A DNA stretch of 64,000 nucleotides. Source: an uncultured Chloroflexia bacterium. GTDB lineage: Bacteria; Chloroflexota; Limnocylindria; Limnocylindrales; CSP1-4. Every line of letters starts with the position of its first letter. The stretch's first letter is position 1. A program made the position numbers and the translations under genes. The notes below the pieces were generated by a model. It was not told where the DNA came from. It did not search any database and worked only from the letters and a program-made list of their open reading frames with translations. Where the stretch lies: contig CAVYIM010000004.1 in NCBI GenBank assembly GCA_963768655.1, forward strand, positions 192,001-256,000, written 5' to 3'. Positions 1 to 64,000 of the stretch are shown piece after piece.

Positions 1-2289
1 TCGGCGTCGGTGACACCGGCCACCTTCCCAGGCGCTCCCACCGCCGCGACCGCGACGCGCGGCAACACGTCTGCCACCGTGTCCTGGACGGCAGGGGCGA
101 CCAATGGCGCGGCGATCTCTGCTTATCAGGTGATCGCCAAGCCGGAGGGTGAATCCTGTACCACCACCGGTGCTCTCTCCTGTACCGTGTCGGGTCTGAC
201 CAACGGCACCGCCTACACCTTCACCGTAACCGCCACCAACAGCGTCGGGACCGGTCTGGCCTCGGCCGCCTCGAACAGCGTCACTCCGGCCACCGTGCCT
301 GGTGCACCGACGGCCGTCACCGTCACCCGCGGCAACGCCGCGGTGCTCGTGTCCTGGACCGCCCCGTCAGCCAACGGCAGTCCCATCACCGCCTACACGG
401 TCACGAGCTCCACTGGCTCCAAGACCTGTACCACCACCGGTGCTCTCTCCTGCACCGTGTCCGGCCTGACCAACGGCACCGCCTACACCTTCACCGTCAA
501 GGCCACCAACAGCGTCGGTACAGGGGCCGCGTCGGCGGCCTCCGCATCGGTGACACCCACGACCGTGCCCGGCTCACCGACGGCCGCCACGGCCGTCCGA
601 GGCAACGCCGCGGCTGCCGTGTCCTGGACCGCCCCGTCGGTCACCGGCTCCAGCTCGATAACCGGCTACACCGTCACCAGTTCGCCTGGCTCCAAGACCT
701 GTACCACCACCGGTGCTCTCTCCTGTACCGTGTCGGGTCTGACCAACGGCACCGCCTACACCTTCACCGTAACCGCCACCAACAGCGTCGGGACCGGTCT
801 GGCCTCGGCCGCCTCGAACAGCGTCACTCCGGCCACCGTGCCTGGTGCACCGACGGCCGTCACCGTCACCCGCGGCAACGCCGCGGTGCTCGTGTCCTGG
901 ACCGCCCCGTCAGCCAACGGCAGTCCCATCACCGCCTACACGGTCACGAGCTCCACTGGCTCCAAGACCTGTACCACCACCGGTGCTCTCTCCTGCACCG
1001 TGTCCGGCCTGACCAACGGCACCGCCTACACCTTCACCGTCAAGGCCACCAACAGCGTCGGTACAGGGGCCGCGTCGGCGGCCTCCGCATCGGTGACACC
1101 CACGACCGTGCCCGGCTCACCGACGGCCGCCACGGCCGTCCGAGGCAACGCCGCGGCTGCCGTGTCCTGGACCGCCCCGTCGGTCACCGGCTCCAGCTCG
1201 ATAACCGGCTACACCGTCACCAGTTCGCCTGGCTCCAAGACCTGTACCACCACCGGTGCTCTCTCCTGTACCGTGTCGGGTCTGACCAACGGCACGGCCT
1301 ACACCTTCACCGTAACCGCCACCAACAGCGTCGGGACCGGTCTGGCCTCGGCCGCCTCGAACAGCGTCACTCCGGCCACCGTGCCTGGTGCACCGACGGC
1401 CGTCACCGTCACCCGCGGCAACGCCGCGGTGCTCGTGTCCTGGACCGCCCCGTCAGCCAACGGCAGTCCCATCACCGCCTACACGGTCACGAGCTCCACT
1501 GGCTCCAAGACCTGTACCACCACCGGTGCTCTCTCCTGCACCGTGTCCGGCCTGACCAACGGCACCGCCTACACCTTCACCGTCAAGGCCACCAACAGCG
1601 TCGGTACAGGGGCCGCGTCGGCGGCCTCCGCATCGGTGACACCCACGACCGTGCCCGGCTCACCGACGGCCGCCACGGCCGTCCGAGGCAACGCCGCGGC
1701 TGCCGTGTCCTGGACCGCCCCGTCGGTCACCGGCTCCAGCTCGATAACCGGCTACACCGTCACCAGTTCGCCTGGCTCCAAGACCTGTACCACCACCGGT
1801 GCTCTCTCCTGTACCGTGTCGGGTCTGACCAACGGCACGGCCTACACCTTCACCGTAACCGCCACCAACAGCGTCGGGACCGGTCTGGCCTCGGCCGCCT
1901 CGAACAGCGTCACTCCGGCCACCGTGCCTGGTGCACCGACGGCCGTCACCGTCACCCGCGGCAACGCCGCGGTGCTCGTGTCCTGGACCGCCCCGTCAGC
2001 CAACGGCAGTCCCATCACCGCCTACACGGTCACGAGCTCCACTGGCTCCAAGACCTGTACCACCACCGGTGCTCTCTCCTGCACCGTGTCCGGCCTGACC
2101 AACGGCACCGCCTACACCTTCACCGTCAAGGCCACCAACGCCCTGGGCACGGGAGCCGCCTCGGCCGCATCGGCCTCGGTGACACCCACGACCGCCGCGG
2201 TCACGTCGTCTTCAGAGCTCGGAACCGGACCGGCGACCACAGACCCGGGGCAGACAGCGGGTCGCCCGCGGACGGACTCTCGGCTCTGA
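1..2289 (+). CDS. Fibronectin type III repeat surface protein, 5'-truncated by the window edge
   Basis: Eight ~90-aa repeats of the form VPGAPT..VSWTAP..G.S.IT.YTVT..CTVSGLTNGTAYTFTV.ATN..GTG, typical FN3; the frame is open from the window start. Confidence 0.9.
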   Translation, partial: SASVTPATFPGAPTAATATRGNTSATVSWTAGATNGAAISAYQVIAKPEGESCTTTGALSCTVSGLTNGTAYTFTVTATNSVGTGLASAASNSVTPATVPGAPTAVTVTRGNAAVLVSWTAPSANGSPITAYTVTSSTGSKTCTTTGALSCTVSGLTNGTAYTFTVKATNSVGTGAASAASASVTPTTVPGSPTAATAVRGNAAAAVSWTAPSVTGSSSITGYTVTSSPGSKTCTTTGALSCTVSGLTNGTAYTFTVTATNSVGTGLASAASNSVTPATVPGAPTAVTVTRGNAAVLVSWTAPSANGSPITAYTVTSSTGSKTCTTTGALSCTVSGLTNGTAYTFTVKATNSVGTGAASAASASVTPTTVPGSPTAATAVRGNAAAAVSWTAPSVTGSSSITGYTVTSSPGSKTCTTTGALSCTVSGLTNGTAYTFTVTATNSVGTGLASAASNSVTPATVPGAPTAVTVTRGNAAVLVSWTAPSANGSPITAYTVTSSTGSKTCTTTGALSCTVSGLTNGTAYTFTVKATNSVGTGAASAASASVTPTTVPGSPTAATAVRGNAAAAVSWTAPSVTGSSSITGYTVTSSPGSKTCTTTGALSCTVSGLTNGTAYTFTVTATNSVGTGLASAASNSVTPATVPGAPTAVTVTRGNAAVLVSWTAPSANGSPITAYTVTSSTGSKTCTTTGALSCTVSGLTNGTAYTFTVKATNALGTGAASAASASVTPTTAAVTSSSELGTGPATTDPGQTAGRPRTDSRL
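155..2140 (+). repeat. Near-perfect 543-bp tandem repeat (~3.6 copies), each encoding two FN3 domains
   Basis: tgtaccgtgtcgggtctgacc recurs at 181, 724, 1267 and 1810; only a rare synonymous change seen (acc vs acg). Confidence 0.95.
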
Positions 2290-2332
2290 CCCCAGGGCTG
2301 TTGGCGGTCGCCCGAGGGCTTGCGTAGGCTCG

Positions 2333-4927
2333 TCAGTCCAGCTCCAGCGACGCCCGCAGGCGGATATCGCGCGAGGAGGCACCGACCAGGATCTCGAACC
2401 GGCCGGGCTCGATTCGCCAGCCGCCGCCGGCTTCGTCCCAGTAGGCCAGATCGCGGTCCTGGAGAGCGAAGGAGACGTCGACGCTCTCGCCCGGCGCCAG
2501 GTGCACTGCCGTGAAGCCCTTCAGCTCGCGCGGCGGGCGCGGGACCGACGACTCCAGGTCGGCGACGTAGACCTGCACCACTTCCTTGCCGGGGCGGCCA
2601 CCCGCGTTGCGCAGCCGAACCTTCAGCTGGGCCGAGTCACCGGCGGGCAGGCCGTCGGCGGTGACTTCGAGCGACTCGAACTCGATGCGGGCGTAGCCCA
2701 GGCCGTGCCCGAAGCAGAACCTCGGTTCGATCCCCGCGATGTCGAAGTGGCGGTAGCCCAGGTTGACGCCCTCGGCATAGACCAGTTCCTCCCGCTCGCC
2801 CGGCATCGTGCTGAGCGCGGGATAGTCGCATTCGCGGACGGCGATCGTGAAGGGCAGCCGCCCGCCCGGCTCGGCGGCGCCGAGCAGTACGTCGGCGAGG
2901 GCGCTGCCGAATTCCTGGCCCGGCAGCCAGGCGTACAGGACGGCAGCGACTCGATCTGCCCAGGGCAGATCCATCGGGCAGCCGGCGTTGACGACGACGA
3001 CGGTCCTGCGGTTGGCCGCGGCGACGCGCTCGACGAGCTCGTTCTGGCGGCCGGGTAGCGTGACGGTCGTGCGGTCGCGGCCCTCGGATTCCCAGTGCTC
3101 GTCGTTGCCGACGACGACGATCGCCACGTCTGCCGTGGCGGCCGCGGCGGCGGCTCGCTCCAGCTGGTCCGCCGCCTGCGGAGGACGGCAGCCGATGTTG
3201 AGCTGGTACGGGGAGTGAGTCGCCGAATGAATCTCGGCTTCGATGAGCACCGGCTCGCCGGCTCGAAGCTCGAATGTGCCGCCGTCCCGGCTGCCTTCGA
3301 ACAGGGCCGTCGGGATGTCGGCCGCGGGACGGGCGTCCCAGAGGTCCGCCGCCACGACACCACCAACCTTCAGCCGCCGGCCGCCGAATCCGCGCAGCTC
3401 GATGTCGTGCGGACCGCTCTCGGACGGAGTGAGCCGGCAGGACAGGCGCACGGCGAAGTCGTCGGCCGCGATGCCGTGGGGCAGGTCGCCGAATATGTGC
3501 AGCTCGCTCGAGTCGACATGCCAGCTGGCGACAGGATCGCCGGCCGGCTCCTGGCCGTGGAAGAACTCGACCGTGAGGCCGGGCTGGCCGTGGAGGTCGC
3601 GCACGTCCATCGCGCTCAACGGCGGCAGGAACAGGTCGATGTGGCAGCCCGGTTCGTGGACTATCTCGGCTCCCGGGAGCGCGGCCCGCAGCCCCTCGAT
3701 CGGAGTCACCGTGGGCGGGGCGGCGATGTTGGCCGCACCGCCTCCCTGGGCGCACGGTTTGGAGGCGTTGGGCCCGATGACCGCCAGCTTGCGGATGCCG
3801 GCCGGAGCGAGCGGCAAGGTGCCGTCGTTGGTCAGCAGCACGAACGACTCGGCGGCGGCCCGGCGCACGAGGGCCGAAGCCGCGGCGTCGGACAGGTGCC
3901 AGGGCTGCTCGGGATCGAGCGGCGCGTTGCCGGGGCCGGAGCCGGCGAGCGGCCGCGCGCCCGCGCCCTCGGCCCGCGCGCGGGCGCCCTCGGCCCGCGC
4001 GCCCACGCGACCGGCGCCCCCCGAGGCTCCACCTCCGACCAGTGCCCCGACGCGCGCCGCGAGCAACAGTATCCGGCGTGCCTTGTCGTTCAGGACCGCT
4101 TCGCTCACCTCGCCCCGCCTGACCGCCTCGCCCAGCACCGGGCCCAAGAAGCGGGCAGGACCGGGCATCTCCAGGTCCAGTCCGGCCAGGGCTCCGGCGA
4201 CGGTGTCGTCGGCGGCGTGCCAGTCGGACATCAGCACGCCGTCCCAGCCCCACTCGCCCTTCAGAATCTCGCGGACCAGGTGATCGTGATCGACGCAGTG
4301 GACTCCGTTGACGAGGTTGTAGGCGGCCATGATCGACCACGCCCCGGCGTTCGCGGCGGCCTCGAAGGGGACCAGGTAGACCTCGCGCAAGGTCCTCTCG
4401 TCGACCCGGCAGTCGACCGAGGTGCGGTGGGTCTCGGATTCGTTGGCGACGAAGTGCTTAGGCGTGGCGGCCACTCCCGCCGACTGCATTCCCGCGACGT
4501 AGGCGGCGCCGAGCACGGCGGCCAGAACCGGATCCTCGGAGTACGCCTCGAAATCCCGGCCGCCCAGCGGTGAGCGGACGAGGTTGAGCACCGGCCCCAG
4601 CATGTAGTGGACGCCGGCCCGCTTCGCCTCGGCGCCGATCCGGGCCGCGACCTCGCGGACCAGATCCACGTCCCAGGTCGCGCCGAGGGCAGTGCCGCAC
4701 GGCGTGCACGTGGCCGTCGAACCGGCCGGGAAGGTCATGCCCCGAGCGCCGTTCGGGCCGTCCAGCGTGACCATCGGCGCGAGGCCGATCGAGGGCGCGC
4801 CGCACGGGTGCCAGGCGTCGACCCCGCCCGTCAACGCGGCCTTCTCCTTTATGCCGAGAGCCCCCAGGAGCTCTTCCAGGCGTTCGGGGCTGATCGGGCT
4901 GTCGGGAGCGGGGCGGGCGACCTGCAT
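2333..4927 (-). CDS. Glycoside hydrolase family 3 beta-glucosidase with PA14 insert and FN3-like C-terminus
   Basis: DGPNGARG, GGRDFEAYSEDP, KHFVANESE, LMSDW (nucleophile), PGGRLPFT, GHGLGY, ELKGF; ATG at 4927 with GAGGA upstream. Confidence 0.93.
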   Translation of the reverse strand: MQVARPAPDSPISPERLEELLGALGIKEKAALTGGVDAWHPCGAPSIGLAPMVTLDGPNGARGMTFPAGSTATCTPCGTALGATWDVDLVREVAARIGAEAKRAGVHYMLGPVLNLVRSPLGGRDFEAYSEDPVLAAVLGAAYVAGMQSAGVAATPKHFVANESETHRTSVDCRVDERTLREVYLVPFEAAANAGAWSIMAAYNLVNGVHCVDHDHLVREILKGEWGWDGVLMSDWHAADDTVAGALAGLDLEMPGPARFLGPVLGEAVRRGEVSEAVLNDKARRILLLAARVGALVGGGASGGAGRVGARAEGARARAEGAGARPLAGSGPGNAPLDPEQPWHLSDAAASALVRRAAAESFVLLTNDGTLPLAPAGIRKLAVIGPNASKPCAQGGGAANIAAPPTVTPIEGLRAALPGAEIVHEPGCHIDLFLPPLSAMDVRDLHGQPGLTVEFFHGQEPAGDPVASWHVDSSELHIFGDLPHGIAADDFAVRLSCRLTPSESGPHDIELRGFGGRRLKVGGVVAADLWDARPAADIPTALFEGSRDGGTFELRAGEPVLIEAEIHSATHSPYQLNIGCRPPQAADQLERAAAAAATADVAIVVVGNDEHWESEGRDRTTVTLPGRQNELVERVAAANRRTVVVVNAGCPMDLPWADRVAAVLYAWLPGQEFGSALADVLLGAAEPGGRLPFTIAVRECDYPALSTMPGEREELVYAEGVNLGYRHFDIAGIEPRFCFGHGLGYARIEFESLEVTADGLPAGDSAQLKVRLRNAGGRPGKEVVQVYVADLESSVPRPPRELKGFTAVHLAPGESVDVSFALQDRDLAYWDEAGGGWRIEPGRFEILVGASSRDIRLRASLELD

Positions 4928-5063
4928 GACTTGTCCTCGTGCGGGCTCTGGCGTGGCGAAATCGTAGCCCAGCGGTGGCAGGGTGGTCGACTGGGGGTGG
5001 TCGCCGCCACGGGCGTGGCCTAACCTTGTGCGGCGTCCAGCGCAGGCAGGAAAGGGGCGGGGC

Positions 5064-5258
5064 ATGGCGACGGCGAAGAATGTACCGGGCAACGGTGGAG
5101 CTGCCGAAGATACGCCGACCGCCGACGCGGCCGCCACCGGCATCGCGGCGGGTCCCGAGGATCCGGGCGGCTGGTTCTGGGCCGTGCCGGCGGGGCTGTC
5201 GGTGCTCGGGCTGCTCTGGATGGTGCGCGGGCGCCGTCGCAGCCGCTGCCGCGGATGA
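5064..5258 (+). CDS. Small single-pass membrane protein (64 aa) with basic tail
   Basis: MATAKN..WFWAVPAGLSVLGLLWMVRGRRR; its TGA overlaps the ATG of the next gene (ATGA). Confidence 0.4.
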   Translation: MATAKNVPGNGGAAEDTPTADAAATGIAAGPEDPGGWFWAVPAGLSVLGLLWMVRGRRRSRCRG

Positions 5259-6259
5259 GCAACCCCGAAGCCGGCGCCGGGGCGGCCGCCGCCGAGGCAT
5301 CCGTCGCCGCCGGCTCGACAGCCGAACGCCCGACGGCCGAACAGCGGACGATCGAACACGCGACGGCCGAGAGCCCGCCAACCTCGATGCGGCCGATCGA
5401 CCGCCTGATCGACCGGCTCCGCATCTACCGCGCGCCGACCGTGCTGGGCCTCTCGGGTGTCGGCGTCGTGTTCCTTGGCTGGCTTCTCCTGGTCGTCGGA
5501 CCGGAGAAGGGGACCACGGGCTTCGATGCCTTCGCCTACTGGGCCGTCTCGCCGTGGCATCCGTATGCGACGCCGCTCGGCGATGTTGGCTCGTTCACGT
5601 ACACGCCGGCCGTGGCCCTGTTCTTCGCGCCGGTCCACAACCTCATGTTCGGCGCGTTCTACGTGCTCTGGGCCGGCTTCCTCGCGGCGAACCTCGTCTG
5701 GCTGACACGGCGCCACGCTCTCATGTGGCTGGCGTTCATCCCGGTGTCTCTCGAGCTGTACGAAGCCAACGTCCACCTGCTGCTCGCGACCGTCTGTGTG
5801 CTCGGGTTCGAGTACCCGGGCCTGTGGTCGATCGGCATTCTGACCAAGGTCACGCCGGGTATCTCACTGCTGTGGTTCGTGGTTCGCAAGGAGTGGCGGT
5901 CGCTGGCCCTCGCCCTCGGAACCACGGCCGCGATTGGCGTCGTTTCGTTCGCCATCGCCCCGAGCGCGTGGTTCGATTGGGTCACGTTCCTGACCAGCTC
6001 CAGTTCCACGGGGCCAGTCGAGAATGCCTCCTACCAGTGGTTGATTCCGCCGCTGGTCCTTCGCCTGGCGGTCGCGGCGGCCCTGATCGTCTGGGGCGCG
6101 CGGACCGATCGACGCTGGGTCGTGCCCGTAGCGACGGTGCTGGCGATGCCCGTCCTGTGGATCACCTCGCCCGCGGTCCTGGTGGCAATTCCGCGGCTGC
6201 GCCGGCTGCGCACCGCGCCGGCGCCCCAGGGCCACCTCGAATCGGCGAGCTCTGCGTAG
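5255..6259 (+). CDS. GT87/DUF2029-like polytopic membrane glycosyltransferase
   Basis: G.DAFAYW, FTYTPA, ANVHLL and LTKVTPG motifs; multiple TM segments. Confidence 0.75.
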   Translation: MSNPEAGAGAAAAEASVAAGSTAERPTAEQRTIEHATAESPPTSMRPIDRLIDRLRIYRAPTVLGLSGVGVVFLGWLLLVVGPEKGTTGFDAFAYWAVSPWHPYATPLGDVGSFTYTPAVALFFAPVHNLMFGAFYVLWAGFLAANLVWLTRRHALMWLAFIPVSLELYEANVHLLLATVCVLGFEYPGLWSIGILTKVTPGISLLWFVVRKEWRSLALALGTTAAIGVVSFAIAPSAWFDWVTFLTSSSSTGPVENASYQWLIPPLVLRLAVAAALIVWGARTDRRWVVPVATVLAMPVLWITSPAVLVAIPRLRRLRTAPAPQGHLESASSA

Positions 6260-6345
6260 CGGACCTACAATCCGACTCGCCGTCCCGCCAGAATGCCCGC
6301 CGGCCGCGCCGGGGTGGGTGCACGAATCGACAGCAGGGTAGCCAC

Positions 6346-9192
6346 ATGTTCGATCGACTCGGCCGGCTGGTGCTCAGGCTCCGGTTCGTCCTGATTGCCA
6401 TCTGGGTAGTCGGTGCGATCGCGTTCGGCGTCCTGGGCCCGTCGCTGGCGAAGGTCGGGTCGGCCGACGAAACCAGCTTCCTGCCCAAGAACGCGGATTC
6501 GCTGGCCGCCCTCAAAGTCCTTTCGGCCGCCTTCCCCAGCGACTCGGCTCCGTCGACGGCGCTGATCGTCTTCTCGCGCCAGAGCGGCCTGACCGACGCG
6601 GACCGCGCCGCCATCGAGGGCCTGAGCACGTGGTTCGGAGGCGACAGTCGTCCCGCCGGCGTCCTGCGCTACGTCACCGCTGAGGGCACGCCCAGCCTGG
6701 CCACCATGTTCCGAAGCTCCGATGGCGTGGTCGAGCTGGCCCAGGTGGATTTCGATGCGCCCTCGTTCCTGCCACGGACCAACTCCGCCGTCGACGCCAT
6801 ACGGGCTCACCTTGCCGCGCCGGGCGTGCTGCCGGCCGGGCTCGTGGCCCAGGTCAGCGGCCAGGCCGGGATCGGCCGTGACTATCTGAACGCCATCCAG
6901 CAGGGCACGAACAGCACGACCGTGGTCACGATCGTGCTCGTCGTCGTGGTGCTGCTGTTGATCTACCGCGCGCCGCTTGCGGCCCTGGTGCCGCTGGCCA
7001 CGATCGGCTGCGCCTTCCTGGTCTCGCGCGGCCTGCTCGGCTTCCTGGCCCAGGGCGGCTGGCAGCTCTCGTCCGTCCTCGACTCGTTCATCGTCGTGCT
7101 CGTCTTCGGCGTCGGCACGGACTACACGATCTTCCTGATATCGCGATTCAGAGAGGAGTTGGGCCGCAACAGCCACGACGACGCGGTCCGGGTGACCGTC
7201 AGCCGCATCGGCGCCGTCATCGCCGCGTCCGCGGCGACCGTCATCGTCGGCCTGAGCTCCATGATCGTCGCCAGCTTCGGCATGATCCAGACGACCGGCC
7301 CGGCCCTGGCCATCACGATCTTCATCACTCTGCTGGCCGGCCTGACGCTCACTCCGTCGCTGCTGGCGATCTTCGGCCGGCGGCTCTTCTGGCCGCTCCA
7401 CGAGCAGACCAGGACGGCCGCCTCGGACGAGAAGGGATTCTGGGCGGCGGTCGCCCGCCGGATCACGGACCGCCCGGGGTTGCTGGCCGCGGTCGTCCTG
7501 GTCGCGCTGGCGGCGCCGTTGCTGGCTCTGCCCCAGCTCAAGGAGAACTTCAACGTTCTCGAGGAACTGCCCGGCAACGCCGAGTCGCGCCTCGGCTTCG
7601 ACACGCTCAGCCAGCACCTGGCCGAGGGCCAGCTGATGCCGCTCAATGTGCTGGTCGAGGTGCCGGCCGGGAATCTGGCCAGCCCTGCGGACCTGGCCCG
7701 TATCGGGCAGCTGGAGCAGAAGATCGCCGCGCTGCCGGACATCCAGTCGGTCAGCAGCGTCGTCGACCCGACGGGCCAGGGCACGGTTTCTGGCGTCGTG
7801 GAGCCGGCGACCGAGCTGGCCTCCATGGCGCAAGGCTTCGCGCAGCCGCCGAGCACGAACCTCAACGTCAACCTGAGCGACGCCTCTCTGGCGTCGATCG
7901 AATCCACGGTCGCGTACGTTGGCGGGCTGGCCGGGGCCTATCCGAACGTGGCGGGCGCGACCCTGACCGCCACCGAGGCGGATCTGGCCACTCTCCAGCT
8001 GAGCATCGTGAACGGGCGCGACCAGGCCAACGCCGCCAACCAGCTCGGCGCGCTTGCCGCCCAGCTGCAGGCCGCTGCCACCTCAGCCCCGAGCGGCGAT
8101 GCTGCCAGCCAGCTGGCCCAGCTCAAGTCCTACCTGGACGAGCTCGGCGCGGCGATGCCGGCGCTGACTGCGACCGACGCGTACAAGGCCGCGGAGACCG
8201 CCATCCCGCAGGTGGCGGCGACTCGCGATGCCGGGGCCTTCATGACACTCGTGGCTGCTCTTGGCCAGATGCAGGCGTGGTTCGAGGCCCAGCCGACCGC
8301 CTTCTACTTCAGCCCCACCACGGCGACGCCCACGGCCGAACAGCTGGCCGCCCAGCAGGCTACGGCCGCAGCCCGTGCCCGCCTGCCCGGTGAGTTGAGC
8401 CAGCTCGCCGCCTCGTTCGGCGCCGGCGACCTGTACGCGCCGCCCAGCCTGACGGCGGCCTACGTCTCGGGCGCCGGGAACGTGACCCAGCTGTATGTGA
8501 CCACCACGAGCAACCCGTACGACACGGCGTCCTTCGACGCCGTTCGCTCGCTCCAGACGCTGATGGCCGGTCAGGCGTCGAGTTTCGGGCCGGGGGCCAC
8601 GACGTACGTGGGCGGCGCGACCGCCGAATACGCGGACGTCCAATCCACGATCTCGTCCGACTTCCTGCGCGTCGCCGTGATCACGATCGTGGGCATCCTG
8701 ATCGTCCTCATCCTGCTGCTGCGGGCGCTCGCGGCACCCGCATACCTGGTGCTGACGGTCCTGCTGTCGTACTCGGCCAGCCTGAGTCTCTCGGCTTTTC
8801 TGGTTCAGACCGTGTTCGGCCAGCCAGGCATCAACTACTTCATACCGCTGATGGTCTTCGTGCTGCTGGTCGCCCTGGGTTCCGACTACAACATCTTCTT
8901 GATGTCGCGGGTCCGCGAGGAGAGCGCCGTGCGGCCGCTGCGGCAGGGCATCCGCGCCGCCTCGGCTCGAACCGGCACGGTCATCACCTCGGCCGGCCTG
9001 ATCCTGGCGGGGACCTTCGGGGCGTTGATCACGTCGCCGCTGCAGCTGCTCTTCCAGGTCGGCGTGACCGTCGCCCTGGGCGTGCTGATCGACACGTTCA
9101 TCGTCCGGAGCCTGCTCGTCCCGGCCATCACCGCCTTCATCGGGGAGTGGGCCTGGTGGCCGTTCCACCGGCGGGGCGCCGGGGGAGCTTAG
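6346..9192 (+). CDS. MMPL/RND family transporter with large extracytoplasmic helical insertion
   Basis: FGVGTDYTIFLISRFREE and ALGSDYNIFLMSRVREE motifs; IDTFIVRSLLVPA. Confidence 0.92.
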   Translation: MFDRLGRLVLRLRFVLIAIWVVGAIAFGVLGPSLAKVGSADETSFLPKNADSLAALKVLSAAFPSDSAPSTALIVFSRQSGLTDADRAAIEGLSTWFGGDSRPAGVLRYVTAEGTPSLATMFRSSDGVVELAQVDFDAPSFLPRTNSAVDAIRAHLAAPGVLPAGLVAQVSGQAGIGRDYLNAIQQGTNSTTVVTIVLVVVVLLLIYRAPLAALVPLATIGCAFLVSRGLLGFLAQGGWQLSSVLDSFIVVLVFGVGTDYTIFLISRFREELGRNSHDDAVRVTVSRIGAVIAASAATVIVGLSSMIVASFGMIQTTGPALAITIFITLLAGLTLTPSLLAIFGRRLFWPLHEQTRTAASDEKGFWAAVARRITDRPGLLAAVVLVALAAPLLALPQLKENFNVLEELPGNAESRLGFDTLSQHLAEGQLMPLNVLVEVPAGNLASPADLARIGQLEQKIAALPDIQSVSSVVDPTGQGTVSGVVEPATELASMAQGFAQPPSTNLNVNLSDASLASIESTVAYVGGLAGAYPNVAGATLTATEADLATLQLSIVNGRDQANAANQLGALAAQLQAAATSAPSGDAASQLAQLKSYLDELGAAMPALTATDAYKAAETAIPQVAATRDAGAFMTLVAALGQMQAWFEAQPTAFYFSPTTATPTAEQLAAQQATAAARARLPGELSQLAASFGAGDLYAPPSLTAAYVSGAGNVTQLYVTTTSNPYDTASFDAVRSLQTLMAGQASSFGPGATTYVGGATAEYADVQSTISSDFLRVAVITIVGILIVLILLLRALAAPAYLVLTVLLSYSASLSLSAFLVQTVFGQPGINYFIPLMVFVLLVALGSDYNIFLMSRVREESAVRPLRQGIRAASARTGTVITSAGLILAGTFGALITSPLQLLFQVGVTVALGVLIDTFIVRSLLVPAITAFIGEWAWWPFHRRGAGGA

Positions 9193-9322
9193 GGCCAGCG
9201 TGCCAGCGTGGTTGATGGGTCGCGTCGCGACCGTCTTCTCCAGTCCCGTCGAGCTCGGCCGACACCTTCGGTACCATCGTCCTGCCCCCCGATTGGGGTC
9301 TGGCGCACGTCTTGACCTCTGC

Positions 9323-9331
9323 TGCTACACT
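9323..9331 (+). promoter_or_regulatory. Candidate extended -10 promoter of the ilv leader
   Basis: TGcTACACT about 55 nt upstream of the leader start. Confidence 0.4.
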
Positions 9332-9385
9332 CGCCAGACACCGCTCGACCGCGAGCCGGTGTAGTAACTGCTACGGAGAACCAGG

Positions 9386-9592
9386 TTGGGTCTGTTCAAC
9401 AGTCGGAACCGCCGCCACGTCGCCATCCTCGTTCGGACGGATGGTCGTCGCGTGCAGGTGCCCACCGACAACCTCGGCCTGGTCGACGTCTCCCTCCTCG
9501 GTCTACTTCATACCCTCGAGCTCGGCATTGAGCGCGTATTCGTACTCATTACCGGCTCCCGGCGGGAGGCTGGACCCAGGGACAAGCGCTGA
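9386..9592 (+). CDS. ilv/leu operon leader peptide (68 aa, 22 Val/Ile/Leu)
   Basis: GGAG then TTG start; CTA, CTT, GTA and ATT codons clustered near the 3' end; followed by a terminator. Confidence 0.7.
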   Translation: MGLFNSRNRRHVAILVRTDGRRVQVPTDNLGLVDVSLLGLLHTLELGIERVFVLITGSRREAGPRDKR

Positions 9593-9614
9593 CGACGCAA
9601 ACCCCGAAAGACCA

Positions 9615-9644
9615 GAACCCTCGCCGGCAGGCGAGGGTTTTTTT
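9615..9644 (+). terminator. Attenuator intrinsic terminator upstream of ilvB
   Basis: gaaccctcgcc-ggca-ggcgagggtt followed by a T run; ccggcgggagg (9559-9569) can pair with the left arm as antiterminator. Confidence 0.85.
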
Positions 9645-9727
9645 GATGAGCCGAACAGACCAGGAATCGTAGGTCGAGAGCGGGGCGCCGCAAACAGACG
9701 AGTGCCACCGAAAGGAAGGGCGAAGCG

Positions 9728-11710
9728 ATGGGGACCACGGACGACGGACCGGGCCGTTCGCCGACGGCGATTTCGGGCATGACGCACCGGGCGGGCGGCG
9801 CAGGGACGGGCGGCGCTCGCGGCTCGGCCCAGGGCGCGCCCGCCGCGGGCGGAGAGGCTGCCGCCGAGCGGGGGCGTATCAACCACATGCCGGGGGCCGG
9901 TACGCCCCGCGCCGAGGCGATCAGCGCCGGGCGGCGCGAGATGCTGACCGACAGCCACCGCCTCCACATCAAGAGCCTGGCCGAGCGCGGCGCGAACCGG
10001 CCTCGCATCGGCGCGGATGCGGTCTGCGAGGCTCTGCTCCGCCAGGGCGTGGGGGTCTTCTTCGGGTACCCGGGCGGCGTCGTCCTGCCCTTCTACGACG
10101 TCCTCGGCGACTACCCGGAGCTGCGCCACATCCTGGTCCGCCACGAGCAGGGCGGCGCCCACGCCGCCGAAGGCTACGCCCGCGCCACCGGCAAGGTCGG
10201 CGTCTGCCTGGCCACCTCGGGCCCGGGCGCGACGAACCTGGTCACCGGCATTGGCAACGCCATGCTGGACTCGGTTCCGATCGTGGCCATCACCGGCAAT
10301 GTCGTCGGTTCGCTGCTCGGCAAGGACGCCTTCCAGGAGATCGATATCACGGGCATCACGCTGCCCTGCACCAAGCACAACTACCTGGTCCGCGATCCCA
10401 ACGACATCCCCCGCGTCTTCGCCGAAGCCTTCCACATCGCCCGCACCGGACGTCCGGGCCCGGTCCATATCGACCTGACCAAAGACGCGCTGATGGGGGA
10501 GTGCTCGGCCGCGCACCCGGACAGCGTCGATCTGCCCGGCTTCAAGCCCACCTTCGAGGGCCATCCCCGCCAGATCAAGCTGGCGGCCCAGGAGATCGCC
10601 AGGTCCGAACGCCCGGTCATCCTGGCCGGCCACGGAGTCCTGATCGCCGACGCCACCGAAGAGCTGCGTGAGCTGGCCGAGAAGGCCCAGATTCCTGTGG
10701 CCCACACGCTCCTCGGCGTCAGCGCCATGGACGAGACAAACCCGCTCAGCCTGGGCTTTGTCGGCATGCACGGCTGGAAGCACGTCAATCGGGCGATCCA
10801 GTCGGCCGACCTGCTGATCGCCCTGGGAATGCGGTTCGACGACCGGGTCACCGGCCACGTGCCCACCTTCGCGCCCTACGCCCGGATCGTCCATGTCGAC
10901 ATCGACCCGGCCGAGATCGGCAAGAACGTGGCTGTCGAGATCCCGATCGTGGGCGACGTCAAGCGCGTCCTGCGGGCCCTCATCCCCCAGGTCGAGGCCG
11001 TGGCTCCGGAGCGGCGAGCGGCGTATCTGGCGGAGATCGCCGCGTGGCGGGCCGAGTCGCAGAAGACGCCGTGGCACGGCTCGGGGGCGTGGCGCAACGG
11101 CCAGCTCTCGGCCGACTTCGTGGTCAGCCGCATCGGCGATGCCACGGGACACGACGCGACCATCGTCGCCGACGTGGGCCAGAACCAGATGTGGACCGCC
11201 CGTTACGGCGGCTTCCGCCGGCCGAACAGCCACATCAGCTCCGGCGGCCTCGGGACGATGGGCTACGGCCTGCCGGCCGGAATGGGCGCCGCCGTGGGCC
11301 GGCCCGACAAGGAGACCTGGTCGATCGTCGGCGACGGCGGGCTGCAGATGACCGTCCAGGAGCTGATGACACTGGTTCAGGAACACATTCCGCTCCGGAT
11401 CGCGCTGCTCAACAACCACAAGCTGGGCATGGTCCGGCAGTGGCAGGAACTCGTGTACGCCGGCAACTACCATTCCTCGCATCTGCTCGGCCCCGACTGG
11501 TGCAAGCTCGCGGAGGCGTACGGCGTCGCCGCCTTCCGAGCCGACTCGCCCGAGCAGGTCGACGCCGCAATCGCTTCCGCCCGGGCCGTGGACGGCCCGG
11601 CGCTGATCGAGTTCTGCATCGCCCAGGAACAGAACGTCTTCCCGATGATGCCGGCCGGCAAGGGCCTGTCGGATCTGCTCGAGGAACAGTTCGAGGAGCC
11701 CAACCGATGA
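9728..11710 (+). CDS. ilvB: Acetolactate synthase large subunit (start uncertain; alternative ATG 9941)
   Basis: FGYPGGVVLP, RHEQGGAHAAEGYAR, TSGPGATN, DVGQNQMW, GDGGLQM..NN..LGMVRQWQ. Confidence 0.96.
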   Translation: MGTTDDGPGRSPTAISGMTHRAGGAGTGGARGSAQGAPAAGGEAAAERGRINHMPGAGTPRAEAISAGRREMLTDSHRLHIKSLAERGANRPRIGADAVCEALLRQGVGVFFGYPGGVVLPFYDVLGDYPELRHILVRHEQGGAHAAEGYARATGKVGVCLATSGPGATNLVTGIGNAMLDSVPIVAITGNVVGSLLGKDAFQEIDITGITLPCTKHNYLVRDPNDIPRVFAEAFHIARTGRPGPVHIDLTKDALMGECSAAHPDSVDLPGFKPTFEGHPRQIKLAAQEIARSERPVILAGHGVLIADATEELRELAEKAQIPVAHTLLGVSAMDETNPLSLGFVGMHGWKHVNRAIQSADLLIALGMRFDDRVTGHVPTFAPYARIVHVDIDPAEIGKNVAVEIPIVGDVKRVLRALIPQVEAVAPERRAAYLAEIAAWRAESQKTPWHGSGAWRNGQLSADFVVSRIGDATGHDATIVADVGQNQMWTARYGGFRRPNSHISSGGLGTMGYGLPAGMGAAVGRPDKETWSIVGDGGLQMTVQELMTLVQEHIPLRIALLNNHKLGMVRQWQELVYAGNYHSSHLLGPDWCKLAEAYGVAAFRADSPEQVDAAIASARAVDGPALIEFCIAQEQNVFPMMPAGKGLSDLLEEQFEEPNR

Positions 11711-12348
11711 GCCCCACCGGTTCGAACCCCGGGGGCGGCGCCGATCAAGGCGTCGCCCCGGCGCTGGGTGGTGCGGCCGCATCTCACTCGGCGCCGGCCC
11801 ACACCGCGCCGCCGGCGCGGGCTCTGCCCGGCCACGGCGAGGCGCACCGTCACGTGCTCGTCGCCATCGTCCTGAACAGGCCCGGCGTCCTCAACCGCGT
11901 CGCCAGCCTCATGCGGGCGCGCAATTTCAACATCGAGACCCTCGCGGTCAGTCACACTGATCAGCCGGAGGTCAGCCGCATGACGCTCACGCTCCACGGC
12001 GACGACGTGGCGGTCGAGCAGGCGGCCAAGCAGCTGTACCGGCTCATCGACGTCCTCAAGGTCCAGGACGTCACCAGCGACCCGACCGTCGAGCACGAGA
12101 TCGCGCTGATCAAGGTCCGCGCCGACGACCGCAATCGCGGCGAGGTGTTGACCATCGCGGACATGTACAAGGCCAGAGTCGTGGATCTTGCGGCCGAGTC
12201 GCTGATCGTGGAGGCGACCGGGACCGAGGCCGAGGTGGATGCGCTCATCGCGCTCCTTCGCGGGTTCGGGATCAAGGAGCTCGTCCGCTCGGGAACCGTC
12301 GTTATGTCCCGGGGTGCCGGGTCGATCGAGGAGGCAGTCAAGCGATGA
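11707..12348 (+). CDS. ilvN: Acetolactate synthase small regulatory subunit
   Basis: [26 protein letters not shown] domain, [12 protein letters not shown]; ATGA overlaps on both sides. Confidence 0.95.
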
Positions 12349-13385
12349 CCGCGCGCATGTACTACGACAACGATGCCGACCCCAAGGCTCTCGCCGGCCA
12401 GAAGATCGCCATCATCGGCTACGGGAGCCAGGGCCACGCCCACGCCCAGAACCTGCACGACTCCGGCTACGACGTGACCGTCGTCGAGTCCAACCCCAAG
12501 GCCCGCGCCCTCGCCGAAGAGGCCGGTCTCAAGACGGCCGACATCGCGGACGCCGTCAAGGCCGCGGACGTGATCATGATCCTGGTCCCCGACACCATCC
12601 AGAAGAAGGTGTACGAGGAATCGATCCGGCCGAACATGCACGCCGGCCAGCTGCTCATGTTCGCCCACGGTTTCAACATCCGCTTCGACCGCATCCGCCC
12701 GGGCGAGGGCATCGACGTGGGCATGGTCGCGCCCAAGGGCCCAGGCCATCTCGTCCGCTCCGTTTTCGAACAAGGCGGCGGCGTGCCCGCTCTCTTCGCC
12801 GTCGAGAAGGACGCCACCGGGACCGCCCGTGCCCGTACCCTCGCCTACGCGCGTGGCATCGGCGCCACCCGCGCCGGCGTTCTCGAGACGACGTTCAAGG
12901 AAGAGACCGAGACGGATCTCTTCGGCGAGCAGGTCGTGCTCTGCGGCGGCGTCACGAACCTGATCAAGAACGGCTTCGAGACCCTGGTCGAGGCGGGCTA
13001 CCAGCCGGAGCTGGCCTACTTCGAGGTGATGCACGAGCTCAAGCTGATCGTCGACCTGATGTACCGCGGCGGCATGAACTTCATGCGCTTCTCGGTCAGC
13101 GACACCGCCGAGTACGGCGACTACGTCTCCGGCCCGCGGATCATCGACGCCCGCGTGCGCGCGGAGATGAAGAAGGTTCTGGGCGAGATCCAGGACGGCA
13201 GCTTCGCGGCGGCATGGATCGCCGAGAACGAGGCCGGCCTGCCGAACTTCAAGAAGATGCGCGAGGCCGGCCGCGACCACCAGGTCGAGCAGGTCGGTGC
13301 CCGGCTGCGCAAGGCCATGCCGTTCCTCAACCCCGTTGAGGTCGTCGACGGCCAGCCGCAGGCCTCGGCCAGGTCCAAGGAGTAG
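12345..13385 (+). CDS. ilvC: Ketol-acid reductoisomerase
   Basis: [43 protein letters not shown]. Confidence 0.97.
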
Positions 13386-13478
13386 TTGCCAAAGCGATGA
13401 GTGGCGAGGCCGGATCGGTTTCGGCCTCGCTACTCCGCCCCGCCACCTGCCCGGAAGCCAGACAATGGAGAACCTCCA

Positions 13479-14663
13479 GTGAGCACGCCTCAGCCGCTGA
13501 ATCAGGCCGACCCAGCGGCGACGTATCGCCTCGTCGTCGTTCCCGGTGATGGGATCGGCCCGGAGGTGATTGCCGGCGGCCGGCGCGTGCTCGAGACGAC
13601 AGGGCAGATTTTCGGGTTCGGGATCGAGTGGACCGAAGTGCTCGTCGGCGGCGTCGCCTTCGATGCGTACGGCGTCGGTGTCCGCGACGAAGACGTCGAC
13701 AAGTGCGCAGCCGCCGATGCCGTCTACTTCGGTGCGATCGGGGACCCGCGGTTCAACGATCCGAGGTCGAAGGTTCGGCCCGAGCAGGCGCTCCTGCGGC
13801 TCCGCAAGGACCTCTGCCTGTACGCCAACCTTCGGCCGGTCACGGTCCAGCCCATCCTCGCGGCCAGTTCGCCCGTTCGCGAATCGCTGGTGAAGGACGT
13901 GGATCTGCTGATCGTCCGAGAGCTGACCGGTGGCCTCTACTTCGGCAAGCCCTCGGAAACCCGCGTGACGCCTGCGGGGCGCGAAGTCGTGGACACACTC
14001 ACCTACACCGAGCACGAAATCCGCCGCGTCGTGAAGCTCGGCTTCGAACTGGCACGCAGCCGCCGCAAGAAGCTGACCAGCGTCGACAAGGCGAACGTGC
14101 TGGAGTCGAGCCGGCTGTGGCGGACGATCGTCGAGGAGGTCAAGCCCGAGTACCCGGACGTCGAGCTGGAGCATCGGCTGGTGGACGCCTGCGCCATGTC
14201 GCTCGTCACTCGCCCCGCCCAGTTCGACGTGATGGTCATGGAGAATCTCTTCGGCGACATCCTGAGCGACGAGGCCAGCGTGCTGGCGGGCTCGCTCGGG
14301 ATGCTGCCTTCGGCATCGCTGGGAGAGAGGCGAACGGACCACGGACTGTTCGGCTTGTACGAGCCCATTCACGGATCCGCGCCCGACATCGCGGGCCAGG
14401 ACATTGCCAACCCGCTGGCGACGATCCTCTCCGCGGCAATGATGCTGCGCTGGTCCCTGGGCCAGACTGCCGCGGCCGAGGCGATCGAGGCCGCGGTCGG
14501 GGCCGCGCTGGCAGACGGCTACCGGACGCCGGATCTGGTCGCCGCGACGGGCGAGCAGCCGGGGCAGCGCAAGGTCGGGACGCAGGCCATGGCCGATGCG
14601 GTAGTCGCCGCCCTCCAGGCCGCGGCCGGGGCTGCCGGCGGCGCGAAGGCGGCCGTCCAATGA
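13479..14663 (+). CDS. leuB: 3-isopropylmalate dehydrogenase
   Basis: PGDGIGPEV, RELTGGLYFG, DKANVL, NLFGDILSDEAS, YEPIHGSAPDIAG; GTG start after GGAGAA. Confidence 0.96.
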   Translation: MSTPQPLNQADPAATYRLVVVPGDGIGPEVIAGGRRVLETTGQIFGFGIEWTEVLVGGVAFDAYGVGVRDEDVDKCAAADAVYFGAIGDPRFNDPRSKVRPEQALLRLRKDLCLYANLRPVTVQPILAASSPVRESLVKDVDLLIVRELTGGLYFGKPSETRVTPAGREVVDTLTYTEHEIRRVVKLGFELARSRRKKLTSVDKANVLESSRLWRTIVEEVKPEYPDVELEHRLVDACAMSLVTRPAQFDVMVMENLFGDILSDEASVLAGSLGMLPSASLGERRTDHGLFGLYEPIHGSAPDIAGQDIANPLATILSAAMMLRWSLGQTAAAEAIEAAVGAALADGYRTPDLVAATGEQPGQRKVGTQAMADAVVAALQAAAGAAGGAKAAVQ

Positions 14664-16336
14664 GCAACCGCGTAGTCCTCTACGACACGACGCTCCGCGA
14701 CGGGACGCAGCGTGAAGGCCTGATCGTGTCGCTGGCGGACAAGATCAAGATCGCTCGCCGCCTGGACGAATTCGGCCTGGCCTACATCGAAGGCGGCTGG
14801 CCGGGCTCCAATCCCAAGGACGTCGACTTCTTCGCGGCCGCCCGGTCGATCCAGTGGAAGAACGCGAAGCTCGCGGCCTTCGGCTCCACCCGGCACCGCT
14901 CCAACCGCGCGGAGACCGACCCGAACCTGGTCGCCATCGTCGCCGCCGGCACGCCGGTCGTGACGATCTTCGGCAAGAGCTGGCTGCTGCACGTCCGCGA
15001 CGTTCTCGGCGCCACGCCCGAGGAGAACCTGGCGATGGTGGCCGACTCCGTGGCCTTCCCGGCCGCCGCAGGCCGCGAGATGGTCTACGACGCGGAGCAC
15101 TACTTCGACGGCTACAAGGACGATCCCGCCTACGCCCTGGCCACTCTCCGAGCGGCCCGCGGCGCCGGGGCGGCCACCCTCGTACTGTGCGATACCAACG
15201 GCGGCACGCTGACCGATGAGCTGGTGGAGATCGTGCGCGCGACGATGGCCGCTCTCGCGGACGACCTCGACGGCGGCGCTGCCGAGGTGATCTGGGGCAT
15301 CCACTGCCATAACGACTCGGAGCTGGCGGTGGCCAACTCCCTGGCGGCGATCGCCAGCGGCGTCCGCCACGTCCAGGGCACGATCAACGGTTACGGCGAG
15401 CGCTGCGGCAACGCCAATCTGGTCAGCATCCTGGCCGACCTGGAACTCAAGACGAGCTACGAGCCCGTTCCGTCGGGCCGCCTGGGTGAGCTGACGGAGA
15501 TGGCCCGCTACGTGGCCGAGATCGTCAACATCGCGCCGGACGACCACCAGCCGTACGTCGGCCGCTCGGCGTTTGCCCACAAGGGCGGAGTCCACGGCTC
15601 CGCGACCGCGCGCGCCAGCCGCGCCTACCAGCACGTGGACCCCGGCGTAGTCGGCAACGTCATGCGCCTCGTGGTTAGCGAGCTCGGCGGCAAGGCCAAC
15701 ACGCAGCTTCGCGCCGAGCAGCTCGGCCAGCAGCTCGACGGCGTGGATCCGAAGGCGCTGAGCCAGGTCATCAAGCAGCTCGAGGCCGAAGGGCTCGCGT
15801 TCGAGGGCGCCGAGGCGTCGTTCGAGCTGCTGGTGAAACGCCACAAGGCCGGCTACGAGCCGCCCTTCGAGCTGTGCGACTACACTGTTCTCGTGGAGCA
15901 GCGCGGCGGGGCCGAGCTGCTGGCCGAGGCCACGGTCAAGGTCGAGGTCGCGGGCGAGGTGCTCCACACCGCAGCTGACGGCAACGGCCCGGTCAACGCC
16001 CTGGACACCGCCCTGCGCAAGGCCCTGGGCGCCTTCTACCCGCAGCTCGACTCGGTGCACCTGGTGGACTACAAGGTCCGCATCCTCGACAGCGAGGAGG
16101 CGACGGGCGCTCAGACGCGGGTCATCATCGATTCATCGGACGGCGCCCGGGAGTGGTCGACGATGGGCAGCGGAACGAACATCATCGCGGCGTCGTGCCA
16201 GGCCCTGTGCGACTCGCTCGAATACGCCATCTGGAAGACGGGCGCGGAAGTGCGGCGACGCGACGAGCGCCACTTCACCACCGCCGCGCCCGGCAACGGC
16301 ACGGCCGGCGCCACCCGGCCGGGCCGCTCCGGGTAG
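14660..16336 (+). CDS. cimA: Citramalate synthase (LeuA/CimA family)
   Basis: YDTTLRDGTQREG, IEGGWPGSNPKD, YDAEHYFDG, SAFAHKGGVH, GNGPVNALD, DYKVRIL. Confidence 0.9.
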   Translation: MSNRVVLYDTTLRDGTQREGLIVSLADKIKIARRLDEFGLAYIEGGWPGSNPKDVDFFAAARSIQWKNAKLAAFGSTRHRSNRAETDPNLVAIVAAGTPVVTIFGKSWLLHVRDVLGATPEENLAMVADSVAFPAAAGREMVYDAEHYFDGYKDDPAYALATLRAARGAGAATLVLCDTNGGTLTDELVEIVRATMAALADDLDGGAAEVIWGIHCHNDSELAVANSLAAIASGVRHVQGTINGYGERCGNANLVSILADLELKTSYEPVPSGRLGELTEMARYVAEIVNIAPDDHQPYVGRSAFAHKGGVHGSATARASRAYQHVDPGVVGNVMRLVVSELGGKANTQLRAEQLGQQLDGVDPKALSQVIKQLEAEGLAFEGAEASFELLVKRHKAGYEPPFELCDYTVLVEQRGGAELLAEATVKVEVAGEVLHTAADGNGPVNALDTALRKALGAFYPQLDSVHLVDYKVRILDSEEATGAQTRVIIDSSDGAREWSTMGSGTNIIAASCQALCDSLEYAIWKTGAEVRRRDERHFTTAAPGNGTAGATRPGRSG

Positions 16337-16351
16337 TCGCAGGAGGGATCG

Positions 16352-17248
16352 ATGGCATCGCCAGCGTCCGGGATTCGGTCGGCGCCGGAGCCGCCCAGAG
16401 CCTCGCCTCACGTCGCGTTCCAGGGAGAGCCCGGGGCCTTTTCGGAGGATGGCGTCCTGTCTGCGTTCGCCGCTCCCGAAGCCGTCGCGATGCCGACGTG
16501 GCGGGCCGTCTTCGAGGCCGTGCACGAAGGGTCGGCCGACGCCGGCGTCGTCCCCATCGAGCGTTCGGCCGGGGGCAGCGTGCGCGAGATCTACGACCTG
16601 CTCTTCAAGTTCGATGAGATCCGGATCGCCGCCGAGGTGACGGTGCCGGTTCGGCTGGCCCTGCTCGCCCTGCCCGGCCAGACGCTCGACCAGATCGAGC
16701 GCGTGTACAGCATCGCCCAGGCGTTGGACCAGGCCGACGAGTTCCTGCGCTCCCGGCCGTGGCAGGTCATGACCAGCTACAACACGGCGGGCGCCGCCAA
16801 ATCCATCGCCGAGAAGCGCGAGATGGCGGGAGCCGCCGTGGCCTCCGCCCGGGTCGCTCCGCTGTACGGCCTGGAGGTGCTCGCCGCCGACATCCAGACC
16901 GGCGACGCGAACCGGACCAGGTTCGCCGTTCTCGCGCGCGATCCTCTACCTGACTCGTGGTTCGTTCCGGAAGCGCTGGCGGGTCCGATGAAGACGACGC
17001 TGGTCTGGGCGGTCCGCAACGTGCCGGGCAGCCTGTACCGCTGCCTCGGCTGCTTCGCCGAGCGCAGGATCAACCTGTCCCGCCTGGAGTCCCGACCGAG
17101 CCGGGGCGTTCGCTGGGAATATGTCTTCTGGGCCGACATGGACTCGGACCCCGAGTCGCCCGACTGCGCCGCGGCACTGGCTTCCCTCCTGCGCGAGGCC
17201 GTGATGGTCAGGGTCGCGGGCGTCTACCACCGGGCGGCCGAGGCCTAG
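16352..17248 (+). CDS. pheA: Prephenate dehydratase
   Basis: AFQGEPGAFSE, NRTRF and INLSRLESRP (ACT domain). Confidence 0.92.
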   Translation: MASPASGIRSAPEPPRASPHVAFQGEPGAFSEDGVLSAFAAPEAVAMPTWRAVFEAVHEGSADAGVVPIERSAGGSVREIYDLLFKFDEIRIAAEVTVPVRLALLALPGQTLDQIERVYSIAQALDQADEFLRSRPWQVMTSYNTAGAAKSIAEKREMAGAAVASARVAPLYGLEVLAADIQTGDANRTRFAVLARDPLPDSWFVPEALAGPMKTTLVWAVRNVPGSLYRCLGCFAERRINLSRLESRPSRGVRWEYVFWADMDSDPESPDCAAALASLLREAVMVRVAGVYHRAAEA

Positions 17249-17320
17249 GCTGAACAGCCCGGCTCGGGTCCGCCGACCAGGGCGCCGCAGGGGCCCGACG
17301 CGCCTGCTATGCCGCGCCGC

Positions 17321-18028
17321 TCAGGCGGGCTTGCGCACCGCATCTCGCCGCATGCGTTGCAGCGAGAAGATGTAGCGCACGATCTTGTCCTGCGCCATCT
17401 CCGAGATCGCGACGAAGTGCACGGCGATCGACGTCATCGGAACTTTGGCGGAGGCTTTCGACCTGGCGCGGCCCTCGACGATCTCCTCGACGCGGACGAC
17501 CTCCGCCTCCGCCTCCACCGCCTCCAGACCCAGGCCGATGCTGATCGCGATCTCATCGCCGACGGCCACGATCGGCTCGCCGGGCTGAATCACGAACTGG
17601 ATTCCACCGGCGCTGATGTTGCGCGTCGTCCCTCTTCCTGTCAGGCCGGCGATGCCGTCGTCGCTCTGGTCGGTGACCGTATATACGACCGGGCACTGGG
17701 CGTCCAGGCGGAGGTGCGCGCGCCGCTGGACGAGCTGGAAATCGTCCGGCCATTCGACCGAGAACAGGCGCGACCGGCTCGGCCCGAGGTGGCTCAGGAA
17801 GGTCGACGCCGCCACCATCGCCGCGCCCTCGCGCTTGAAGGTCAAGACCACCGGCTGGTCCGGTCGAACCTGCGCCAGGCCGGCGTCGGGTCGAACCAGG
17901 CCAAGCCACAGGCTCGTGGGCATCACGCTGACGACGACCGCGCGCAGCCCAACGACCTTCCCGTCGATATCGACCTCGACGAGAACCTGATCGTGAACCA
18001 CGGGCTTTCTGTTCGGTTCGTTCATCAT
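17321..18028 (-). CDS. PilZ-domain c-di-GMP receptor (YcgR flagellar-brake-like)
   Basis: QRRAHLR (RxxxR) and NISAGG (D/NxSxxG) motifs; C-terminal DKIVRYIF..QR. Confidence 0.88.
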   Translation of the reverse strand: MMNEPNRKPVVHDQVLVEVDIDGKVVGLRAVVVSVMPTSLWLGLVRPDAGLAQVRPDQPVVLTFKREGAAMVAASTFLSHLGPSRSRLFSVEWPDDFQLVQRRAHLRLDAQCPVVYTVTDQSDDGIAGLTGRGTTRNISAGGIQFVIQPGEPIVAVGDEIAISIGLGLEAVEAEAEVVRVEEIVEGRARSKASAKVPMTSIAVHFVAISEMAQDKIVRYIFSLQRMRRDAVRKPA

Positions 18029-18170
18029 CTCCGCGACCGCCTCGTCCGGACGCGTGGTGCTGGACGGCCTGGATGCGCCGGTCCACTGCCGGCAGCTCGC
18101 CGTCGCAGGGCCCGAACGACTCGGCCGGAGGCAGCGGCTGCCTGGGCGAGGATACAGCCTGTCGGACTAT

Positions 18171-18198
18171 GAATCGGCCTCGACGCCCGACCCCTTGA
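18171..18198 (-). promoter_or_regulatory. Sigma28 (FliA/SigD)-type promoter of the PilZ gene
   Basis: Minus strand TCAA-N16-GCCGATTC. Confidence 0.6.
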
Positions 18199-18573
18199 GG
18201 GCGGGGGCCCACGGAGCCCACGGACGTTCGATCCCAGGGCGAGTGGTCATTCGAACCCCCGCCCCGTACCCCTTTGGTCCGGCTCCTGTGCCCGCCTGTT
18301 GCATGAGTCGAGGCAGGACCGCCGGCCAGCCGATGGTCCGGGTGCGGGCAGGCACCGCAATCGGCGATTCACCTACCTAACTTGAGGTGACCAACGTACC
18401 AGCAGTGCGCAGCCTGAGGTCCGGTTGTGAGGCCCCTATTTCGGGGGTTTGATGAGGTCAACGCGCTGGGCAAGAACCGGCGATCGGTGCCCAAAAGCAA
18501 CTTTCGCAGGAGGCCCTCGCCGCCCGGCCGCCCGGAGGTACCGGCCACCGGCCGTGACATGAAGGACTGCAGT

Positions 18574-19173
18574 ATGGAGAGCACGAAGACCCACCGGCGC
18601 CGCAGGCGAGGCCTGCTCGCCCTGCTGATGGCAGGGACCGCACTCATCAGCGCCACTGGCGCGACCATGTCCCTGGCGCTGTTCACCGACCAGGCTGTCG
18701 CCAACGCCAACACGTTTACCACCGGCACGATCCACATCGGGATCACGCCGACGGCGACCATCCTGAGCGACGTCACGATGATGCCCGGCGACACCGTAAA
18801 CGGGTCCGTCGTCGTGACCAACACCGGAAGTGCGTCACTTCGCTACGCCATCTCCGGCTCCGCCTCGAACCTTGACACCAAGGGTCTGGCGTCACAGATC
18901 ACGGTCACGATCAAGACGGCGGATACCGTCGGCGGCACGACGTGCACGGCCTTCGCCGGCACGACGCTGTTTACCGGAGTGGTCCCCTACGTCGAAGGCC
19001 CCCTCTTTGGCACCTACACGGCCCATCCGAACGGCGGCCGCACGCTCGCTGCGGCAGCATTCGAGACCCTCTGCTTCCGCGCGACGCTACCCCTCAATAC
19101 CGCGATTGGCTACGAGGGCGCCACGACGACGATGACCTTCACCTTCTATGCCGAGCAGACCCAGAACAACTAG
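18574..19173 (+). CDS. TasA/camelysin-like protein with SipW-class signal peptide
   Basis: Basic N-terminus and hydrophobic stretch, then SLALFTD..NTFTTGTI; MMPGD..VTNTGS; C-terminal FTFYAEQ. Confidence 0.85.
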   Translation: MESTKTHRRRRRGLLALLMAGTALISATGATMSLALFTDQAVANANTFTTGTIHIGITPTATILSDVTMMPGDTVNGSVVVTNTGSASLRYAISGSASNLDTKGLASQITVTIKTADTVGGTTCTAFAGTTLFTGVVPYVEGPLFGTYTAHPNGGRTLAAAAFETLCFRATLPLNTAIGYEGATTTMTFTFYAEQTQNN

Positions 19174-19194
19174 TAGCGCTTCGGCTGCACCGAC

Positions 19195-19230
19195 GCCGGC
19201 CGTGACTCGCCTCGACGGGTCACGGCCGGC
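19195..19230 (+). terminator. Intercistronic stem-loop after the TasA-like gene
   Basis: gccggccgtgactcg-cctcga-cgggtcacggccggc; no U tract. Confidence 0.55.
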
Positions 19231-19263
19231 CGTCCGGCACTCTGGAAGGACAGGCAGGGACCT

Positions 19264-19845
19264 ATGAGCACAGCATTGCGGTTGACGCGCTGGCTGCTCG
19301 ACCTGGCCCTCATCGCGCTCGTGTTGTCTGTCCTCTCCCTCGTTCTTGCCGCCAACATCGGCCCCGCGATCGGCCATCAGATGGTCGTCATCCGGGGCTC
19401 CTCGATGTCGCCGGCAATCCCGCTGGGAGCCGTCGTCGACATCACCAGCGTCAAGCCCCAGGACCTCAAGGTCGGCGACGTGGTCACCATTACGTCGCCC
19501 GGGGGCACCGTCTACACCCACCGCATCGCCAGGATCGTCACCCAGCCGGACGGGATGTACATCGAAACCCAGGGCGACGCGGTCGGCCACCCCGACTCGC
19601 CGCTCCAGCCGGTATCCGAAGTGACCGGTCGAGTCACCTACTCGCTGCCGTTCCTGGGGTTCTTGCTGTACATGCTTACCATTCCGACCGGCGTCGTTTC
19701 GATCTTCTCCCTGGCCATCACCATGCTGTTGTGCATCTGGCTGCTCGAGGACCTTGAGCAACACCAGGTCCAGGACCAGGAACCTTACGAGTGCGAGCTG
19801 GCGAGGACCCTGGACGCGTTGCGCATGCGTGAGAGGCTGGGATGA
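19264..19845 (+). CDS. sipW: Signal peptidase I, SipW/ER-type
   Basis: IRGSSMSPAI (Ser), KVGDVVT, YTHRI (His), TQGDA...D, PFLG. Confidence 0.88.
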   Translation: MSTALRLTRWLLDLALIALVLSVLSLVLAANIGPAIGHQMVVIRGSSMSPAIPLGAVVDITSVKPQDLKVGDVVTITSPGGTVYTHRIARIVTQPDGMYIETQGDAVGHPDSPLQPVSEVTGRVTYSLPFLGFLLYMLTIPTGVVSIFSLAITMLLCIWLLEDLEQHQVQDQEPYECELARTLDALRMRERLG

Positions 19846-20535
19846 GCGTGCGGCGCCTGCGCGTTCCGCTCGTCCTGACGCTGGCAGTTGCAGCGCTGCT
19901 GGCCCAGGCTGGAATCCAGCCTTGCGCTCTTCACTGAGTCGCAGGCCGCGGCCGCGAACACGTTCGCCGCCGGGACCTGGGCCTTCTACCTGCACAACAA
20001 CCCGACTCCGCCGACCGCCAACACGACGGCCCAGGTCAACCTGGTCATGAACTCGACCGTCCCGACCGCAGCGACGCTCTATCAGTACTCGACCAACTGC
20101 TCCGCCCATGCGGGACGGCGCCTGACCCGTGCCGCGCCCAGTCCCACCCAGGCGACTGTGTGCGATTACGAGAACTGGCGCACCGCGGCGCTCACGGTGC
20201 CCGTGATTCTGAGCGGCGCGATCACGGTCGACATCTGGACGGCCTCCGACACCGGCACCGCCAACCGGACGGCCGGCATCGTGGCCTATCTGCGCGACTT
20301 CAACCCCGCCGGAGCGGGCACCTATACGGAGATCGCGAACGGCCTGTACACGACGACCTACGTGACTGGCCGGACCTTCTACCACTACCCGATCACCGTG
20401 ACGGTGGCCACGGCGTACACGCTGCCCGTGGGTCACCAGCTCGAGTTGAAGCTGGTCGCATCCAACGCCTATCAGGCCGCCGTCCTGGTCGCCTACGACA
20501 CGACGACCTACTCGTCGTTCTTGAGAATCCGGTAG
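19842..20535 (+). pseudogene. Second SipW-substrate protein split by a +1 frameshift near 19911-19915
   Basis: ATG 19842 gives signal peptide MSVRRLRVPLVLTLAVAALLAQAG then a stop; the +1 frame continues SSLALFTES..NTFAAGTW. Confidence 0.7.
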
Positions 20536-20727
20536 GTCGGGGTTAGCCGCGCCACTCGCCAAAGAAGGCCCCGCCGATGCCGGAGCCTTCGGAGCTCCGG
20601 GGTAGGCCGTCGCGTGCGACGGCCGGGTGAAGTCTGCGTCGGGATCGCGTCAGGTCATGCCGGACGCGAGGCCGAAAGTCGTAACCTGAATCAGGCCGCA
20701 GGAGAGCGGCCCAAGGCGAGGTGACGT

Positions 20728-22413
20728 GTGAGCGGTAGCACCGTCTCGGGCGAGGTCGAGGCCGTTCGCCGGCGCGCGGCGGACCTGGCGGCGCGACTCT
20801 CGCCGCCGGCGCGCCGCTCGGCCACGATCGCCCAGGAACGTGCGCTCCTGCGCATGGTCGGAGTGGACGGCCTGGATCGGGCCGGTCATCCGCTGGCGGC
20901 GACGATGGCGGAGCGGTACTGCAGCTCCGATCGGGACCGGCTGGCCAGAGGCGTGATCCTGCCGTTCGCCGTGGCCCTGCTCGAGTACGACCTGTCCGCT
21001 CGAGACCTCGGGCTCGAGGTGGCGTCCGGCGCGATCGACCTCGGACTCGAGGCCGAGCTCCTGGACCGACCCGGGCGACTGGCCGCCGCGGAGGCGCACG
21101 CGACGCGGCTGCTGGCCGCGGCGCTGGCCCGTTTCGACGCCAACCGGACCGCTACCCGGGAGATGCGCGACGTACTGGGGCTCGCCGGCGAGCCCTGGCT
21201 GGGCCTCGCCCTGAACGCGGTCGAGGTTGGGCCCGCCGCCGAGGAGACGAAGGTGCTCGTCGGGGAGGGCGCCGACGTAGTCCAAATTCGAGTGCCTGCC
21301 AGCTGGGAGTTCGCCGAGGCCCGGCGGCATGCGGGCCTGGAGACACCCTGGCTGTTCGAGGGAGCCGGACGGAGCGGCAAGGACGGCCGGAGATCGGGCG
21401 CGCGCGGGTCCGTCGGGCGACTGACCCGGGCTCGCGGCGGGCGAGGTCGGCAGGCGCCGCCGCAGCGGTTCGAGCGCGACCTCGTCCCGGCCGGCAGCCA
21501 GCGGGGTCTGGCCGCGCTCCGGAAGGCGGCCGACGACGCGGCCGCGGAACGCGGCTGCTACGCCAGCCTGATGACGGTCACCTCCGCCTTCGCCGCGCCC
21601 GAGCAGGCCGTCGTGGCAGCCTTCGAGCGAATCGACCTGGTCGAGGCCGATCCGATCCGCGAGATCGTCGAGGAGAACGTCGATCCGGAGCGCGCCCTGG
21701 CGGACCACGCCTTTGCGCACTGGCTTCACGCCCGGGCCGGCTGCCGCGTCGTGATGGGGCCCGGGCCGCTGGCGCTCGGCGCCGACGTGGCCAGCGGCAT
21801 TCCTTCCGACGCCGCGACGCGGGCCGGCCGAGCCCTGGCTCTTCAGGCCCTGGGCGTCGAGCTCGCCCTCGCCGACGGTCTGGCCGCGGACCGACTTATG
21901 CTGGGCGCGGTGCCGGACTGGGTCGGCGGCGCGGAGTGGGTCGCCGGCGAGAGTGACTCACGCGCGATCCTGGTTCAGGCATGGCTGCGGAGCCTGGTCT
22001 TTCCCGGGCACCGTCTGGTCGTCGGCGAGCCACGGGCGGAGAGCCAGCCAAACTGCCGAACCTCGGCCCTGATTGCGGCGCTCTCGGGGGCCGCGGCGTC
22101 ACTTGTGGTCCGGGATCGGGCCGGAGGCGGCGTCTCCGAGTCGGCCGCGGACCTTGGAGCCGCCGCTTCGACGGCCGCGGCCCTGCGGGCGGCTCTGGGT
22201 GACGGCGCGTTGCACGGAGAGGCGGCGGAGCTGGCGCTTCGGACGTTGCGCGCCGCGAACTCGGCCCTGGAGCGTCTCGGCGGCGAGGGGTGGGGGAGTC
22301 TCATCGGGCCCGCCGGACGTGGCCACGAGGCCGAGAGATTCGGCCGCGGCGCGGTAGTCGAGCGCGCCACGGGCCCCACTTCGAGCGCCAGGCTCCTGGC
22401 GGCCCTGACCTGA
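20728..22413 (+). CDS. Divergent lysine 5,6-aminomutase alpha-subunit (KamD)-like protein
   Basis: TIAQERALLRMVGVDG and TSAFAAPEQAVVAAFERIDLVEADP..NVDPERALAD resemble KamD TVTVERT..RLLGIDG and CSGLCMPEIA..ERLD.MLND..DINM.RT..D (from memory). Confidence 0.65.
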   Translation: MSGSTVSGEVEAVRRRAADLAARLSPPARRSATIAQERALLRMVGVDGLDRAGHPLAATMAERYCSSDRDRLARGVILPFAVALLEYDLSARDLGLEVASGAIDLGLEAELLDRPGRLAAAEAHATRLLAAALARFDANRTATREMRDVLGLAGEPWLGLALNAVEVGPAAEETKVLVGEGADVVQIRVPASWEFAEARRHAGLETPWLFEGAGRSGKDGRRSGARGSVGRLTRARGGRGRQAPPQRFERDLVPAGSQRGLAALRKAADDAAAERGCYASLMTVTSAFAAPEQAVVAAFERIDLVEADPIREIVEENVDPERALADHAFAHWLHARAGCRVVMGPGPLALGADVASGIPSDAATRAGRALALQALGVELALADGLAADRLMLGAVPDWVGGAEWVAGESDSRAILVQAWLRSLVFPGHRLVVGEPRAESQPNCRTSALIAALSGAAASLVVRDRAGGGVSESAADLGAAASTAAALRAALGDGALHGEAAELALRTLRAANSALERLGGEGWGSLIGPAGRGHEAERFGRGAVVERATGPTSSARLLAALT

Positions 22414-22611
22414 CCGAGTCGGGACGTGCCGGCGTCTGCGCGCGTCGGCGTCGGCGCGGCAGATCGCCGGGCCCATGAGCCGCGGCACGCGCCGGCATCC
22501 CTCCTCGCGGTCGAACCCGGTGCTAGGATGGCCGGCGGGACGGGAGCGAGCGCAGAGGAGAGACAACTGAGCAGTTCGAACGAGCGCACGGTCGCGCTCG
22601 GAGGGCGCCAT

Positions 22612-23502
22612 GTGCCGGCCGTTGTGGTCGCCGGGCTGGTCGCCCTCGCGGCAGCCTGGCTCGCCATCGTGTACTTCGCCGAACCGTGGGGCCAGTCCGC
22701 TCTGCCGTCCGGAATGGACGCCCGCTGCTACTGGGTGCCGAGCCTCTCGAACCCGTACCTCCAATCGACCTGGGGCGAGCAGATCGCATACCCGTACTCG
22801 CCCGCCTTCCTGCAAATCCTGCAGCCGATCCGGCTGCTTCCCTGGCAGCTGTTCATGGCCGTCTGGGCCGCGATCCTGATGGCCGCGATGGTCTACCTGA
22901 CCGGCCCACGCCTGATCTTGCTCGGTCTGGCCTTCTTCGGGCTGATGGAGATCTGGGGCGGCAACATCGAGTTGTTGATCGCCGTGGCGATCGTCCTCGG
23001 GTTCCGCTGGCCGGCGACCTGGGCCTTCGTGCTGCTCACCAAGATCACGCCCGGCGTCGGCCTGCTCTGGTTCGCGGTCCGGAGAGAGTGGCGCGCCCTG
23101 GCGATCGCCATGGCCGCGACCGTGGCGGTCGTGGCCGTTTCGGCGGCGATCCAGCCGAATGCGTGGCTGGCGTGGCGCGACGTCCTGGTTTCGAACGCCG
23201 GCAAGAACGGGACGTGGGCGGCGGTCCCGGTCCCGTTCGCGGTGCGCTTCCCGCTCGCCGTGGTGCTGGTCGTATGGGGCGCGCGGACGAACCACCGCTG
23301 GACGGTGCCCGTGTCGGCGATGCTCGCCCTCCCGGCGCTCTGGTACGGCGGCCTGAGCATCATGCTCGCCACTCTGCCGCTGCTGGGGGCGCGGACGTGG
23401 GGTGACGTGCGCCACGTGCTGAGCAGCGGGTGGTCGGAACTTGCCGCCGACATCCAACACTTGCCCCGACCCTTCGGCCGCCGCTCCGCGCCGATCAGTT
23501 GA
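22612..23502 (+). CDS. GT87/DUF2029-like membrane glycosyltransferase, paralog of 5255-6259 (start may be CTG 22567)
   Basis: GMDARCYW, YPYSPAF, GNIELL, LTKITPG. Confidence 0.75.
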   Translation: MPAVVVAGLVALAAAWLAIVYFAEPWGQSALPSGMDARCYWVPSLSNPYLQSTWGEQIAYPYSPAFLQILQPIRLLPWQLFMAVWAAILMAAMVYLTGPRLILLGLAFFGLMEIWGGNIELLIAVAIVLGFRWPATWAFVLLTKITPGVGLLWFAVRREWRALAIAMAATVAVVAVSAAIQPNAWLAWRDVLVSNAGKNGTWAAVPVPFAVRFPLAVVLVVWGARTNHRWTVPVSAMLALPALWYGGLSIMLATLPLLGARTWGDVRHVLSSGWSELAADIQHLPRPFGRRSAPIS

Positions 23503-23943
23503 GCGGAGGCGGCGCCGGGCCGGCCGCTGGGGCGGCCGCCGGGGTCCGCGTGCCGGCCCTCCCGCGCACTGCCCGCCTCACGCCCTTCCCAATGCCCATC
23601 AGGCGGACATTCGGCAGGGTGTTTGGCCGCCGGGCGAGGCCGGGAAGCCGGGGACGGCCCCAAACCACGCCGGTTCGGCCGCAATTGCCGTCGAAACCGG
23701 TCGTGTCGAGACTCAGGACGGTCGCTGGGCGGTCGAGAGGTGGGCCGCGAGGCCTCTGCAACCGCCTCGAACGCCCGGCCCTTGCCCGATGTCCTCGTGA
23801 TGGGAGATCGGAAGATGGGCGATCGACCCACGTCGGCTCGGGTCGCTCCACCCTCACCCCATCGCCGCCGCCGAGCGCATGCCCCGGCCTTGCTCGTACG
23901 ATAGACGGCAATAGCGGTCAAACGCATCAAGGAGGAGAACCAA

Positions 23944-24618
23944 GTGCCCGAACCTTCTCCGTTGCCGGTCCGCCCCAACGCCTGGCCGACGCTTCATGTG
24001 TCGCGGCATCCCGCGATCCTCCACAAGCTGCGGATCCTGCGGGACGAAAAGACCGAGCCCAAGAAGTTCCGCGAGGTCGTCCGCGAGCTGTCGTGGCTGC
24101 TCGGCTATGAGGCCCTGGCCGACGTCGAGGTCCGCCCTCTCACGGTCACCACGCCGCTCGAGACGACCGACGCCCACGAGCTCGGCGTGCGCATCGGTCT
24201 CGTGCCGATCCTGCGGGCGGGCCTGGGCATGGTCGACGCCATGCTCGAGCTGATGCCCACGGCCGAGGTCTGGCACCTGGGCCTCTTCCGCGACGAGCGC
24301 ACGCTCCGGCCGGTCGAGTACTACAACAAGCTGCCGGATTCAGCGACTGTGGACCTGTGCCTGATCCTGGACCCGATGCTCGCGACCGGCGGATCGGCCA
24401 CGGCTGCGATCGAGGTCCTCAAGCGCTGGGGCGCGACGCGGATCAAGCTCGTCAACCTGATCGTGGCGCCCGAAGGGCTCGACGCGGTGACGGCGGCCCA
24501 CCCCGACGTCGAGATCTACTGCGCCGCCGTGGACCGCCAGCTCAACGAGCACGGCTACATCATGCCGGGCCTGGGCGACGCCGGCGACCGCCAGTTCGGG
24601 ACCGGCCGGCCCAGCTGA
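23944..24618 (+). CDS. upp: Uracil phosphoribosyltransferase
   Basis: [38 protein letters not shown]; GGAGG RBS. Confidence 0.97.
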
Positions 24619-24687
24619 CCTCAGTTCCTCGCCAACGAGAAGCGGGCGGCCTTCCGGCCGCCCGCTTCGATTCTGCGAGGGGTCTGG

Positions 24688-26025
24688 TCAGGAGGCCGCG
24701 GCCGGCGCCTCCGACTTGGCGCCCATGCCGAACTTGTTGAGGATCTGGTAGAGCAGCAGCGCGCCGATGCACGCTGTGCCGATACCGCCGATGGAGAAGT
24801 CGCCCTGGGTGATGGTGAGGTTGCCGGCGCCGAGCGTCAGGGCGACGGCGGCCGTGATGAAGTTCTTGTTGTCGGTGAAGTCGACCTTGTTCTCGACCCA
24901 GATCCGCGCACCGGTGGTGGCGATCAGGCCGAACAGGACGATGGCCATGCCGCCGAGAACGGCCTGCGGGATGGAGAGCACGAGTGCTCCGAACATCGGC
25001 GAGAAGCCGAGAAGGACGGCCACGACGGCCGCGATCACGAACACCAGGCTGGAGTAGATCTTGGTCACGCCCATGACGCCGATGTTCTCGGCGTAGGTTG
25101 TGACGCCTGTGCCACCGCCCGAACCGGAGACCATGGTCGCCACGCCATCGGCCAGGAAGGCACGCCCGATGTACGGATCCAGGTTGCGGCCGGTCATTGT
25201 CGCGACGGCCTTGATATGGCCCAGGTTCTCAGCCACGAGCACGATCGCGACGGGGACGATCAGGGTGATGGCATGGGTGTCGAACTGTGGCGTGGCCAGC
25301 GCGGGCCAGCCGACGAGGGAGGCCTTGCCGATCGAGTCGAGATTGATGTAGGGGCCGCCCAGATGCAGGATGTTCGAAAGCAGGCCGTACAGAAGGTAGC
25401 CGAACACGCCGCCGATGAGGATCGGTAGGCGGCGCGTCACTCCGGGGCCGTACACAGCGACGACGGCCACCGCAAGCGCGGTGATGAGGCCGACGAGGAT
25501 GCCGAAGTTGTCTCCCGCCGCGCGTCCGCTGGTCATGTATCCGACCCCGGATTGGGCAAGGTTCAGGCCGACGACCGCGACGACCGCACCGGTCACGATC
25601 GGGGGCATCAGGAACTCGACCCACTTGTACCCGACCGCCATGACGATCAGGCCGATCACGGCGTAGACCGCACCGCAGGCGACGATGCCGCCCAGGGCGA
25701 CGGCGATGTTGTGGCCGCCGCCGATGGCCTCAGCCGACAAGACGACGGCGATGAACGAGAAGCTCGAGCCGAGGTAGCTCGGGACGCGGCCGCGGACGAA
25801 GACGAAGAAGATCAGCGTCCCGATGCCAGAGAAGAAGATGGCCGTGTTGGGGTTGAAACCCATGAGGATCGGCGCCAGCACCGTCGCCCCGAACATGGCG
25901 AAGATGTGCTGGATGCCCAACGCCACAGACTGCCCGGCCGGCGGCCGCTCGTCCGGGGCGATGATGCCTTCCCGTTTGACGGTCCACTGGAACATGCCCC
26001 GGACGTATTCGATGGCAGCAGCCAT
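24688..26025 (-). CDS. Uracil/pyrimidine permease (NCS2, UraA/RutG-like)
   Basis: QHIFAMFGAT, PSYLGSSF, TTYAENIGV signature. Confidence 0.93.
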   Translation of the reverse strand: MAAAIEYVRGMFQWTVKREGIIAPDERPPAGQSVALGIQHIFAMFGATVLAPILMGFNPNTAIFFSGIGTLIFFVFVRGRVPSYLGSSFSFIAVVLSAEAIGGGHNIAVALGGIVACGAVYAVIGLIVMAVGYKWVEFLMPPIVTGAVVAVVGLNLAQSGVGYMTSGRAAGDNFGILVGLITALAVAVVAVYGPGVTRRLPILIGGVFGYLLYGLLSNILHLGGPYINLDSIGKASLVGWPALATPQFDTHAITLIVPVAIVLVAENLGHIKAVATMTGRNLDPYIGRAFLADGVATMVSGSGGGTGVTTYAENIGVMGVTKIYSSLVFVIAAVVAVLLGFSPMFGALVLSIPQAVLGGMAIVLFGLIATTGARIWVENKVDFTDNKNFITAAVALTLGAGNLTITQGDFSIGGIGTACIGALLLYQILNKFGMGAKSEAPAAAS

Positions 26026-26332
26026 GAGCGACCTCCTCCGACCTAAGAGCTCTCCGCCGGGCGTGACGGTCCCATGTCACCAGGGCACCCGGGCGTCCGA
26101 CAAGCGTCGCAAATGGGGCCGGCTCGCGCGTGCCCGCTGCGCAGCCTTGTGTGGGTAACCGGTGGGCAACTCGAGGGTTCGTCCCCATGTGCCACATCGC
26201 GCCGCGACTCGACCCATCGCCGCGTGACCCAGCGCGCCCGGGCTGGCAATATACGATCAGGCAGGCCGCGCCGCGGGGTCATGGACTGGGCATTGGATCG
26301 CGGCCACCCGAACAGCCAGGCATCGGAGCCAC

Positions 26333-29071
26333 ATGACTACCCGGCCGTCTGCACCTCAGCCATCTCCGACTCCTCAGGCATCTGCGGCCCCGCCGGTCGA
26401 CGCGACAGCGTCCGGCGGCCTGACCTCGGCCGAGGCGGCCCAACGACTCCGCCAGGACGGCCCCAACGCCCTCGGCAGCGAGGGCCGTCGCGGACCTCTG
26501 GCCGTCCTGATCAGCCAGTTCGCCAGTCCGCTGGTCCTGATTCTCGTGGCCGCCAGCGTGGTCAGCGTGGTCGTCGGCGATCGCGTCGAGGCCGGCATCA
26601 TCCTGGCCATCGTCGTGATGAGCGCGCTCCTGGGCTTCGTCCAGGAAGCCCGCTCGGAGGCGGCCGTGGCCGCGCTCCAGGCTCGCCTGGCGTTGCGCGC
26701 GACGGTGCTCAGAGACGGGAAGCGGCAGGAGATTCCCATTCACGACGTCGTCCGAGGCGACGTGGTGATACTCGGCGCGGGCGACATCGTGCCGGCGGAC
26801 GCTCGCGTGCTCGACGCCAATCACCTGTTCATCGACGAGTCGTCGTTGACGGGCGAGTCTGCCGCCGCGCTCAAGACCCCTCGGCCTGGACAGCTCGATC
26901 CAGACAAGGAAGATGACCGGGCCGGGCTGGCCTTCTTCGGGACGAGCGTGGTGAGCGGCACTGGAACGGCCCTCGTCACGGCCACGGGCGCGAGGACCAG
27001 CTACGGGACAATCGCCCACAGGCTCGCCGAACGGGCGCCCGAGACCGACTTCCAGCACGGCGTCCGCGCCTTCAGTCTGCTGATCGGCCGGGTCACGCTA
27101 ATCCTCGTGGTCGGCGTGGTCGCCATCAACATTGCCCGGGGGCGACCGCTGTTCGACGCGTTGCTGTTCTCCATTGCCCTGGCTGTCGGCCTGACGCCTG
27201 AGCTGCTGCCGGCCATCGTCACGCTCAACCTGACCCGCGGAGCGCGCGCCCTGACCGCACACGGCGTCCTGGTCAAGCGCCTGCCGGCGATACAGAACCT
27301 GGGCAGCGTCACCGTCCTCTGCACCGACAAGACGGGCACGCTGACGCTCGGCAAGCTCGAGCTGGTGAAGGCCGTCGGCATCGACAAGGATGACGCGGGG
27401 GAGGCGTCTCGGGCCCTCGAGCTGGCTTACTTGAACAGCTACTTCGAGTCGAGCTTCCAGAATCCGCTCGACACCGCGGTGCTGGCAAGCGCCCCCAAGC
27501 CGGATGACCTGGCAAAGTACCGAAAGCTTGCGGAGCTGCCCTACGACTTCAACCGGCGGATGCTCAGCGTGGTTGTCCAGCGCGGCAGCGAGCCGCCGAT
27601 CCTGGTGACCAAGGGCGCACCCGAAGCGGTCGTGGTGGCATCGAGCACCGTCCGGGAGGACCACACGGCACGGGCCATCCACAAGGCCGAGCACGATCGC
27701 CTGGCGAAGCTCGTCAACGGTTCGTCCGCCGACGGCTTCCGTCTCGTCGCCGTGGGCTCGAGGGTGCTGAGGCCCGACGAGCTTACCGGTCTGCCGCCCG
27801 CGGATACCGTCTCGACCGCCCCGGCGCCGGCCTCGACGGCGACACCGGCTTCGGCCGCGAGCGCCCCCACCCCGACTCCGGTCGGCCTCGCGGACGCTTC
27901 CCGGCTGGAGCGCGACCTCACCTTCGAGGGCGTCATCCTCTTTTCCGACCCGCCCAAGCCGGACGTCGGTGCGGCGATCGCCTCGCTCGCGGCCCAGGGG
28001 ATCGCCCTCAAGATCATCACCGGCGACAACGACCTCGTGGCCCGCCACGTGGCTGGTCTTGTCGGTCTCGAGGTCGACAAAGTCCTGACCGGCGATCAGA
28101 TGCGCAAGCTGACCCACCCGGCGCTGGTGGCCCGGGCGCCCCGCACCACGATCTTCGCGCGCGTCGATCCCGACCAGAAGCTCGAGGTCATCCGCGCCCT
28201 GCGTGAGTCGGGGCACGTGGTCGGCTACATGGGCGACGGCATCAACGACGCCCCGGCGTTGCACGTGGCGGACGTGGGGATCAGCGTCGACAACGCCACA
28301 GATGTCGCCCGTTCCGCGGCCGACATCATCCTCCTGGAGCCGAGCCTGGCGGCCATCAGCCAGGGCGTGACGGAGGGCCGCCGCACCTTCGCCAACACCC
28401 TCAAGTACATCCGGATGGGGACCAGCTCGAACTTCGGCAACATGATCAGCATGGCCGGAGCCGCACTCGTGCTGCCGTATCTGCCCATGTTGCCCAGCCA
28501 GATCCTGCTCAACAACCTCATCTACGACGCATCCCAGACGGCGATCCCGACGGACAACGTGGATGCGGATGTGCAGGCTGAGCCGGCCCGCTGGGACGTC
28601 CATGCCATCGAACGCTTCATGGTCGTCTTCGGGCCGATCTCGTCGATCTTCGACTACATCACCTTCGGCGCGCTGCTCCTGATGCTCGGCACCGACGCCA
28701 AGAACCAGGGCTCGTTCCAGGCCGGCTGGTTCATCGAGTCCCTGTTCACCCAGATCCTGGTGGTGCTGGTCATCCGAACGCGCATGTCGCCGTTCTGGCT
28801 CAGCCGGCCGAGCAAGCAGCTGGGAGCGGCCATCGTGGTGGCACTTGCCGCGGCGGTGATCATCACGCTGAGCCCGCTCGGGTCCGACCTGCTCTCCTTC
28901 GGTGCGCTGCCGTGGCAGTTCTGGCCGCTGCTGGTCGTCCTCGTGGTCGCCTACCTGACCCTCATCGAGATCGCCAAGCGCATCTTCGACCGGCGCGAGG
29001 CGCGGCGACCGGAGGCGGTCGCCCGTCAGAAGGCCAGGACGTTCCTGCGGCCGAGCGCTTCGAGCCAGTAG
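26333..29071 (+). CDS. mgtA: Magnesium-translocating P-type ATPase
   Basis: LTGES, AVGLTPELLP, DKTGTLT, TGDN, GDGINDAP, SSNFGN. Confidence 0.92.
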   Translation: MTTRPSAPQPSPTPQASAAPPVDATASGGLTSAEAAQRLRQDGPNALGSEGRRGPLAVLISQFASPLVLILVAASVVSVVVGDRVEAGIILAIVVMSALLGFVQEARSEAAVAALQARLALRATVLRDGKRQEIPIHDVVRGDVVILGAGDIVPADARVLDANHLFIDESSLTGESAAALKTPRPGQLDPDKEDDRAGLAFFGTSVVSGTGTALVTATGARTSYGTIAHRLAERAPETDFQHGVRAFSLLIGRVTLILVVGVVAINIARGRPLFDALLFSIALAVGLTPELLPAIVTLNLTRGARALTAHGVLVKRLPAIQNLGSVTVLCTDKTGTLTLGKLELVKAVGIDKDDAGEASRALELAYLNSYFESSFQNPLDTAVLASAPKPDDLAKYRKLAELPYDFNRRMLSVVVQRGSEPPILVTKGAPEAVVVASSTVREDHTARAIHKAEHDRLAKLVNGSSADGFRLVAVGSRVLRPDELTGLPPADTVSTAPAPASTATPASAASAPTPTPVGLADASRLERDLTFEGVILFSDPPKPDVGAAIASLAAQGIALKIITGDNDLVARHVAGLVGLEVDKVLTGDQMRKLTHPALVARAPRTTIFARVDPDQKLEVIRALRESGHVVGYMGDGINDAPALHVADVGISVDNATDVARSAADIILLEPSLAAISQGVTEGRRTFANTLKYIRMGTSSNFGNMISMAGAALVLPYLPMLPSQILLNNLIYDASQTAIPTDNVDADVQAEPARWDVHAIERFMVVFGPISSIFDYITFGALLLMLGTDAKNQGSFQAGWFIESLFTQILVVLVIRTRMSPFWLSRPSKQLGAAIVVALAAAVIITLSPLGSDLLSFGALPWQFWPLLVVLVVAYLTLIEIAKRIFDRREARRPEAVARQKARTFLRPSASSQ

Positions 29072-29970
29072 TCGACGGAGGCGGCCAGGTCGTCGAGGAC
29101 GCCGGCATCGTCCTGCTCGAATGGCGGGATTATCTCGAGGATCAAGGCCACCTCCTCGACGCCGCCCTCGCCCAGGGCGTCGATCACGCGATCGGCGTCG
29201 ATGCGGCCGCGCACGTTCGCCGCCGCCGTGAACGGCCAGTGGTGGTCGCCCTCGGCGTCCGACTGCTGGAGCTGGATCTCGAAGGCCTCCCGACCGAGCT
29301 CCCGCAACCAGGTATACGGATCGCGGTCGGCTCCCGACGTGCCGGCGACGCACATGTGCCCGACGTCCAGCGCGAGCCGGATCGGAACGTGGCCAGCGTC
29401 TCCCTGAGTCAAGAGGTCCTGGATCATGGCCATGGTCGATGGCTCGCGGGCTGCGGCCAGGTTCTCGACCATGAGCGCTGTCTGACCGTGGGCGTGCGCC
29501 TCGGCGGCGAGCTCACGCAGGGAGGCGCGGAGTCCCTCCCATCGCTCCGTTCGCCGGGCTGAATCGTGCCAGTCGCTCACCGAGAGGGCTCCGACGTGCC
29601 CGCCCGTCGCTACTGCGCCGACGCCCTCGCTGAAGAGGATCGCCCGGCCGAACCAATCCCTGGCCCGGGCGCGCTCGTCGGGGCTGGGGCTTAGCAGCAG
29701 GTTCGACGAATAGGCGGCGAGGCCAGTGAAAGTCGAACGGACCGTCAGGCCCGATTGTTGGGCGGCGGCCGTCACCTCGGCGGCCGTCACCTCGGCGGCC
29801 GTCACCTCGGCGGCCAGGGCCGGGATCGAGCCGTCGGCAAGGTCGACCAGGTCGAACGAATGCTCGACCAGCCGCAGGCCGAGCCCGTCTCGGACGATCG
29901 GTGCCCAATCGGCCGGGCGGGGCCAGCGCTTGACCGCGAAGCAGGTGTTGATCCCGAGCTCGAGTTGCAT
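29026..29970 (-). CDS. Xylose-isomerase-like TIM-barrel sugar-phosphate epimerase (EryC/erythrulose-1-phosphate 3-epimerase-like)
   Basis: GINTCFAVKRWP, MVEN, LDVGH, LQQSD...DHHWPF, LEI. Confidence 0.7.
   Translation of the reverse strand: MQLELGINTCFAVKRWPRPADWAPIVRDGLGLRLVEHSFDLVDLADGSIPALAAEVTAAEVTAAEVTAAAQQSGLTVRSTFTGLAAYSSNLLLSPSPDERARARDWFGRAILFSEGVGAVATGGHVGALSVSDWHDSARRTERWEGLRASLRELAAEAHAHGQTALMVENLAAAREPSTMAMIQDLLTQGDAGHVPIRLALDVGHMCVAGTSGADRDPYTWLRELGREAFEIQLQQSDAEGDHHWPFTAAANVRGRIDADRVIDALGEGGVEEVALILEIIPPFEQDDAGVLDDLAASVDYWLEALGRRNVLAF
29765..29815 (-). repeat. In-frame 15-bp tandem repeat (AAEVT x3)
   Basis: gccgtcacctcggcg x3. Confidence 0.9.
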
Positions 29971-30001
29971 CTTCGAACTCCGTTCTCTGGGTTCATGGCC
30001 G

Positions 30002-31576
30002 TCAGCCCGCGGATTCGCCGCGGCGCCGCACCACCGTCGAGGTCGCCAGGTCCGCGTAGGCGCCGTATGCCTGGTCGTAAGAGGAACGCGTCATGGCCGA
30101 GGGCTCGATCGGCGGATCGGGCCTGACGCAGCGGGCGATCGCCTCGTCCACGGTCCGATAGACTCCGGCCCCCAGCCCGGCCAGCATGGCCACTCCGGTG
30201 CCGGCGGCGTCGCCGGGGATGGGCCGGACCGGGAGCCCCGTGACGTCCGCCTTGATCCGATTCCAAGTCGCCAGCCGCGTGTCGCCGCCCGACACGCGCA
30301 GCTCCGTTACGGGGGCGCCTGCCCGGCGGAGCAGCTCCAGCTGACCGCGGATCGCGAAAGCCGCGCCCTCCAGCATCGCCCGCGCCAGAACGGCGCGGCC
30401 GTGCCGCTGCGAGATCCCCGTGAAGGCGGCTCGCAAGTCGGCGTCGGTGCGCTCGCCGTCGCCCAGCACGGGCAGCGCGATCACTCCGTCGGCGCCCGCG
30501 GGGACGGACGCCGCCTCCGCGTCGAGAGCCATGTAGTCGTGCCCGGTGGCATGAGCGGAGCGCCCGCCGTACAGCAGATCGGCCAGCCAGGCCACGGCCG
30601 CGCCGGTCGTGTTGATCCCAGTCTCCGTCGTGAAGAGCCCTGGGATCACGTGCGGGTAGTGGGTGATGAGCAATTCGGTGAGCGGCTCGGGGACGACCGA
30701 ATTCAGGCAAGTGGAGGAGCCGGCCATCTCGCTGACCGGCCCCGGCTCCACGACGCCGGCCCCAAGAGCGCAGGCCTGCGAGTCGGCGCCGCCCAGGATG
30801 ACCGGCATCGGTCGTGCCAGTCTGAACCGCTTGACGAGCGCGGGTCGCAGCTCCCCGATCACTTCGCTGGAGCGCCGGATCGGCGGGAGCGCGGCCGGGT
30901 CGATCGCCAGCGCCGCCAGCATCTCCGTGCTCCACTCGCCCGCACGCAGGTCGTAGAGCAGGGTCGCCGCGGCGTGAGTGCCGTCCGTGGCGGCGACTCC
31001 GGTGAGAGCCTGGGCCGCCAGATCGCGCGGCTGGAGGAACAGCGGGTCCCTCGCCCACATCTCCGGCCGGTGGAGGCGCAGCCACATCATCTTCGGAGCG
31101 ATGTGGAAGGCAGCGGGCAGGTGCCCCGTGAGCAAGTGGACCCGCTCGTCGCCAAAGCGTTCGCGGATCTCGGCCGCCTCGGCCGTGGCGCGGTTGTCGC
31201 GGTACATCAACCCGGGTCCGAGCGGCACGCCGTTGCGATCTACCGGCACGACGGACGGGCACTGGCCGGTCAGCCCGATGGCGAGTATCCGGACGTTGCC
31301 GCTGGCGCCCCCACGGGCGCCTCCACGGGCCCCGGCCGCGCGGCCCGCATCCGTCGCCCCATCGCCATTCAGCCGCCTTATCGCCTCGCCCAGCGCCCCA
31401 AGGGCGGCCGACCGCCAGAGCGCGGCGTCCTGCTCGGCCCAGCCCGGCGCCGGAGTGATGATGGGGTAGCCGCGGCGGACCTCGAGCAGCAGGTGTCCGT
31501 CCAGGTCGAATGCCAGGGCGCGCGCGCCTGAGGTTCCGACGTCGATCGCCAGCAGAACCTCGCCCGGAGCGGACAT
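30002..31576 (-). CDS. FGGY-family carbohydrate kinase (xylulokinase-like)
   Basis: AIDVGTSG, PGWAEQD, GGADSQA, GER, VSGG. Confidence 0.9.
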   Translation of the reverse strand: MSAPGEVLLAIDVGTSGARALAFDLDGHLLLEVRRGYPIITPAPGWAEQDAALWRSAALGALGEAIRRLNGDGATDAGRAAGARGGARGGASGNVRILAIGLTGQCPSVVPVDRNGVPLGPGLMYRDNRATAEAAEIRERFGDERVHLLTGHLPAAFHIAPKMMWLRLHRPEMWARDPLFLQPRDLAAQALTGVAATDGTHAAATLLYDLRAGEWSTEMLAALAIDPAALPPIRRSSEVIGELRPALVKRFRLARPMPVILGGADSQACALGAGVVEPGPVSEMAGSSTCLNSVVPEPLTELLITHYPHVIPGLFTTETGINTTGAAVAWLADLLYGGRSAHATGHDYMALDAEAASVPAGADGVIALPVLGDGERTDADLRAAFTGISQRHGRAVLARAMLEGAAFAIRGQLELLRRAGAPVTELRVSGGDTRLATWNRIKADVTGLPVRPIPGDAAGTGVAMLAGLGAGVYRTVDEAIARCVRPDPPIEPSAMTRSSYDQAYGAYADLATSTVVRRRGESAG

Positions 31577-31577
31577 C

Positions 31578-32531
31578 TCACCCTCGTACGAGCTGGTGGG
31601 CCGAGACCTTGTCCTTCTCCAGCGTGATCAGTGCGCCGTTCAGCGTCCCGGTCGAGTAGTCGCTGCCGGGATTGATGGCGATCGTCCGACCCAGGCGCCG
31701 GATCCCCGACGCTTCGTGGATGTGGCCGTGCAGACCAAGGAGCGGCTGGCGAGCGGTCAACAGGTCGCATACCGCCGTGCTCCCGACCGGCGCCATCTTG
31801 ACCTGGCCCAGGACCTGCTGGACCTGCAGGTTCTCGTCCAGCACCGGAGCGTCGTCGAGCTGGGTGTCGAAGGGTGGGACGTGAACGTTGACGATCGCCT
31901 GCTCCGGGCGGGTCAGCTGACTGGCCAGCCCATCCAGCGAGATCGTCAACTCGGGCTCGCTCTGCTCGCGGTAGCTATGCCAGGGCGTGATGTTCGAGAA
32001 GCCCCAGCTCATCATCTCGTGGTTGTCGTCGAGCCAGATGACCTTGCCGTCATCGTGCTGGCCCCACGGGGCGGAGTCGAGCAACTCCGCCAGGGGCGGC
32101 GGGTCATCGTTGCCGAGCATGAAGAAGAGGCGCTTGCCGGTGGGTCGCAGACGCTCGTCGGCGAGCGTCAGCCAGCCTTCGAGGCGCCGGCGCATGAGTT
32201 GCAGGAATAGCTCGTCGAGTGTGCCCGACGCTTTGCGCGCCTCGAGCTCGCCCGGTTCGGCGCGATAGGGGTAGTAGCCGTGATCTTCGATGAGTTTCTC
32301 GAGGGCAGCCAGCTCCGGCCCGTCTTCGAGCTCGTAGTTGGTGCCGATGAAGCTGCAGCTGAACTTGCCGCCCGGCCCGCGCACCAGCGTCTGGATCGCC
32401 TTGCCGGCAAGATCGCCGCCCAGGACCATGACGTCGGCGCCGTAGACGGGACCGGCGTTGATGAACTTGCGGAAGCACTTCGACGACCCGTGGAGATCGG
32501 TCACGAAGTAGAGCCGCGTCTTGCCCGCCAT
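31578..32531 (-). CDS. Calcineurin-like (Icc-related) metallophosphoesterase
   Basis: DLHGS, GGDLAGK, GNDD, HVPP, HGHIHE, NPGS. Confidence 0.85.
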   Translation of the reverse strand: MAGKTRLYFVTDLHGSSKCFRKFINAGPVYGADVMVLGGDLAGKAIQTLVRGPGGKFSCSFIGTNYELEDGPELAALEKLIEDHGYYPYRAEPGELEARKASGTLDELFLQLMRRRLEGWLTLADERLRPTGKRLFFMLGNDDPPPLAELLDSAPWGQHDDGKVIWLDDNHEMMSWGFSNITPWHSYREQSEPELTISLDGLASQLTRPEQAIVNVHVPPFDTQLDDAPVLDENLQVQQVLGQVKMAPVGSTAVCDLLTARQPLLGLHGHIHEASGIRRLGRTIAINPGSDYSTGTLNGALITLEKDKVSAHQLVRG

Positions 32532-32542
32532 CTTGGTGGCCG

Positions 32543-33358
32543 TCAGGCGCCGGCCGAGGCGCGGACCCGGCGGACGGCGTCCATCAGGCGGTTAGCGCGA
32601 TCGGGATCGACGGCGTTCCAGGTGATGCCGTCCACCTTGAGGCCTGTGCCGACGATCGCCCCGTCGGCGACCTTGAGGATCTCCGGGATCCGATCCACGG
32701 TGACGCCCGTGTTGGCTATGACGGGCGTCTCCGGAGCCGCCTCTTTGGCCGCGATCAGGTCGCCCATGGCCATCGGGCTGCCGGCCGCCCAGCCGCTGAT
32801 TAGGATCGCGTCCATGCCCATGAACGCGGCGCCCCGGGCCCGATCGGCCACGCTCCGTGTCCCCAGAGGGCTGCTGAACTCGGGCGAGATGTTGTCGAAG
32901 AGGGCCACGTTCGTGGCACCGATGGCGGTTCGATAGCCGGCGATCTCGCCGATGCTCGGCGCGATCATGCCCAGGTCCGACTCGTAGACACCGGTCAGCA
33001 CCTCGCGGATGAACGAAGCGCCGGTGGCACGGGCGACCGCCAGGGTGGCAATGGGGTCCCAGAGCAGGTTGACGCCGAAGGGGACGCGAATGCGCTCGCG
33101 CAGCCGGCCGACGGTCGCCGCCATCGCCGTCGCGATCTCCACGTCCACCTTGACCTGATAGGGGTAGTCCTTCTCATTGCAGAAGAGCACGCCGTCGACG
33201 CCGGCTTCCTGCAGGGCGTCGAGATCGCGCGCCACCGGAGCCAGGATGGCGTCCGGCCCACCCTCGACGTCATGAAGAGGACGTCCCGGCAGACCGGGCA
33301 GATGAAGCATCGCGACGATCGGCTTCTGGACGCCGAAGATGCGGTCCAGGCTGCTCAT
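32543..33358 (-). CDS. BtpA/SgcQ family protein
   Basis: AMLHLPGLPG.P, CNEKDYPY, GVNLLWD, ANTGV, IVGTGLK.DG. Confidence 0.88.
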   Translation of the reverse strand: MSSLDRIFGVQKPIVAMLHLPGLPGRPLHDVEGGPDAILAPVARDLDALQEAGVDGVLFCNEKDYPYQVKVDVEIATAMAATVGRLRERIRVPFGVNLLWDPIATLAVARATGASFIREVLTGVYESDLGMIAPSIGEIAGYRTAIGATNVALFDNISPEFSSPLGTRSVADRARGAAFMGMDAILISGWAAGSPMAMGDLIAAKEAAPETPVIANTGVTVDRIPEILKVADGAIVGTGLKVDGITWNAVDPDRANRLMDAVRRVRASAGA

Positions 33359-33365
33359 GCTGATC

Positions 33366-34175
33366 TCAAGCCTCCGTTGCCTCTTCCTGTTCCGTCCGCC
33401 GGCGGTCCCCGGCGACTGCGACAACGACCGTCATGCCCAGGGACCGAAGCGCGTCCAGCGGCTCGGCCGGAGCGGAGGCGTCGGTAACGAGGGTGTGAAT
33501 GCTCTGGGCCGGCGCGACCATGGCGCTGGCCGCCTGCCCGATCTTCGACCCGTCGGCGATCACCATCAGCCGCTCGCTTCTCTCGATCGCGACCCGGTGG
33601 ATCTCGGCCTCCTCGTCGTTGAGGTCGGTCAAGCCCCAGCGCGCGGTCAATCCGGCGGTGCCCAGAACGGCCAGGTCGAAGCGGTACCGCTCCAGCGTGG
33701 CGCGAGCGGCGGGACCGACGCAGCTCAACTCGTCGCGCCTGACGTCGCCTCCCAGGACCACGGCGCGCGAGGGGCGCGTACCCATCAGACCGGCGATCGG
33801 CAGTGAGCCGGTCACGACGGTCAGATCGGCCCAGGCCGGGAGATACCGCGCGAAATGCTCGGCGGTGGTGCCGATGCCGACATAGATCAGGCGCGCATCC
33901 CCGATGAGGTCGACCGCGGTTAGGGCGATGAGCCGTTTCTCGCGGGCGTTGGCCAGGGCGCGGGCGTTGAAGGCCACATCCAGGGAGCGGGTGAGGTGGG
34001 CCGTGGCTCCGCCGTAGGTGCGGCGCAGGAAGCCGTCGTGCTCCAGGCGCGTTATGTCGCGCCGGATCGTCATCTCCGAGCAACGGTACTCCCGCGCGAG
34101 ATCCGCGACCTGGATCGACTCGCCGTCCGCGACTCGCTCCAGGATCTTCAGGCGGCGGTCGGTGGCTAGTGGCAT
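33366..34175 (-). CDS. DeoR/GlpR family transcriptional regulator
   Basis: SEMTIRRDI HTH, RTYGGA, EKRLIA, GTT, ADGSKIG. Confidence 0.92.
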   Translation of the reverse strand: MPLATDRRLKILERVADGESIQVADLAREYRCSEMTIRRDITRLEHDGFLRRTYGGATAHLTRSLDVAFNARALANAREKRLIALTAVDLIGDARLIYVGIGTTAEHFARYLPAWADLTVVTGSLPIAGLMGTRPSRAVVLGGDVRRDELSCVGPAARATLERYRFDLAVLGTAGLTARWGLTDLNDEEAEIHRVAIERSERLMVIADGSKIGQAASAMVAPAQSIHTLVTDASAPAEPLDALRSLGMTVVVAVAGDRRRTEQEEATEA

Positions 34176-34250
34176 GGGGGAGTCTTCCAGGCTTGGGGCC
34201 TTCCCGCCCCGACGAAGGCACTCACACACTCGAACATTGCGAATGATGAT

Positions 34251-34297
34251 ATCGCACATAACTTGATTGACGCTAGGTGTGCGATTGTGTTTACTAT
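34251..34297. promoter_or_regulatory. Divergent promoter region with candidate DeoR operator
   Basis: Inverted repeat ATCGCACA (34251) / TGTGCGAT (34278) flanks TTGACG (34267); TACTAT at 34292. Confidence 0.55.
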
Positions 34298-34405
34298 CCC
34301 GTGGGCCGAATGACTGTCAAGCGGCGGACCCCGCTGTGAGGCCCGGGCAACAGCCCCTCCTCGGCCGGAGTAGCGGTCCTCGGCAGGACCGCCAGGAGGT
34401 GACGA

Positions 34406-36022
34406 GTGGCAGGAGGAAGTCAGCTCTTCGTCCGCCAGAGCACGGGTCTGGTGCGAGAGGCCAACGCCCTCGACGCGACGATCTTCAACGCCGTGTTCTC
34501 GGCGCCTGTCGGCGCCACGTTGGCCTGGGGAGTCTTCTTCGCCCTATCGGCTTTTCCGGGCTCCGACCTGGTCTGGGCGACGATCATCTCCTTCATCATC
34601 AACATCCCCGTGCTGCTGATGATGGCGCTGCTGGCGTCGAGCATGCCGCGCACGGGCGGTGACTACGTCTGGGTGAGCCGGATTCTCTCCCCGCCGCTGG
34701 CTCTCGTCTCCAACTTCGGGGCGGCGCTGTCGGCCACGATCGGGGCCACGTTTTGGGCCCGTTACTTCCCGGTCTACGCGCTCGGCCCGATTCTGGCGAC
34801 CCTGGGCATCACCTTCAGCAACCACACTCTGATCGACTGGGGCAACAGCTTCCAGACGGACACTCACTGGGTCTTCGTCGGGGCCATGGTCATGGTCGTC
34901 CTGATGGGTGCGATCCTGATCGCCGGCCTGCGGACGACGTTCCGCTGGCAGAACGCGTTCTGGATCATCGCCTCCGCCGGCACGTTCCTGGCCTTCATCG
35001 TGCTGGTCTTCGGCAGCCACACCGACTTCGTCAACAACTTCAACTCGGTCAGCGCCACGTACGGTAGCCCCAGCGCCTCAACCCTCATCGCCAACGCCGG
35101 GGTCACTCCCGGTTCCGGGCCGGACGCGGGCAACATGAACGCAACTCTGCCGTCCGTCTTCGTAATCATGACCTTCATGATGTGGAACTGGTGGTCGGTG
35201 TACCTGAGCGGCGAGCTCAAGAGCGCCGCCAACCGCGCCCGCCAGCTGACCATCATGTTCGGGGCGCTCGCCTGGGACGTGATCTTCATCGTCGTCGGCG
35301 TGATGCTCCTCTTCAAGGTGACCGGCTACGACTTCATGGTCGCGGTCAACTCGGCCACCTCCGGCTACCTGGTCCCGACAGGGCCCTGGTACCACTTCCT
35401 GGCGGCGCTGGTGTACAACGCGCCGATCCTGACCTTCCTGATCGTCGGGTCGTTCCTCTTCTGGAGCCTCCCGGCCATGGTCGGCAACACCTACATGCCG
35501 ATCCGGTCGTGGTTCGCCTGGTCCTTCGATCGGCTGCTTCCTGAGAAGCTGTCCGAGGTCAACGAGCGGACCCACTCGCCGGTTTGGGCGATCCTGTTCG
35601 AGATGGCGCTGGTCACCGTGATGCTCATCTGGAGCATCATCAGCACCACGTTCGGCACCTGGCTCGCGCTCGGCGTGCTGGCGGGTGTCGTCTGCGTCGT
35701 CATAGTCGGCTTCGCGGCGATCGCCTTCCCATTCCGCCGGCCGGACCTGTACCAGGCCTCTCCGGCGAACTGGAAGGTGGCCGGTATTCCGGTCCTGTTC
35801 GTCGTCGCTCCGCTCTCCATCGTCGTGATGTGCTTCCTGACCTGGTGCACGCTGGCCTACCCGGCACTGGCGATCGGCACAACGGCCAACTACTGGTGGG
35901 TCCCGGCCTTCATGGGCATGATCGTGGTGGTCGGACTCGTGGTGTTCTACGTCTCCAAGCTCGTCAGACGACGGCAAGGGATCGACATCGACCTCGTCTA
36001 CAAGGAACTCCCGCCGGAGTGA
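34406..36022 (+). CDS. APC-superfamily permease
   Basis: LFVRQSTGLVRE, MPRTGGDYVWVSR, FAWSFDRLLP, C-terminal YKELPPE; many TM segments. Confidence 0.88.
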   Translation: MAGGSQLFVRQSTGLVREANALDATIFNAVFSAPVGATLAWGVFFALSAFPGSDLVWATIISFIINIPVLLMMALLASSMPRTGGDYVWVSRILSPPLALVSNFGAALSATIGATFWARYFPVYALGPILATLGITFSNHTLIDWGNSFQTDTHWVFVGAMVMVVLMGAILIAGLRTTFRWQNAFWIIASAGTFLAFIVLVFGSHTDFVNNFNSVSATYGSPSASTLIANAGVTPGSGPDAGNMNATLPSVFVIMTFMMWNWWSVYLSGELKSAANRARQLTIMFGALAWDVIFIVVGVMLLFKVTGYDFMVAVNSATSGYLVPTGPWYHFLAALVYNAPILTFLIVGSFLFWSLPAMVGNTYMPIRSWFAWSFDRLLPEKLSEVNERTHSPVWAILFEMALVTVMLIWSIISTTFGTWLALGVLAGVVCVVIVGFAAIAFPFRRPDLYQASPANWKVAGIPVLFVVAPLSIVVMCFLTWCTLAYPALAIGTTANYWWVPAFMGMIVVVGLVVFYVSKLVRRRQGIDIDLVYKELPPE

Positions 36023-36128
36023 TCCCCCCACTCCGCAGTACGCAGCGGCCCCGGCTGCAAGGTCGGGGCCGCTGCTGTTACTCTCGGATCTGCATACATC
36101 CCGCGACTCGACCCCTGGAGCGCTGCTC

Positions 36129-36887
36129 GTGCCCGACAACCCGCCGATCCTGTCCGACATCCGGGCCGAGGCACAGCGTCTGGCCGCGCTTGCCGTCGCG
36201 GAGAAGGTCCCGATGCGGCTCATGGGCGGCCTGGCCGTCTGGCTCCGCTCCGAGTCGGTCCGAAAGCCGCCCTTCGCCCGCGACTACGCGGACATGGACT
36301 TCGCCGCGACCTCAAAGGGGCGCGCGGCACTGAAGTGCTTCCTCGAGGATCAGGGCTACGTCCCCGAGAAGCTCTTCAACGCCATCCACGGTGCGCAGCG
36401 GCTCAACTACGCCGAACCCAACGGCCGCTGGACGATGGACATCCTGATCGACGAGCTGGCGATGAGCCATCGCCTGGACCTGCGGGATCGGCTCGACGGC
36501 CCGCAACCCACGATCCCGCTGGCGGACCTGGTCCTGACCAAGCTGCAGATCTGGGAGATCAACCGAAAGGATCTCGGCGACGTGCTTTGCCTGCTGGCCG
36601 ACCATCCGCTCGGCCAGGATGGCGACGGTGTGATCGGGCTGGACAGGATCGGAGCGGTGCTGGGGGCGAACTGGGGCTTCTGCCACACGGCCGAACGCAA
36701 CCTGGCCAAGGTGGCGGAGCTGTGGGCCGCCGAGCCCGCAGACGGGGCTCCATTCGATGTCGCGCGCCAGGTCGAGATGATCGTGGCGGCCATCTCGGCC
36801 GCGCCCAAGTCGATGGGGTGGAAGACGCGCGCCCGGATCGGGGAGCGGCTGCGCTGGTACGAGACGCCCGAAGAGGTCCAGCACTAG
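36129..36887 (+). CDS. Nucleotidyltransferase-fold protein of unknown function
   Basis: LMGGLAV...DMDF (hGG..DxD), DLVLTKLQI, KDLGD. Confidence 0.7.
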   Translation: MPDNPPILSDIRAEAQRLAALAVAEKVPMRLMGGLAVWLRSESVRKPPFARDYADMDFAATSKGRAALKCFLEDQGYVPEKLFNAIHGAQRLNYAEPNGRWTMDILIDELAMSHRLDLRDRLDGPQPTIPLADLVLTKLQIWEINRKDLGDVLCLLADHPLGQDGDGVIGLDRIGAVLGANWGFCHTAERNLAKVAELWAAEPADGAPFDVARQVEMIVAAISAAPKSMGWKTRARIGERLRWYETPEEVQH

Positions 36888-36955
36888 CCTGGGGACCGCG
36901 GCGCAGGGAGTGCCCGGTGCCGCGAGCCGCCGGCGGCGCGCCACCCCCCCGCTCG

Positions 36956-37810
36956 TCACCGGAATGCGGCCAGCACCTCCCGGCCGAGGACCTCGATGGA
37001 GCGCGTTGAGACGGGACCGGGCCAGGCGTCGAGGACGATCCGATCGACCCCCGCCAGAGCGTAGCCCGAGAAGAGCCGCCGCTGCTCGGACGGAGTGGCG
37101 CGGGCGATGTCCCCGTCCCAGGCCAGCATCGCCGAGCGGCGGATCGTCGCCGGGTCCCGACTCACGTCGCGGCAGGCGTTGGACAACCGCTCGAAGACGT
37201 CGAGGCAGCGGTCGGGGCTCGGGTTGTCCAGGTTCAGCTCTTCCGCGTACAGCGCCGCCAACCGAACCAGCCTGGGCTTGCCGTAGCCGCCGACGACGAT
37301 GGGCGGATGGGGCTTCTGCACCGGCTTGGGCTCGCACACCGCATTCGCCAGCCGGTAGTGGCGTCCGTGGAAGCTGAAGAGGGGTTTCGTCCAGAGCCCG
37401 ATCAGGATCTGCAGCTGCTCCTCGAGCATCTCGAACCGTTCCGTCATCGACGGAAAGGGGATCCCGAAGCGTTCGTGCTCCGCGTCGTACCAGCCGGCGC
37501 CGATCCCCAGGTCGACGCGTCCGTCGCTTATCTCGTCGACGGTCGTGACCGCCTTCGCGAGCGCGACGGGCAGACGGAAGGTGACGGGGCTGACCATCGT
37601 CCCGAGGCGGATGTGGGTCGTGTCCCGGGCCAGCGCGGCGAGCGACGTCCAGGCGTCGGTGGCGTGCGCCGACCAGTCGCCCTTGAGCGACAGCCAGTGG
37701 TCCGATCGGACGAACGACTCGAACCCGGCTGATTCTGCCGCCTGAGCCAGGTCGCGCATGCGCGAGTAGGGCAGGCCTTCCTGCGGATCGACCATGAAAG
37801 CGAAGCGCAT
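36956..37810 (-). CDS. LLM-class (probably F420-dependent) oxidoreductase
   Basis: SDHW, DAWTSLAALAR, LGTMVSPVTFR, GRVDLGIGAGW, PKPVQ.PHPP. Confidence 0.9.
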   Translation of the reverse strand: MRFAFMVDPQEGLPYSRMRDLAQAAESAGFESFVRSDHWLSLKGDWSAHATDAWTSLAALARDTTHIRLGTMVSPVTFRLPVALAKAVTTVDEISDGRVDLGIGAGWYDAEHERFGIPFPSMTERFEMLEEQLQILIGLWTKPLFSFHGRHYRLANAVCEPKPVQKPHPPIVVGGYGKPRLVRLAALYAEELNLDNPSPDRCLDVFERLSNACRDVSRDPATIRRSAMLAWDGDIARATPSEQRRLFSGYALAGVDRIVLDAWPGPVSTRSIEVLGREVLAAFR

Positions 37811-37909
37811 CGGTCGACTCCAAACGCACCCTGGGCGCGGCGTTCGAGCGCGCCCGATCAATTCTGCACCGGCTCGTCGTGGATCGGCCGTCGATGTCCC
37901 GCGCCACAC

Positions 37910-37997
37910 GCCGGGCCGGCGCCACAGGCCGGGCCGGCGCCACAGGCCGGGCCGGCGCCACAGGCCGGGCCGGCGCCACAGGCCGGGCCGGCGCCAC
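37910..37997. repeat. Intergenic 18-bp tandem repeat (~5 copies)
   Basis: gccgggccggcgccacag repeated head to tail without spacers. Confidence 0.92.
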
Positions 37998-38131
37998 CGG
38001 GGCGGTCAGGGGAAGCGGCCAGGGGTAGCGAAGAGAGCCTGACGGCGGAGCGAACCGAAGGTAGGATCGAACCCGCACACGCGGCCCACCCGACCGCGCC
38101 AGAGACGCCCCAGCTTTTCGGGAGGCAGAAC

Positions 38132-38716
38132 GTGGCGGAGTTGAAGATCGAGCCGGCCAGGACTGCGCTCGTTGTCATCGACCTCCAGCGCGGGATCGTG
38201 TCCATGCCCGCCGCGCCGCATCCCCCAGCGGAAGTCGTGGCCCGAGCCGCGGAGCTCGCGAAGGCAACGCGGGCCGCCGGGGGCACGGTCGTCCTCGTCC
38301 ACATCACTCGCTCGCCAGACGGCAAGGACGGTCTCAGGCCGACCACCGATACGCCGCCGGCCTGGGCCGGTGGCCGCTCGCTCCCGCCGGATTGGTCGGA
38401 GATCGCCCCGGAGCTCGGCCCGGAGACCAACGACATCGTCATCGGCAAGCACCAGTGGGGCGCCTTCTACGGCACCGACCTGGATCTCCAGCTGCGCCGC
38501 CGGGGCATCGACACGATTGTCCTGTGCGGTATCGCGACCAACGTCGGGGTCGAGAGCACGGCCCGCGACGCCTACGAGCGCGGCTACGATCAGATCTTCG
38601 TGGAGGACGCCACGTCGGCCCGCGACCCGGAAGAGCATCGCCATACCGTGCTGACACTGTTCCCTCGGATCGGCCGAGTCCGATCGACCGCGGAAGTCAT
38701 CGCGGCCATCGTGTAG
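38132..38716 (+). CDS. Isochorismatase-family hydrolase
   Basis: ALVVIDLQ, K.QWGAFYGTDL, GIATNVGVESTAR. Confidence 0.9.
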   Translation: MAELKIEPARTALVVIDLQRGIVSMPAAPHPPAEVVARAAELAKATRAAGGTVVLVHITRSPDGKDGLRPTTDTPPAWAGGRSLPPDWSEIAPELGPETNDIVIGKHQWGAFYGTDLDLQLRRRGIDTIVLCGIATNVGVESTARDAYERGYDQIFVEDATSARDPEEHRHTVLTLFPRIGRVRSTAEVIAAIV

Positions 38717-38820
38717 CCAACGGCCCTTCTTACACAGCGCTTACATCGAGGCCGTGGGCGATCGGCCCTGGGCCGCCCATCATTGATCGTGTCCACTCGA
38801 CGTGGCCCACCGGAGAACTA

Positions 38821-39165
38821 GTGCAAACACGAGACCGGGTCCGAGCCGTTGGGTTCGCGGCAGCCGCGCTGCTTCTCGGCGCGGCCGTGATCGCGTGTGG
38901 CCCGCGCTCGGCAGCCGGCGCGAGCCCGACCAATGGACCGTCGGCGACCTCGGGCGTGGCCTCGCCGGGTGCCTCGTCCACGGAGCTGACCACCGCCTCG
39001 CCGAGTTCGAGCGCCTCCGCTTCGGCTTCGGCTTCCGCCTCCGCCTCCGGCCCAACGGCGCCGGCCACTCCGGATCCCGTGGCCAGCGAGCTGGACCAGA
39101 TCAATCAGCTCATCAACGAGCTCAACAACTCGATCTCGGATTCGTCCCAACAGGGCGGCGAGTAG
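38821..39165 (+). CDS. Putative lipoprotein with Ser/Ala-rich linker and short C-terminal helix
   Basis: Lipobox-like VIAC; SASASA linker; DPVASELDQINQLINELNN. Confidence 0.6.
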   Translation: MQTRDRVRAVGFAAAALLLGAAVIACGPRSAAGASPTNGPSATSGVASPGASSTELTTASPSSSASASASASASASGPTAPATPDPVASELDQINQLINELNNSISDSSQQGGE

Positions 39166-39189
39166 GCCGCCACGTCAAAGGAACTGCTC

Positions 39190-39954
39190 ATGTACGCCCG
39201 CATTCGCAATGTCATCGCCGCCGTCGGGGCCGCCGCGCTGGTCGTGGTCTCGTCCTCGAGCGCGGGCGCCGTCTCGCCCGCTCCGGTTTCGGGAGGCCCT
39301 CTCGGTTCGGGAATCTGCGCGGCTCAGGCTCTGGCGGCGCGCACGGCCGGGACGGTGGTGGCGTTTCGGACCTTCGGCGATTGCGAGATAGGGCGTCGCC
39401 AGGTCACGCTCGCCAAGCTGACCTCGGCGGTCGATGGATCGACTGTTCTCACGGCGTCCGATCGGGCCGCGCTGACGGCCGAGATCGGGGCTGCATCGTC
39501 CGGCCTGGCCGACCTCAAGTCGACCATCGACGGCCAGGCCCGGCTTCCGGCACTGAAGCTCGAGATCGTCCAGATCAACTCCAGGTACCGCGTCTACCTC
39601 CTCGTCGCGCCGCAGGTCTATCTGGTCGACGCAGCCGACGGCGTGCTCGCGTTGCAGTCCTCCTTCACGCAGACGGCGGCGGACCTGGCAGCCCGGATCG
39701 CGACGGCAAGTGCGAACGGGAAAGACGTGACTGCAGCCCAGGCAAGCCTTGACGGCATGAACGGTGAAGTCGCCGCGGCCATGGCGCTGGCTTCGCCGCT
39801 GCCGGCGAAGCTCCTGCCGCTGACTGCGGCGGCGTGGAACTCCGGGCTAGCCGGGCCGGTTGTGAGGGATGCGCGCGCGGCGCTGATCTCGGCGCGCGGT
39901 CACCTCCAAGCCGCGGTCAAGCTCGGCCGCGCGGTGCTCGTCGCCCTGCAGTAG
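39190..39954 (+). CDS. Secreted alpha-helical hypothetical protein
   Basis: Sec-type signal peptide, two N-terminal Cys, heptad-like Ala/Leu-rich helices; AAGGA RBS. Confidence 0.7.
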   Translation: MYARIRNVIAAVGAAALVVVSSSSAGAVSPAPVSGGPLGSGICAAQALAARTAGTVVAFRTFGDCEIGRRQVTLAKLTSAVDGSTVLTASDRAALTAEIGAASSGLADLKSTIDGQARLPALKLEIVQINSRYRVYLLVAPQVYLVDAADGVLALQSSFTQTAADLAARIATASANGKDVTAAQASLDGMNGEVAAAMALASPLPAKLLPLTAAAWNSGLAGPVVRDARAALISARGHLQAAVKLGRAVLVALQ

Positions 39955-40059
39955 CGGCGGGAGTTGCGCGCGTCGCCCCGGCGGGCCCACAATCCACGCC
40001 CGTTTGCCGCGGCCTTCAGGAACCGGCTTTCCCTCTAGGCGTTGACCCTGGGAGGGTCT

Positions 40060-40086
40060 TCAGCCGCCGTAGCGGACCGCCGACTA
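40060..40086 (+). promoter_or_regulatory. Sigma28-type promoter
   Basis: TCAG-N15-GCCGACTA, 40 nt upstream of GTG 40127. Confidence 0.6.
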
Positions 40087-40126
40087 TTCCATACGGAGGG
40101 GCCGACACACTGGCAAGGAGCTACGC

Positions 40127-40861
40127 GTGGACGGCTTGTCATCGGTGCAGCTGAACGTCGCCTCGCTGGGCGCGTCTCAGCTCACATCCCCCCAGTCCTG
40201 GCGCACGCACAGCCATCCGGCAATGGATGCCGCGGCTACGACGCTGGGCATGAGCGCGAGCGACCTCCGCACTGCACTGCAGAGCGGCCAGAGCCTCGCA
40301 TCTATCGCCTCGTCCAAGGGCATCAGCGAGGACACGTTGACCGCGGCGATGGCGGCCGCGATCGAGCAGGCAAATCCCGGCATCTCCGCCGATCAGGCCA
40401 CCAAGGTCGCGACGGCGATCGCGTCCCGCACGCCTCCAACGGGTTCCACGCCCGCCCAGACCGGCAGTTCCAGCGGCGCCACCCAGGCGACGGCCGGGAC
40501 GACCGGAACGACCGGCACCACTGCAACCAGCGGCCACCACCATCACCACCACCATCACGCCATGAGCACGGCGATGGACGCGACCGCGCAACTGCTCGGC
40601 ACGACGACCAGCGCTCTCGAGACCTCACTCCAGAGCGGCCAGACCCTCGCCCAGATCGCGTCGGCGCAGGGCGTCAGCCAGAACGATCTGGTCACGGCGA
40701 TCTCGAACGCGCTGCAGCAGGCCGACTCGAACCTCTCCTCCGACCAGGCCACCCAGCTGGCCACGACCCTGGCCACCGGCACGCCGCCGGCCGGCGGGAC
40801 TCAGCCCTGGGCAACCGGGACGACGGGCACCTCGACGAGCACGTACAACGTCGTCGCCTGA
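40127..40861 (+). CDS. Hypothetical protein with a duplicated helical domain and His8 tract
   Basis: Two copies of MDA.A..LG....L.T.LQSGQ.LA.IAS..G.S; GHHHHHHHH between them; AAGGAG RBS. Confidence 0.75.
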   Translation: MDGLSSVQLNVASLGASQLTSPQSWRTHSHPAMDAAATTLGMSASDLRTALQSGQSLASIASSKGISEDTLTAAMAAAIEQANPGISADQATKVATAIASRTPPTGSTPAQTGSSSGATQATAGTTGTTGTTATSGHHHHHHHHAMSTAMDATAQLLGTTTSALETSLQSGQTLAQIASAQGVSQNDLVTAISNALQQADSNLSSDQATQLATTLATGTPPAGGTQPWATGTTGTSTSTYNVVA

Positions 40862-40880
40862 ACGCGTTCGCCGGACAAAC

Positions 40881-40922
40881 AAGCAGCCGGTCGCGGAGGG
40901 GGGGAGCGACCGGCTGCTTCTC
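40881..40922 (+). terminator. Intrinsic terminator
   Basis: aagcagccggtcgc ... gcgaccggctgctt followed by ctcattt. Confidence 0.75.
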
Positions 40923-41088
40923 ATTTGCGACCGGGCTGGATACCCGGCTCGGCCACGAGCGCATTGGGCCAGCCGATCCTGATGAAACGCTGAAATCTGG
41001 ACGCATTCGAGGGATTTCCCCGACCTCTTTCGGCGGGCATTTCCGCCGCGGCCGGGGCCAGCGGCTCCTGACCCACCCGTTCCCTGGC

Positions 41089-41985
41089 TCAGACCGTGGC
41101 GTCGGCGATGACGACCCGCTTCGCCGCGCGAAGGCCGTCGCGCCGCCCGCGCAGGTACCGCTCCGTGACGTCATCCGCGGTGAGGAACTCGACCGAGCCG
41201 AAGCCTGCCGCCCTCAGCCTGGCGGCAACCGCGTCCGGCTCGAGACGCGTGCGCCAGGGCTCGCCGATCGCGGCCATGCGGGCCGCGGCCGAACCGGGCA
41301 CGAGCGGGCCTTCCGTCGAGGCGTCCGGCCGGGAGAAGTTGAAGACGAACTCGCTGCCGCCGGTAAGCCCACCGGCCATGGCGAAGATCCGCTCGGCCGC
41401 GACCTCGCTCAGGTAGATCAGCACCCCCAGGCAGGCCAGGAACGCCGGCCGCCCGACGTCCAGCCCGGCGGCCTCCAGGCGGTCGCCCAGGTCGGCGGCC
41501 TCGAGGTCGGCCTCGGCGTAGCGCAGGTTCGGCGGCTCCTCGATCCCGGCGCGCCGCAGTCGGGCGCGCTTGTCGAGCTGGCTCGAGGCGTGGTCGACTT
41601 CGATGATCCGCAGGTCGCCCGCCCAGCCGGGCCGGCGGTAGGCGAACGTGTCCAATCCGGCACCCAGGATCACGTACTGGCGAATGCCGCGTCGAACCGC
41701 TTCCGCGAGGCGGTCCTCCGCGTAGCGACTCCGCACCACGACGTCGCAGCGCAGGGCACGGGAGACCGGCGTTCGCAGCCGGTCGGCGTGCTCACGGATC
41801 GCGTGCGCCGCCTCCGCGTCGAGGAGGCGCAGTGCCAGTGGGTCGTCGAGGATGGGCGGCGGATCGTCGATCAGGAGATGCGCCGCCCGCAGCCGCGCCG
41901 CTCCGAGGGCGGTGCTGCTCGCAGTGCGCTCGGGGACGAGGTCCCGGGGCGGCTCGCCGTTCGGGTGCACGGATTCGAACCCCAT
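41089..41985 (-). CDS. Class I SAM-dependent methyltransferase (LCM-like)
   Basis: QYVILGAGLDTFAYR, IEVDH, LGVLIYL. Confidence 0.88.
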   Translation of the reverse strand: MGFESVHPNGEPPRDLVPERTASSTALGAARLRAAHLLIDDPPPILDDPLALRLLDAEAAHAIREHADRLRTPVSRALRCDVVVRSRYAEDRLAEAVRRGIRQYVILGAGLDTFAYRRPGWAGDLRIIEVDHASSQLDKRARLRRAGIEEPPNLRYAEADLEAADLGDRLEAAGLDVGRPAFLACLGVLIYLSEVAAERIFAMAGGLTGGSEFVFNFSRPDASTEGPLVPGSAAARMAAIGEPWRTRLEPDAVAARLRAAGFGSVEFLTADDVTERYLRGRRDGLRAAKRVVIADATV

Positions 41986-42036
41986 GCCGGGACGATACCG
42001 CGAACCGGCCCGGCCGGGTGGCGCCGCCTCCGACGC

Positions 42037-43128
42037 CTACGGTCGGGCGGCCGCCCAGTCCTCAGCCGAAGTGGTGACCGGGGCGCCGCTCGAGGCCGAC
42101 TCTTCGATCGACAGCCCGATGAGATGGTCCTGGCAGCCCTCGGCCAGCGGGTACGGCGGCGCGCCCTCGCCGCGGCTCCACGCCGCCGTCGCCGTGAGCA
42201 TCGTGCCGATGGCGATCTCCTCGTCGCTGAGGCGCAGGCCCGGGAACGGGTTCCGGTACAGGATGGTGTCGCCGACGCTGATGTGGTCCGTGTCGAACCC
42301 GTCGAGGTCGAGGTCGTAGCCGGTCTGGCGGCGCACCAGCGGCGACCGCACGATCGTTCGAGGTCCGGCGAGCCGAACCACCTCGTCGCTGGCGATCTCG
42401 CCCGCGGAGCCACGGATCACGATCCGGCGCGAGCGGAGCTGGTTGTGCCATTGGTTGTCGGTGAAGTCGTAGAGCCCCATTGAGCCGCCGAAGTCGATGG
42501 TCGCGATCGTCGTCCCGGCGTCCTTCGGCCGGTCGTCGTCGGTCCAGGCGTCCTTCACCAGCGGATCGACGAGCGGCGCGACGAACGTCCTGGCGCTGAC
42601 CGCCGCAGGCTCGAACCGGGCGCCCAGGAAGGCCCGCATCAGCGCCACGGCGTGATACAGGTGCGTCGAGGAGACCTGCACGGACGTGACCTGCCCGATC
42701 GTGCCTGAGCGGGCGAGGGCGAGCCGCGACGCATGGCTCGGCATGAGCGGGTACTGCTCGGCGATCTGGACGAGACCGCTGGCGCCAACCGCCTGCCACA
42801 GGCGGCGGAGCCCCTCGAGGTCGGCCGCGGGCGGCGTCTCACACAGGACGGGCATTCCGAGCTCGACCGCGGCCCCGATCAGGCCCGGCGCAACGGTCCG
42901 CGGCACGCTGATCACGACGAAGTCCGGGTGCTGACTCGCGACGAGTTCCGCCACGGAGCCGTAGGCGGGCACGCCCCACCGCGCCGCCGCCTGTTCGCCC
43001 CGATCCCGGCTGCTTCCGATGAGCCCGGCGACCTCGATCCGGGCCGGCAGCAGGCCCGCCAGCCGCACGTAGAACCGCGCCCGCCAGCCGGTCCCGACGA
43101 TGCCGAAGCGGGCTGGCTTCGCGGTCAT
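42037..43128 (-). CDS. Gfo/Idh/MocA oxidoreductase
   Basis: FGIVGTGWRA, VLCETPPA. Confidence 0.85.
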   Translation of the reverse strand: MTAKPARFGIVGTGWRARFYVRLAGLLPARIEVAGLIGSSRDRGEQAAARWGVPAYGSVAELVASQHPDFVVISVPRTVAPGLIGAAVELGMPVLCETPPAADLEGLRRLWQAVGASGLVQIAEQYPLMPSHASRLALARSGTIGQVTSVQVSSTHLYHAVALMRAFLGARFEPAAVSARTFVAPLVDPLVKDAWTDDDRPKDAGTTIATIDFGGSMGLYDFTDNQWHNQLRSRRIVIRGSAGEIASDEVVRLAGPRTIVRSPLVRRQTGYDLDLDGFDTDHISVGDTILYRNPFPGLRLSDEEIAIGTMLTATAAWSRGEGAPPYPLAEGCQDHLIGLSIEESASSGAPVTTSAEDWAAARP

Positions 43129-43170
43129 CTCATTCTCCTGTCGCGGCGGGTTGGAATGTCACGACACGAC

Positions 43171-43605
43171 CTAACTGACCGTGTCGAAAGGGTTCTCGAT
43201 CTCGATCCCGGCGAATTGGCGTCCGGCCTGGAAGTCCTCGCTGACGAGGCGGACCGCCCCGGCACGTCGCGCAGCCTCGACAATGAGGGCATCCCAGAAC
43301 GACAGCTGGGCCCGGTCCTCGAGCGCTGCCGCGTCGAGGATCAGCTCGACGTCGATCTGAACGACGGACCACGTCGCGTACAGCGTGACGATCTCGCGAG
43401 CCTCCGACCGGCGCATCGGAGGTTCGAACTTGCGGGTCGCGACGACGTAGAACTCCTGGAGGACCTGGGTGCTCACGACCCCCGCGCGGTCCGCCCACAG
43501 CTCCTCCAGAAGCGCTCGGGCAATCGGCTGCTTGTCGGTCGCACTGGCGTCATGGGCGTAGACCAGGACGTTGGTGTCGACGAACGTCCGAGGGCCGGCG
43601 GTCAT
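43171..43605 (-). CDS. PIN-domain (VapC-like) toxin
   Basis: FVDTNVLVYA, STQVLQEF, SFWDALIVEAA, SEDF. Confidence 0.92.
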   Translation of the reverse strand: MTAGPRTFVDTNVLVYAHDASATDKQPIARALLEELWADRAGVVSTQVLQEFYVVATRKFEPPMRRSEAREIVTLYATWSVVQIDVELILDAAALEDRAQLSFWDALIVEAARRAGAVRLVSEDFQAGRQFAGIEIENPFDTVS

Positions 43606-43853
43606 CGGTTCCGTGGTGCCTCACGATCGTGCAGCTCGTCGCGCGTCCAGCTCCTACCACCGCGGGGAACGGCCTTCTTCAGGATCGCCTCGGCGCGTGC
43701 ACGGGCCAGCTCGATCCGTTCGTCCTCCTCTACGAGCTCAATCAACCTCGTGGCCGCGAGCGCGCTGACCGACGTCCCGCGTTTCGCCGCCACGACCCGC
43801 GCACGCTTGATCACTTCCGCGTCAAGTTGCAGCGTCAAATTCGCACGCGCCAT
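43602..43853 (-). CDS. Ribbon-helix-helix antitoxin
   Basis: NLTLQLD..VIKRARVVAAKRGTSVSAL..WTRDELHDR; overlaps the PIN start. Confidence 0.85.
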   Translation of the reverse strand: MARANLTLQLDAEVIKRARVVAAKRGTSVSALAATRLIELVEEDERIELARARAEAILKKAVPRGGRSWTRDELHDREAPRNR

Positions 43854-44149
43854 CGCCCGCTCCACAGTTCTGCCGTGGTCCACAGGATACCACGAGGCCA
43901 CGAGCGGCTCGTCGGCGCAGCAGTACGACTCCGTGGCGACCGCCGCCTCCGTGAAGCGACGCCCGATCACGTCAGGGCCACATGACCGGGCATACGACGA
44001 ACCGGCGGCCGTACGGCCGCCGGTTCGAGGGGAGGAAGGGATCCGCGCCAGGGCGCGGCGGAACGTCGCCACGGACCCGATCTGGGTCGGCCAAGGCTGG
44101 CCGCAGGACTGCCGAGCCGACGGGCTCGGCCGAATGCGAAGTTGCCGCG

Positions 44150-44320
44150 GATCTTGCCGATTCCGGGCACGACCGAGCGGGTGCGCCTCGAGGAGAACCC
44201 CGGCGCGGTCGGTGTTGAACCGACACCTGAGGATCTGCGCGAGATCGACAGCGCGGCCTCGAAGATCACAATTGAGGGAGCGCGCTACCCCGAAGCTCTG
44301 GAGGCGAGGACAGGTCTCCA
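44150..44320 (+). pseudogene. C-terminal remnant of an aldo/keto reductase
   Basis: ILPIPGTT...LEEN.GA..DLREI..GARYPE; no N-terminal part upstream. Confidence 0.7.
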
Positions 44321-44363
44321 GCCGGCCAGTGCCGCCAGGGCATTTCCAGACAAGGAGCAAGGA

Positions 44364-44762
44364 ATGCAGATCCAGCCGAAGCAGCCGACGGTGAAGGCCC
44401 CCGCTGAGACGTTCACGGGCGATGCCTGGTTCGACGTCATCGCCCGCGGCGAGGAACCATCCCGGATCCGCGTCAGCGTCGTTCGCTTCGCCCCGGGCGC
44501 ACGCAATGCCTGGCATGCGCATGCGGTCGGGCAGACGGTGCACGTGACCGAGGGTGTCGGGCTCATCCAGTCGCGTGGCGAGAAGGCCATCGAGATCCAC
44601 CCGGGCGACACGATCCAGACGCCTCCCGGCGAGTGGCACTGGCACGGTGCCGCGCCCGATCGCTTCATGACCCACATCGCCATGTGGGAGGCGCCTGCCG
44701 AGGGCCCCGAAACCGAGTGGGGCGCCCTGGTCACCGACGCCGAATACCTGGGCAATCGGTAG
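44364..44762 (+). CDS. Cupin-domain protein
   Basis: FAPGARNAWHAH..GQ, PGEWHWHGA, MTHIA; AAGGAG upstream. Confidence 0.9.
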   Translation: MQIQPKQPTVKAPAETFTGDAWFDVIARGEEPSRIRVSVVRFAPGARNAWHAHAVGQTVHVTEGVGLIQSRGEKAIEIHPGDTIQTPPGEWHWHGAAPDRFMTHIAMWEAPAEGPETEWGALVTDAEYLGNR

Positions 44763-44785
44763 CGGCCAGAAGAAGGAGGCTACCC

Positions 44786-45160
44786 ATGTCCGGTTGGACC
44801 GCTGACGAGCTCGCCAGGATAGGCACTGCCGACGAGCTCCAGATCGCGTCGCGACGCCGCGACGGCTCTCTTCGACCCTTCGTGACCATCTGGGTCGTCC
44901 GCTCAGGCGACGACCTCTACGTGCGCTCCGCTCATGGTCGGGACAACGGCTGGTTCCGGCGCGCGCTGTCGTCCGGCGAGGGCGGCATCCGTGCCGGCGG
45001 CATGGAGCGGGACGTCGCGTTCGAGGAGCCAGGCGCCGCGGTGGACGCCGACCTTCACCGGGCTTACCACGCGAAGTACGACCGCTACGGGCCGAGCTTC
45101 GTCGGTGCCGTGGTGTCGCCCGAGGCGGCGAGGTCAACCCTTCGGCTCGTGCCTCGATAG
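44786..45160 (+). CDS. DUF2255-like protein
   Basis: ELQIASRRRDGSLR..TIWVV, YVRS, AY..KY; GGAGG RBS. Confidence 0.8.
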   Translation: MSGWTADELARIGTADELQIASRRRDGSLRPFVTIWVVRSGDDLYVRSAHGRDNGWFRRALSSGEGGIRAGGMERDVAFEEPGAAVDADLHRAYHAKYDRYGPSFVGAVVSPEAARSTLRLVPR

Positions 45161-45202
45161 GCGGACCCCGACGTCCTGACCGGCCTGGAGCATCAGGGAA
45201 GG

Positions 45203-45245
45203 TGGCGCGGGAGACGGGATTCGAACCCGCGACACTCTGCTTGGG
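45203..45245 (-). repeat. Distal att site: copy of the tRNA-Gly 3' half
   Basis: 41/43 identity to 62378-62420, ending in the anticodon loop. Confidence 0.9.
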
Positions 45246-45331
45246 GGGGTCCTGCGTTCGCATGCGTTGTGACGTGAGCGTAGAAGATGGCGTCAGCGTC
45301 TTTCGACTCGGCCAGCGTCGCGCCGATCGGC

Positions 45332-47683
45332 TCAGCCCGCCGCGACGGGCTCCAGCCGCCGCCGGAGGTACTGCCCGGTCAGCGAGCCGTCGGCCCGGAC
45401 GAGCTCGGACGGCGGCCCCTCGAAGATCACCCGCCCGCCGTCATGGCCGCCTCCCGGACCCAGGTCGATCACCCAGTCCGCCCGGGCGATGACGTCGAGG
45501 TTGTGCTCGATGACGATCACGGTCCGTCCGGCCTCGACCAGCCGGTCGAGCAGGCCGATGAGGTTGTCGACGTCCTGCATGTGGAGCCCGGTCGTCGGCT
45601 CGTCGAGGACGTACACGTCGGCGGCGCCGGACATCTCGATCGCGAGCTTGAGCCGCTGGCGCTCGCCGCCCGAGAGCGCGTCGAGCTCCTGGCCGAGCGA
45701 GATGTAGTCGAGCCCTACGTCGGCCAGGCGGTCGAGCATGACCCGGACCGGCCGCTCGGTGAAGAAGCCGTGCGCCTCCTCGACCGACATGGCCAGGACC
45801 TCGACGATGTTCCGACCCCGCAGCCGGTAGCCGAGGACCTCGTCGGTGTAGCGACGGCCCTCGCACACCTCGCACACGCTGGCGACGTCGGCCATGAACG
45901 CGAGGTCGGTGTAGATCATGCCCAGGCCGTTGCAGGCCGGGCACGCGCCCTCCGAGTTCGCACTGAACAGCGACTCCTTCACGCCGTTGGCGGCCGCGAA
46001 TGCCCGCCGGATCGGGTCGAGGATGCCCGTGTAGGTCGCCGGGTTCGAGCGCCGCGAGCCCCGGATCGCGGACTGGTCGATGACAGTCACCGACGGGTCG
46101 GTGCGGGGCAGGCAGCCGTGAATCAGCGAGCTCTTGCCGGAACCCGCGACCCCGGTGACCGCGACGAGCACGCCGAGCGGCACGTCGATCGAGACGTCCC
46201 GCAGGTTGTGGAGCCGCGCGTTCCGGATCGGGATCGAGCCGCGCGGCACCCGCGGCTCCGGCTTCAGCTCCCGCCGGACGTCGAGGTGGCGGCCGGTGGC
46301 AGTACCCGACGCGATGAGGCCGTCGACCGTGCCTTCGTACACGATGGTCCCGCCGTGGGAGCCGGCGCCCGGGCCCATGTCGACGACGTGGTCGGCGACC
46401 CGGATCACCTCCGGGTCGTGCTCGACGACCAGGACCGTGTTGCCCTTGTCGCGCAGCCGGCGCAGCAGGTCGTTCAATTGGTGGACATCGTGGGCATGGA
46501 GGCCGATCGTCGGCTCGTCGAAGATGTACGTGGCGTCGGTCAGGCTCGAGCCGAGGTGGCGGACCATCCTCGTCCGCTGCGTCTCGCCGCCGGACAGCGT
46601 GGAGGTCTCGCGGTCGAGGCTCAGGTAGCCGAGGCCGATCGAGACGAAGCTGTCGAGGAGGGCAGCCAGCCGCTCGATGATCGGCCCGGCGTTCGGGGCG
46701 TCGAGGCCGCGGACGAACGAGGCGAGGTCGCTGATCTGCATCGCCGCGCAGTCGGCGATGTTCCGGCCCTCGATCCGCGACGAGCGCGCGAGCGCGTTCA
46801 GGCGCGTCCCCTCGCACGCGGGGCAGGCGGCGAACGTCGCCATCCGCTCGACGGCCGCCCGGATGATCGGCTGGAGCGATTCGGTGTCCTTCACGAGGTA
46901 GAGCCGCCGGATCTTGTCGACGAGACCCTCGTAGGTTCTCGGCACTTTGGTCTTGCTCGCGCCCGGCCCGTACAGGAAGAGCTGCCACTCGGCGTCGGTG
47001 TAGTCGCGCAGGCGCCTGTCCGGATCGAAGAGGCCGGACCGCACGAAGGTGTTCTGGTTGTAGGTGCCCGGCTGGAAGTTCGGGAACGTGATCGCGCCCC
47101 CGTTCAGGCTCAGGTCGCGGTCGACGAGCGCGTCGACGTCGACCGTCGAGACCCGACCGAGCCCCTCGCACTCGGCGCACATCCCGCCGCTGATCGTGAT
47201 CGACTTCACCTCGCGCGCCGGGCCGCCCTTCTTCTCGAGGGTGATCGCGCCGCGGGCCGTGCCGGCCGCGGTGTTGAACGAGAAGGCGCTGGCGGGCCCG
47301 ATGTGCGGCCGGCCGAGGCGGCTGAAGATGATCCGGAGCATCGCGTGGGCGTCGGTCGCGGTGCCGACCGTCGAGCGCGGGTTCGCGCCAAGGCGCTCCT
47401 GGTCGACGACGATCGCCGCCGTCAGGCCCTCCAGCGAGTCGACGTCGGGCCGGGCCGGCGTGCCCATGAAGCTCTGGAGGAAGGCCGTGTAGGTCTCGTT
47501 GATCAGCCGGCGCGATTCGGCGGCGATCGTCTGGAAGACGAGCGAGCTCTTGCCCGATCCCGAGACGCCGGTGAACACCGTGAGGCGCCGCTTCGGGATG
47601 TCGAGGCTGACGTCGCGGAGGTTGTTCTCGTGGGCGCCTCGGACCTCGATCGCGCCCCAGGCGTGCAGCCGCTCGTCATTCAT
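45332..47683 (-). CDS. UvrA-like ABC ATPase (UvrA2/DrrC type)
   Basis: GAHENNL, GVSGSGKSS, LSGGETQR, second GVAGSGKSS, LSGGERQR; 783 aa, shorter than canonical UvrA. Confidence 0.9.
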   Translation of the reverse strand: MNDERLHAWGAIEVRGAHENNLRDVSLDIPKRRLTVFTGVSGSGKSSLVFQTIAAESRRLINETYTAFLQSFMGTPARPDVDSLEGLTAAIVVDQERLGANPRSTVGTATDAHAMLRIIFSRLGRPHIGPASAFSFNTAAGTARGAITLEKKGGPAREVKSITISGGMCAECEGLGRVSTVDVDALVDRDLSLNGGAITFPNFQPGTYNQNTFVRSGLFDPDRRLRDYTDAEWQLFLYGPGASKTKVPRTYEGLVDKIRRLYLVKDTESLQPIIRAAVERMATFAACPACEGTRLNALARSSRIEGRNIADCAAMQISDLASFVRGLDAPNAGPIIERLAALLDSFVSIGLGYLSLDRETSTLSGGETQRTRMVRHLGSSLTDATYIFDEPTIGLHAHDVHQLNDLLRRLRDKGNTVLVVEHDPEVIRVADHVVDMGPGAGSHGGTIVYEGTVDGLIASGTATGRHLDVRRELKPEPRVPRGSIPIRNARLHNLRDVSIDVPLGVLVAVTGVAGSGKSSLIHGCLPRTDPSVTVIDQSAIRGSRRSNPATYTGILDPIRRAFAAANGVKESLFSANSEGACPACNGLGMIYTDLAFMADVASVCEVCEGRRYTDEVLGYRLRGRNIVEVLAMSVEEAHGFFTERPVRVMLDRLADVGLDYISLGQELDALSGGERQRLKLAIEMSGAADVYVLDEPTTGLHMQDVDNLIGLLDRLVEAGRTVIVIEHNLDVIARADWVIDLGPGGGHDGGRVIFEGPPSELVRADGSLTGQYLRRRLEPVAAG

Positions 47684-47695
47684 AGTCGGCGTTGC

Positions 47696-48124
47696 TCAGC
47701 TGACTGCTTTCTTCACGAGCGCGCCGATCCTTACCTCGTCGGCGGCGGTCAGGTCCTTCAAGGCGTAGGTGGTCGGCCACATGGCGCCCTCGTCGAGGTT
47801 CGCCTTGTCGCTGAAGCCCAACGTCGCGTACCTGGTCTTGAACTTCCGCGCGTCCTGGAAGAAGCAGACGACATTGCCGTCACTGCCATACGCCGGCATC
47901 CCGTACCAGAGTCTGGGCGAGAGGGCTGGGGCGCCGGCTTTGATGATCGCATGGAGCCGCTCGGCCATGGCGCGATCCGCGTCCGCCATCTCGGCGATCT
48001 TGGCGAGCACATCGGCTTCGCCGTCCGCCGCTTGGGAGGCCGCCTTGAGCTCCCTGGCGCGCTCCTTCATGGCGGCCCGTTCGTCGGCCGAGAATCCTTT
48101 GGAGGGCTTCCTGGCATCTACCAT
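47696..48124 (-). CDS. DUF1801/YdhG-like protein
   Basis: [26 protein letters not shown]. Confidence 0.85.
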
Positions 48125-48151
48125 CGGGAGTCTCCTGTCGCTTGCGGGGGG

Positions 48152-48586
48152 TCAGACCGGCGTCTGCTGGGCGACCTTCGCCGGCTGGAGGATCCGAATC
48201 GCGTTGCCGAAGGGGTCCCGAAGGCCCATGTCGGTGCCGTAGAAGTGGTCGGTCGGCTCCTGGGTGAAGTCGGTGACTCCGCGCGACCGGAGCGATTCGT
48301 ACATGGCGCGGACGTCGTCCACGATGAACACGAGGCCACTCATCGCGCCTTTGGTGATCAGCTCGCGGAGCTGCGCCGAGGTCGCCTCGTCATGGAGCGG
48401 CGGGCCGGGCTGCTCCAGCGAGACCTCGGTCCCGCCGTCCACTCCGGGCACGCGGACGGTGAGCCATCGGTAGGTGCCCTGCCGGACGTCGTTGCCCTTC
48501 TCCAACCCGAGCTTGTTGACGTAGAAGTCGAGAGCCTCGTCCTTGTCGAGGACGTAGATCGAGGCCACGTTCAACCGGGTGATCAT
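48152..48586 (-). CDS. VOC/glyoxalase family protein
   Basis: ALDFYVNKLG, RWLTV, RDPFGN. Confidence 0.9.
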   Translation of the reverse strand: MITRLNVASIYVLDKDEALDFYVNKLGLEKGNDVRQGTYRWLTVRVPGVDGGTEVSLEQPGPPLHDEATSAQLRELITKGAMSGLVFIVDDVRAMYESLRSRGVTDFTQEPTDHFYGTDMGLRDPFGNAIRILQPAKVAQQTPV

Positions 48587-48624
48587 CGGGACTGCTCCTT
48601 TGCTGGCATCGAACGGTACGGAGG

Positions 48625-49083
48625 TCAGGCTAGGGGAGTCGCGGCCGCTCGCGCTTCTCCAAAACTGCTGAATCGCATCGCCGCCCCGGCAGAGATCATC
48701 GGCCGAGTCCCCGTCATCTGGACGCAGTTCGGTGCGGGCATCGGCCCGTGCAGCACGCGATGGCCGGAGGGCGTCTCGCCGACGATCTCGCGGAACGTGC
48801 GGCTGAAGGTCCCCAGGCTGGTGAAGCCGACATCGAAACAGATGTCGGTGACGCTGCGGTCGGTCTCGCGCAGCAGGAACATCGAGCGCTCCACCCGCCG
48901 CCGCTGCAGGTAACGGTGCGGCGTCTCCCCGAAGACGGCGCGGAAGCTGTGGATGAAGTGCGCTTCGGAGAGGTGGGCCACCGCGGCCACGGCGCGGACG
49001 TCGAGGGGCTCGGCGTAGGCGCGGTCCATGGCGTCGCGGGCGCGCAGCAGGCGCCGGTTCAAATCCTCGACTTTCAAGCTCAC
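48625..49083 (-). CDS. Small AraC-family regulator
   Basis: SEAHF..FGETPHRYL, VGFTSLGTFSRTF. Confidence 0.9.
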   Translation of the reverse strand: MSLKVEDLNRRLLRARDAMDRAYAEPLDVRAVAAVAHLSEAHFIHSFRAVFGETPHRYLQRRRVERSMFLLRETDRSVTDICFDVGFTSLGTFSRTFREIVGETPSGHRVLHGPMPAPNCVQMTGTRPMISAGAAMRFSSFGEARAAATPLA

Positions 49084-49215
49084 GGTGCCACGATAGGCTA
49101 TCTGGGGCGCGCGCTCAGTTCCCCATCCCTCAGTAACCGCCCCTCGGAACTACAGCTGGGAAGCGCCGGGACGCGTGACAGCGGGGGTGACGGACGACAG
49201 GTCAGCGGTCTTGGG

Positions 49216-50820
49216 TTAGTGCCCGGAGCCCGCGCCTCGGCGACCCCGGCTCGGCCTCGAGCCAAGACTTCGCATCAGACACGCGGCGACGGTGAGGCCG
49301 GCGAGGAGCGCCAGCATCGGTCCCGGCTCGCCGCCGGAAGGGGTCGGCTCGGACGTGCTGCTAGCCGGCGGAGTAACGCCCGCAGTCGGAGACGGCCCCG
49401 CAGTCGGAGACGGCCCCGCGGAAGGTGACCGCCCCGCGGTAGGTGACGGCCCCGCGGTAGGAGACGGCCCCGCGGTAGGTGACGGCCCCGCAGTGGGAGT
49501 GGCTGACGAGGTCGGTGCCTTGGGCTCAACGGTGACGGTGGCCTGGCTGGCCGTACCGGAGCCACCCTCGGTGGAGCTGACGGGACCCGTGGAGTCATGC
49601 CAGGTGCCCGCTGTCGTACCGACGACACCGACAGAGAAGGTGCAGCTCGCGCCGGCCAGGAGCGTGGCGCCCGAGAGACTCATCGTCGTGGCGCCGGGGG
49701 CGGCCGTGATGGTGCCGCCGTCACAGGATCCCGTGAGACCGGTAGGCGTCGCCACGAGGAGGCCCGCCGGCAGAGTGTCCGTGAAGCCGATGCCCGACAG
49801 TATCATCACCCCGGGCCCCGGTACGTTCGGCTGTTTCACGTTGGCAGCGTCCTGGTTCTGGTTCGCGATGGTGAAGGTCAGCGTCGTCGACCCACCATGG
49901 GGGATGGTGGCCGCTCCAAAGGCTGCGCTGATGGTCGGTGGGGAAAAGCCGACGCTGAGGTTGGCCGAAGCCCCATTGCCGGCGCCGCCGTTCGACGAGC
50001 CAACCTGATCGATGGTTGCGCTGTAGTACCCGGTCATCGGGGCGGACACGGTAACGGAGAAGGTGCAACTCGCTCCGACCCCGAGCGTCGCGCCCGAGAG
50101 GCCGATGTCCGAACCGCCGGCTGGCGCCAGGATAATGCCGCCGCCGCAGCTGCCCGTGAGGCCGTTTGGACTCGCCACGTTGAGACCCGCCGACAGCACG
50201 GCGGTGAAGTTCACACCCGTGAGAGCGGCATCGTTGGCGGCCGGGTTGGTGACGGTGAAGCTCAGGGCGCTATTGCCCGGACCGGTCAGGGATCCAGGGG
50301 AGAAAGAAGCACTGATGGAAGGCGGGGCGACCACATCGATGCCCACGCTGCCGACAGAGTTGGCAGCGCCCTGATCTGAGCTGCTGGTCAGCTGATCTAC
50401 TTTTTCCCCGGCGGTCGTCCCGGTGACGTCGACCGTCACCATTGGCGGGACCGTGAATGCAAATCCCGACAAGCTGATCGTGCTGCTACCCGGGTCTGCG
50501 GTCGCGGTGCCGGCCGTGCCGCTATACATCGTCACCGTCAAGTTCGGCGAGTCGGCGACCACCAGACCGACGGGCAGCTGGTCAGTGAGGCTCACGCCAG
50601 TGAGGGGCACCCAGACATCCCAAAGCAGCACCAGCCTGCCGGTCCCGTGGAGGGGCATAGAGAACAAAGGTGACAGTGGCACAACGGGAGAGGCCGGGTC
50701 CGTAATGCAGTCGGCGACGGTGTAGGGCCTAGCGGCATATGCCCGGCTCGGGCAGAAGAGGCTGGCGGCACAGACCAGCGCAATCAACGGGCCGGCGAGT
50801 CTGCCGAATTGGCGAGCCAT
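49216..50820 (-). CDS. Surface protein with DUF11-like Ig repeats, Pro/Thr stalk and C-terminal membrane anchor
   Basis: Signal peptide; repeated FTD.LP.GL.VA..SCGGG..LSGATL..GASCTFSV; TM followed by a basic tail. Confidence 0.8.
   Translation of the reverse strand: MARQFGRLAGPLIALVCAASLFCPSRAYAARPYTVADCITDPASPVVPLSPLFSMPLHGTGRLVLLWDVWVPLTGVSLTDQLPVGLVVADSPNLTVTMYSGTAGTATADPGSSTISLSGFAFTVPPMVTVDVTGTTAGEKVDQLTSSSDQGAANSVGSVGIDVVAPPSISASFSPGSLTGPGNSALSFTVTNPAANDAALTGVNFTAVLSAGLNVASPNGLTGSCGGGIILAPAGGSDIGLSGATLGVGASCTFSVTVSAPMTGYYSATIDQVGSSNGGAGNGASANLSVGFSPPTISAAFGAATIPHGGSTTLTFTIANQNQDAANVKQPNVPGPGVMILSGIGFTDTLPAGLLVATPTGLTGSCDGGTITAAPGATTMSLSGATLLAGASCTFSVGVVGTTAGTWHDSTGPVSSTEGGSGTASQATVTVEPKAPTSSATPTAGPSPTAGPSPTAGPSPTAGRSPSAGPSPTAGPSPTAGVTPPASSTSEPTPSGGEPGPMLALLAGLTVAACLMRSLGSRPSRGRRGAGSGH
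49377..49495 (-). repeat. In-frame 18-bp repeat (AGPSPT, ~6 copies)
   Basis: gacggccccgc(a/g)gt-type units. Confidence 0.85.
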
Positions 50821-51060
50821 CGCGATCCTCCTCTGACGACCACGGGCCACCCCACCGGGCGATGCGATGTGGCCGTGACGGTGTCCCCCGCCGCAATCTT
50901 AGCGTGCCACACGTTCACGAACACCCGAAACAGCTCTGGGCCAGGCGAGAGCTCGTCGTGTCGGGTGTTCGCGTGCGGAAAAGCGGGCGGGTCGGATCCG
51001 GTAGAGGAAGATCGAACCAGTCGCGGCGCTCGGCCACGCTCCCTGTGCCAAGGGCGGCCG

Positions 51061-51507
51061 TCAACCCGCGATGATGACCGACGTGTCAACGCCGCGGGCG
51101 GCGAACTGGCCGGCTGCGGCCGTCAAGATGGCGTTCGCGATTCCGACAGCACGCTCGGCGTCGTCGCTCGTGACGGTATCGCCCTCGTCCGGGTCGCGGG
51201 CCAGGGTCTCTATGTCGGCGAGCCAGGCAAGGTCCGTGGTGCTGGCCGGGTTCGAGAAGTCTGACGAGGCTTGCGCCTGGATGGCCTCTAGATCGCGTGT
51301 CATCTCGAACGGCACGTTATCGAGCAGGATCACGGCCTTGATGGCCTTCTCCGCGGCCTGCTGGGCCATGTAGGCGGTGTTGCGGTTGGGGACTGCCGTC
51401 GAGCCGAGGAACGCCCGCGCCGTGTCGATGTCGCCCCTGGCGAATGCCAGCCAGCGGCTGGCCTCTTCTACGTTGGCCGCGGAGGGCTGCTCGTGCTTAG
51501 GCGACAT
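51061..51507 (-). CDS. HEPN-domain protein, apparently degenerate
   Basis: AQQAAEKAIKA; TRDL and ARDP where THDL and RYP are usual. Confidence 0.8.
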   Translation of the reverse strand: MSPKHEQPSAANVEEASRWLAFARGDIDTARAFLGSTAVPNRNTAYMAQQAAEKAIKAVILLDNVPFEMTRDLEAIQAQASSDFSNPASTTDLAWLADIETLARDPDEGDTVTSDDAERAVGIANAILTAAAGQFAARGVDTSVIIAG

Positions 51508-52030
51508 AGACCGGGACTCCCTCGGAGAGTGCACTGGCGATGATCGACCCGGGTCGCAGCGCGGCGGCCTCCTGCTCGGTGGTCACGAGGATGTCCTTGT
51601 CCACGATGAGGTCGGCGAGAACAGCGCGGATGGCTACCCGGCGCTCTCGTCGATCCGCGACGGACTGAAACACGACCAGGAGGTCAATGTCACTCAACGG
51701 TCCCGCCTGACCTCGCGCCTGGGAGCCGAACAGGATGATGCGCGACGGCGCGAAGCTCTCCGCGATGCGGCGAGTCATCTCCGGGAGGTAGCGGAGAGCG
51801 CGATCACTCAGTCCGCGTCCGGGCTCGGGTCGCCACTCACCACTTGTGAGCGATCGTCCGCACCCGACAAGCAGCGTGTTGAGCGTGCTCGCGCGCGGGT
51901 CAGTCTGCCCTCGCTCGATCCGGGCGATCGTGCTCTGCGGCACGCCGGTTCGGTCTGCCAGCTTACGCTGCGTGATCCCGGCGCAGCGGCGGTCGGTTCG
52001 CAGGAGAACGCTCGCCTTCATGTCAGCCAC
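51497..52030 (-). CDS. XRE-HTH fused to a minimal nucleotidyltransferase (MNT) antitoxin
   Basis: TQRKLADRTGVPQSTIARIERG; LFGSQARG...SDIDLLV. Confidence 0.85.
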   Translation of the reverse strand: MADMKASVLLRTDRRCAGITQRKLADRTGVPQSTIARIERGQTDPRASTLNTLLVGCGRSLTSGEWRPEPGRGLSDRALRYLPEMTRRIAESFAPSRIILFGSQARGQAGPLSDIDLLVVFQSVADRRERRVAIRAVLADLIVDKDILVTTEQEAAALRPGSIIASALSEGVPVYVA

Positions 52031-52035
52031 CTTCG

Positions 52036-52059
52036 CTTGATAGCGTATTCACTATCAAG
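52036..52059. promoter_or_regulatory. Inverted-repeat operator just upstream of HTH-MNT
   Basis: CTTGATAG-N8-CTATCAAG. Confidence 0.7.
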
Positions 52060-52225
52060 AGCCCTGCCGACGATGCCAAGCCCACGCTCGCCACCCGTGG
52101 GATCGCTTTCTTCAGAGGCGCTAATAGCCCTACCGACGGGCTACCGCGGAGGTCCGCTCCGGCCGATCGACTGGTTGACCAGGCGGATCTCGTCGAGACT
52201 GACGACGCCCCCCTCCAAGCGGCAG

Positions 52226-52453
52226 CTACATGTCCCCCTTTTCGATCGCGCGCACGCGAACCTCGTACTCAGCGGGTGAGATCTCACCAGCAGCCATCCG
52301 ACGCTTGAGTTCCGCGATGCCGGGATCCTCGGGGGGAGGGAGCGCCCGTCGCAGCGCAAAGACGATCACGCCCACGACGAGCAGAGTTATCACCAGTATT
52401 GAGAGTAGCGTCCCGGCGACTATCGCCAGCGCCAGATCGGAACCGGAGTCCAT
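52226..52453 (-). CDS. Small membrane protein with SHOCT domain
   Basis: TM helix then LKRRMAAGEISPAEYE. Confidence 0.75.
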   Translation of the reverse strand: MDSGSDLALAIVAGTLLSILVITLLVVGVIVFALRRALPPPEDPGIAELKRRMAAGEISPAEYEVRVRAIEKGDM

Positions 52454-52624
52454 TGCACGCTCCGCTGGTCCAGGTGGCGGGCACGCCGTCAGGGTGCGCC
52501 CCCGGCCATTGTGTTCAGTCCACGCACGGAGTCAACTCACAGCCCCTAACCGAAGCCAGGCCGGCCAGGGGAGTGGGTCCGGCCCCGCCGCAGGCGGCCA
52601 TCTCGGCTCGGCGGGTAGCCCTCC

Positions 52625-52775
52625 GATGTTCGACGGCGATCGGGAGACGTTTCGCCCGCAGGTAGGCTTCGAGGGTCGTGACCGCGTCGAGGTACGTCAT
52701 GACGGTCTTGGGACTCTTGTTTTCGGCGGGCCGCGCCCGCCGAAAGCTCTCGGCGAGGACGCCGAGCGTCGGTCC
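52625..52775 (-). pseudogene. Truncated tyrosine integrase N-terminus (paralog of 61347-62267)
   Basis: [13 protein letters not shown]...AENKSPKTVMTYLDAV..EAYLR.KRLP matches the intact integrase. Confidence 0.88.
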
Positions 52776-52834
52776 GGCCGGAGAATCGTCGAGCCCCTCG
52801 GCTAGAGGGGCTCTTCGCGAGGAACTTGGCGACT

Positions 52835-52863
52835 TGGAGCGGGAGACGGGACTCGAACCCGCG
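52835..52863 (-). repeat. Internal att site: tRNA-Gly 3'-end copy
   Basis: 28/29 identity to 62378-62406; the adjacent hairpin gagcccctc..gaggggctc is also duplicated. Confidence 0.88.
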
Positions 52864-53007
52864 GTCGCCATCCAAGAGCCGGTGCAGTGGGAGCCAAGGT
52901 CAGCCATGTATCGTCGACGGCCAGGGTGCCATTGCGCTTCATCGCCGAAACGGAGCCTATCGGCGAAGGACCGTAACTGTTACAGGGTCCATCGCGGTGG
53001 TAGAACG

Positions 53008-53036
53008 TTGACCTTCTAGAAGGTTAGGCTTATAGT
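53008..53036 (+). promoter_or_regulatory. TA promoter/operator
   Basis: Perfect palindrome ACCTTCTAGAAGGT (53011-53024) between TTGACC and TAGGCT/TATAGT. Confidence 0.7.
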
Positions 53037-53382
53037 GTGGGAGATCGAAGGCACGGACCAGTTCGCTGACTGGTTCGGCCAACTGAGCAGAAGCGACAAA
53101 GTAAGAGTCGAGGCCGCGATCGAGCGGCTCGAAGAAGAGGGTCCCGGCCTGGGTCGCCCGTGGGTGGACAGTCTCGTCGGGACGAAGGTCAAAGAACTCA
53201 GACCACGCGGCGGATATCTCCGGATCTTGTTCCGCTTCGACCCTCGGAAGACCGGCATCCTCCTGATGGCAGGAAACAAGGAAGGCCTCTGGGACCAGTG
53301 GTACAAGACCGCAATCCCTGAAGCCGAGAGGCTCTACGAAGACTACGTCGCCGAGCTGCGGAAAGAAGGACACCTGAAATGA
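53035..53382 (+). CDS. RelE/HigB-like (Gp49-type) toxin
   Basis: LEEEGPGLGRP.VD, KELRP, RILF.FDP.K.GILL.AGNK. Confidence 0.9.
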   Translation: MWEIEGTDQFADWFGQLSRSDKVRVEAAIERLEEEGPGLGRPWVDSLVGTKVKELRPRGGYLRILFRFDPRKTGILLMAGNKEGLWDQWYKTAIPEAERLYEDYVAELRKEGHLK

Positions 53383-53720
53383 CGGCGAGCAGGTTTCGGA
53401 CGATGCGGGAGGAGATGCTCGCCGACCCTTCCTTCCGGGCGGAGGTCGCTCGGGAGAAGGCCATCATGGCTGAGATCGACCTTTCCGCCGCGCGTCAGGC
53501 CAGCGGCATGACCCAGGAGGCCGTGGCGGCCGAGATGGGCAAATCGCAGGAGAACGTTTCCCGGATCGAGCGCCAGCGCGACGTGCGCGTCTCCACCCTG
53601 GCGCAGTTCATCCAGGCTCAGGGCGGTGAGCTGGAGATCAACGCCGTCTTCTCAGGCCGGCGGGTGAGCCTGATGAGGGCTGCAGGCGCGGCATCCAAGC
53701 CAAGCCGCCAGCGCGCCTAG
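53379..53720 (+). CDS. XRE-HTH antitoxin
   Basis: TQEAVAAEMGKSQENVSRIER, GGELEINAVF. Confidence 0.9.
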   Translation: MTASRFRTMREEMLADPSFRAEVAREKAIMAEIDLSAARQASGMTQEAVAAEMGKSQENVSRIERQRDVRVSTLAQFIQAQGGELEINAVFSGRRVSLMRAAGAASKPSRQRA

Positions 53721-53776
53721 TTCAGTCGATAGCTCAGCTGGGGGACGTCGCCGCCGGTCGCCTGACCGTAGGCGCC

Positions 53777-54664
53777 TCATGACCGCCATCCTCCGTCTCC
53801 GGGGTTCCAGGTGGCGGACGCGACCTCGCCGGAGAGGACCGGGTCCAGCATTCGAGCCGCAACAGCGTGCCCCGCGCCAAGATCCGGGTCGAGTCCGATA
53901 TCGCGGGCCATTCGGGCATAGGGCACGCGCCAGTCGGCCGGCGGGTCCGGCAGCGCCGCCGGCAGAGGTTGGCCGGCGCGACGCGCGAATGTGCGGTCCA
54001 TGGCGATGCGAAGAAGGGCGGCGTCAGGCGTTCCTTCGGTCGCGATCAGGGCCAGGTCGACGAGATCCTTGACGCGCGTGCTCGGCGTTCGATCGCCGTA
54101 TCCGCGTGTGTAGGCGTGGACCTTCTCGGCGATCTGGAACTCGAGCGGCACCGCCGCGACCTCGACGGGTACCAGGTCAGCGAAGGCGAGCAGGTCGGGT
54201 CCGCGCAGGCGCGCGAGCTCGACATCGGTGGGCGGGTCGAAACCCACGTCGAGGACGAACTCGTCGAAGGTGCGGCCGGCCAGCTCGGCGACGACGTGAT
54301 AGCGAACGGCGGCACCATCACGAAGCCGGTCCAGAGCGCTCGTACGCTCGATGGCGAAGCCGAAGAAGTCGCCGAGATCGACCGCCTGAGCTGCCAGCAG
54401 GGCCGTCGTCGCCGAGGCTTCGTCGCCGGCAGTCGCCAGATCGATGTCTCTAGTCGTCCGGGCGTGGCTGCCGAACCGGTAATCCAGCGCGAGCGCGCCC
54501 TTGAGCAGCCAGCGATCCGGCGCCGTTGCCACCAGTCGGGCAAGCAGTCGATCGAACGCGACCTCCTTGCGCAGGCGGACAGTCGAACGGCCGGTTTCCT
54601 GGCTGAGCGCAGGCAGCTGCCTCTCCAGTGCCTGGCGGAAGTCCGGCGCGGATCTGTACTTCAT
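53777..54664 (-). CDS. AbiEii-family nucleotidyltransferase toxin
   Basis: LLKGALAL, RTTRDIDL, IAEKVHA, RVKDLVDL. Confidence 0.9.
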   Translation of the reverse strand: MKYRSAPDFRQALERQLPALSQETGRSTVRLRKEVAFDRLLARLVATAPDRWLLKGALALDYRFGSHARTTRDIDLATAGDEASATTALLAAQAVDLGDFFGFAIERTSALDRLRDGAAVRYHVVAELAGRTFDEFVLDVGFDPPTDVELARLRGPDLLAFADLVPVEVAAVPLEFQIAEKVHAYTRGYGDRTPSTRVKDLVDLALIATEGTPDAALLRIAMDRTFARRAGQPLPAALPDPPADWRVPYARMARDIGLDPDLGAGHAVAARMLDPVLSGEVASATWNPGDGGWRS

Positions 54665-55269
54665 GTCGCGCGGTCCGTCCGTGCCCGGTCGATGAGGCGC
54701 TGGACTCGTCGACCCCGCGTTTGGGCAGCGTCCCGCAGTCGGGAGGACGTTGTCAGGCTTCGATCGAGCGCGCTATGCACTGCCGCGACGACCTGGTCCG
54801 GTGCGACCCCGACTTCGGCGACGTCCACGATCGTGCGCTCCGGTCCGGTGACCCGAACGCCCTTGCGCGAGACGACGTCCGCTTCGGCGAGAGGCCGGGT
54901 CGTCGTGTGAATGACGACGCCGGGCTGGTTCACCAGCCTTCGGCGGATCCGCGGCACCGTGAGATGCACGGCGTCTGCGATGACGTCGGAGAGCCCCAGG
55001 AGCGCGAGTGCCGATTCGTGCGAGACAACGGCGTCGGGTGCTTGGCGTAGCCAGGCGGCGACGATCTCCTCGTGGGTCTCGTGCGGGTAGTCACGCAGAC
55101 GGTACAGGCCCCTGGCCACGCGCAGGAAGCGCCCGCTCTTGGCATGGTGTGTGAGCAGCGCCGAACTGAAGCCGCACGCCTGGGCCTGGGACGTCGTGAA
55201 GTAGCCAGCCTGCGCGCTAGCTATGGCGAAGAGCGCGCCGTGGTCAGTGGTAGGCAGTGTGTCGTTCAC
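54661..55269 (-). CDS. AbiEi-family antitoxin
   Basis: QAGYFT..QA, RVARGLYR, VSHESAL, VTGPERTIVD. Confidence 0.9.
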   Translation of the reverse strand: MNDTLPTTDHGALFAIASAQAGYFTTSQAQACGFSSALLTHHAKSGRFLRVARGLYRLRDYPHETHEEIVAAWLRQAPDAVVSHESALALLGLSDVIADAVHLTVPRIRRRLVNQPGVVIHTTTRPLAEADVVSRKGVRVTGPERTIVDVAEVGVAPDQVVAAVHSALDRSLTTSSRLRDAAQTRGRRVQRLIDRARTDRAT

Positions 55270-55351
55270 ATCCTAGATGATACTTAGTAAGTCAACGACA
55301 TGATTGAGGGTGCTGGTTGCGCGATCTTTGATCCAGGGCGGCGGCCTCTTG

Positions 55352-56392
55352 CTACCGCGCCCGAGTGTGGTCCAGTCTGGATTCGATCAACGGCATCATG
55401 TCTCGTGACGCCTTGATGATTTCGTCCGGGACACCGAGTGCCTTGACGAGATCGTTTGCCATCTTGATCGGCCGGCGTTCGAGTGGTTCCGTCCGCCCTT
55501 CTTCAAGTTGGCGTTTCGCGCCCAGAAGCTGATGAATCTCGTCCAGGTGGAAGAACACCTTCAGGGAGTTTGCCTCGGTCCCGTACCGGATGCTGCGACC
55601 GTGCAGGATCAAATGCCGGTTCAGCCGAGGTGACAAGTTGGACGTCATACCGAAGTCGATCTTGCTATAGAGCCCCAAGAGCGACTCGATCGCTACCTCG
55701 AGCTCGATCTCCTCGAGACCGTCGAAGATGTCGCGGAGTGGCTCGAGCCCGGTGACCACCTTCATCCGACCGCCGAGTCCGAAGCCGTCCGCAATGACGC
55801 CTTCGATGCACGGCATCAAAGTGGGGATGCTCACGCGGTACCGACCGGCCAAGTGATCGGCCAGGGCATCTCGAATGATCAAGCGGCGCGTGTGCAGGGC
55901 CGGCTCGTCCGACCAAGAATTGACCATTCGCCGCAGGGCGCGGCCTCCATAGGCGCGACATGAGCGACAGATCTCGTCAGCCAGTGCACGACGGCCGAGA
56001 GTGCGAGCCAGCAGGTCATACCGCTGAAGCTGCTCGTCATTCCAGCTAGATAACGCCCACCACCCCTTGGCTCTGAGAACCTCATCGGCACGCGTGTATT
56101 GAGCGTTGAGGTGTTCGGCGTAGGCGACTGCGGCGACCTGCGAAATAGCGAGCAATCCTCGACCTATCGCCGGTGCCGCGGCTTTGACGGCCGCGTCCAG
56201 CTTCCGGATCGACTCGGATGTCCGACGCTGCGCCGATGCGACGAGCACCGAAGCTCGATCCGAGAAGCGCTGCCAGGCGCGAACGGCAGCCTGACCCGTC
56301 GATCGAAGAGTGGCGGCTTCGCGCGGGGACCGACTCTGGACAAGGTCGCTAGCCCAGTCTCGAGCGAAGTCCTCGTCGCCTTGATGCTCCAT
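55352..56392 (-). CDS. Hypothetical protein with HEPN-like RxxxxH motif
   Basis: SIPTLMPCIEG...LNRHLILHG..YGTEANSLK. Confidence 0.65.
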   Translation of the reverse strand: MEHQGDEDFARDWASDLVQSRSPREAATLRSTGQAAVRAWQRFSDRASVLVASAQRRTSESIRKLDAAVKAAAPAIGRGLLAISQVAAVAYAEHLNAQYTRADEVLRAKGWWALSSWNDEQLQRYDLLARTLGRRALADEICRSCRAYGGRALRRMVNSWSDEPALHTRRLIIRDALADHLAGRYRVSIPTLMPCIEGVIADGFGLGGRMKVVTGLEPLRDIFDGLEEIELEVAIESLLGLYSKIDFGMTSNLSPRLNRHLILHGRSIRYGTEANSLKVFFHLDEIHQLLGAKRQLEEGRTEPLERRPIKMANDLVKALGVPDEIIKASRDMMPLIESRLDHTRAR

Positions 56393-56440
56393 GACGCCCT
56401 CTCATTCTGACCCCGGGATCCCAGGGTGAAATCGATCCGG

Positions 56441-57160
56441 TTACGGCGAAGCGAGACGGCTGAGCGCGATGATGCCGTCCGTGGCGCCCGCGATTCCGCG
56501 CCACGCCCCGTTCGCCGGATCAAGCAGCTGCTCATGAGTGCGCAGGTAGCCGCGTTCCTTCGCGGTCAGCTCGGAGCGCATGCCCTCGATGTTCGAAACG
56601 AGCGCCAGAAGCCGGGCAAGGTCCCGCAGGTGCTTGGCATTCGAACTGCTCGACGCAGCCCGAGCCTTGATCACAAGGGCGCCCGCGAGGGTCGGCACCG
56701 GAAGCTTGAACAAATCGCCGAGGACGTCGATCGTCACCTCACGCCGGCGATGCAGCGCCTGCGTACCTCCGACGGTTTCCAGGGTGGTGCCTGGGGGCGA
56801 AGTGGTCAGGTCTGCCCGAGGCCCGAGATTCTCCGGTGCGAGCACGTCCACGACGTCGTCGCCGCGGACGAAGCGGTAGCTCAGCCCGTCGTTGGTCAGC
56901 TTTGCGGTGAACCCGACCTCCTCCAGCCGCCGAGCGGCCTCTTGGGTCGCGCCGGTGAGCGCCCGGACGTCCATGAGCGCGTCCACATCCCGAGTCGCGC
57001 GCCCCGTTCGGCCTCCGTGCTCGCGTTCCAGAAGCGTGACCATCTGGCCGCCGATTAGGACCCAGGGCAGCCCGGCGAGGAGATCGGCGATCTCGTGCGT
57101 GACTCGCCAGAGCCGCTCCTCTGCGTCGTCGCCGGGGACAATGACGATTGGGCGCTCCAT
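56441..57160 (-). CDS. Nucleotidyltransferase-fold (AbiEii-like) putative toxin
   Basis: WVLIGGQMV, RATRDVD, VIKARA, KHLRDL. Confidence 0.72.
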   Translation of the reverse strand: MERPIVIVPGDDAEERLWRVTHEIADLLAGLPWVLIGGQMVTLLEREHGGRTGRATRDVDALMDVRALTGATQEAARRLEEVGFTAKLTNDGLSYRFVRGDDVVDVLAPENLGPRADLTTSPPGTTLETVGGTQALHRRREVTIDVLGDLFKLPVPTLAGALVIKARAASSSSNAKHLRDLARLLALVSNIEGMRSELTAKERGYLRTHEQLLDPANGAWRGIAGATDGIIALSRLASP

Positions 57161-57840
57161 CAGCGCTGATACCGTTTCAACAGCTGCCTCGCAGCTTCCT
57201 GTGAACGCGGGTCGACGTCGTCGGCCAGGTCGATGGCCACGACCGAGGCGGGCGCAAATGGGCGAGCGGGCCAGTCGGGCGTGAGCGCTGGCGTCGTGCG
57301 CAGCGTGAGGTTGGGCTGCTGGCCCTCGAGCAGCTTGTACTTGTCGACCAGGGCGTCGAGGCGCTCATTCGTGAGGTACGCGTCGAACTCGTCGGCCGGC
57401 ATCAGATCCAGGCCAACGTCTGGCGCGGCCGATACTCCCGTGCGCATGAGTCCGGGCTCGCGTCGGATCCGCGCGAGGTCCGATGGGTGGGAGCGGAACT
57501 GCCGAGGTTGGGCGCGCGTCACCAGCCGCGGGCGCAGCGAGGCAAGGTCGTGGTGGACCATGAAATTCCGGAGCTTGGCGCGGGACACCGGGTCGAGCCA
57601 GGAAGCATCGAGGCCGTCGAGCAGGAATAGCAGACCCCACGCCCGCTGCGGCGAGAAGCGGCGACCATCCAGGGTTCCGAGCTTTGCTCGGCGATCTACG
57701 CTCGCTGCGTCTATCAGCAGAACGCGCCCGAGGTGCCGCGCCACGAGTTCACCGGATGCGATCAGCGTGCGCACGCGACCGGCCGTCACTCCGAGTCGAG
57801 CGGCAGCCTCAGGGACCGAAAGGGCCCTTTCCTCAACCAT
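57160..57840 (-). CDS. Excisionase-type HTH plus AbiEi-like C-terminal domain (putative antitoxin)
   Basis: LSVPEAAARLGVT..RVRTLIASGEL; VVAIDLAD..DPRSQEAA. Confidence 0.7.
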   Translation of the reverse strand: MVEERALSVPEAAARLGVTAGRVRTLIASGELVARHLGRVLLIDAASVDRRAKLGTLDGRRFSPQRAWGLLFLLDGLDASWLDPVSRAKLRNFMVHHDLASLRPRLVTRAQPRQFRSHPSDLARIRREPGLMRTGVSAAPDVGLDLMPADEFDAYLTNERLDALVDKYKLLEGQQPNLTLRTTPALTPDWPARPFAPASVVAIDLADDVDPRSQEAARQLLKRYQR

Positions 57841-57849
57841 GGTGATAAC

Positions 57850-57877
57850 AGCATAGTTGAGGAAATGGCTACGTCAA
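57850..57877 (-). promoter_or_regulatory. Sigma70-type promoter giving a near-leaderless transcript
   Basis: Minus strand TTGACG-N16-TATGCT, 9 nt before ATG 57840. Confidence 0.65.
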
Positions 57878-58082
57878 GGGCAACGCGCGACAAGGTCCTT
57901 CTGGGCGAGCGGGTGTGGCAACGTTCTGGCTCGGCTAGAGTCTCCTAGTCGGAACCTGAGCGCGGGGCCTGCGTTCCCGCCGACCCCGCTGCCACCTCGG
58001 CACCGCCTCGATGTGGCGGCCTCAGGAGTTGCAGGGTCATGTTGGCCCTTTGGCATGGCGGGAGCAATAGGGGGATTCGCGG

Positions 58083-58967
58083 ATGACGACGATTGCATGC
58101 TGGTTCGGCGCGGACACGCACGGTCCTGCATCTCTCTACATCGCCTCTGACAGCCGCATCAGCTGGAGTGCGCCCGGGGCAGTCGATGATCCAGCACGGC
58201 CGCGACTGATGTGGGATCAGGGGCGAAAGGTATTCGCCTGTCATGAGCAGCCTCACATCTTCGGCTACTACGGCAACGTGGTGTTCCCGGCGCTCGCTAT
58301 TCCTTCGGTTTGCGAGCTCATCGACCGCAGGCTCCTGCCGTCCACGACCAATCCAACGCGCTGGCACCTTCAGGTGAAGAAGACATTCGATGGATTGTTC
58401 TCCGACTATCCGCGCGATGCGATGACGACCTGCGGGATCATCCACGGACTCAGAATTGGAGCGGGAACCTCTTGCACATTCAGCCTGGCGGTGTTGACGT
58501 GGAAACCCGGACAGGAGCGATTTGAGATCAAGCGGGTCTCGATTTCCGGAACGAAGTCGGGGATCTTGGTTCTCGAGGGCACCGGGAGCCGTGCTGTTCA
58601 GGACATGCGTGTGGAGTGGTCGAAGAGCGCGCATCGCGACACATCGCGGGCCGAGTTCAGTGCGTTCTGTGACGGGCTACGCTCAGCGCGGGACCCGAAC
58701 ACAGGAGGAGCCCCTCAGCTCGCGGGTCTATATCGGATTGGCCCCGGACGGCCGTTTGGGGTTGTGTGGAGAGGACAGGCGACCGTGGCTGGCCGCCGAA
58801 GGATATCCTTGGAAGATCGGGCGGCCGGACGGCAGGTGATTGGTTGGCACAACGAGCTGTTCGAGATCGCGGACCGGGACACGAGGAGGCGGCGCCCTGG
58901 CGCTCAGCGGCACGGACGGCCAGCGCTTGAGCCCTCAGGACCGGCGGGGGACGATGGGCCGGCATAG
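58083..58967 (+). CDS. Hypothetical protein, proteasome-beta/HslV-like Ntn-hydrolase fold suspected
   Basis: MTTIA..IASDSR..GRKVF..IFGYYG..GTGS..D.NTGG pattern. Confidence 0.55.
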   Translation: MTTIACWFGADTHGPASLYIASDSRISWSAPGAVDDPARPRLMWDQGRKVFACHEQPHIFGYYGNVVFPALAIPSVCELIDRRLLPSTTNPTRWHLQVKKTFDGLFSDYPRDAMTTCGIIHGLRIGAGTSCTFSLAVLTWKPGQERFEIKRVSISGTKSGILVLEGTGSRAVQDMRVEWSKSAHRDTSRAEFSAFCDGLRSARDPNTGGAPQLAGLYRIGPGRPFGVVWRGQATVAGRRRISLEDRAAGRQVIGWHNELFEIADRDTRRRRPGAQRHGRPALEPSGPAGDDGPA

Positions 58968-59015
58968 CCTGCACCCCGCGGCAAAGCTTGGGGGGTCCGT
59001 CTATCGGGGTCAGGG

Positions 59016-61280
59016 CTACTTCGTTTTCACAGCGTCGAACGCGGCTCGCTCGAACGAGGAGAGCTCGAACGAGACGGGCTTGAGGTAGGCTGCCCACACG
59101 ATTCGCGGCAAACCGCCTTTGCGCCTGGACTGGCAGACCACGACAATCGTCGGATCTGACGGCTCCCGAGGCATGTCGCGAATAGCATCCCTCGGGTTGA
59201 CATCTGGACCTATGCCGAGGATGACCAGGCGGCCGAATTCAAGCGGGATCCGTTTGTTTCGAGTTGCTGCCTCCCGAGCCACCTCGGCGGCGTTTGTGGA
59301 TACCGCCGCAAGCTCGGGGATCGAAAGGTCGATACAGGCTCCGGCGGCTTCACGCCAGCCCTCGGGACGGTCCGACGACAGCGCTTGAACGAAGCTCCCG
59401 AGCGGCTCGGGGAGGAACTTCCGTGGCTTCTTCATCTTGGGGCCGCGCCCCGCGAGCCCGTCATAGTACGCGTCGAAGTCGGTGCTGGAATTCGCGATCA
59501 TCACCTTCCCGCCGTCGTGCAAAATGCCGAACCGCTCGCACAGCAAGTAGGACGCCCAGAGGTCGATCTCGTCGCTGACCTCCACGTCGCTGCCGAGGGG
59601 CAGGCGGTTTCGCCAAACGAGGTAATGGAGAAAGATCGCCGCGTTGTCGCACGTCTCGGCGATCACACGAAGATCGTTGATGTATACGGACCAAGGCAGC
59701 TCCTGCTCCGGGAGCAAGCCGAGCGATCGGAGGTGCCCAAGCTGGGAGGCGTGCCCTGCGAGCTCGTGCAGGGTGGGGTTCACGATGATTACAGTCGAGA
59801 CCGATCCCGATGGGATCCTAAGAATCTCGGCGCCCTTCTCATCGGTGAACACGGAGTCGCCGTCGCGCAGAAGGTAGGCTCGGGCACGAGCGCCCTGCTC
59901 CCAGGCAGCCTCGACGGCGGCCTCTATGTCGCTCTTGAGGCGACGAACATCGCCAAGTTGCCCTTGGACGCTAAGGGGCGACGCTTTGCCCTCGACGACG
60001 AGAGCGACGTCATCGAAGAGGACTAGCCCATCCAGTTCGGCGCCCTCATAGAACAGGTTGGTCTTCGCCATCGCCCCGGGCAGGAGCTCAGCAAGGTAAC
60101 CAACTGCTAGCCGGTCGAGTGTCTTGGCTCGCTGCTGTGAGAACGCCGTCTTGCCTGCTAGGAGTTCTGACTCAAAGAGGGCTGGCACGTCTCGCTCGAG
60201 TGCGCCCGGGATTGTGAGGAGGTAGTCTCCGTTGAGTTCGAGGAATGGCCTGGTCCGGAGGGGGCTCTCGTCGAACAGGCCCGAGTATCGGTCGCCGGCA
60301 AGGCTGCCAACTGACACCGATAGCCCGTCGAGTACGGCTTGAACACGATCGATGGACGGGGATTTTCGAGTGGCCGCGATCTCCGCTGCCGTGACCGTCA
60401 TGGCACCGCGAATGCCTGCCTCCATGACGCCGACGACGGCCATCATCCCCTTCGCCACCGCCTCCGGATCTCCCCTGGGCGCCTGACCCAAGACCACATT
60501 GGCTTTGGCTTCACCGGCTTGGCCTAGCTTGTTCATCTTCATGTTCATCAGTCCAGCGACGGCGTCGCCGACCTGCAACACGTCTTCAATCGTGAAACCG
60601 TAGGTGGCCAAGAGCCATTCGTTGTGCGGTCCGTAGAGCGCCACGGCCAGGTCACGGCCATGGGCGGCGAAGCTCGAGCCCCGGACCGTCATCCACCTCA
60701 TGGCCCCACCGAACTTGAGACGTGCTATCTCCGGATCTTCTCCTGGATCTTCTGTAAGGTTGAGCAAGAGAATGACTTCGACAATATGGTCAAGCTCATC
60801 GAAGACGGCCTGCATGTGTTTGGCTGTGGGGGGCTCCAGCGTTTTGGCTAGCGGCTGGGTTGCCAAGAGGCCGCTCACCAGTTCGATCTTGGCTTCGCTT
60901 CCTTCGTGCGTTGGTTCGAAGTAGCCTCCCCACGGAGTGAAGAGGTTTAGGGACTGCACGGTGGCGGTTATGTGGAGCGGGTCCCCTGTCCTCAGAAGAC
61001 TTCGCAGCTTCGCGATAGCCTCCGCGAGCTCAGTTCGAAACCCCTTGTGGGCTTCGGGAGCAAGCTTCATGAGTTCGGCATGCTCTTCCGGCGTTAATGC
61101 GCTCTTGGTGACCAAGTAGCCGCCCTGGAGTTGGTCCTCGATGACGCGTGACAGAAGCTGCGAGAACCGGTCGCCGCGCTTTGAGAATCCGGACGCGAGC
61201 TGATCATGTTTGGCCTCGAGTGCCGCCAGTGGACTCGGGTTGTGCGGCCTCGTGATCCTGCTTCTTCCCCTCTTCGACAT
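59016..61280 (-). CDS. Large hypothetical protein with PD-(D/E)xK (NERD-like) nuclease motif
   Basis: ELDGLVLFDDVALVVEGKA..Q...A; HYL..R..DEIDLWASYL. Confidence 0.65.
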   Translation of the reverse strand: MSKRGRSRITRPHNPSPLAALEAKHDQLASGFSKRGDRFSQLLSRVIEDQLQGGYLVTKSALTPEEHAELMKLAPEAHKGFRTELAEAIAKLRSLLRTGDPLHITATVQSLNLFTPWGGYFEPTHEGSEAKIELVSGLLATQPLAKTLEPPTAKHMQAVFDELDHIVEVILLLNLTEDPGEDPEIARLKFGGAMRWMTVRGSSFAAHGRDLAVALYGPHNEWLLATYGFTIEDVLQVGDAVAGLMNMKMNKLGQAGEAKANVVLGQAPRGDPEAVAKGMMAVVGVMEAGIRGAMTVTAAEIAATRKSPSIDRVQAVLDGLSVSVGSLAGDRYSGLFDESPLRTRPFLELNGDYLLTIPGALERDVPALFESELLAGKTAFSQQRAKTLDRLAVGYLAELLPGAMAKTNLFYEGAELDGLVLFDDVALVVEGKASPLSVQGQLGDVRRLKSDIEAAVEAAWEQGARARAYLLRDGDSVFTDEKGAEILRIPSGSVSTVIIVNPTLHELAGHASQLGHLRSLGLLPEQELPWSVYINDLRVIAETCDNAAIFLHYLVWRNRLPLGSDVEVSDEIDLWASYLLCERFGILHDGGKVMIANSSTDFDAYYDGLAGRGPKMKKPRKFLPEPLGSFVQALSSDRPEGWREAAGACIDLSIPELAAVSTNAAEVAREAATRNKRIPLEFGRLVILGIGPDVNPRDAIRDMPREPSDPTIVVVCQSRRKGGLPRIVWAAYLKPVSFELSSFERAAFDAVKTK

Positions 61281-61346
61281 ACCGTGAGTCTAGGGTTCTG
61301 TGATCGCGCGGTACAGGGCTCACCAGGCCTATCGGCCGATAGGCGA

Positions 61347-62267
61347 TCAGTAGCGATCGCCCGGTCCCAACCTCTTGTGGGCTTCGCGGGCCCGTTCGTC
61401 GGCGGCTGAAGCGCCATAGCGGGTGAGCATCGTCCGGCTGCGCCACCCGGCCAAGCGCATGAGATCGCCTTCGTTGCCGCCGGCGGCCAGCCACTGGTGG
61501 GCGTAGGTGTGGCGGAAACGGTGCGGGTGGACGTCGGCGATGCCGGCCGCGGCGCCACGGCGCCGGACAACGTCCGCCACGCCGTTCGGCGTCATCGGCC
61601 CAGCGAGCCCGAGCCAGAACGCGGGCCGGTCCTTGTCGCGGTGGCTCGCCCGCGCCCGGAGGTATCGGTCCAGCGCCTGCGCCGTTCGCCGCCCGAACGG
61701 ACAGGCTCGCTGTCGCCGGCCCTTGCCCAAGACCAGCGCGATGTTCTGTTCGAGATCGACATCGGCGACCCGCAGCCCGGCCAGTTCGCCGAGGCGCATG
61801 CCGGTGTCCAGGAACATCCGGACGACGGCCATGTCACGGCGATCCTCGAACGCACGCCCCTCGCACGCTGCGAGGAGGCGTCGGATCTCGTCGTCGGTGT
61901 ACACGTTGGGCGGCGTTTCGGGCACTTGCGGGGGACGCATCGTCGCCATCGGGCTCGCCTCGAGCTCGCCCTCGGCGACCGCCCAGCGAAAGAACGTCTG
62001 GAGGGCGCGGTAGCGGACCGAGGCGGTCGCGGGCTTGAATTGCGCCAGTTGGTCGGCGATGAAGTCCAGGCAGAATGTCTTAGGGATGCGGTCGACAGAG
62101 GTCGGGAGACGTTTCGTCCGCAGATACGCTTCGAACCCTGTAACCGCGTCGAGGTACGTCGTTACGGTCTTCGCGCTCTTGTTTTCGGCCAGCAGCGACC
62201 GCCGGAAGCTGTCGGCGAGGACGCCGAGCGTCGGTCCAGGGGCGGCGCCAGGGGTCTCTGGGGCCAT
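61347..62267 (-). CDS. Tyrosine recombinase/integrase
   Basis: [26 protein letters not shown]; GGAGG RBS; adjacent to the tRNA. Confidence 0.95.
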
Positions 62268-62333
62268 TTGGAGCCCTCCGAAATCCGTCCAGTTAGAGTG
62301 TCGGAGAGCATAGTGCCAGGCCAGAGAATTGTC

Positions 62334-62356
62334 GAGCCCCTCAGTTAGAGGGGCTC
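62334..62356 (-). terminator. Hairpin downstream of tRNA-Gly
   Basis: gagcccctc-agtta-gaggggctc. Confidence 0.6.
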
Positions 62357-62377
62357 TTCACGAGGGATTTGGCGATT

Positions 62378-62453
62378 TGGAGCGGGAGACGGGATTCGAA
62401 CCCGCGACATTCTGCTTGGGAAGCAGACACTCTGCCAGCTGAGTTACTCCCGC
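62378..62453 (-). tRNA. tRNA-Gly(CCC)
   Basis: GCGGGAG acceptor stem, TCTGC-TTCCCAA-GCAGA anticodon arm, GGTTCGAATCC, CCA end; 76 nt. Confidence 0.97.
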
Positions 62454-62934
62454 TCGGCGAGCAAGCGCATTTATAGCAGATCGCGCGAGAGGGGCGGATG
62501 GGGCCAGTCGAGGTCCGGAGGCTTGCCGGCCGATCCCTCTGCGCGTCACGGCTGTGTCCAGCCAGCTCTGCGTATCCCGATGAGTCCGCGGGCGGCGCGA
62601 CAGACTCGTGTCACCCACCCAAGGCGACCAGCATGGCACGCGCCAACAAGCAAGCCTCAACCGCTGCAGCCGAGAAGGCGGCGGAGCTACCGGGGAGGGC
62701 TCTTCGGCAAGAGGTCGACGTGACCGATCCGAAGGTCCTGCGAGAGCTGGAGAAAGCGTATCTCCTGGTCCAAGATTGGACCGCGCCCTGCCAGCTGAGT
62801 TGCACCGGCTCGGCTGGAGCCGCGTCTCCGGCAACGTCCACGGCCACTCGCAGCCCGGGCTCCGGCCGGCGCCCGGCTCGCGCGGCAGCCCGCGCTGTGG
62901 GAGCCCACCCGAGGTCTATACAATCATCCGGCCG

Positions 62935-63726
62935 ATGCCTGACTACGACGCCTACATCTTTGACCTCGACGGGACCGTCTACCTGGGCAACGCCCTCCTG
63001 CCGAACGCCGGCACCGCCATCCGAACCATTCGAGAGTGCGGGCGCCGGACGGTCTTCCTCTCGAACAACCCCACTCACACCGCCGCCCAAGACAGCGCCA
63101 AGCTCACGCGACTCGGCCTGCCGACCCCTGTCGACGACGTGGTCAACTCGTCGATCGTCATGGTCGACTTCCTCGCCCGGCTGCGCGAGACGGACGGCAT
63201 CAACCGTCTCTTCGTCGTCGGCGAACAACCCCTCTGCGAGGTCCTCGCCGGCGCCGGATTTGAACTCGTGGATGACGCGAGGGCAACGCAGGCCGTCATC
63301 GCCAGCTTCGACAGGACCTTCGTCTACCGGAAGCTTCAGATCGCCTTCGACGCGATCCGCGCCGGCGCCCGCTTCTTTGCCACGAACGGGGACCGCTACT
63401 GCCCGGTGCCCGGCGGTGGCGAGCCCGACGCCGCGAGCATCATCGCCGCCATCGAGGCCTGCACCAACACGCGCTGCGAGGCGATTGTGGGCAAGCCCTC
63501 GCGCCACATGACGAACGCGATCCTGCATCTCGTCGGCGTCCCCGCTGGGCGCTGCCTCATCACCGGCGACCGGCTCGAGACCGATGTCCAGATGGGCCTC
63601 GACGCCGGCATGGGCGCCGCCCTCACGCTCACAGGCGCGACCACGCGCGACCAGGCGGAGGCGAGTCCGGTGAAACCCACCTACGTCTTCCGCGACCTCG
63701 GCGACCTCCTGGAGCAGGCCCTCTGA
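62935..63726 (+). CDS. HAD-IIA (NagD-like) phosphatase
   Basis: FDLDGTVY, LSNN, ATNGD, VGKPS, GDRLETD. Confidence 0.92.
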   Translation: MPDYDAYIFDLDGTVYLGNALLPNAGTAIRTIRECGRRTVFLSNNPTHTAAQDSAKLTRLGLPTPVDDVVNSSIVMVDFLARLRETDGINRLFVVGEQPLCEVLAGAGFELVDDARATQAVIASFDRTFVYRKLQIAFDAIRAGARFFATNGDRYCPVPGGGEPDAASIIAAIEACTNTRCEAIVGKPSRHMTNAILHLVGVPAGRCLITGDRLETDVQMGLDAGMGAALTLTGATTRDQAEASPVKPTYVFRDLGDLLEQAL

Positions 63727-64000
63727 TGCGCGGCCGTGGCGTCGACGGAGCCGATCCGCCGGGCCCGGCGCGCCACGGCGGACCGCTCATCCTCGGCATC
63801 GACCAGGGCACCAGCGGCAGCAAGGCTCTCGTCCTCGACGAGGCGAGCCGCGTCCTTGGTACCGGCTATCGAGCCGTCGGCCGCCTGCACCCGCACTCCG
63901 GCTGGACCGAGCAGGACCCGGTCGCGATCGCGGCCGGCGTTCGTGAGGCGATCGGCGAGGCGCTCGCCCAGGCTGGCGCCAGGCCGGCCCAGATCGCGGC
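63726..64000 (+). CDS. FGGY-family kinase (glycerol-kinase-like), 3'-truncated; not in the ORF track
   Basis: Read by hand: LILGIDQGTSGSKALVLD...GWTEQDP; start overlaps the HAD stop. Confidence 0.8.
   Translation, partial: MRGRGVDGADPPGPARHGGPLILGIDQGTSGSKALVLDEASRVLGTGYRAVGRLHPHSGWTEQDPVAIAAGVREAIGEALAQAGARPAQIA

Follow-up and report, generated by a model that had tools for sequence, protein, structure and literature searches.

This locus raises the question of whether the cargo of a small tRNA-integrated element amounts to a phage-defence island and, if so, whether its unannotated genes form one system or several. The window (the whole stretch of DNA analysed, 64,000 nucleotides) carries the element at 52864-62377 (~9.5 kb), where it was placed by a tyrosine integrase at the 3′ end of tRNA-Gly(CCC) as the second of a tandem array; its cargo spans 53008-61280. 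An initial annotation had listed RelE/XRE, AbiEi/AbiEii and second HTH/nucleotidyltransferase pairs with three uncharacterised genes, and this content and order were recovered:

52835-52863, minus strand: distal attachment repeat that duplicates the final 29 nt of tRNA-Gly, belonging to the younger element
53035-53382, plus strand: Gp49/HigB-like (RelE/ParE-superfamily) toxin, 115 aa (PF05973, E 7.3e-17, 61.7 bits)
53379-53720, plus strand: XRE-type HTH_3 antitoxin or regulator, 113 aa (PF01381, E 6.1e-8)
53777-54664, minus strand: AbiEii nucleotidyltransferase toxin, 295 aa (PADLOC AbiEii, E 3.4e-82; PF08843, E 1.1e-24)
54661-55269, minus strand: AbiEi antitoxin or regulator, 202 aa (PADLOC AbiEi, E 2.6e-66; AbiEi_4 and AbiEi_1 domains)
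55352-56392, minus strand: P0001, 346 aa, probable HEPN-type RNase from an unannotated family that carries RxxxxH (invariant residues)
56441-57160, minus strand: second, divergent AbiEii-like nucleotidyltransferase, 239 aa (PF08843, 22.8 bits, cut-off 22.5)
57160-57840, minus strand: HTH_17/excisionase-type DNA-binding protein, 226 aa, with an uncharacterised C-terminal part (PF12728, E 2.2e-7)
58083-58967, plus strand: P0004, 294 aa, predicted N-terminal-nucleophile hydrolase of proteasome beta type, its Met followed at once by Thr (model fold)
59016-61280, minus strand: P0003, 754 aa, helical N-terminal domain, predicted NERD-type PD-(D/E)xK core and alpha/beta C-terminal domain (conserved residues and model)
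61347-62267, minus strand: tyrosine integrase of the younger element, 306 aa (PF00589, E 1e-28)
62378-62453, minus strand: tRNA-Gly(CCC), the integration target (ARAGORN)

The element is a plausible defence island. P0001, P0003 and P0004 are independent stand-alone genes without a conserved partner gene, not one system, and their context supports them as candidate anti-phage genes; the cargo is probably a mosaic of independent conflict modules, acting by the mechanisms proposed below, rather than a single system.

Element boundaries, cargo pairs and sister elements

The tRNA, the integrase and the distal attachment repeat bound the element, and direct repeats pair 52776-52863 with 62319-62406 (90% identical) and 52630-52775 with 62092-62237 (84% identical). 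Left of the distal attachment repeat lies the integrase-end remnant of an older element (52630-52834, with the integrase remnant at 52630-52775); together with a further copy of the tRNA end at 45203-45245 it marks that older element. Two minus-strand ORFs, 57945-58634 and 58657-59097, are Arg/Pro-rich, overlap the 294 aa gene and appear spurious.

In the Gp49/HigB-like pair, which has a promoter-like site at 53008-53036 by the toxin gene, the two genes overlap by 4 nt, as do AbiEi and AbiEii. AbiEii carries the motif G56...D73-I-D75, and the second nucleotidyltransferase, with no PADLOC match, retains a GG...DxD motif (G36-G37...D58-V-D60) as in true AbiEii. Its gene is overlapped by 1 nt by that of the HTH_17 protein, which has a promoter-like site at 57877-57850 and reaches 29.1 bits with the excisionase-domain model TIGR01764 (cut-off 28.8). 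These pairs would stabilise the element and may abort infection too.

Less GC-biased codon use had been claimed for the unknowns: GC3 of the 346, 294 and 754 aa genes is 0.72, 0.71 and 0.74 between them, against 0.78-0.87 for AbiEii, AbiEi, the second nucleotidyltransferase, HTH_17, XRE and the integrase, but the Gp49 gene is low too (0.73). PADLOC (version 2023) detected AbiEi/AbiEii and holds no model matching P0001, P0003 or P0004.

Compared with the window by blastn, the sister elements at loci L025/L029 and L026 have only two regions in common with it, namely the tRNA and integrase (84-90% nucleotide identity) and a block at window 54659/55333-57878 (87-88%). The HTH_17, AbiEii-like nucleotidyltransferase and P0001 genes are kept with the integrase, P0001 being 94-97% identical in L025, L026 and L029. 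The variable slot next to the integrase (57879-61348) holds the P0004 and P0003 genes here, two other ORFs in L025, and in L026 a 1499 aa NACHT protein (PADLOC PDC-M54A, E 2.8e-21). Family matches were found in 1 (P0001), 3 (P0003) and none (P0004) of 400 other genomes sampled from the phylum, and none in the 23 genomes sampled from the same taxonomic family, among which are the six of the same genus.

Three unannotated proteins

Searches of Pfam, PADLOC and NCBIfam left P0001 without a match at E ≤ 0.01. Its family comprises 24 homologue clusters with an invariant N258-R-H-L-I-L-H-G-R266, containing RxxxxH (R259-H-L-I-L-H264). The earlier label 'HEPN-like' is thus backed by the motif and not by Pfam, whose HEPN families matched none of 27 members scanned; judged by its invariant residues, P0001 is a probable HEPN-type RNase. 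PADLOC-listed genes neighbour its relatives in 11 of 27 loci, among them restriction-modification (RM) genes of types I, II and IIG, AbiEi, Upx and HEC-05, a clear defence-gene neighbourhood. As such an RNase, P0001 would halt translation in infected cells (abortive infection).

P0003 belongs to an unannotated family of 4284 cluster representatives. The one row at E ≤ 0.01 from Pfam, PADLOC and NCBIfam was MtaC (NCBIfam), rejected at 15.9 bits, far under its 450-bit cut-off. Across 75 sequences D417 and Q462 never vary, and conservation is at least 90% at E415, E430 and K432. P0003 itself has no Pfam NERD match, and weak NERD matches fall at the same position in 6 of 60 distant relatives, one of them above cut-off. 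The predicted structure (pLDDT 93.8, pTM 0.93) has a nuclease core that aligns with N.BspD6I (VIA Z 10.0, 192 residues) and HindIII (Z 8.0); with the motif D417/E430-x-K432, this restriction-nuclease-like core supports the label 'NERD-like'. The sole Foldseek match at E ≤ 1e-3 was Upx (E 2.9e-5; VIA Z 8.9 over 403 residues); it spans Upx 35-735, the N-terminal and middle domains, and misses the canonical C-terminal nuclease, with low TM-scores of 0.21 and 0.15. P0003 would be a stand-alone Mg-dependent PD-(D/E)xK nuclease, which its large helical N-terminal domain and its C-terminal domain would hold inactive until a phage or foreign-DNA cue, in the way described for the single-protein defence nuclease Upx.

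The neighbourhood of the P0003 family is suggestive of defence. Comparison of 24 loci showed no conserved neighbour. In 13 of 23 loci, a mobile-element, toxin-antitoxin or defence-type domain lies at most three ORFs away; in the other 10 the neighbours are solely housekeeping or unannotated. Some relatives adjoin DarTG, AbiE, Avs2 or SoFic. The near-versus-far control was not clearly different (hits in 10 of 86 near and 5 of 58 far ORFs), and several near matches are to generic ATPase, helicase or MotB models. For P0004 the defence neighbourhood amounts to PADLOC-listed neighbours in two of five other examinable loci (absent from three), which is thin.

Pfam (including Proteasome), PADLOC and NCBIfam likewise gave nothing for P0004 at E ≤ 0.01; its model (pLDDT 92.1) has a proteasome beta-like fold, which confirms the earlier label 'Ntn-like'. 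The best Foldseek matches are to 20S beta subunits (E 1.5e-7), and VIA Z is 17.4 with the Mycobacterium tuberculosis beta subunit, with whose catalytic Thr1 Thr2 aligns, and 16.3 with Anbu. The conserved residues T2, D23, K49, G64 and G166xG168 match in order the proteasome residues Thr1, Asp17, Lys33, Gly47 and Gly-Ser-Gly, whose roles are described in PMC8665760. The predicted self-association score was 0.81 (best of three controls, 0.02), with at least 61% of contacts agreeing between runs and partner pLDDT of at least 80; in calibration 20 of 30 proteins whose structures are pairs of one chain attained this mark, against 1 of 23 with single-chain structures. In the predicted contact two copies meet by two-fold symmetry through helices 66-84 and 101-113 rather than as in a ring. 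P0004 would be a threonine N-terminal-nucleophile hydrolase, either a protease or a peptide-bond enzyme; its target may be a phage or host protein, and its active form a two-fold dimer or higher oligomer.

Defence, element maintenance or passengers

It is rather unlikely, though the likeliest of the alternatives, that the cargo serves the element and not the host, as addiction or stabilisation modules together with enzymes for its own life cycle or for competing with other mobile elements, and no anti-phage protection. The HTH_17/nucleotidyltransferase/P0001 block stays with the integrase from one sister element to the next and so behaves as backbone, and its HTH_17 protein reaches an excisionase-domain model; in loci L003 and L008, P0003 relatives have TrwC relaxases and a type IV coupling protein for neighbours, and 20 plasmid records also carry relatives. 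Phages encode proteasome-fold proteins, as stated in PMC8665760 and as seen in 27 BFVD hits at E ≤ 1e-3, which makes a role for the element or a phage equally likely for the P0004 gene. Against this reading, P0001 relatives of 65-67% identity in L027 and L028 come without the HTH_17 and nucleotidyltransferase genes, distant P0001 relatives sit within chromosomal RM loci, and the P0004/P0003 slot is exchangeable, with a NACHT protein in one sister element; moreover, addiction and phage defence can coexist.

HEPN and nucleotidyltransferase genes are a known pairing, in which MNT controls HEPN toxins, and the older element holds a canonical pair at 51061-52030. That the HTH_17 protein, the AbiEii-like nucleotidyltransferase and P0001 are likewise one system, in which the transferase would control the RNase, is nonetheless improbable. 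The three genes lie on one strand in one order, with a 1 nt overlap and a 48 nt gap, and the triad is retained in L025, L026 and L029; these loci count as one lineage, however, because their P0001 proteins are nearly identical, and it is missing from the next relatives: upstream of P0001, L027 has an ORF unrelated to the nucleotidyltransferase (BLASTP E 5.4; HNH-type models match instead), and L028 a transporter. It is more improbable still that P0001, P0003 and P0004 are incidental, possibly decaying passengers whose low GC3 reflects recent foreign origin only. Their lower GC3 and the rarity of their families in related genomes would fit, but none of the three reading frames is broken, families of 24 to 4284 clusters conserve the predicted catalytic residues, and two of the three proteins (P0003 and P0004) are modelled at pLDDT > 92.

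Comparison with known systems

By both PADLOC models, 53777-55269 is a regular member of AbiE, a type IV toxin-antitoxin and abortive-infection system. The pair at 56441-57840 resembles it in layout, with a DNA-binding protein followed by an overlapping nucleotidyltransferase, but has an HTH_17/excisionase-type domain in place of AbiEi, and its nucleotidyltransferase stands at the Pfam cut-off and outside the PADLOC models.

Known comparators of P0001 are the HEPN-superfamily abortive-infection RNases and the RM-embedded anticodon nucleases of the PrrC/RloC type. To judge from sequence, P0001 would share with them an invariant RxxxxH in a single gene and, with PrrC/RloC, relatives situated inside RM loci of types I, II and IIG; it differs in having neither an ATPase domain nor a HEPN model match.

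The predicted core fold and D...ExK motif of P0003 resemble those of type IIS nucleases (N.BspD6I, FokI) and NERD (PF08378), but P0003 lacks a type IIS DNA-recognition domain and a methyltransferase partner. Upx (PMC13099982; cryo-EM entry 9wuf) is an anti-phage nuclease of the PD-(D/E)XK type that works as a single protein; it has 1272 aa and two nuclease sites, the canonical one C-terminal (D1161/E1176/K1178). Both proteins are large and stand alone, with a PD-(D/E)xK core and large regulatory helical domains, in P0003 as predicted; P0003, which the PADLOC Upx model does not match, has a single canonical core in mid-protein (D417/E430/K432). ZwsA (Zowangsin) is, by its published description (bioRxiv 10.64898/2026.04.06.716636, in part), a stand-alone NERD-domain RNA endonuclease acting against RNA phages. 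Both are single ~82 kDa proteins of genomic islands with a NERD-type core and equal Asp-to-ExK spacing (D567/E580/K582 in ZwsA); the ZwsA core lies ~150 residues further along, flanked by VHS, DUF647 and S4 domains.

Proteasome-type proteins fall into 22 subfamilies in the part of Fuchs, Alva and Lupas 2021 (PMC8665760) consulted. P0004 differs from proteasome beta in additional C-terminal strands (212-264) and from the proteasome in having no ATPase partner nearby and a predicted dimer rather than a ring contact. With proteasome beta and its bacterial homologues (HslV, Anbu, BPH) it shares the modelled fold; its N-terminal Thr has no propeptide, and its conserved Asp, Lys and Gly-x-Gly follow the proteasome order.

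Tandem elements at tRNA-Gly(CCC) and their genes

The single tRNA called in the window by ARAGORN was tRNA-Gly(CCC) at 62378-62453 on the (-) strand, adjoined by a tyrosine integrase gene. The 3'-terminal 29 nt of this tRNA were repeated at 52835-52863 and preceded by a copy of the integrase-tRNA spacer (52776-52863 versus 62319-62406, 90%); the integrase 5' end was copied at 52630-52775 (versus 62092-62237, 84%), and a second tRNA-end copy (43 nt, 95%) was located at 45203-45245. The integrase stub and the tRNA-end copies thus point to two elements in tandem at tRNA-Gly(CCC): a younger one at about 52864-62377 (9.5 kb), which is intact, and an older one at about 45246-52834, whose integrase is reduced to the stub. 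The G+C content of the window was high (about 0.58-0.74 per 500 nt), and the source assembly comprised 3.37 Mb at 88.6% completeness. The stretch 53008-61280 is the entire cargo of the younger element, and overlapping ORFs in it were sorted out by GC3.

Genes of the younger element
53035-53382, (+): Gp49/HigB-like toxin; PF05973, E 7.3e-17, 61.7 bits (cut-off 23.9)
53379-53720, (+): HTH_3 partner, downstream of Gp49 with a 4 nt overlap
53777-54664, (-): AbiEii; PADLOC, E 3.4e-82
54661-55269, (-): AbiEi; PADLOC, E 2.6e-66
55352-56392, (-): P0001, 346 aa; no credible family match
56441-57160, (-): AbiEii-like nucleotidyltransferase (NTase), 239 aa; Pfam AbiEii, 22.8 bits (cut-off 22.5)
57160-57840, (-): HTH_17 protein, 226 aa; also the TIGR01764 excisionase-domain model, 29.1 bits (cut-off 28.8)
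58083-58967, (+): P0004, 294 aa; no credible family match
59016-61280, (-): P0003, 754 aa; no credible family match
61347-62267, adjoining tRNA-Gly: tyrosine integrase, 306 aa; PF00589, E 1e-28

The first two genes have the layout of a HigB/Gp49-XRE type II toxin-antitoxin (TA) system, a Gp49/RelE-superfamily toxin gene followed by an HTH antitoxin gene; against the NCBIfam RelE/ParE model the toxin scored 22.6 bits, below the cut-off of 62.85. AbiEi and AbiEii are adjacent with a 4 nt overlap and have the gene content of AbiE. The second pair (56441-57840) gave no PADLOC AbiEii or AbiEi match and, in contrast to AbiE, its upstream gene is HTH_17 and not AbiEi, while the NTase keeps GG...DxD as G36-G37...D58-V-D60, in parallel with G56...D73-I-D75 of the true AbiEii. 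For P0001, P0004 and P0003 nothing credible was obtained in Pfam, PADLOC, NCBIfam or PHROGs; the sole PHROGs match was weak, of unknown function and at the motif region of P0001. Two ORFs opposite P0004 were Arg/Pro-rich and look spurious. Sequence searches of the PDB with each of the three proteins and with each family profile gave nothing significant; the proteins themselves were absent from the ESM Atlas, which held nothing useful for the P0001 family, and its homologue clusters were unnamed, one P0004-related cluster having PF00227 on 14% of its members. The Pfam, PADLOC and NCBIfam scans confirmed the gene content given in the initial annotation (TA pairs plus three unknowns), and the lower GC bias that it had noticed in the unknowns was borne out, with GC3 values of 0.71-0.74 in P0001, P0004 and P0003 against 0.78-0.87 for the integrase and for the TA-type genes other than Gp49 (0.73). 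PADLOC, which had been named there as a check, recognised AbiEi and AbiEii but none of P0001, P0003 and P0004.

Genes of the older element
45332-47683, strand opposite a 1208 aa ORF: 783 aa protein with two ABC-type P-loop domains
49216-50850, (-): DUF7933 protein; E 2e-55
51061-51534, (-): HEPN protein; PF05168
51497-52030, (-): HTH_3 plus NTP_transf_2 protein, partner of the PF05168 HEPN protein

The last two genes (51061-52030) form a canonical HEPN-MNT pair, the fourth TA-type pair at tRNA-Gly. The 1208 aa ORF at 45287-48913 (+) is probably spurious, given its GC1 of 0.90 and its lack of a family match; a DUF1801 protein and an AraC regulator are also encoded opposite it. Inside the DUF7933 protein gene an 18 nt tandem repeat occurs seven times (49361-49522), and another 18 nt array was seen at 37880-38023. 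The 21 nt at 41962-41982 are similar (81%) to 45208-45228 and 62383-62403, in the T-arm region of the repeated tRNA ends; no tRNA was called there by ARAGORN, and the site may be a remnant of another tRNA or attachment site.

Sister elements and three stand-alone predicted enzymes

Three sister elements (L025, L026 and L029) were compared with the window by blastn. Common to all were the tRNA plus integrase (84-90% nucleotide identity) and a second stretch from 54659 or 55333 to 57878 (87-88%), which is the HTH_17/NTase/P0001 block and in L025 takes in AbiEi as well. In place of 57879-61348 (P0004 and P0003), L025 has two unannotated ORFs and L026 a 1499 aa NACHT protein, so that P0004 and P0003 are to be regarded as exchangeable cargo in an integrase-adjoining slot. 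AbiEi in L025 is without AbiEii after it; the AbiE pair seems split or replaced in the sister elements, since the place of AbiEii is taken by an opposite-strand ORF with a Phd/YefM domain (L025:8126-9383, L026:8091-8819). A Replic_Relax gene is present in the sister elements and absent from the element of the window. Among 400 other genomes of the phylum the P0003, P0004 and P0001 families were found in 3, 0 and 1, respectively, and all three families, which are thus rare, were absent from 23 sampled genomes of the same family, 6 of the same genus included.

The P0001 family comprises 24 clusters. In 17 sequences 36 columns were invariant, among them R169, H180, R184, R186, S188, E197-G198 and the run L257-N-R-H-L-I-L-H-G-R266, in which R259-H-L-I-L-H264 is an RxxxxH of the HEPN Rx4-6H type. 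The invariant RxxxxH speaks for the 'HEPN-like' label given to P0001 initially, but no Pfam model (HEPN included) matched at E <= 0.1 in 27 family members (26 relatives and P0001); the protein is a putative HEPN relative by this motif as its single feature. The order HTH_17, NTase, P0001 was kept in three loci, where P0001 is 94-97% identical, and was missing around relatives of 65-67% identity; the NTase partnership of the family is confined to one lineage.

The P0004 family (93 clusters, typical length 260-275 aa) includes proteins of Micromonospora, Pseudomonas and Gaiellaceae. Invariant in 37 aligned sequences were A21, D23, S24, R25, K49, G64, G166, G168, R189, G208, G209, Q212 and G237; T2 was conserved in at least 90%, and nearly all members start with 'MT'. 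P0004 was not matched by Pfam Proteasome (PF00227). Its structural model (pLDDT 92.1, pTM 0.90) gave at least 500 Foldseek matches at E <= 1e-3 (best E 1.5e-7), and the top matches listed were all proteasome or Anbu subunits. In VIA it was aligned with the M. tuberculosis proteasome beta subunit (Z 17.4, rmsd 3.6, 207 residues), P0004 residue 2 falling on residue 1 of the proteasome chain, and with Anbu (Z 16.3). The model thus has the predicted four-layer alpha-beta-beta-alpha fold of the proteasome. T2, D23, K49, G64 and G-x-G of P0004 occur in the same order as Thr1, Asp17, Lys33, Gly47 and Gly-Ser-Gly, whose roles in the proteasome are described in PMC8665760; D23, K49 and G64 were paired with Asp17, Lys33 and Gly47 by order and spacing, not by residue-level superposition. 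The initial 'Ntn-like' label is accordingly upheld and can be sharpened to a predicted propeptide-free proteasome beta-like hydrolase. Folded as two copies, P0004 was predicted to pair symmetrically via residues 42-48, 66-84 and 101-113, the runs agreeing in at least 61% of contacts with a partner pLDDT of at least 80. The self-pairing score was 0.81 versus 0.02 for the best of three controls. In calibration, 20 of the 30 proteins solved as pairs of one chain scored this high, against 1 of the 23 solved as single chains; the result for P0004 may partly reflect likeness to proteasome-family complexes already solved. The prediction covered two copies only and says nothing about rings (hexamer or heptamer). 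Among the 22 proteasome-homologue subfamilies newly described by Fuchs, Alva and Lupas (PMC8665760) are some that occur in phages, and P0004 may fall into one of the 22. None of the top matches listed in a literature search, the coverage of which did not extend to bioRxiv supplements, linked proteasome homologues to phage defence.

Relatives of P0003 formed 83 clusters in a word-indexed search, all unnamed or 'hypothetical'. With HMMER against 1.84 billion representatives, the P0003 profile matched 4284 representatives at E <= 1e-3, of which 1636 reached E <= 1e-30; lengths were mostly 740-820 aa, and the family occurs in both bacteria and archaea. In 75 aligned members D417, Q462, R557, E571 and P619 were invariant and E415, E430 and K432 at least 90% conserved; D417...E430-x-K432 is a D...ExK nuclease signature. 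P0003 itself did not match NERD (PF08378) at E <= 0.01. Among 60 distant relatives, weak NERD matches were found in 6 (17.9-23.4 bits with a cut-off of 22.1, one above it), at the place corresponding to the nuclease motif of P0003, and a C-terminal SEC-C zinc motif in 7, the remainder being without a relevant family. Plasmid-borne relatives (20 records, 21-30% identity) carry the NCBI names 'SecA', 'SEC-C metal-binding' and 'NERD domain-containing'. The AlphaFold model (pLDDT 93.8, pTM 0.93) is helical in its N-terminal part (17-320), which is followed by a core of alpha/beta type (strands 404-429, helix 445-471) and a C-terminal part that is likewise alpha/beta. In a wide VIA search it was aligned with N.BspD6I (Z 10.0, 192 residues), the R.BspD6I small subunit (Z 8.7) and HindIII (Z 8.0), and is thus predicted to have an alpha/beta core like that of restriction endonucleases, carrying the D...(D/E)xK motif. 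The label 'NERD-like' was in this respect a good guess, even though no NERD model matched P0003. PDB rows for LmuA (E 0.25) and gp14 (E 0.061) obtained with the P0003 profile were weak and taken as chance, and helical-hairpin matches to residues 73-180 (Z about 8) were treated as noise.

Neighbourhoods of the three families

Enrichment near defence genes, by which the three candidates were to be judged according to the initial annotation, was examined with PADLOC: matches at E <= 1e-8 occurred at 11 of 27 P0001-family loci (no control set) and around P0003 relatives in 10 of 86 near versus 5 of 58 far ORFs, and PADLOC-listed neighbours were seen at 2 of 5 P0004-family loci. P0001 relatives were located at 38 loci in a metagenome scan; 94 of 106 neighbouring ORFs and two slot ORFs of L025 were compared with PADLOC, leaving out two duplicates in L026 and ten ORFs shorter than 150 aa.

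PADLOC matches (E <= 1e-8) at loci with P0001 relatives
L025: AbiEi
L026: NACHT protein, PDC-M54A
L027: HNH-type ORF
L032: Upx, PDC-S39
L045: type I methylase/specificity
L049: AbiEi, type IIG enzyme
L053: SIR2, type IIG enzyme
L054: PDC-S24
L057: restriction-nuclease model, PD-T4-6 kinase
L058: type I S and R, HEC-05
L062: type II M and R

The defence-island signature of P0001 is the clearest of the three families, though uncontrolled. In L032 (277-4885) the P0001 relative is directly beside a 1240 aa PADLOC Upx match (E 1.1e-24), which is itself adjoined by the PDC-S39/DUF4209 protein.

P0003 loci were collected from a scan of one genome per species (n = 24) and came from Chloroflexota, Solirubrobacterales, Verrucomicrobiota, Acidobacteriota, KSB1 and three archaeal lineages. 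When all neighbours at the 24 loci were clustered, no conserved partner gene was found; a link between the convergent P0004 and P0003 genes was rejected, a P0004 relative being present in 0 of the 24. Pfam was run on 126 ORFs from 23 loci, taking the nearest three ORFs to either side of the P0003 relative; L005 duplicates L002 and was left out. Domains typical of mobile elements, TA systems or defence were found at 13 of the 23 loci (DarT plus Macro, AbiEii, AbiEi, TrwC, a coupling protein, a serine recombinase, rve, Fic, IS110, NERD, a Mutator transposase with a Schlafen-type protein, HEPN plus MNT, and HepT with a methylase and a UvrD-nuclease) and housekeeping neighbours or nothing at the other 10. 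In the controlled PADLOC comparison (the two nearest ORFs versus ORFs more than 6.5 kb away), DarT, AbiEii, AbiEi, SoFic, a full-length Avs2 and a pAgo-associated model were specific among the near matches and four were generic. The defence association of the P0003 family is suggestive, short of demonstrated enrichment. In L019 (4455-12109) the P0003 relative has as neighbours a canonical NERD protein of 275 aa (E 2.7e-14) and the full-length Avs2 (PADLOC E 0), with a Dsr1-like gene further out.

No conserved partner gene was found at the five P0004-family loci, the flanking ORFs being unalike between loci; the neighbours included integrases, VapBC, an ImmA/IrrE-HTH pair, a multiubiquitin plus ThiF pair, a HEPN/Toprim-associated protein and SMEK, DUF2326, RES and DUF3800 proteins. 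The family was present in 6 plasmid records and in no record of the phage collection. Phage proteomes contained 27 proteasome-fold proteins matching the P0004 model at E <= 1e-3. Viral contigs contained P0004 relatives at two loci, one P0001 relative and no P0003 relative.

Standing of the defence reading and comparison with Upx and ZwsA

The best-supported picture is that of a small integrative element gathering independent conflict genes: two TA/Abi pairs of regular type, a further pair resembling AbiE and three predicted enzymes that stand alone. Loci of this kind are ordinary for the field. Islands that are integrated at tRNA genes and have an exchangeable cargo slot are a proven source of new anti-phage systems. 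That the three unknowns are conflict genes, of defence or of addiction, is somewhat favoured, and any single mechanism is much less probable. The defence reading of the island is plausible and unproven; should none of the three protect, the island would be an ordinary addiction-module mosaic. It offers three compact single-gene candidates with catalytic residues that can be named in advance, and if the defence reading is true the P0001 family would be another RM-associated HEPN-type gene. A joint reading, in which P0004 would represent a new immune or conflict effector class and the P0003 family a widespread, unnamed single-protein nuclease defence system, is improbable as a whole. P0004 would then be a stand-alone, propeptide-free proteasome-fold threonine hydrolase in defence and mobile islands of many phyla, acting as a two-fold dimer and not as a degradation chamber, and would cut (or ligate) a specific phage or host protein; the P0003 family, with its 4284 or more clusters from bacteria and archaea, would be a distant relative of Upx. 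A proteasome-fold protein in conflict islands would, if true, be a new use of that fold. The real interest lies in this hydrolase as island cargo and in the size of the unannotated P0003 family: as the latter is without a Pfam or PADLOC model, a positive result with phage would provide an annotation for thousands of genes in one step.

According to PMC13099982, Upx is a 1272 aa nuclease validated as a single-protein anti-phage system, and its canonical core is at the C-terminus. In VIA, P0003 was aligned with Upx at Z 8.9 over 403 residues (model 87-648 to chain 35-735). In contrast to Upx, P0003 has 754 aa, and the structural likeness is confined to Upx 35-735, the N-terminal and middle domains; P0003 was not matched by the PADLOC Upx model and is not a member by this measure. 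Because the match covers the N-terminal and middle domains, the likeness is read as 'works like' and not as membership. [quoted passage not shown]
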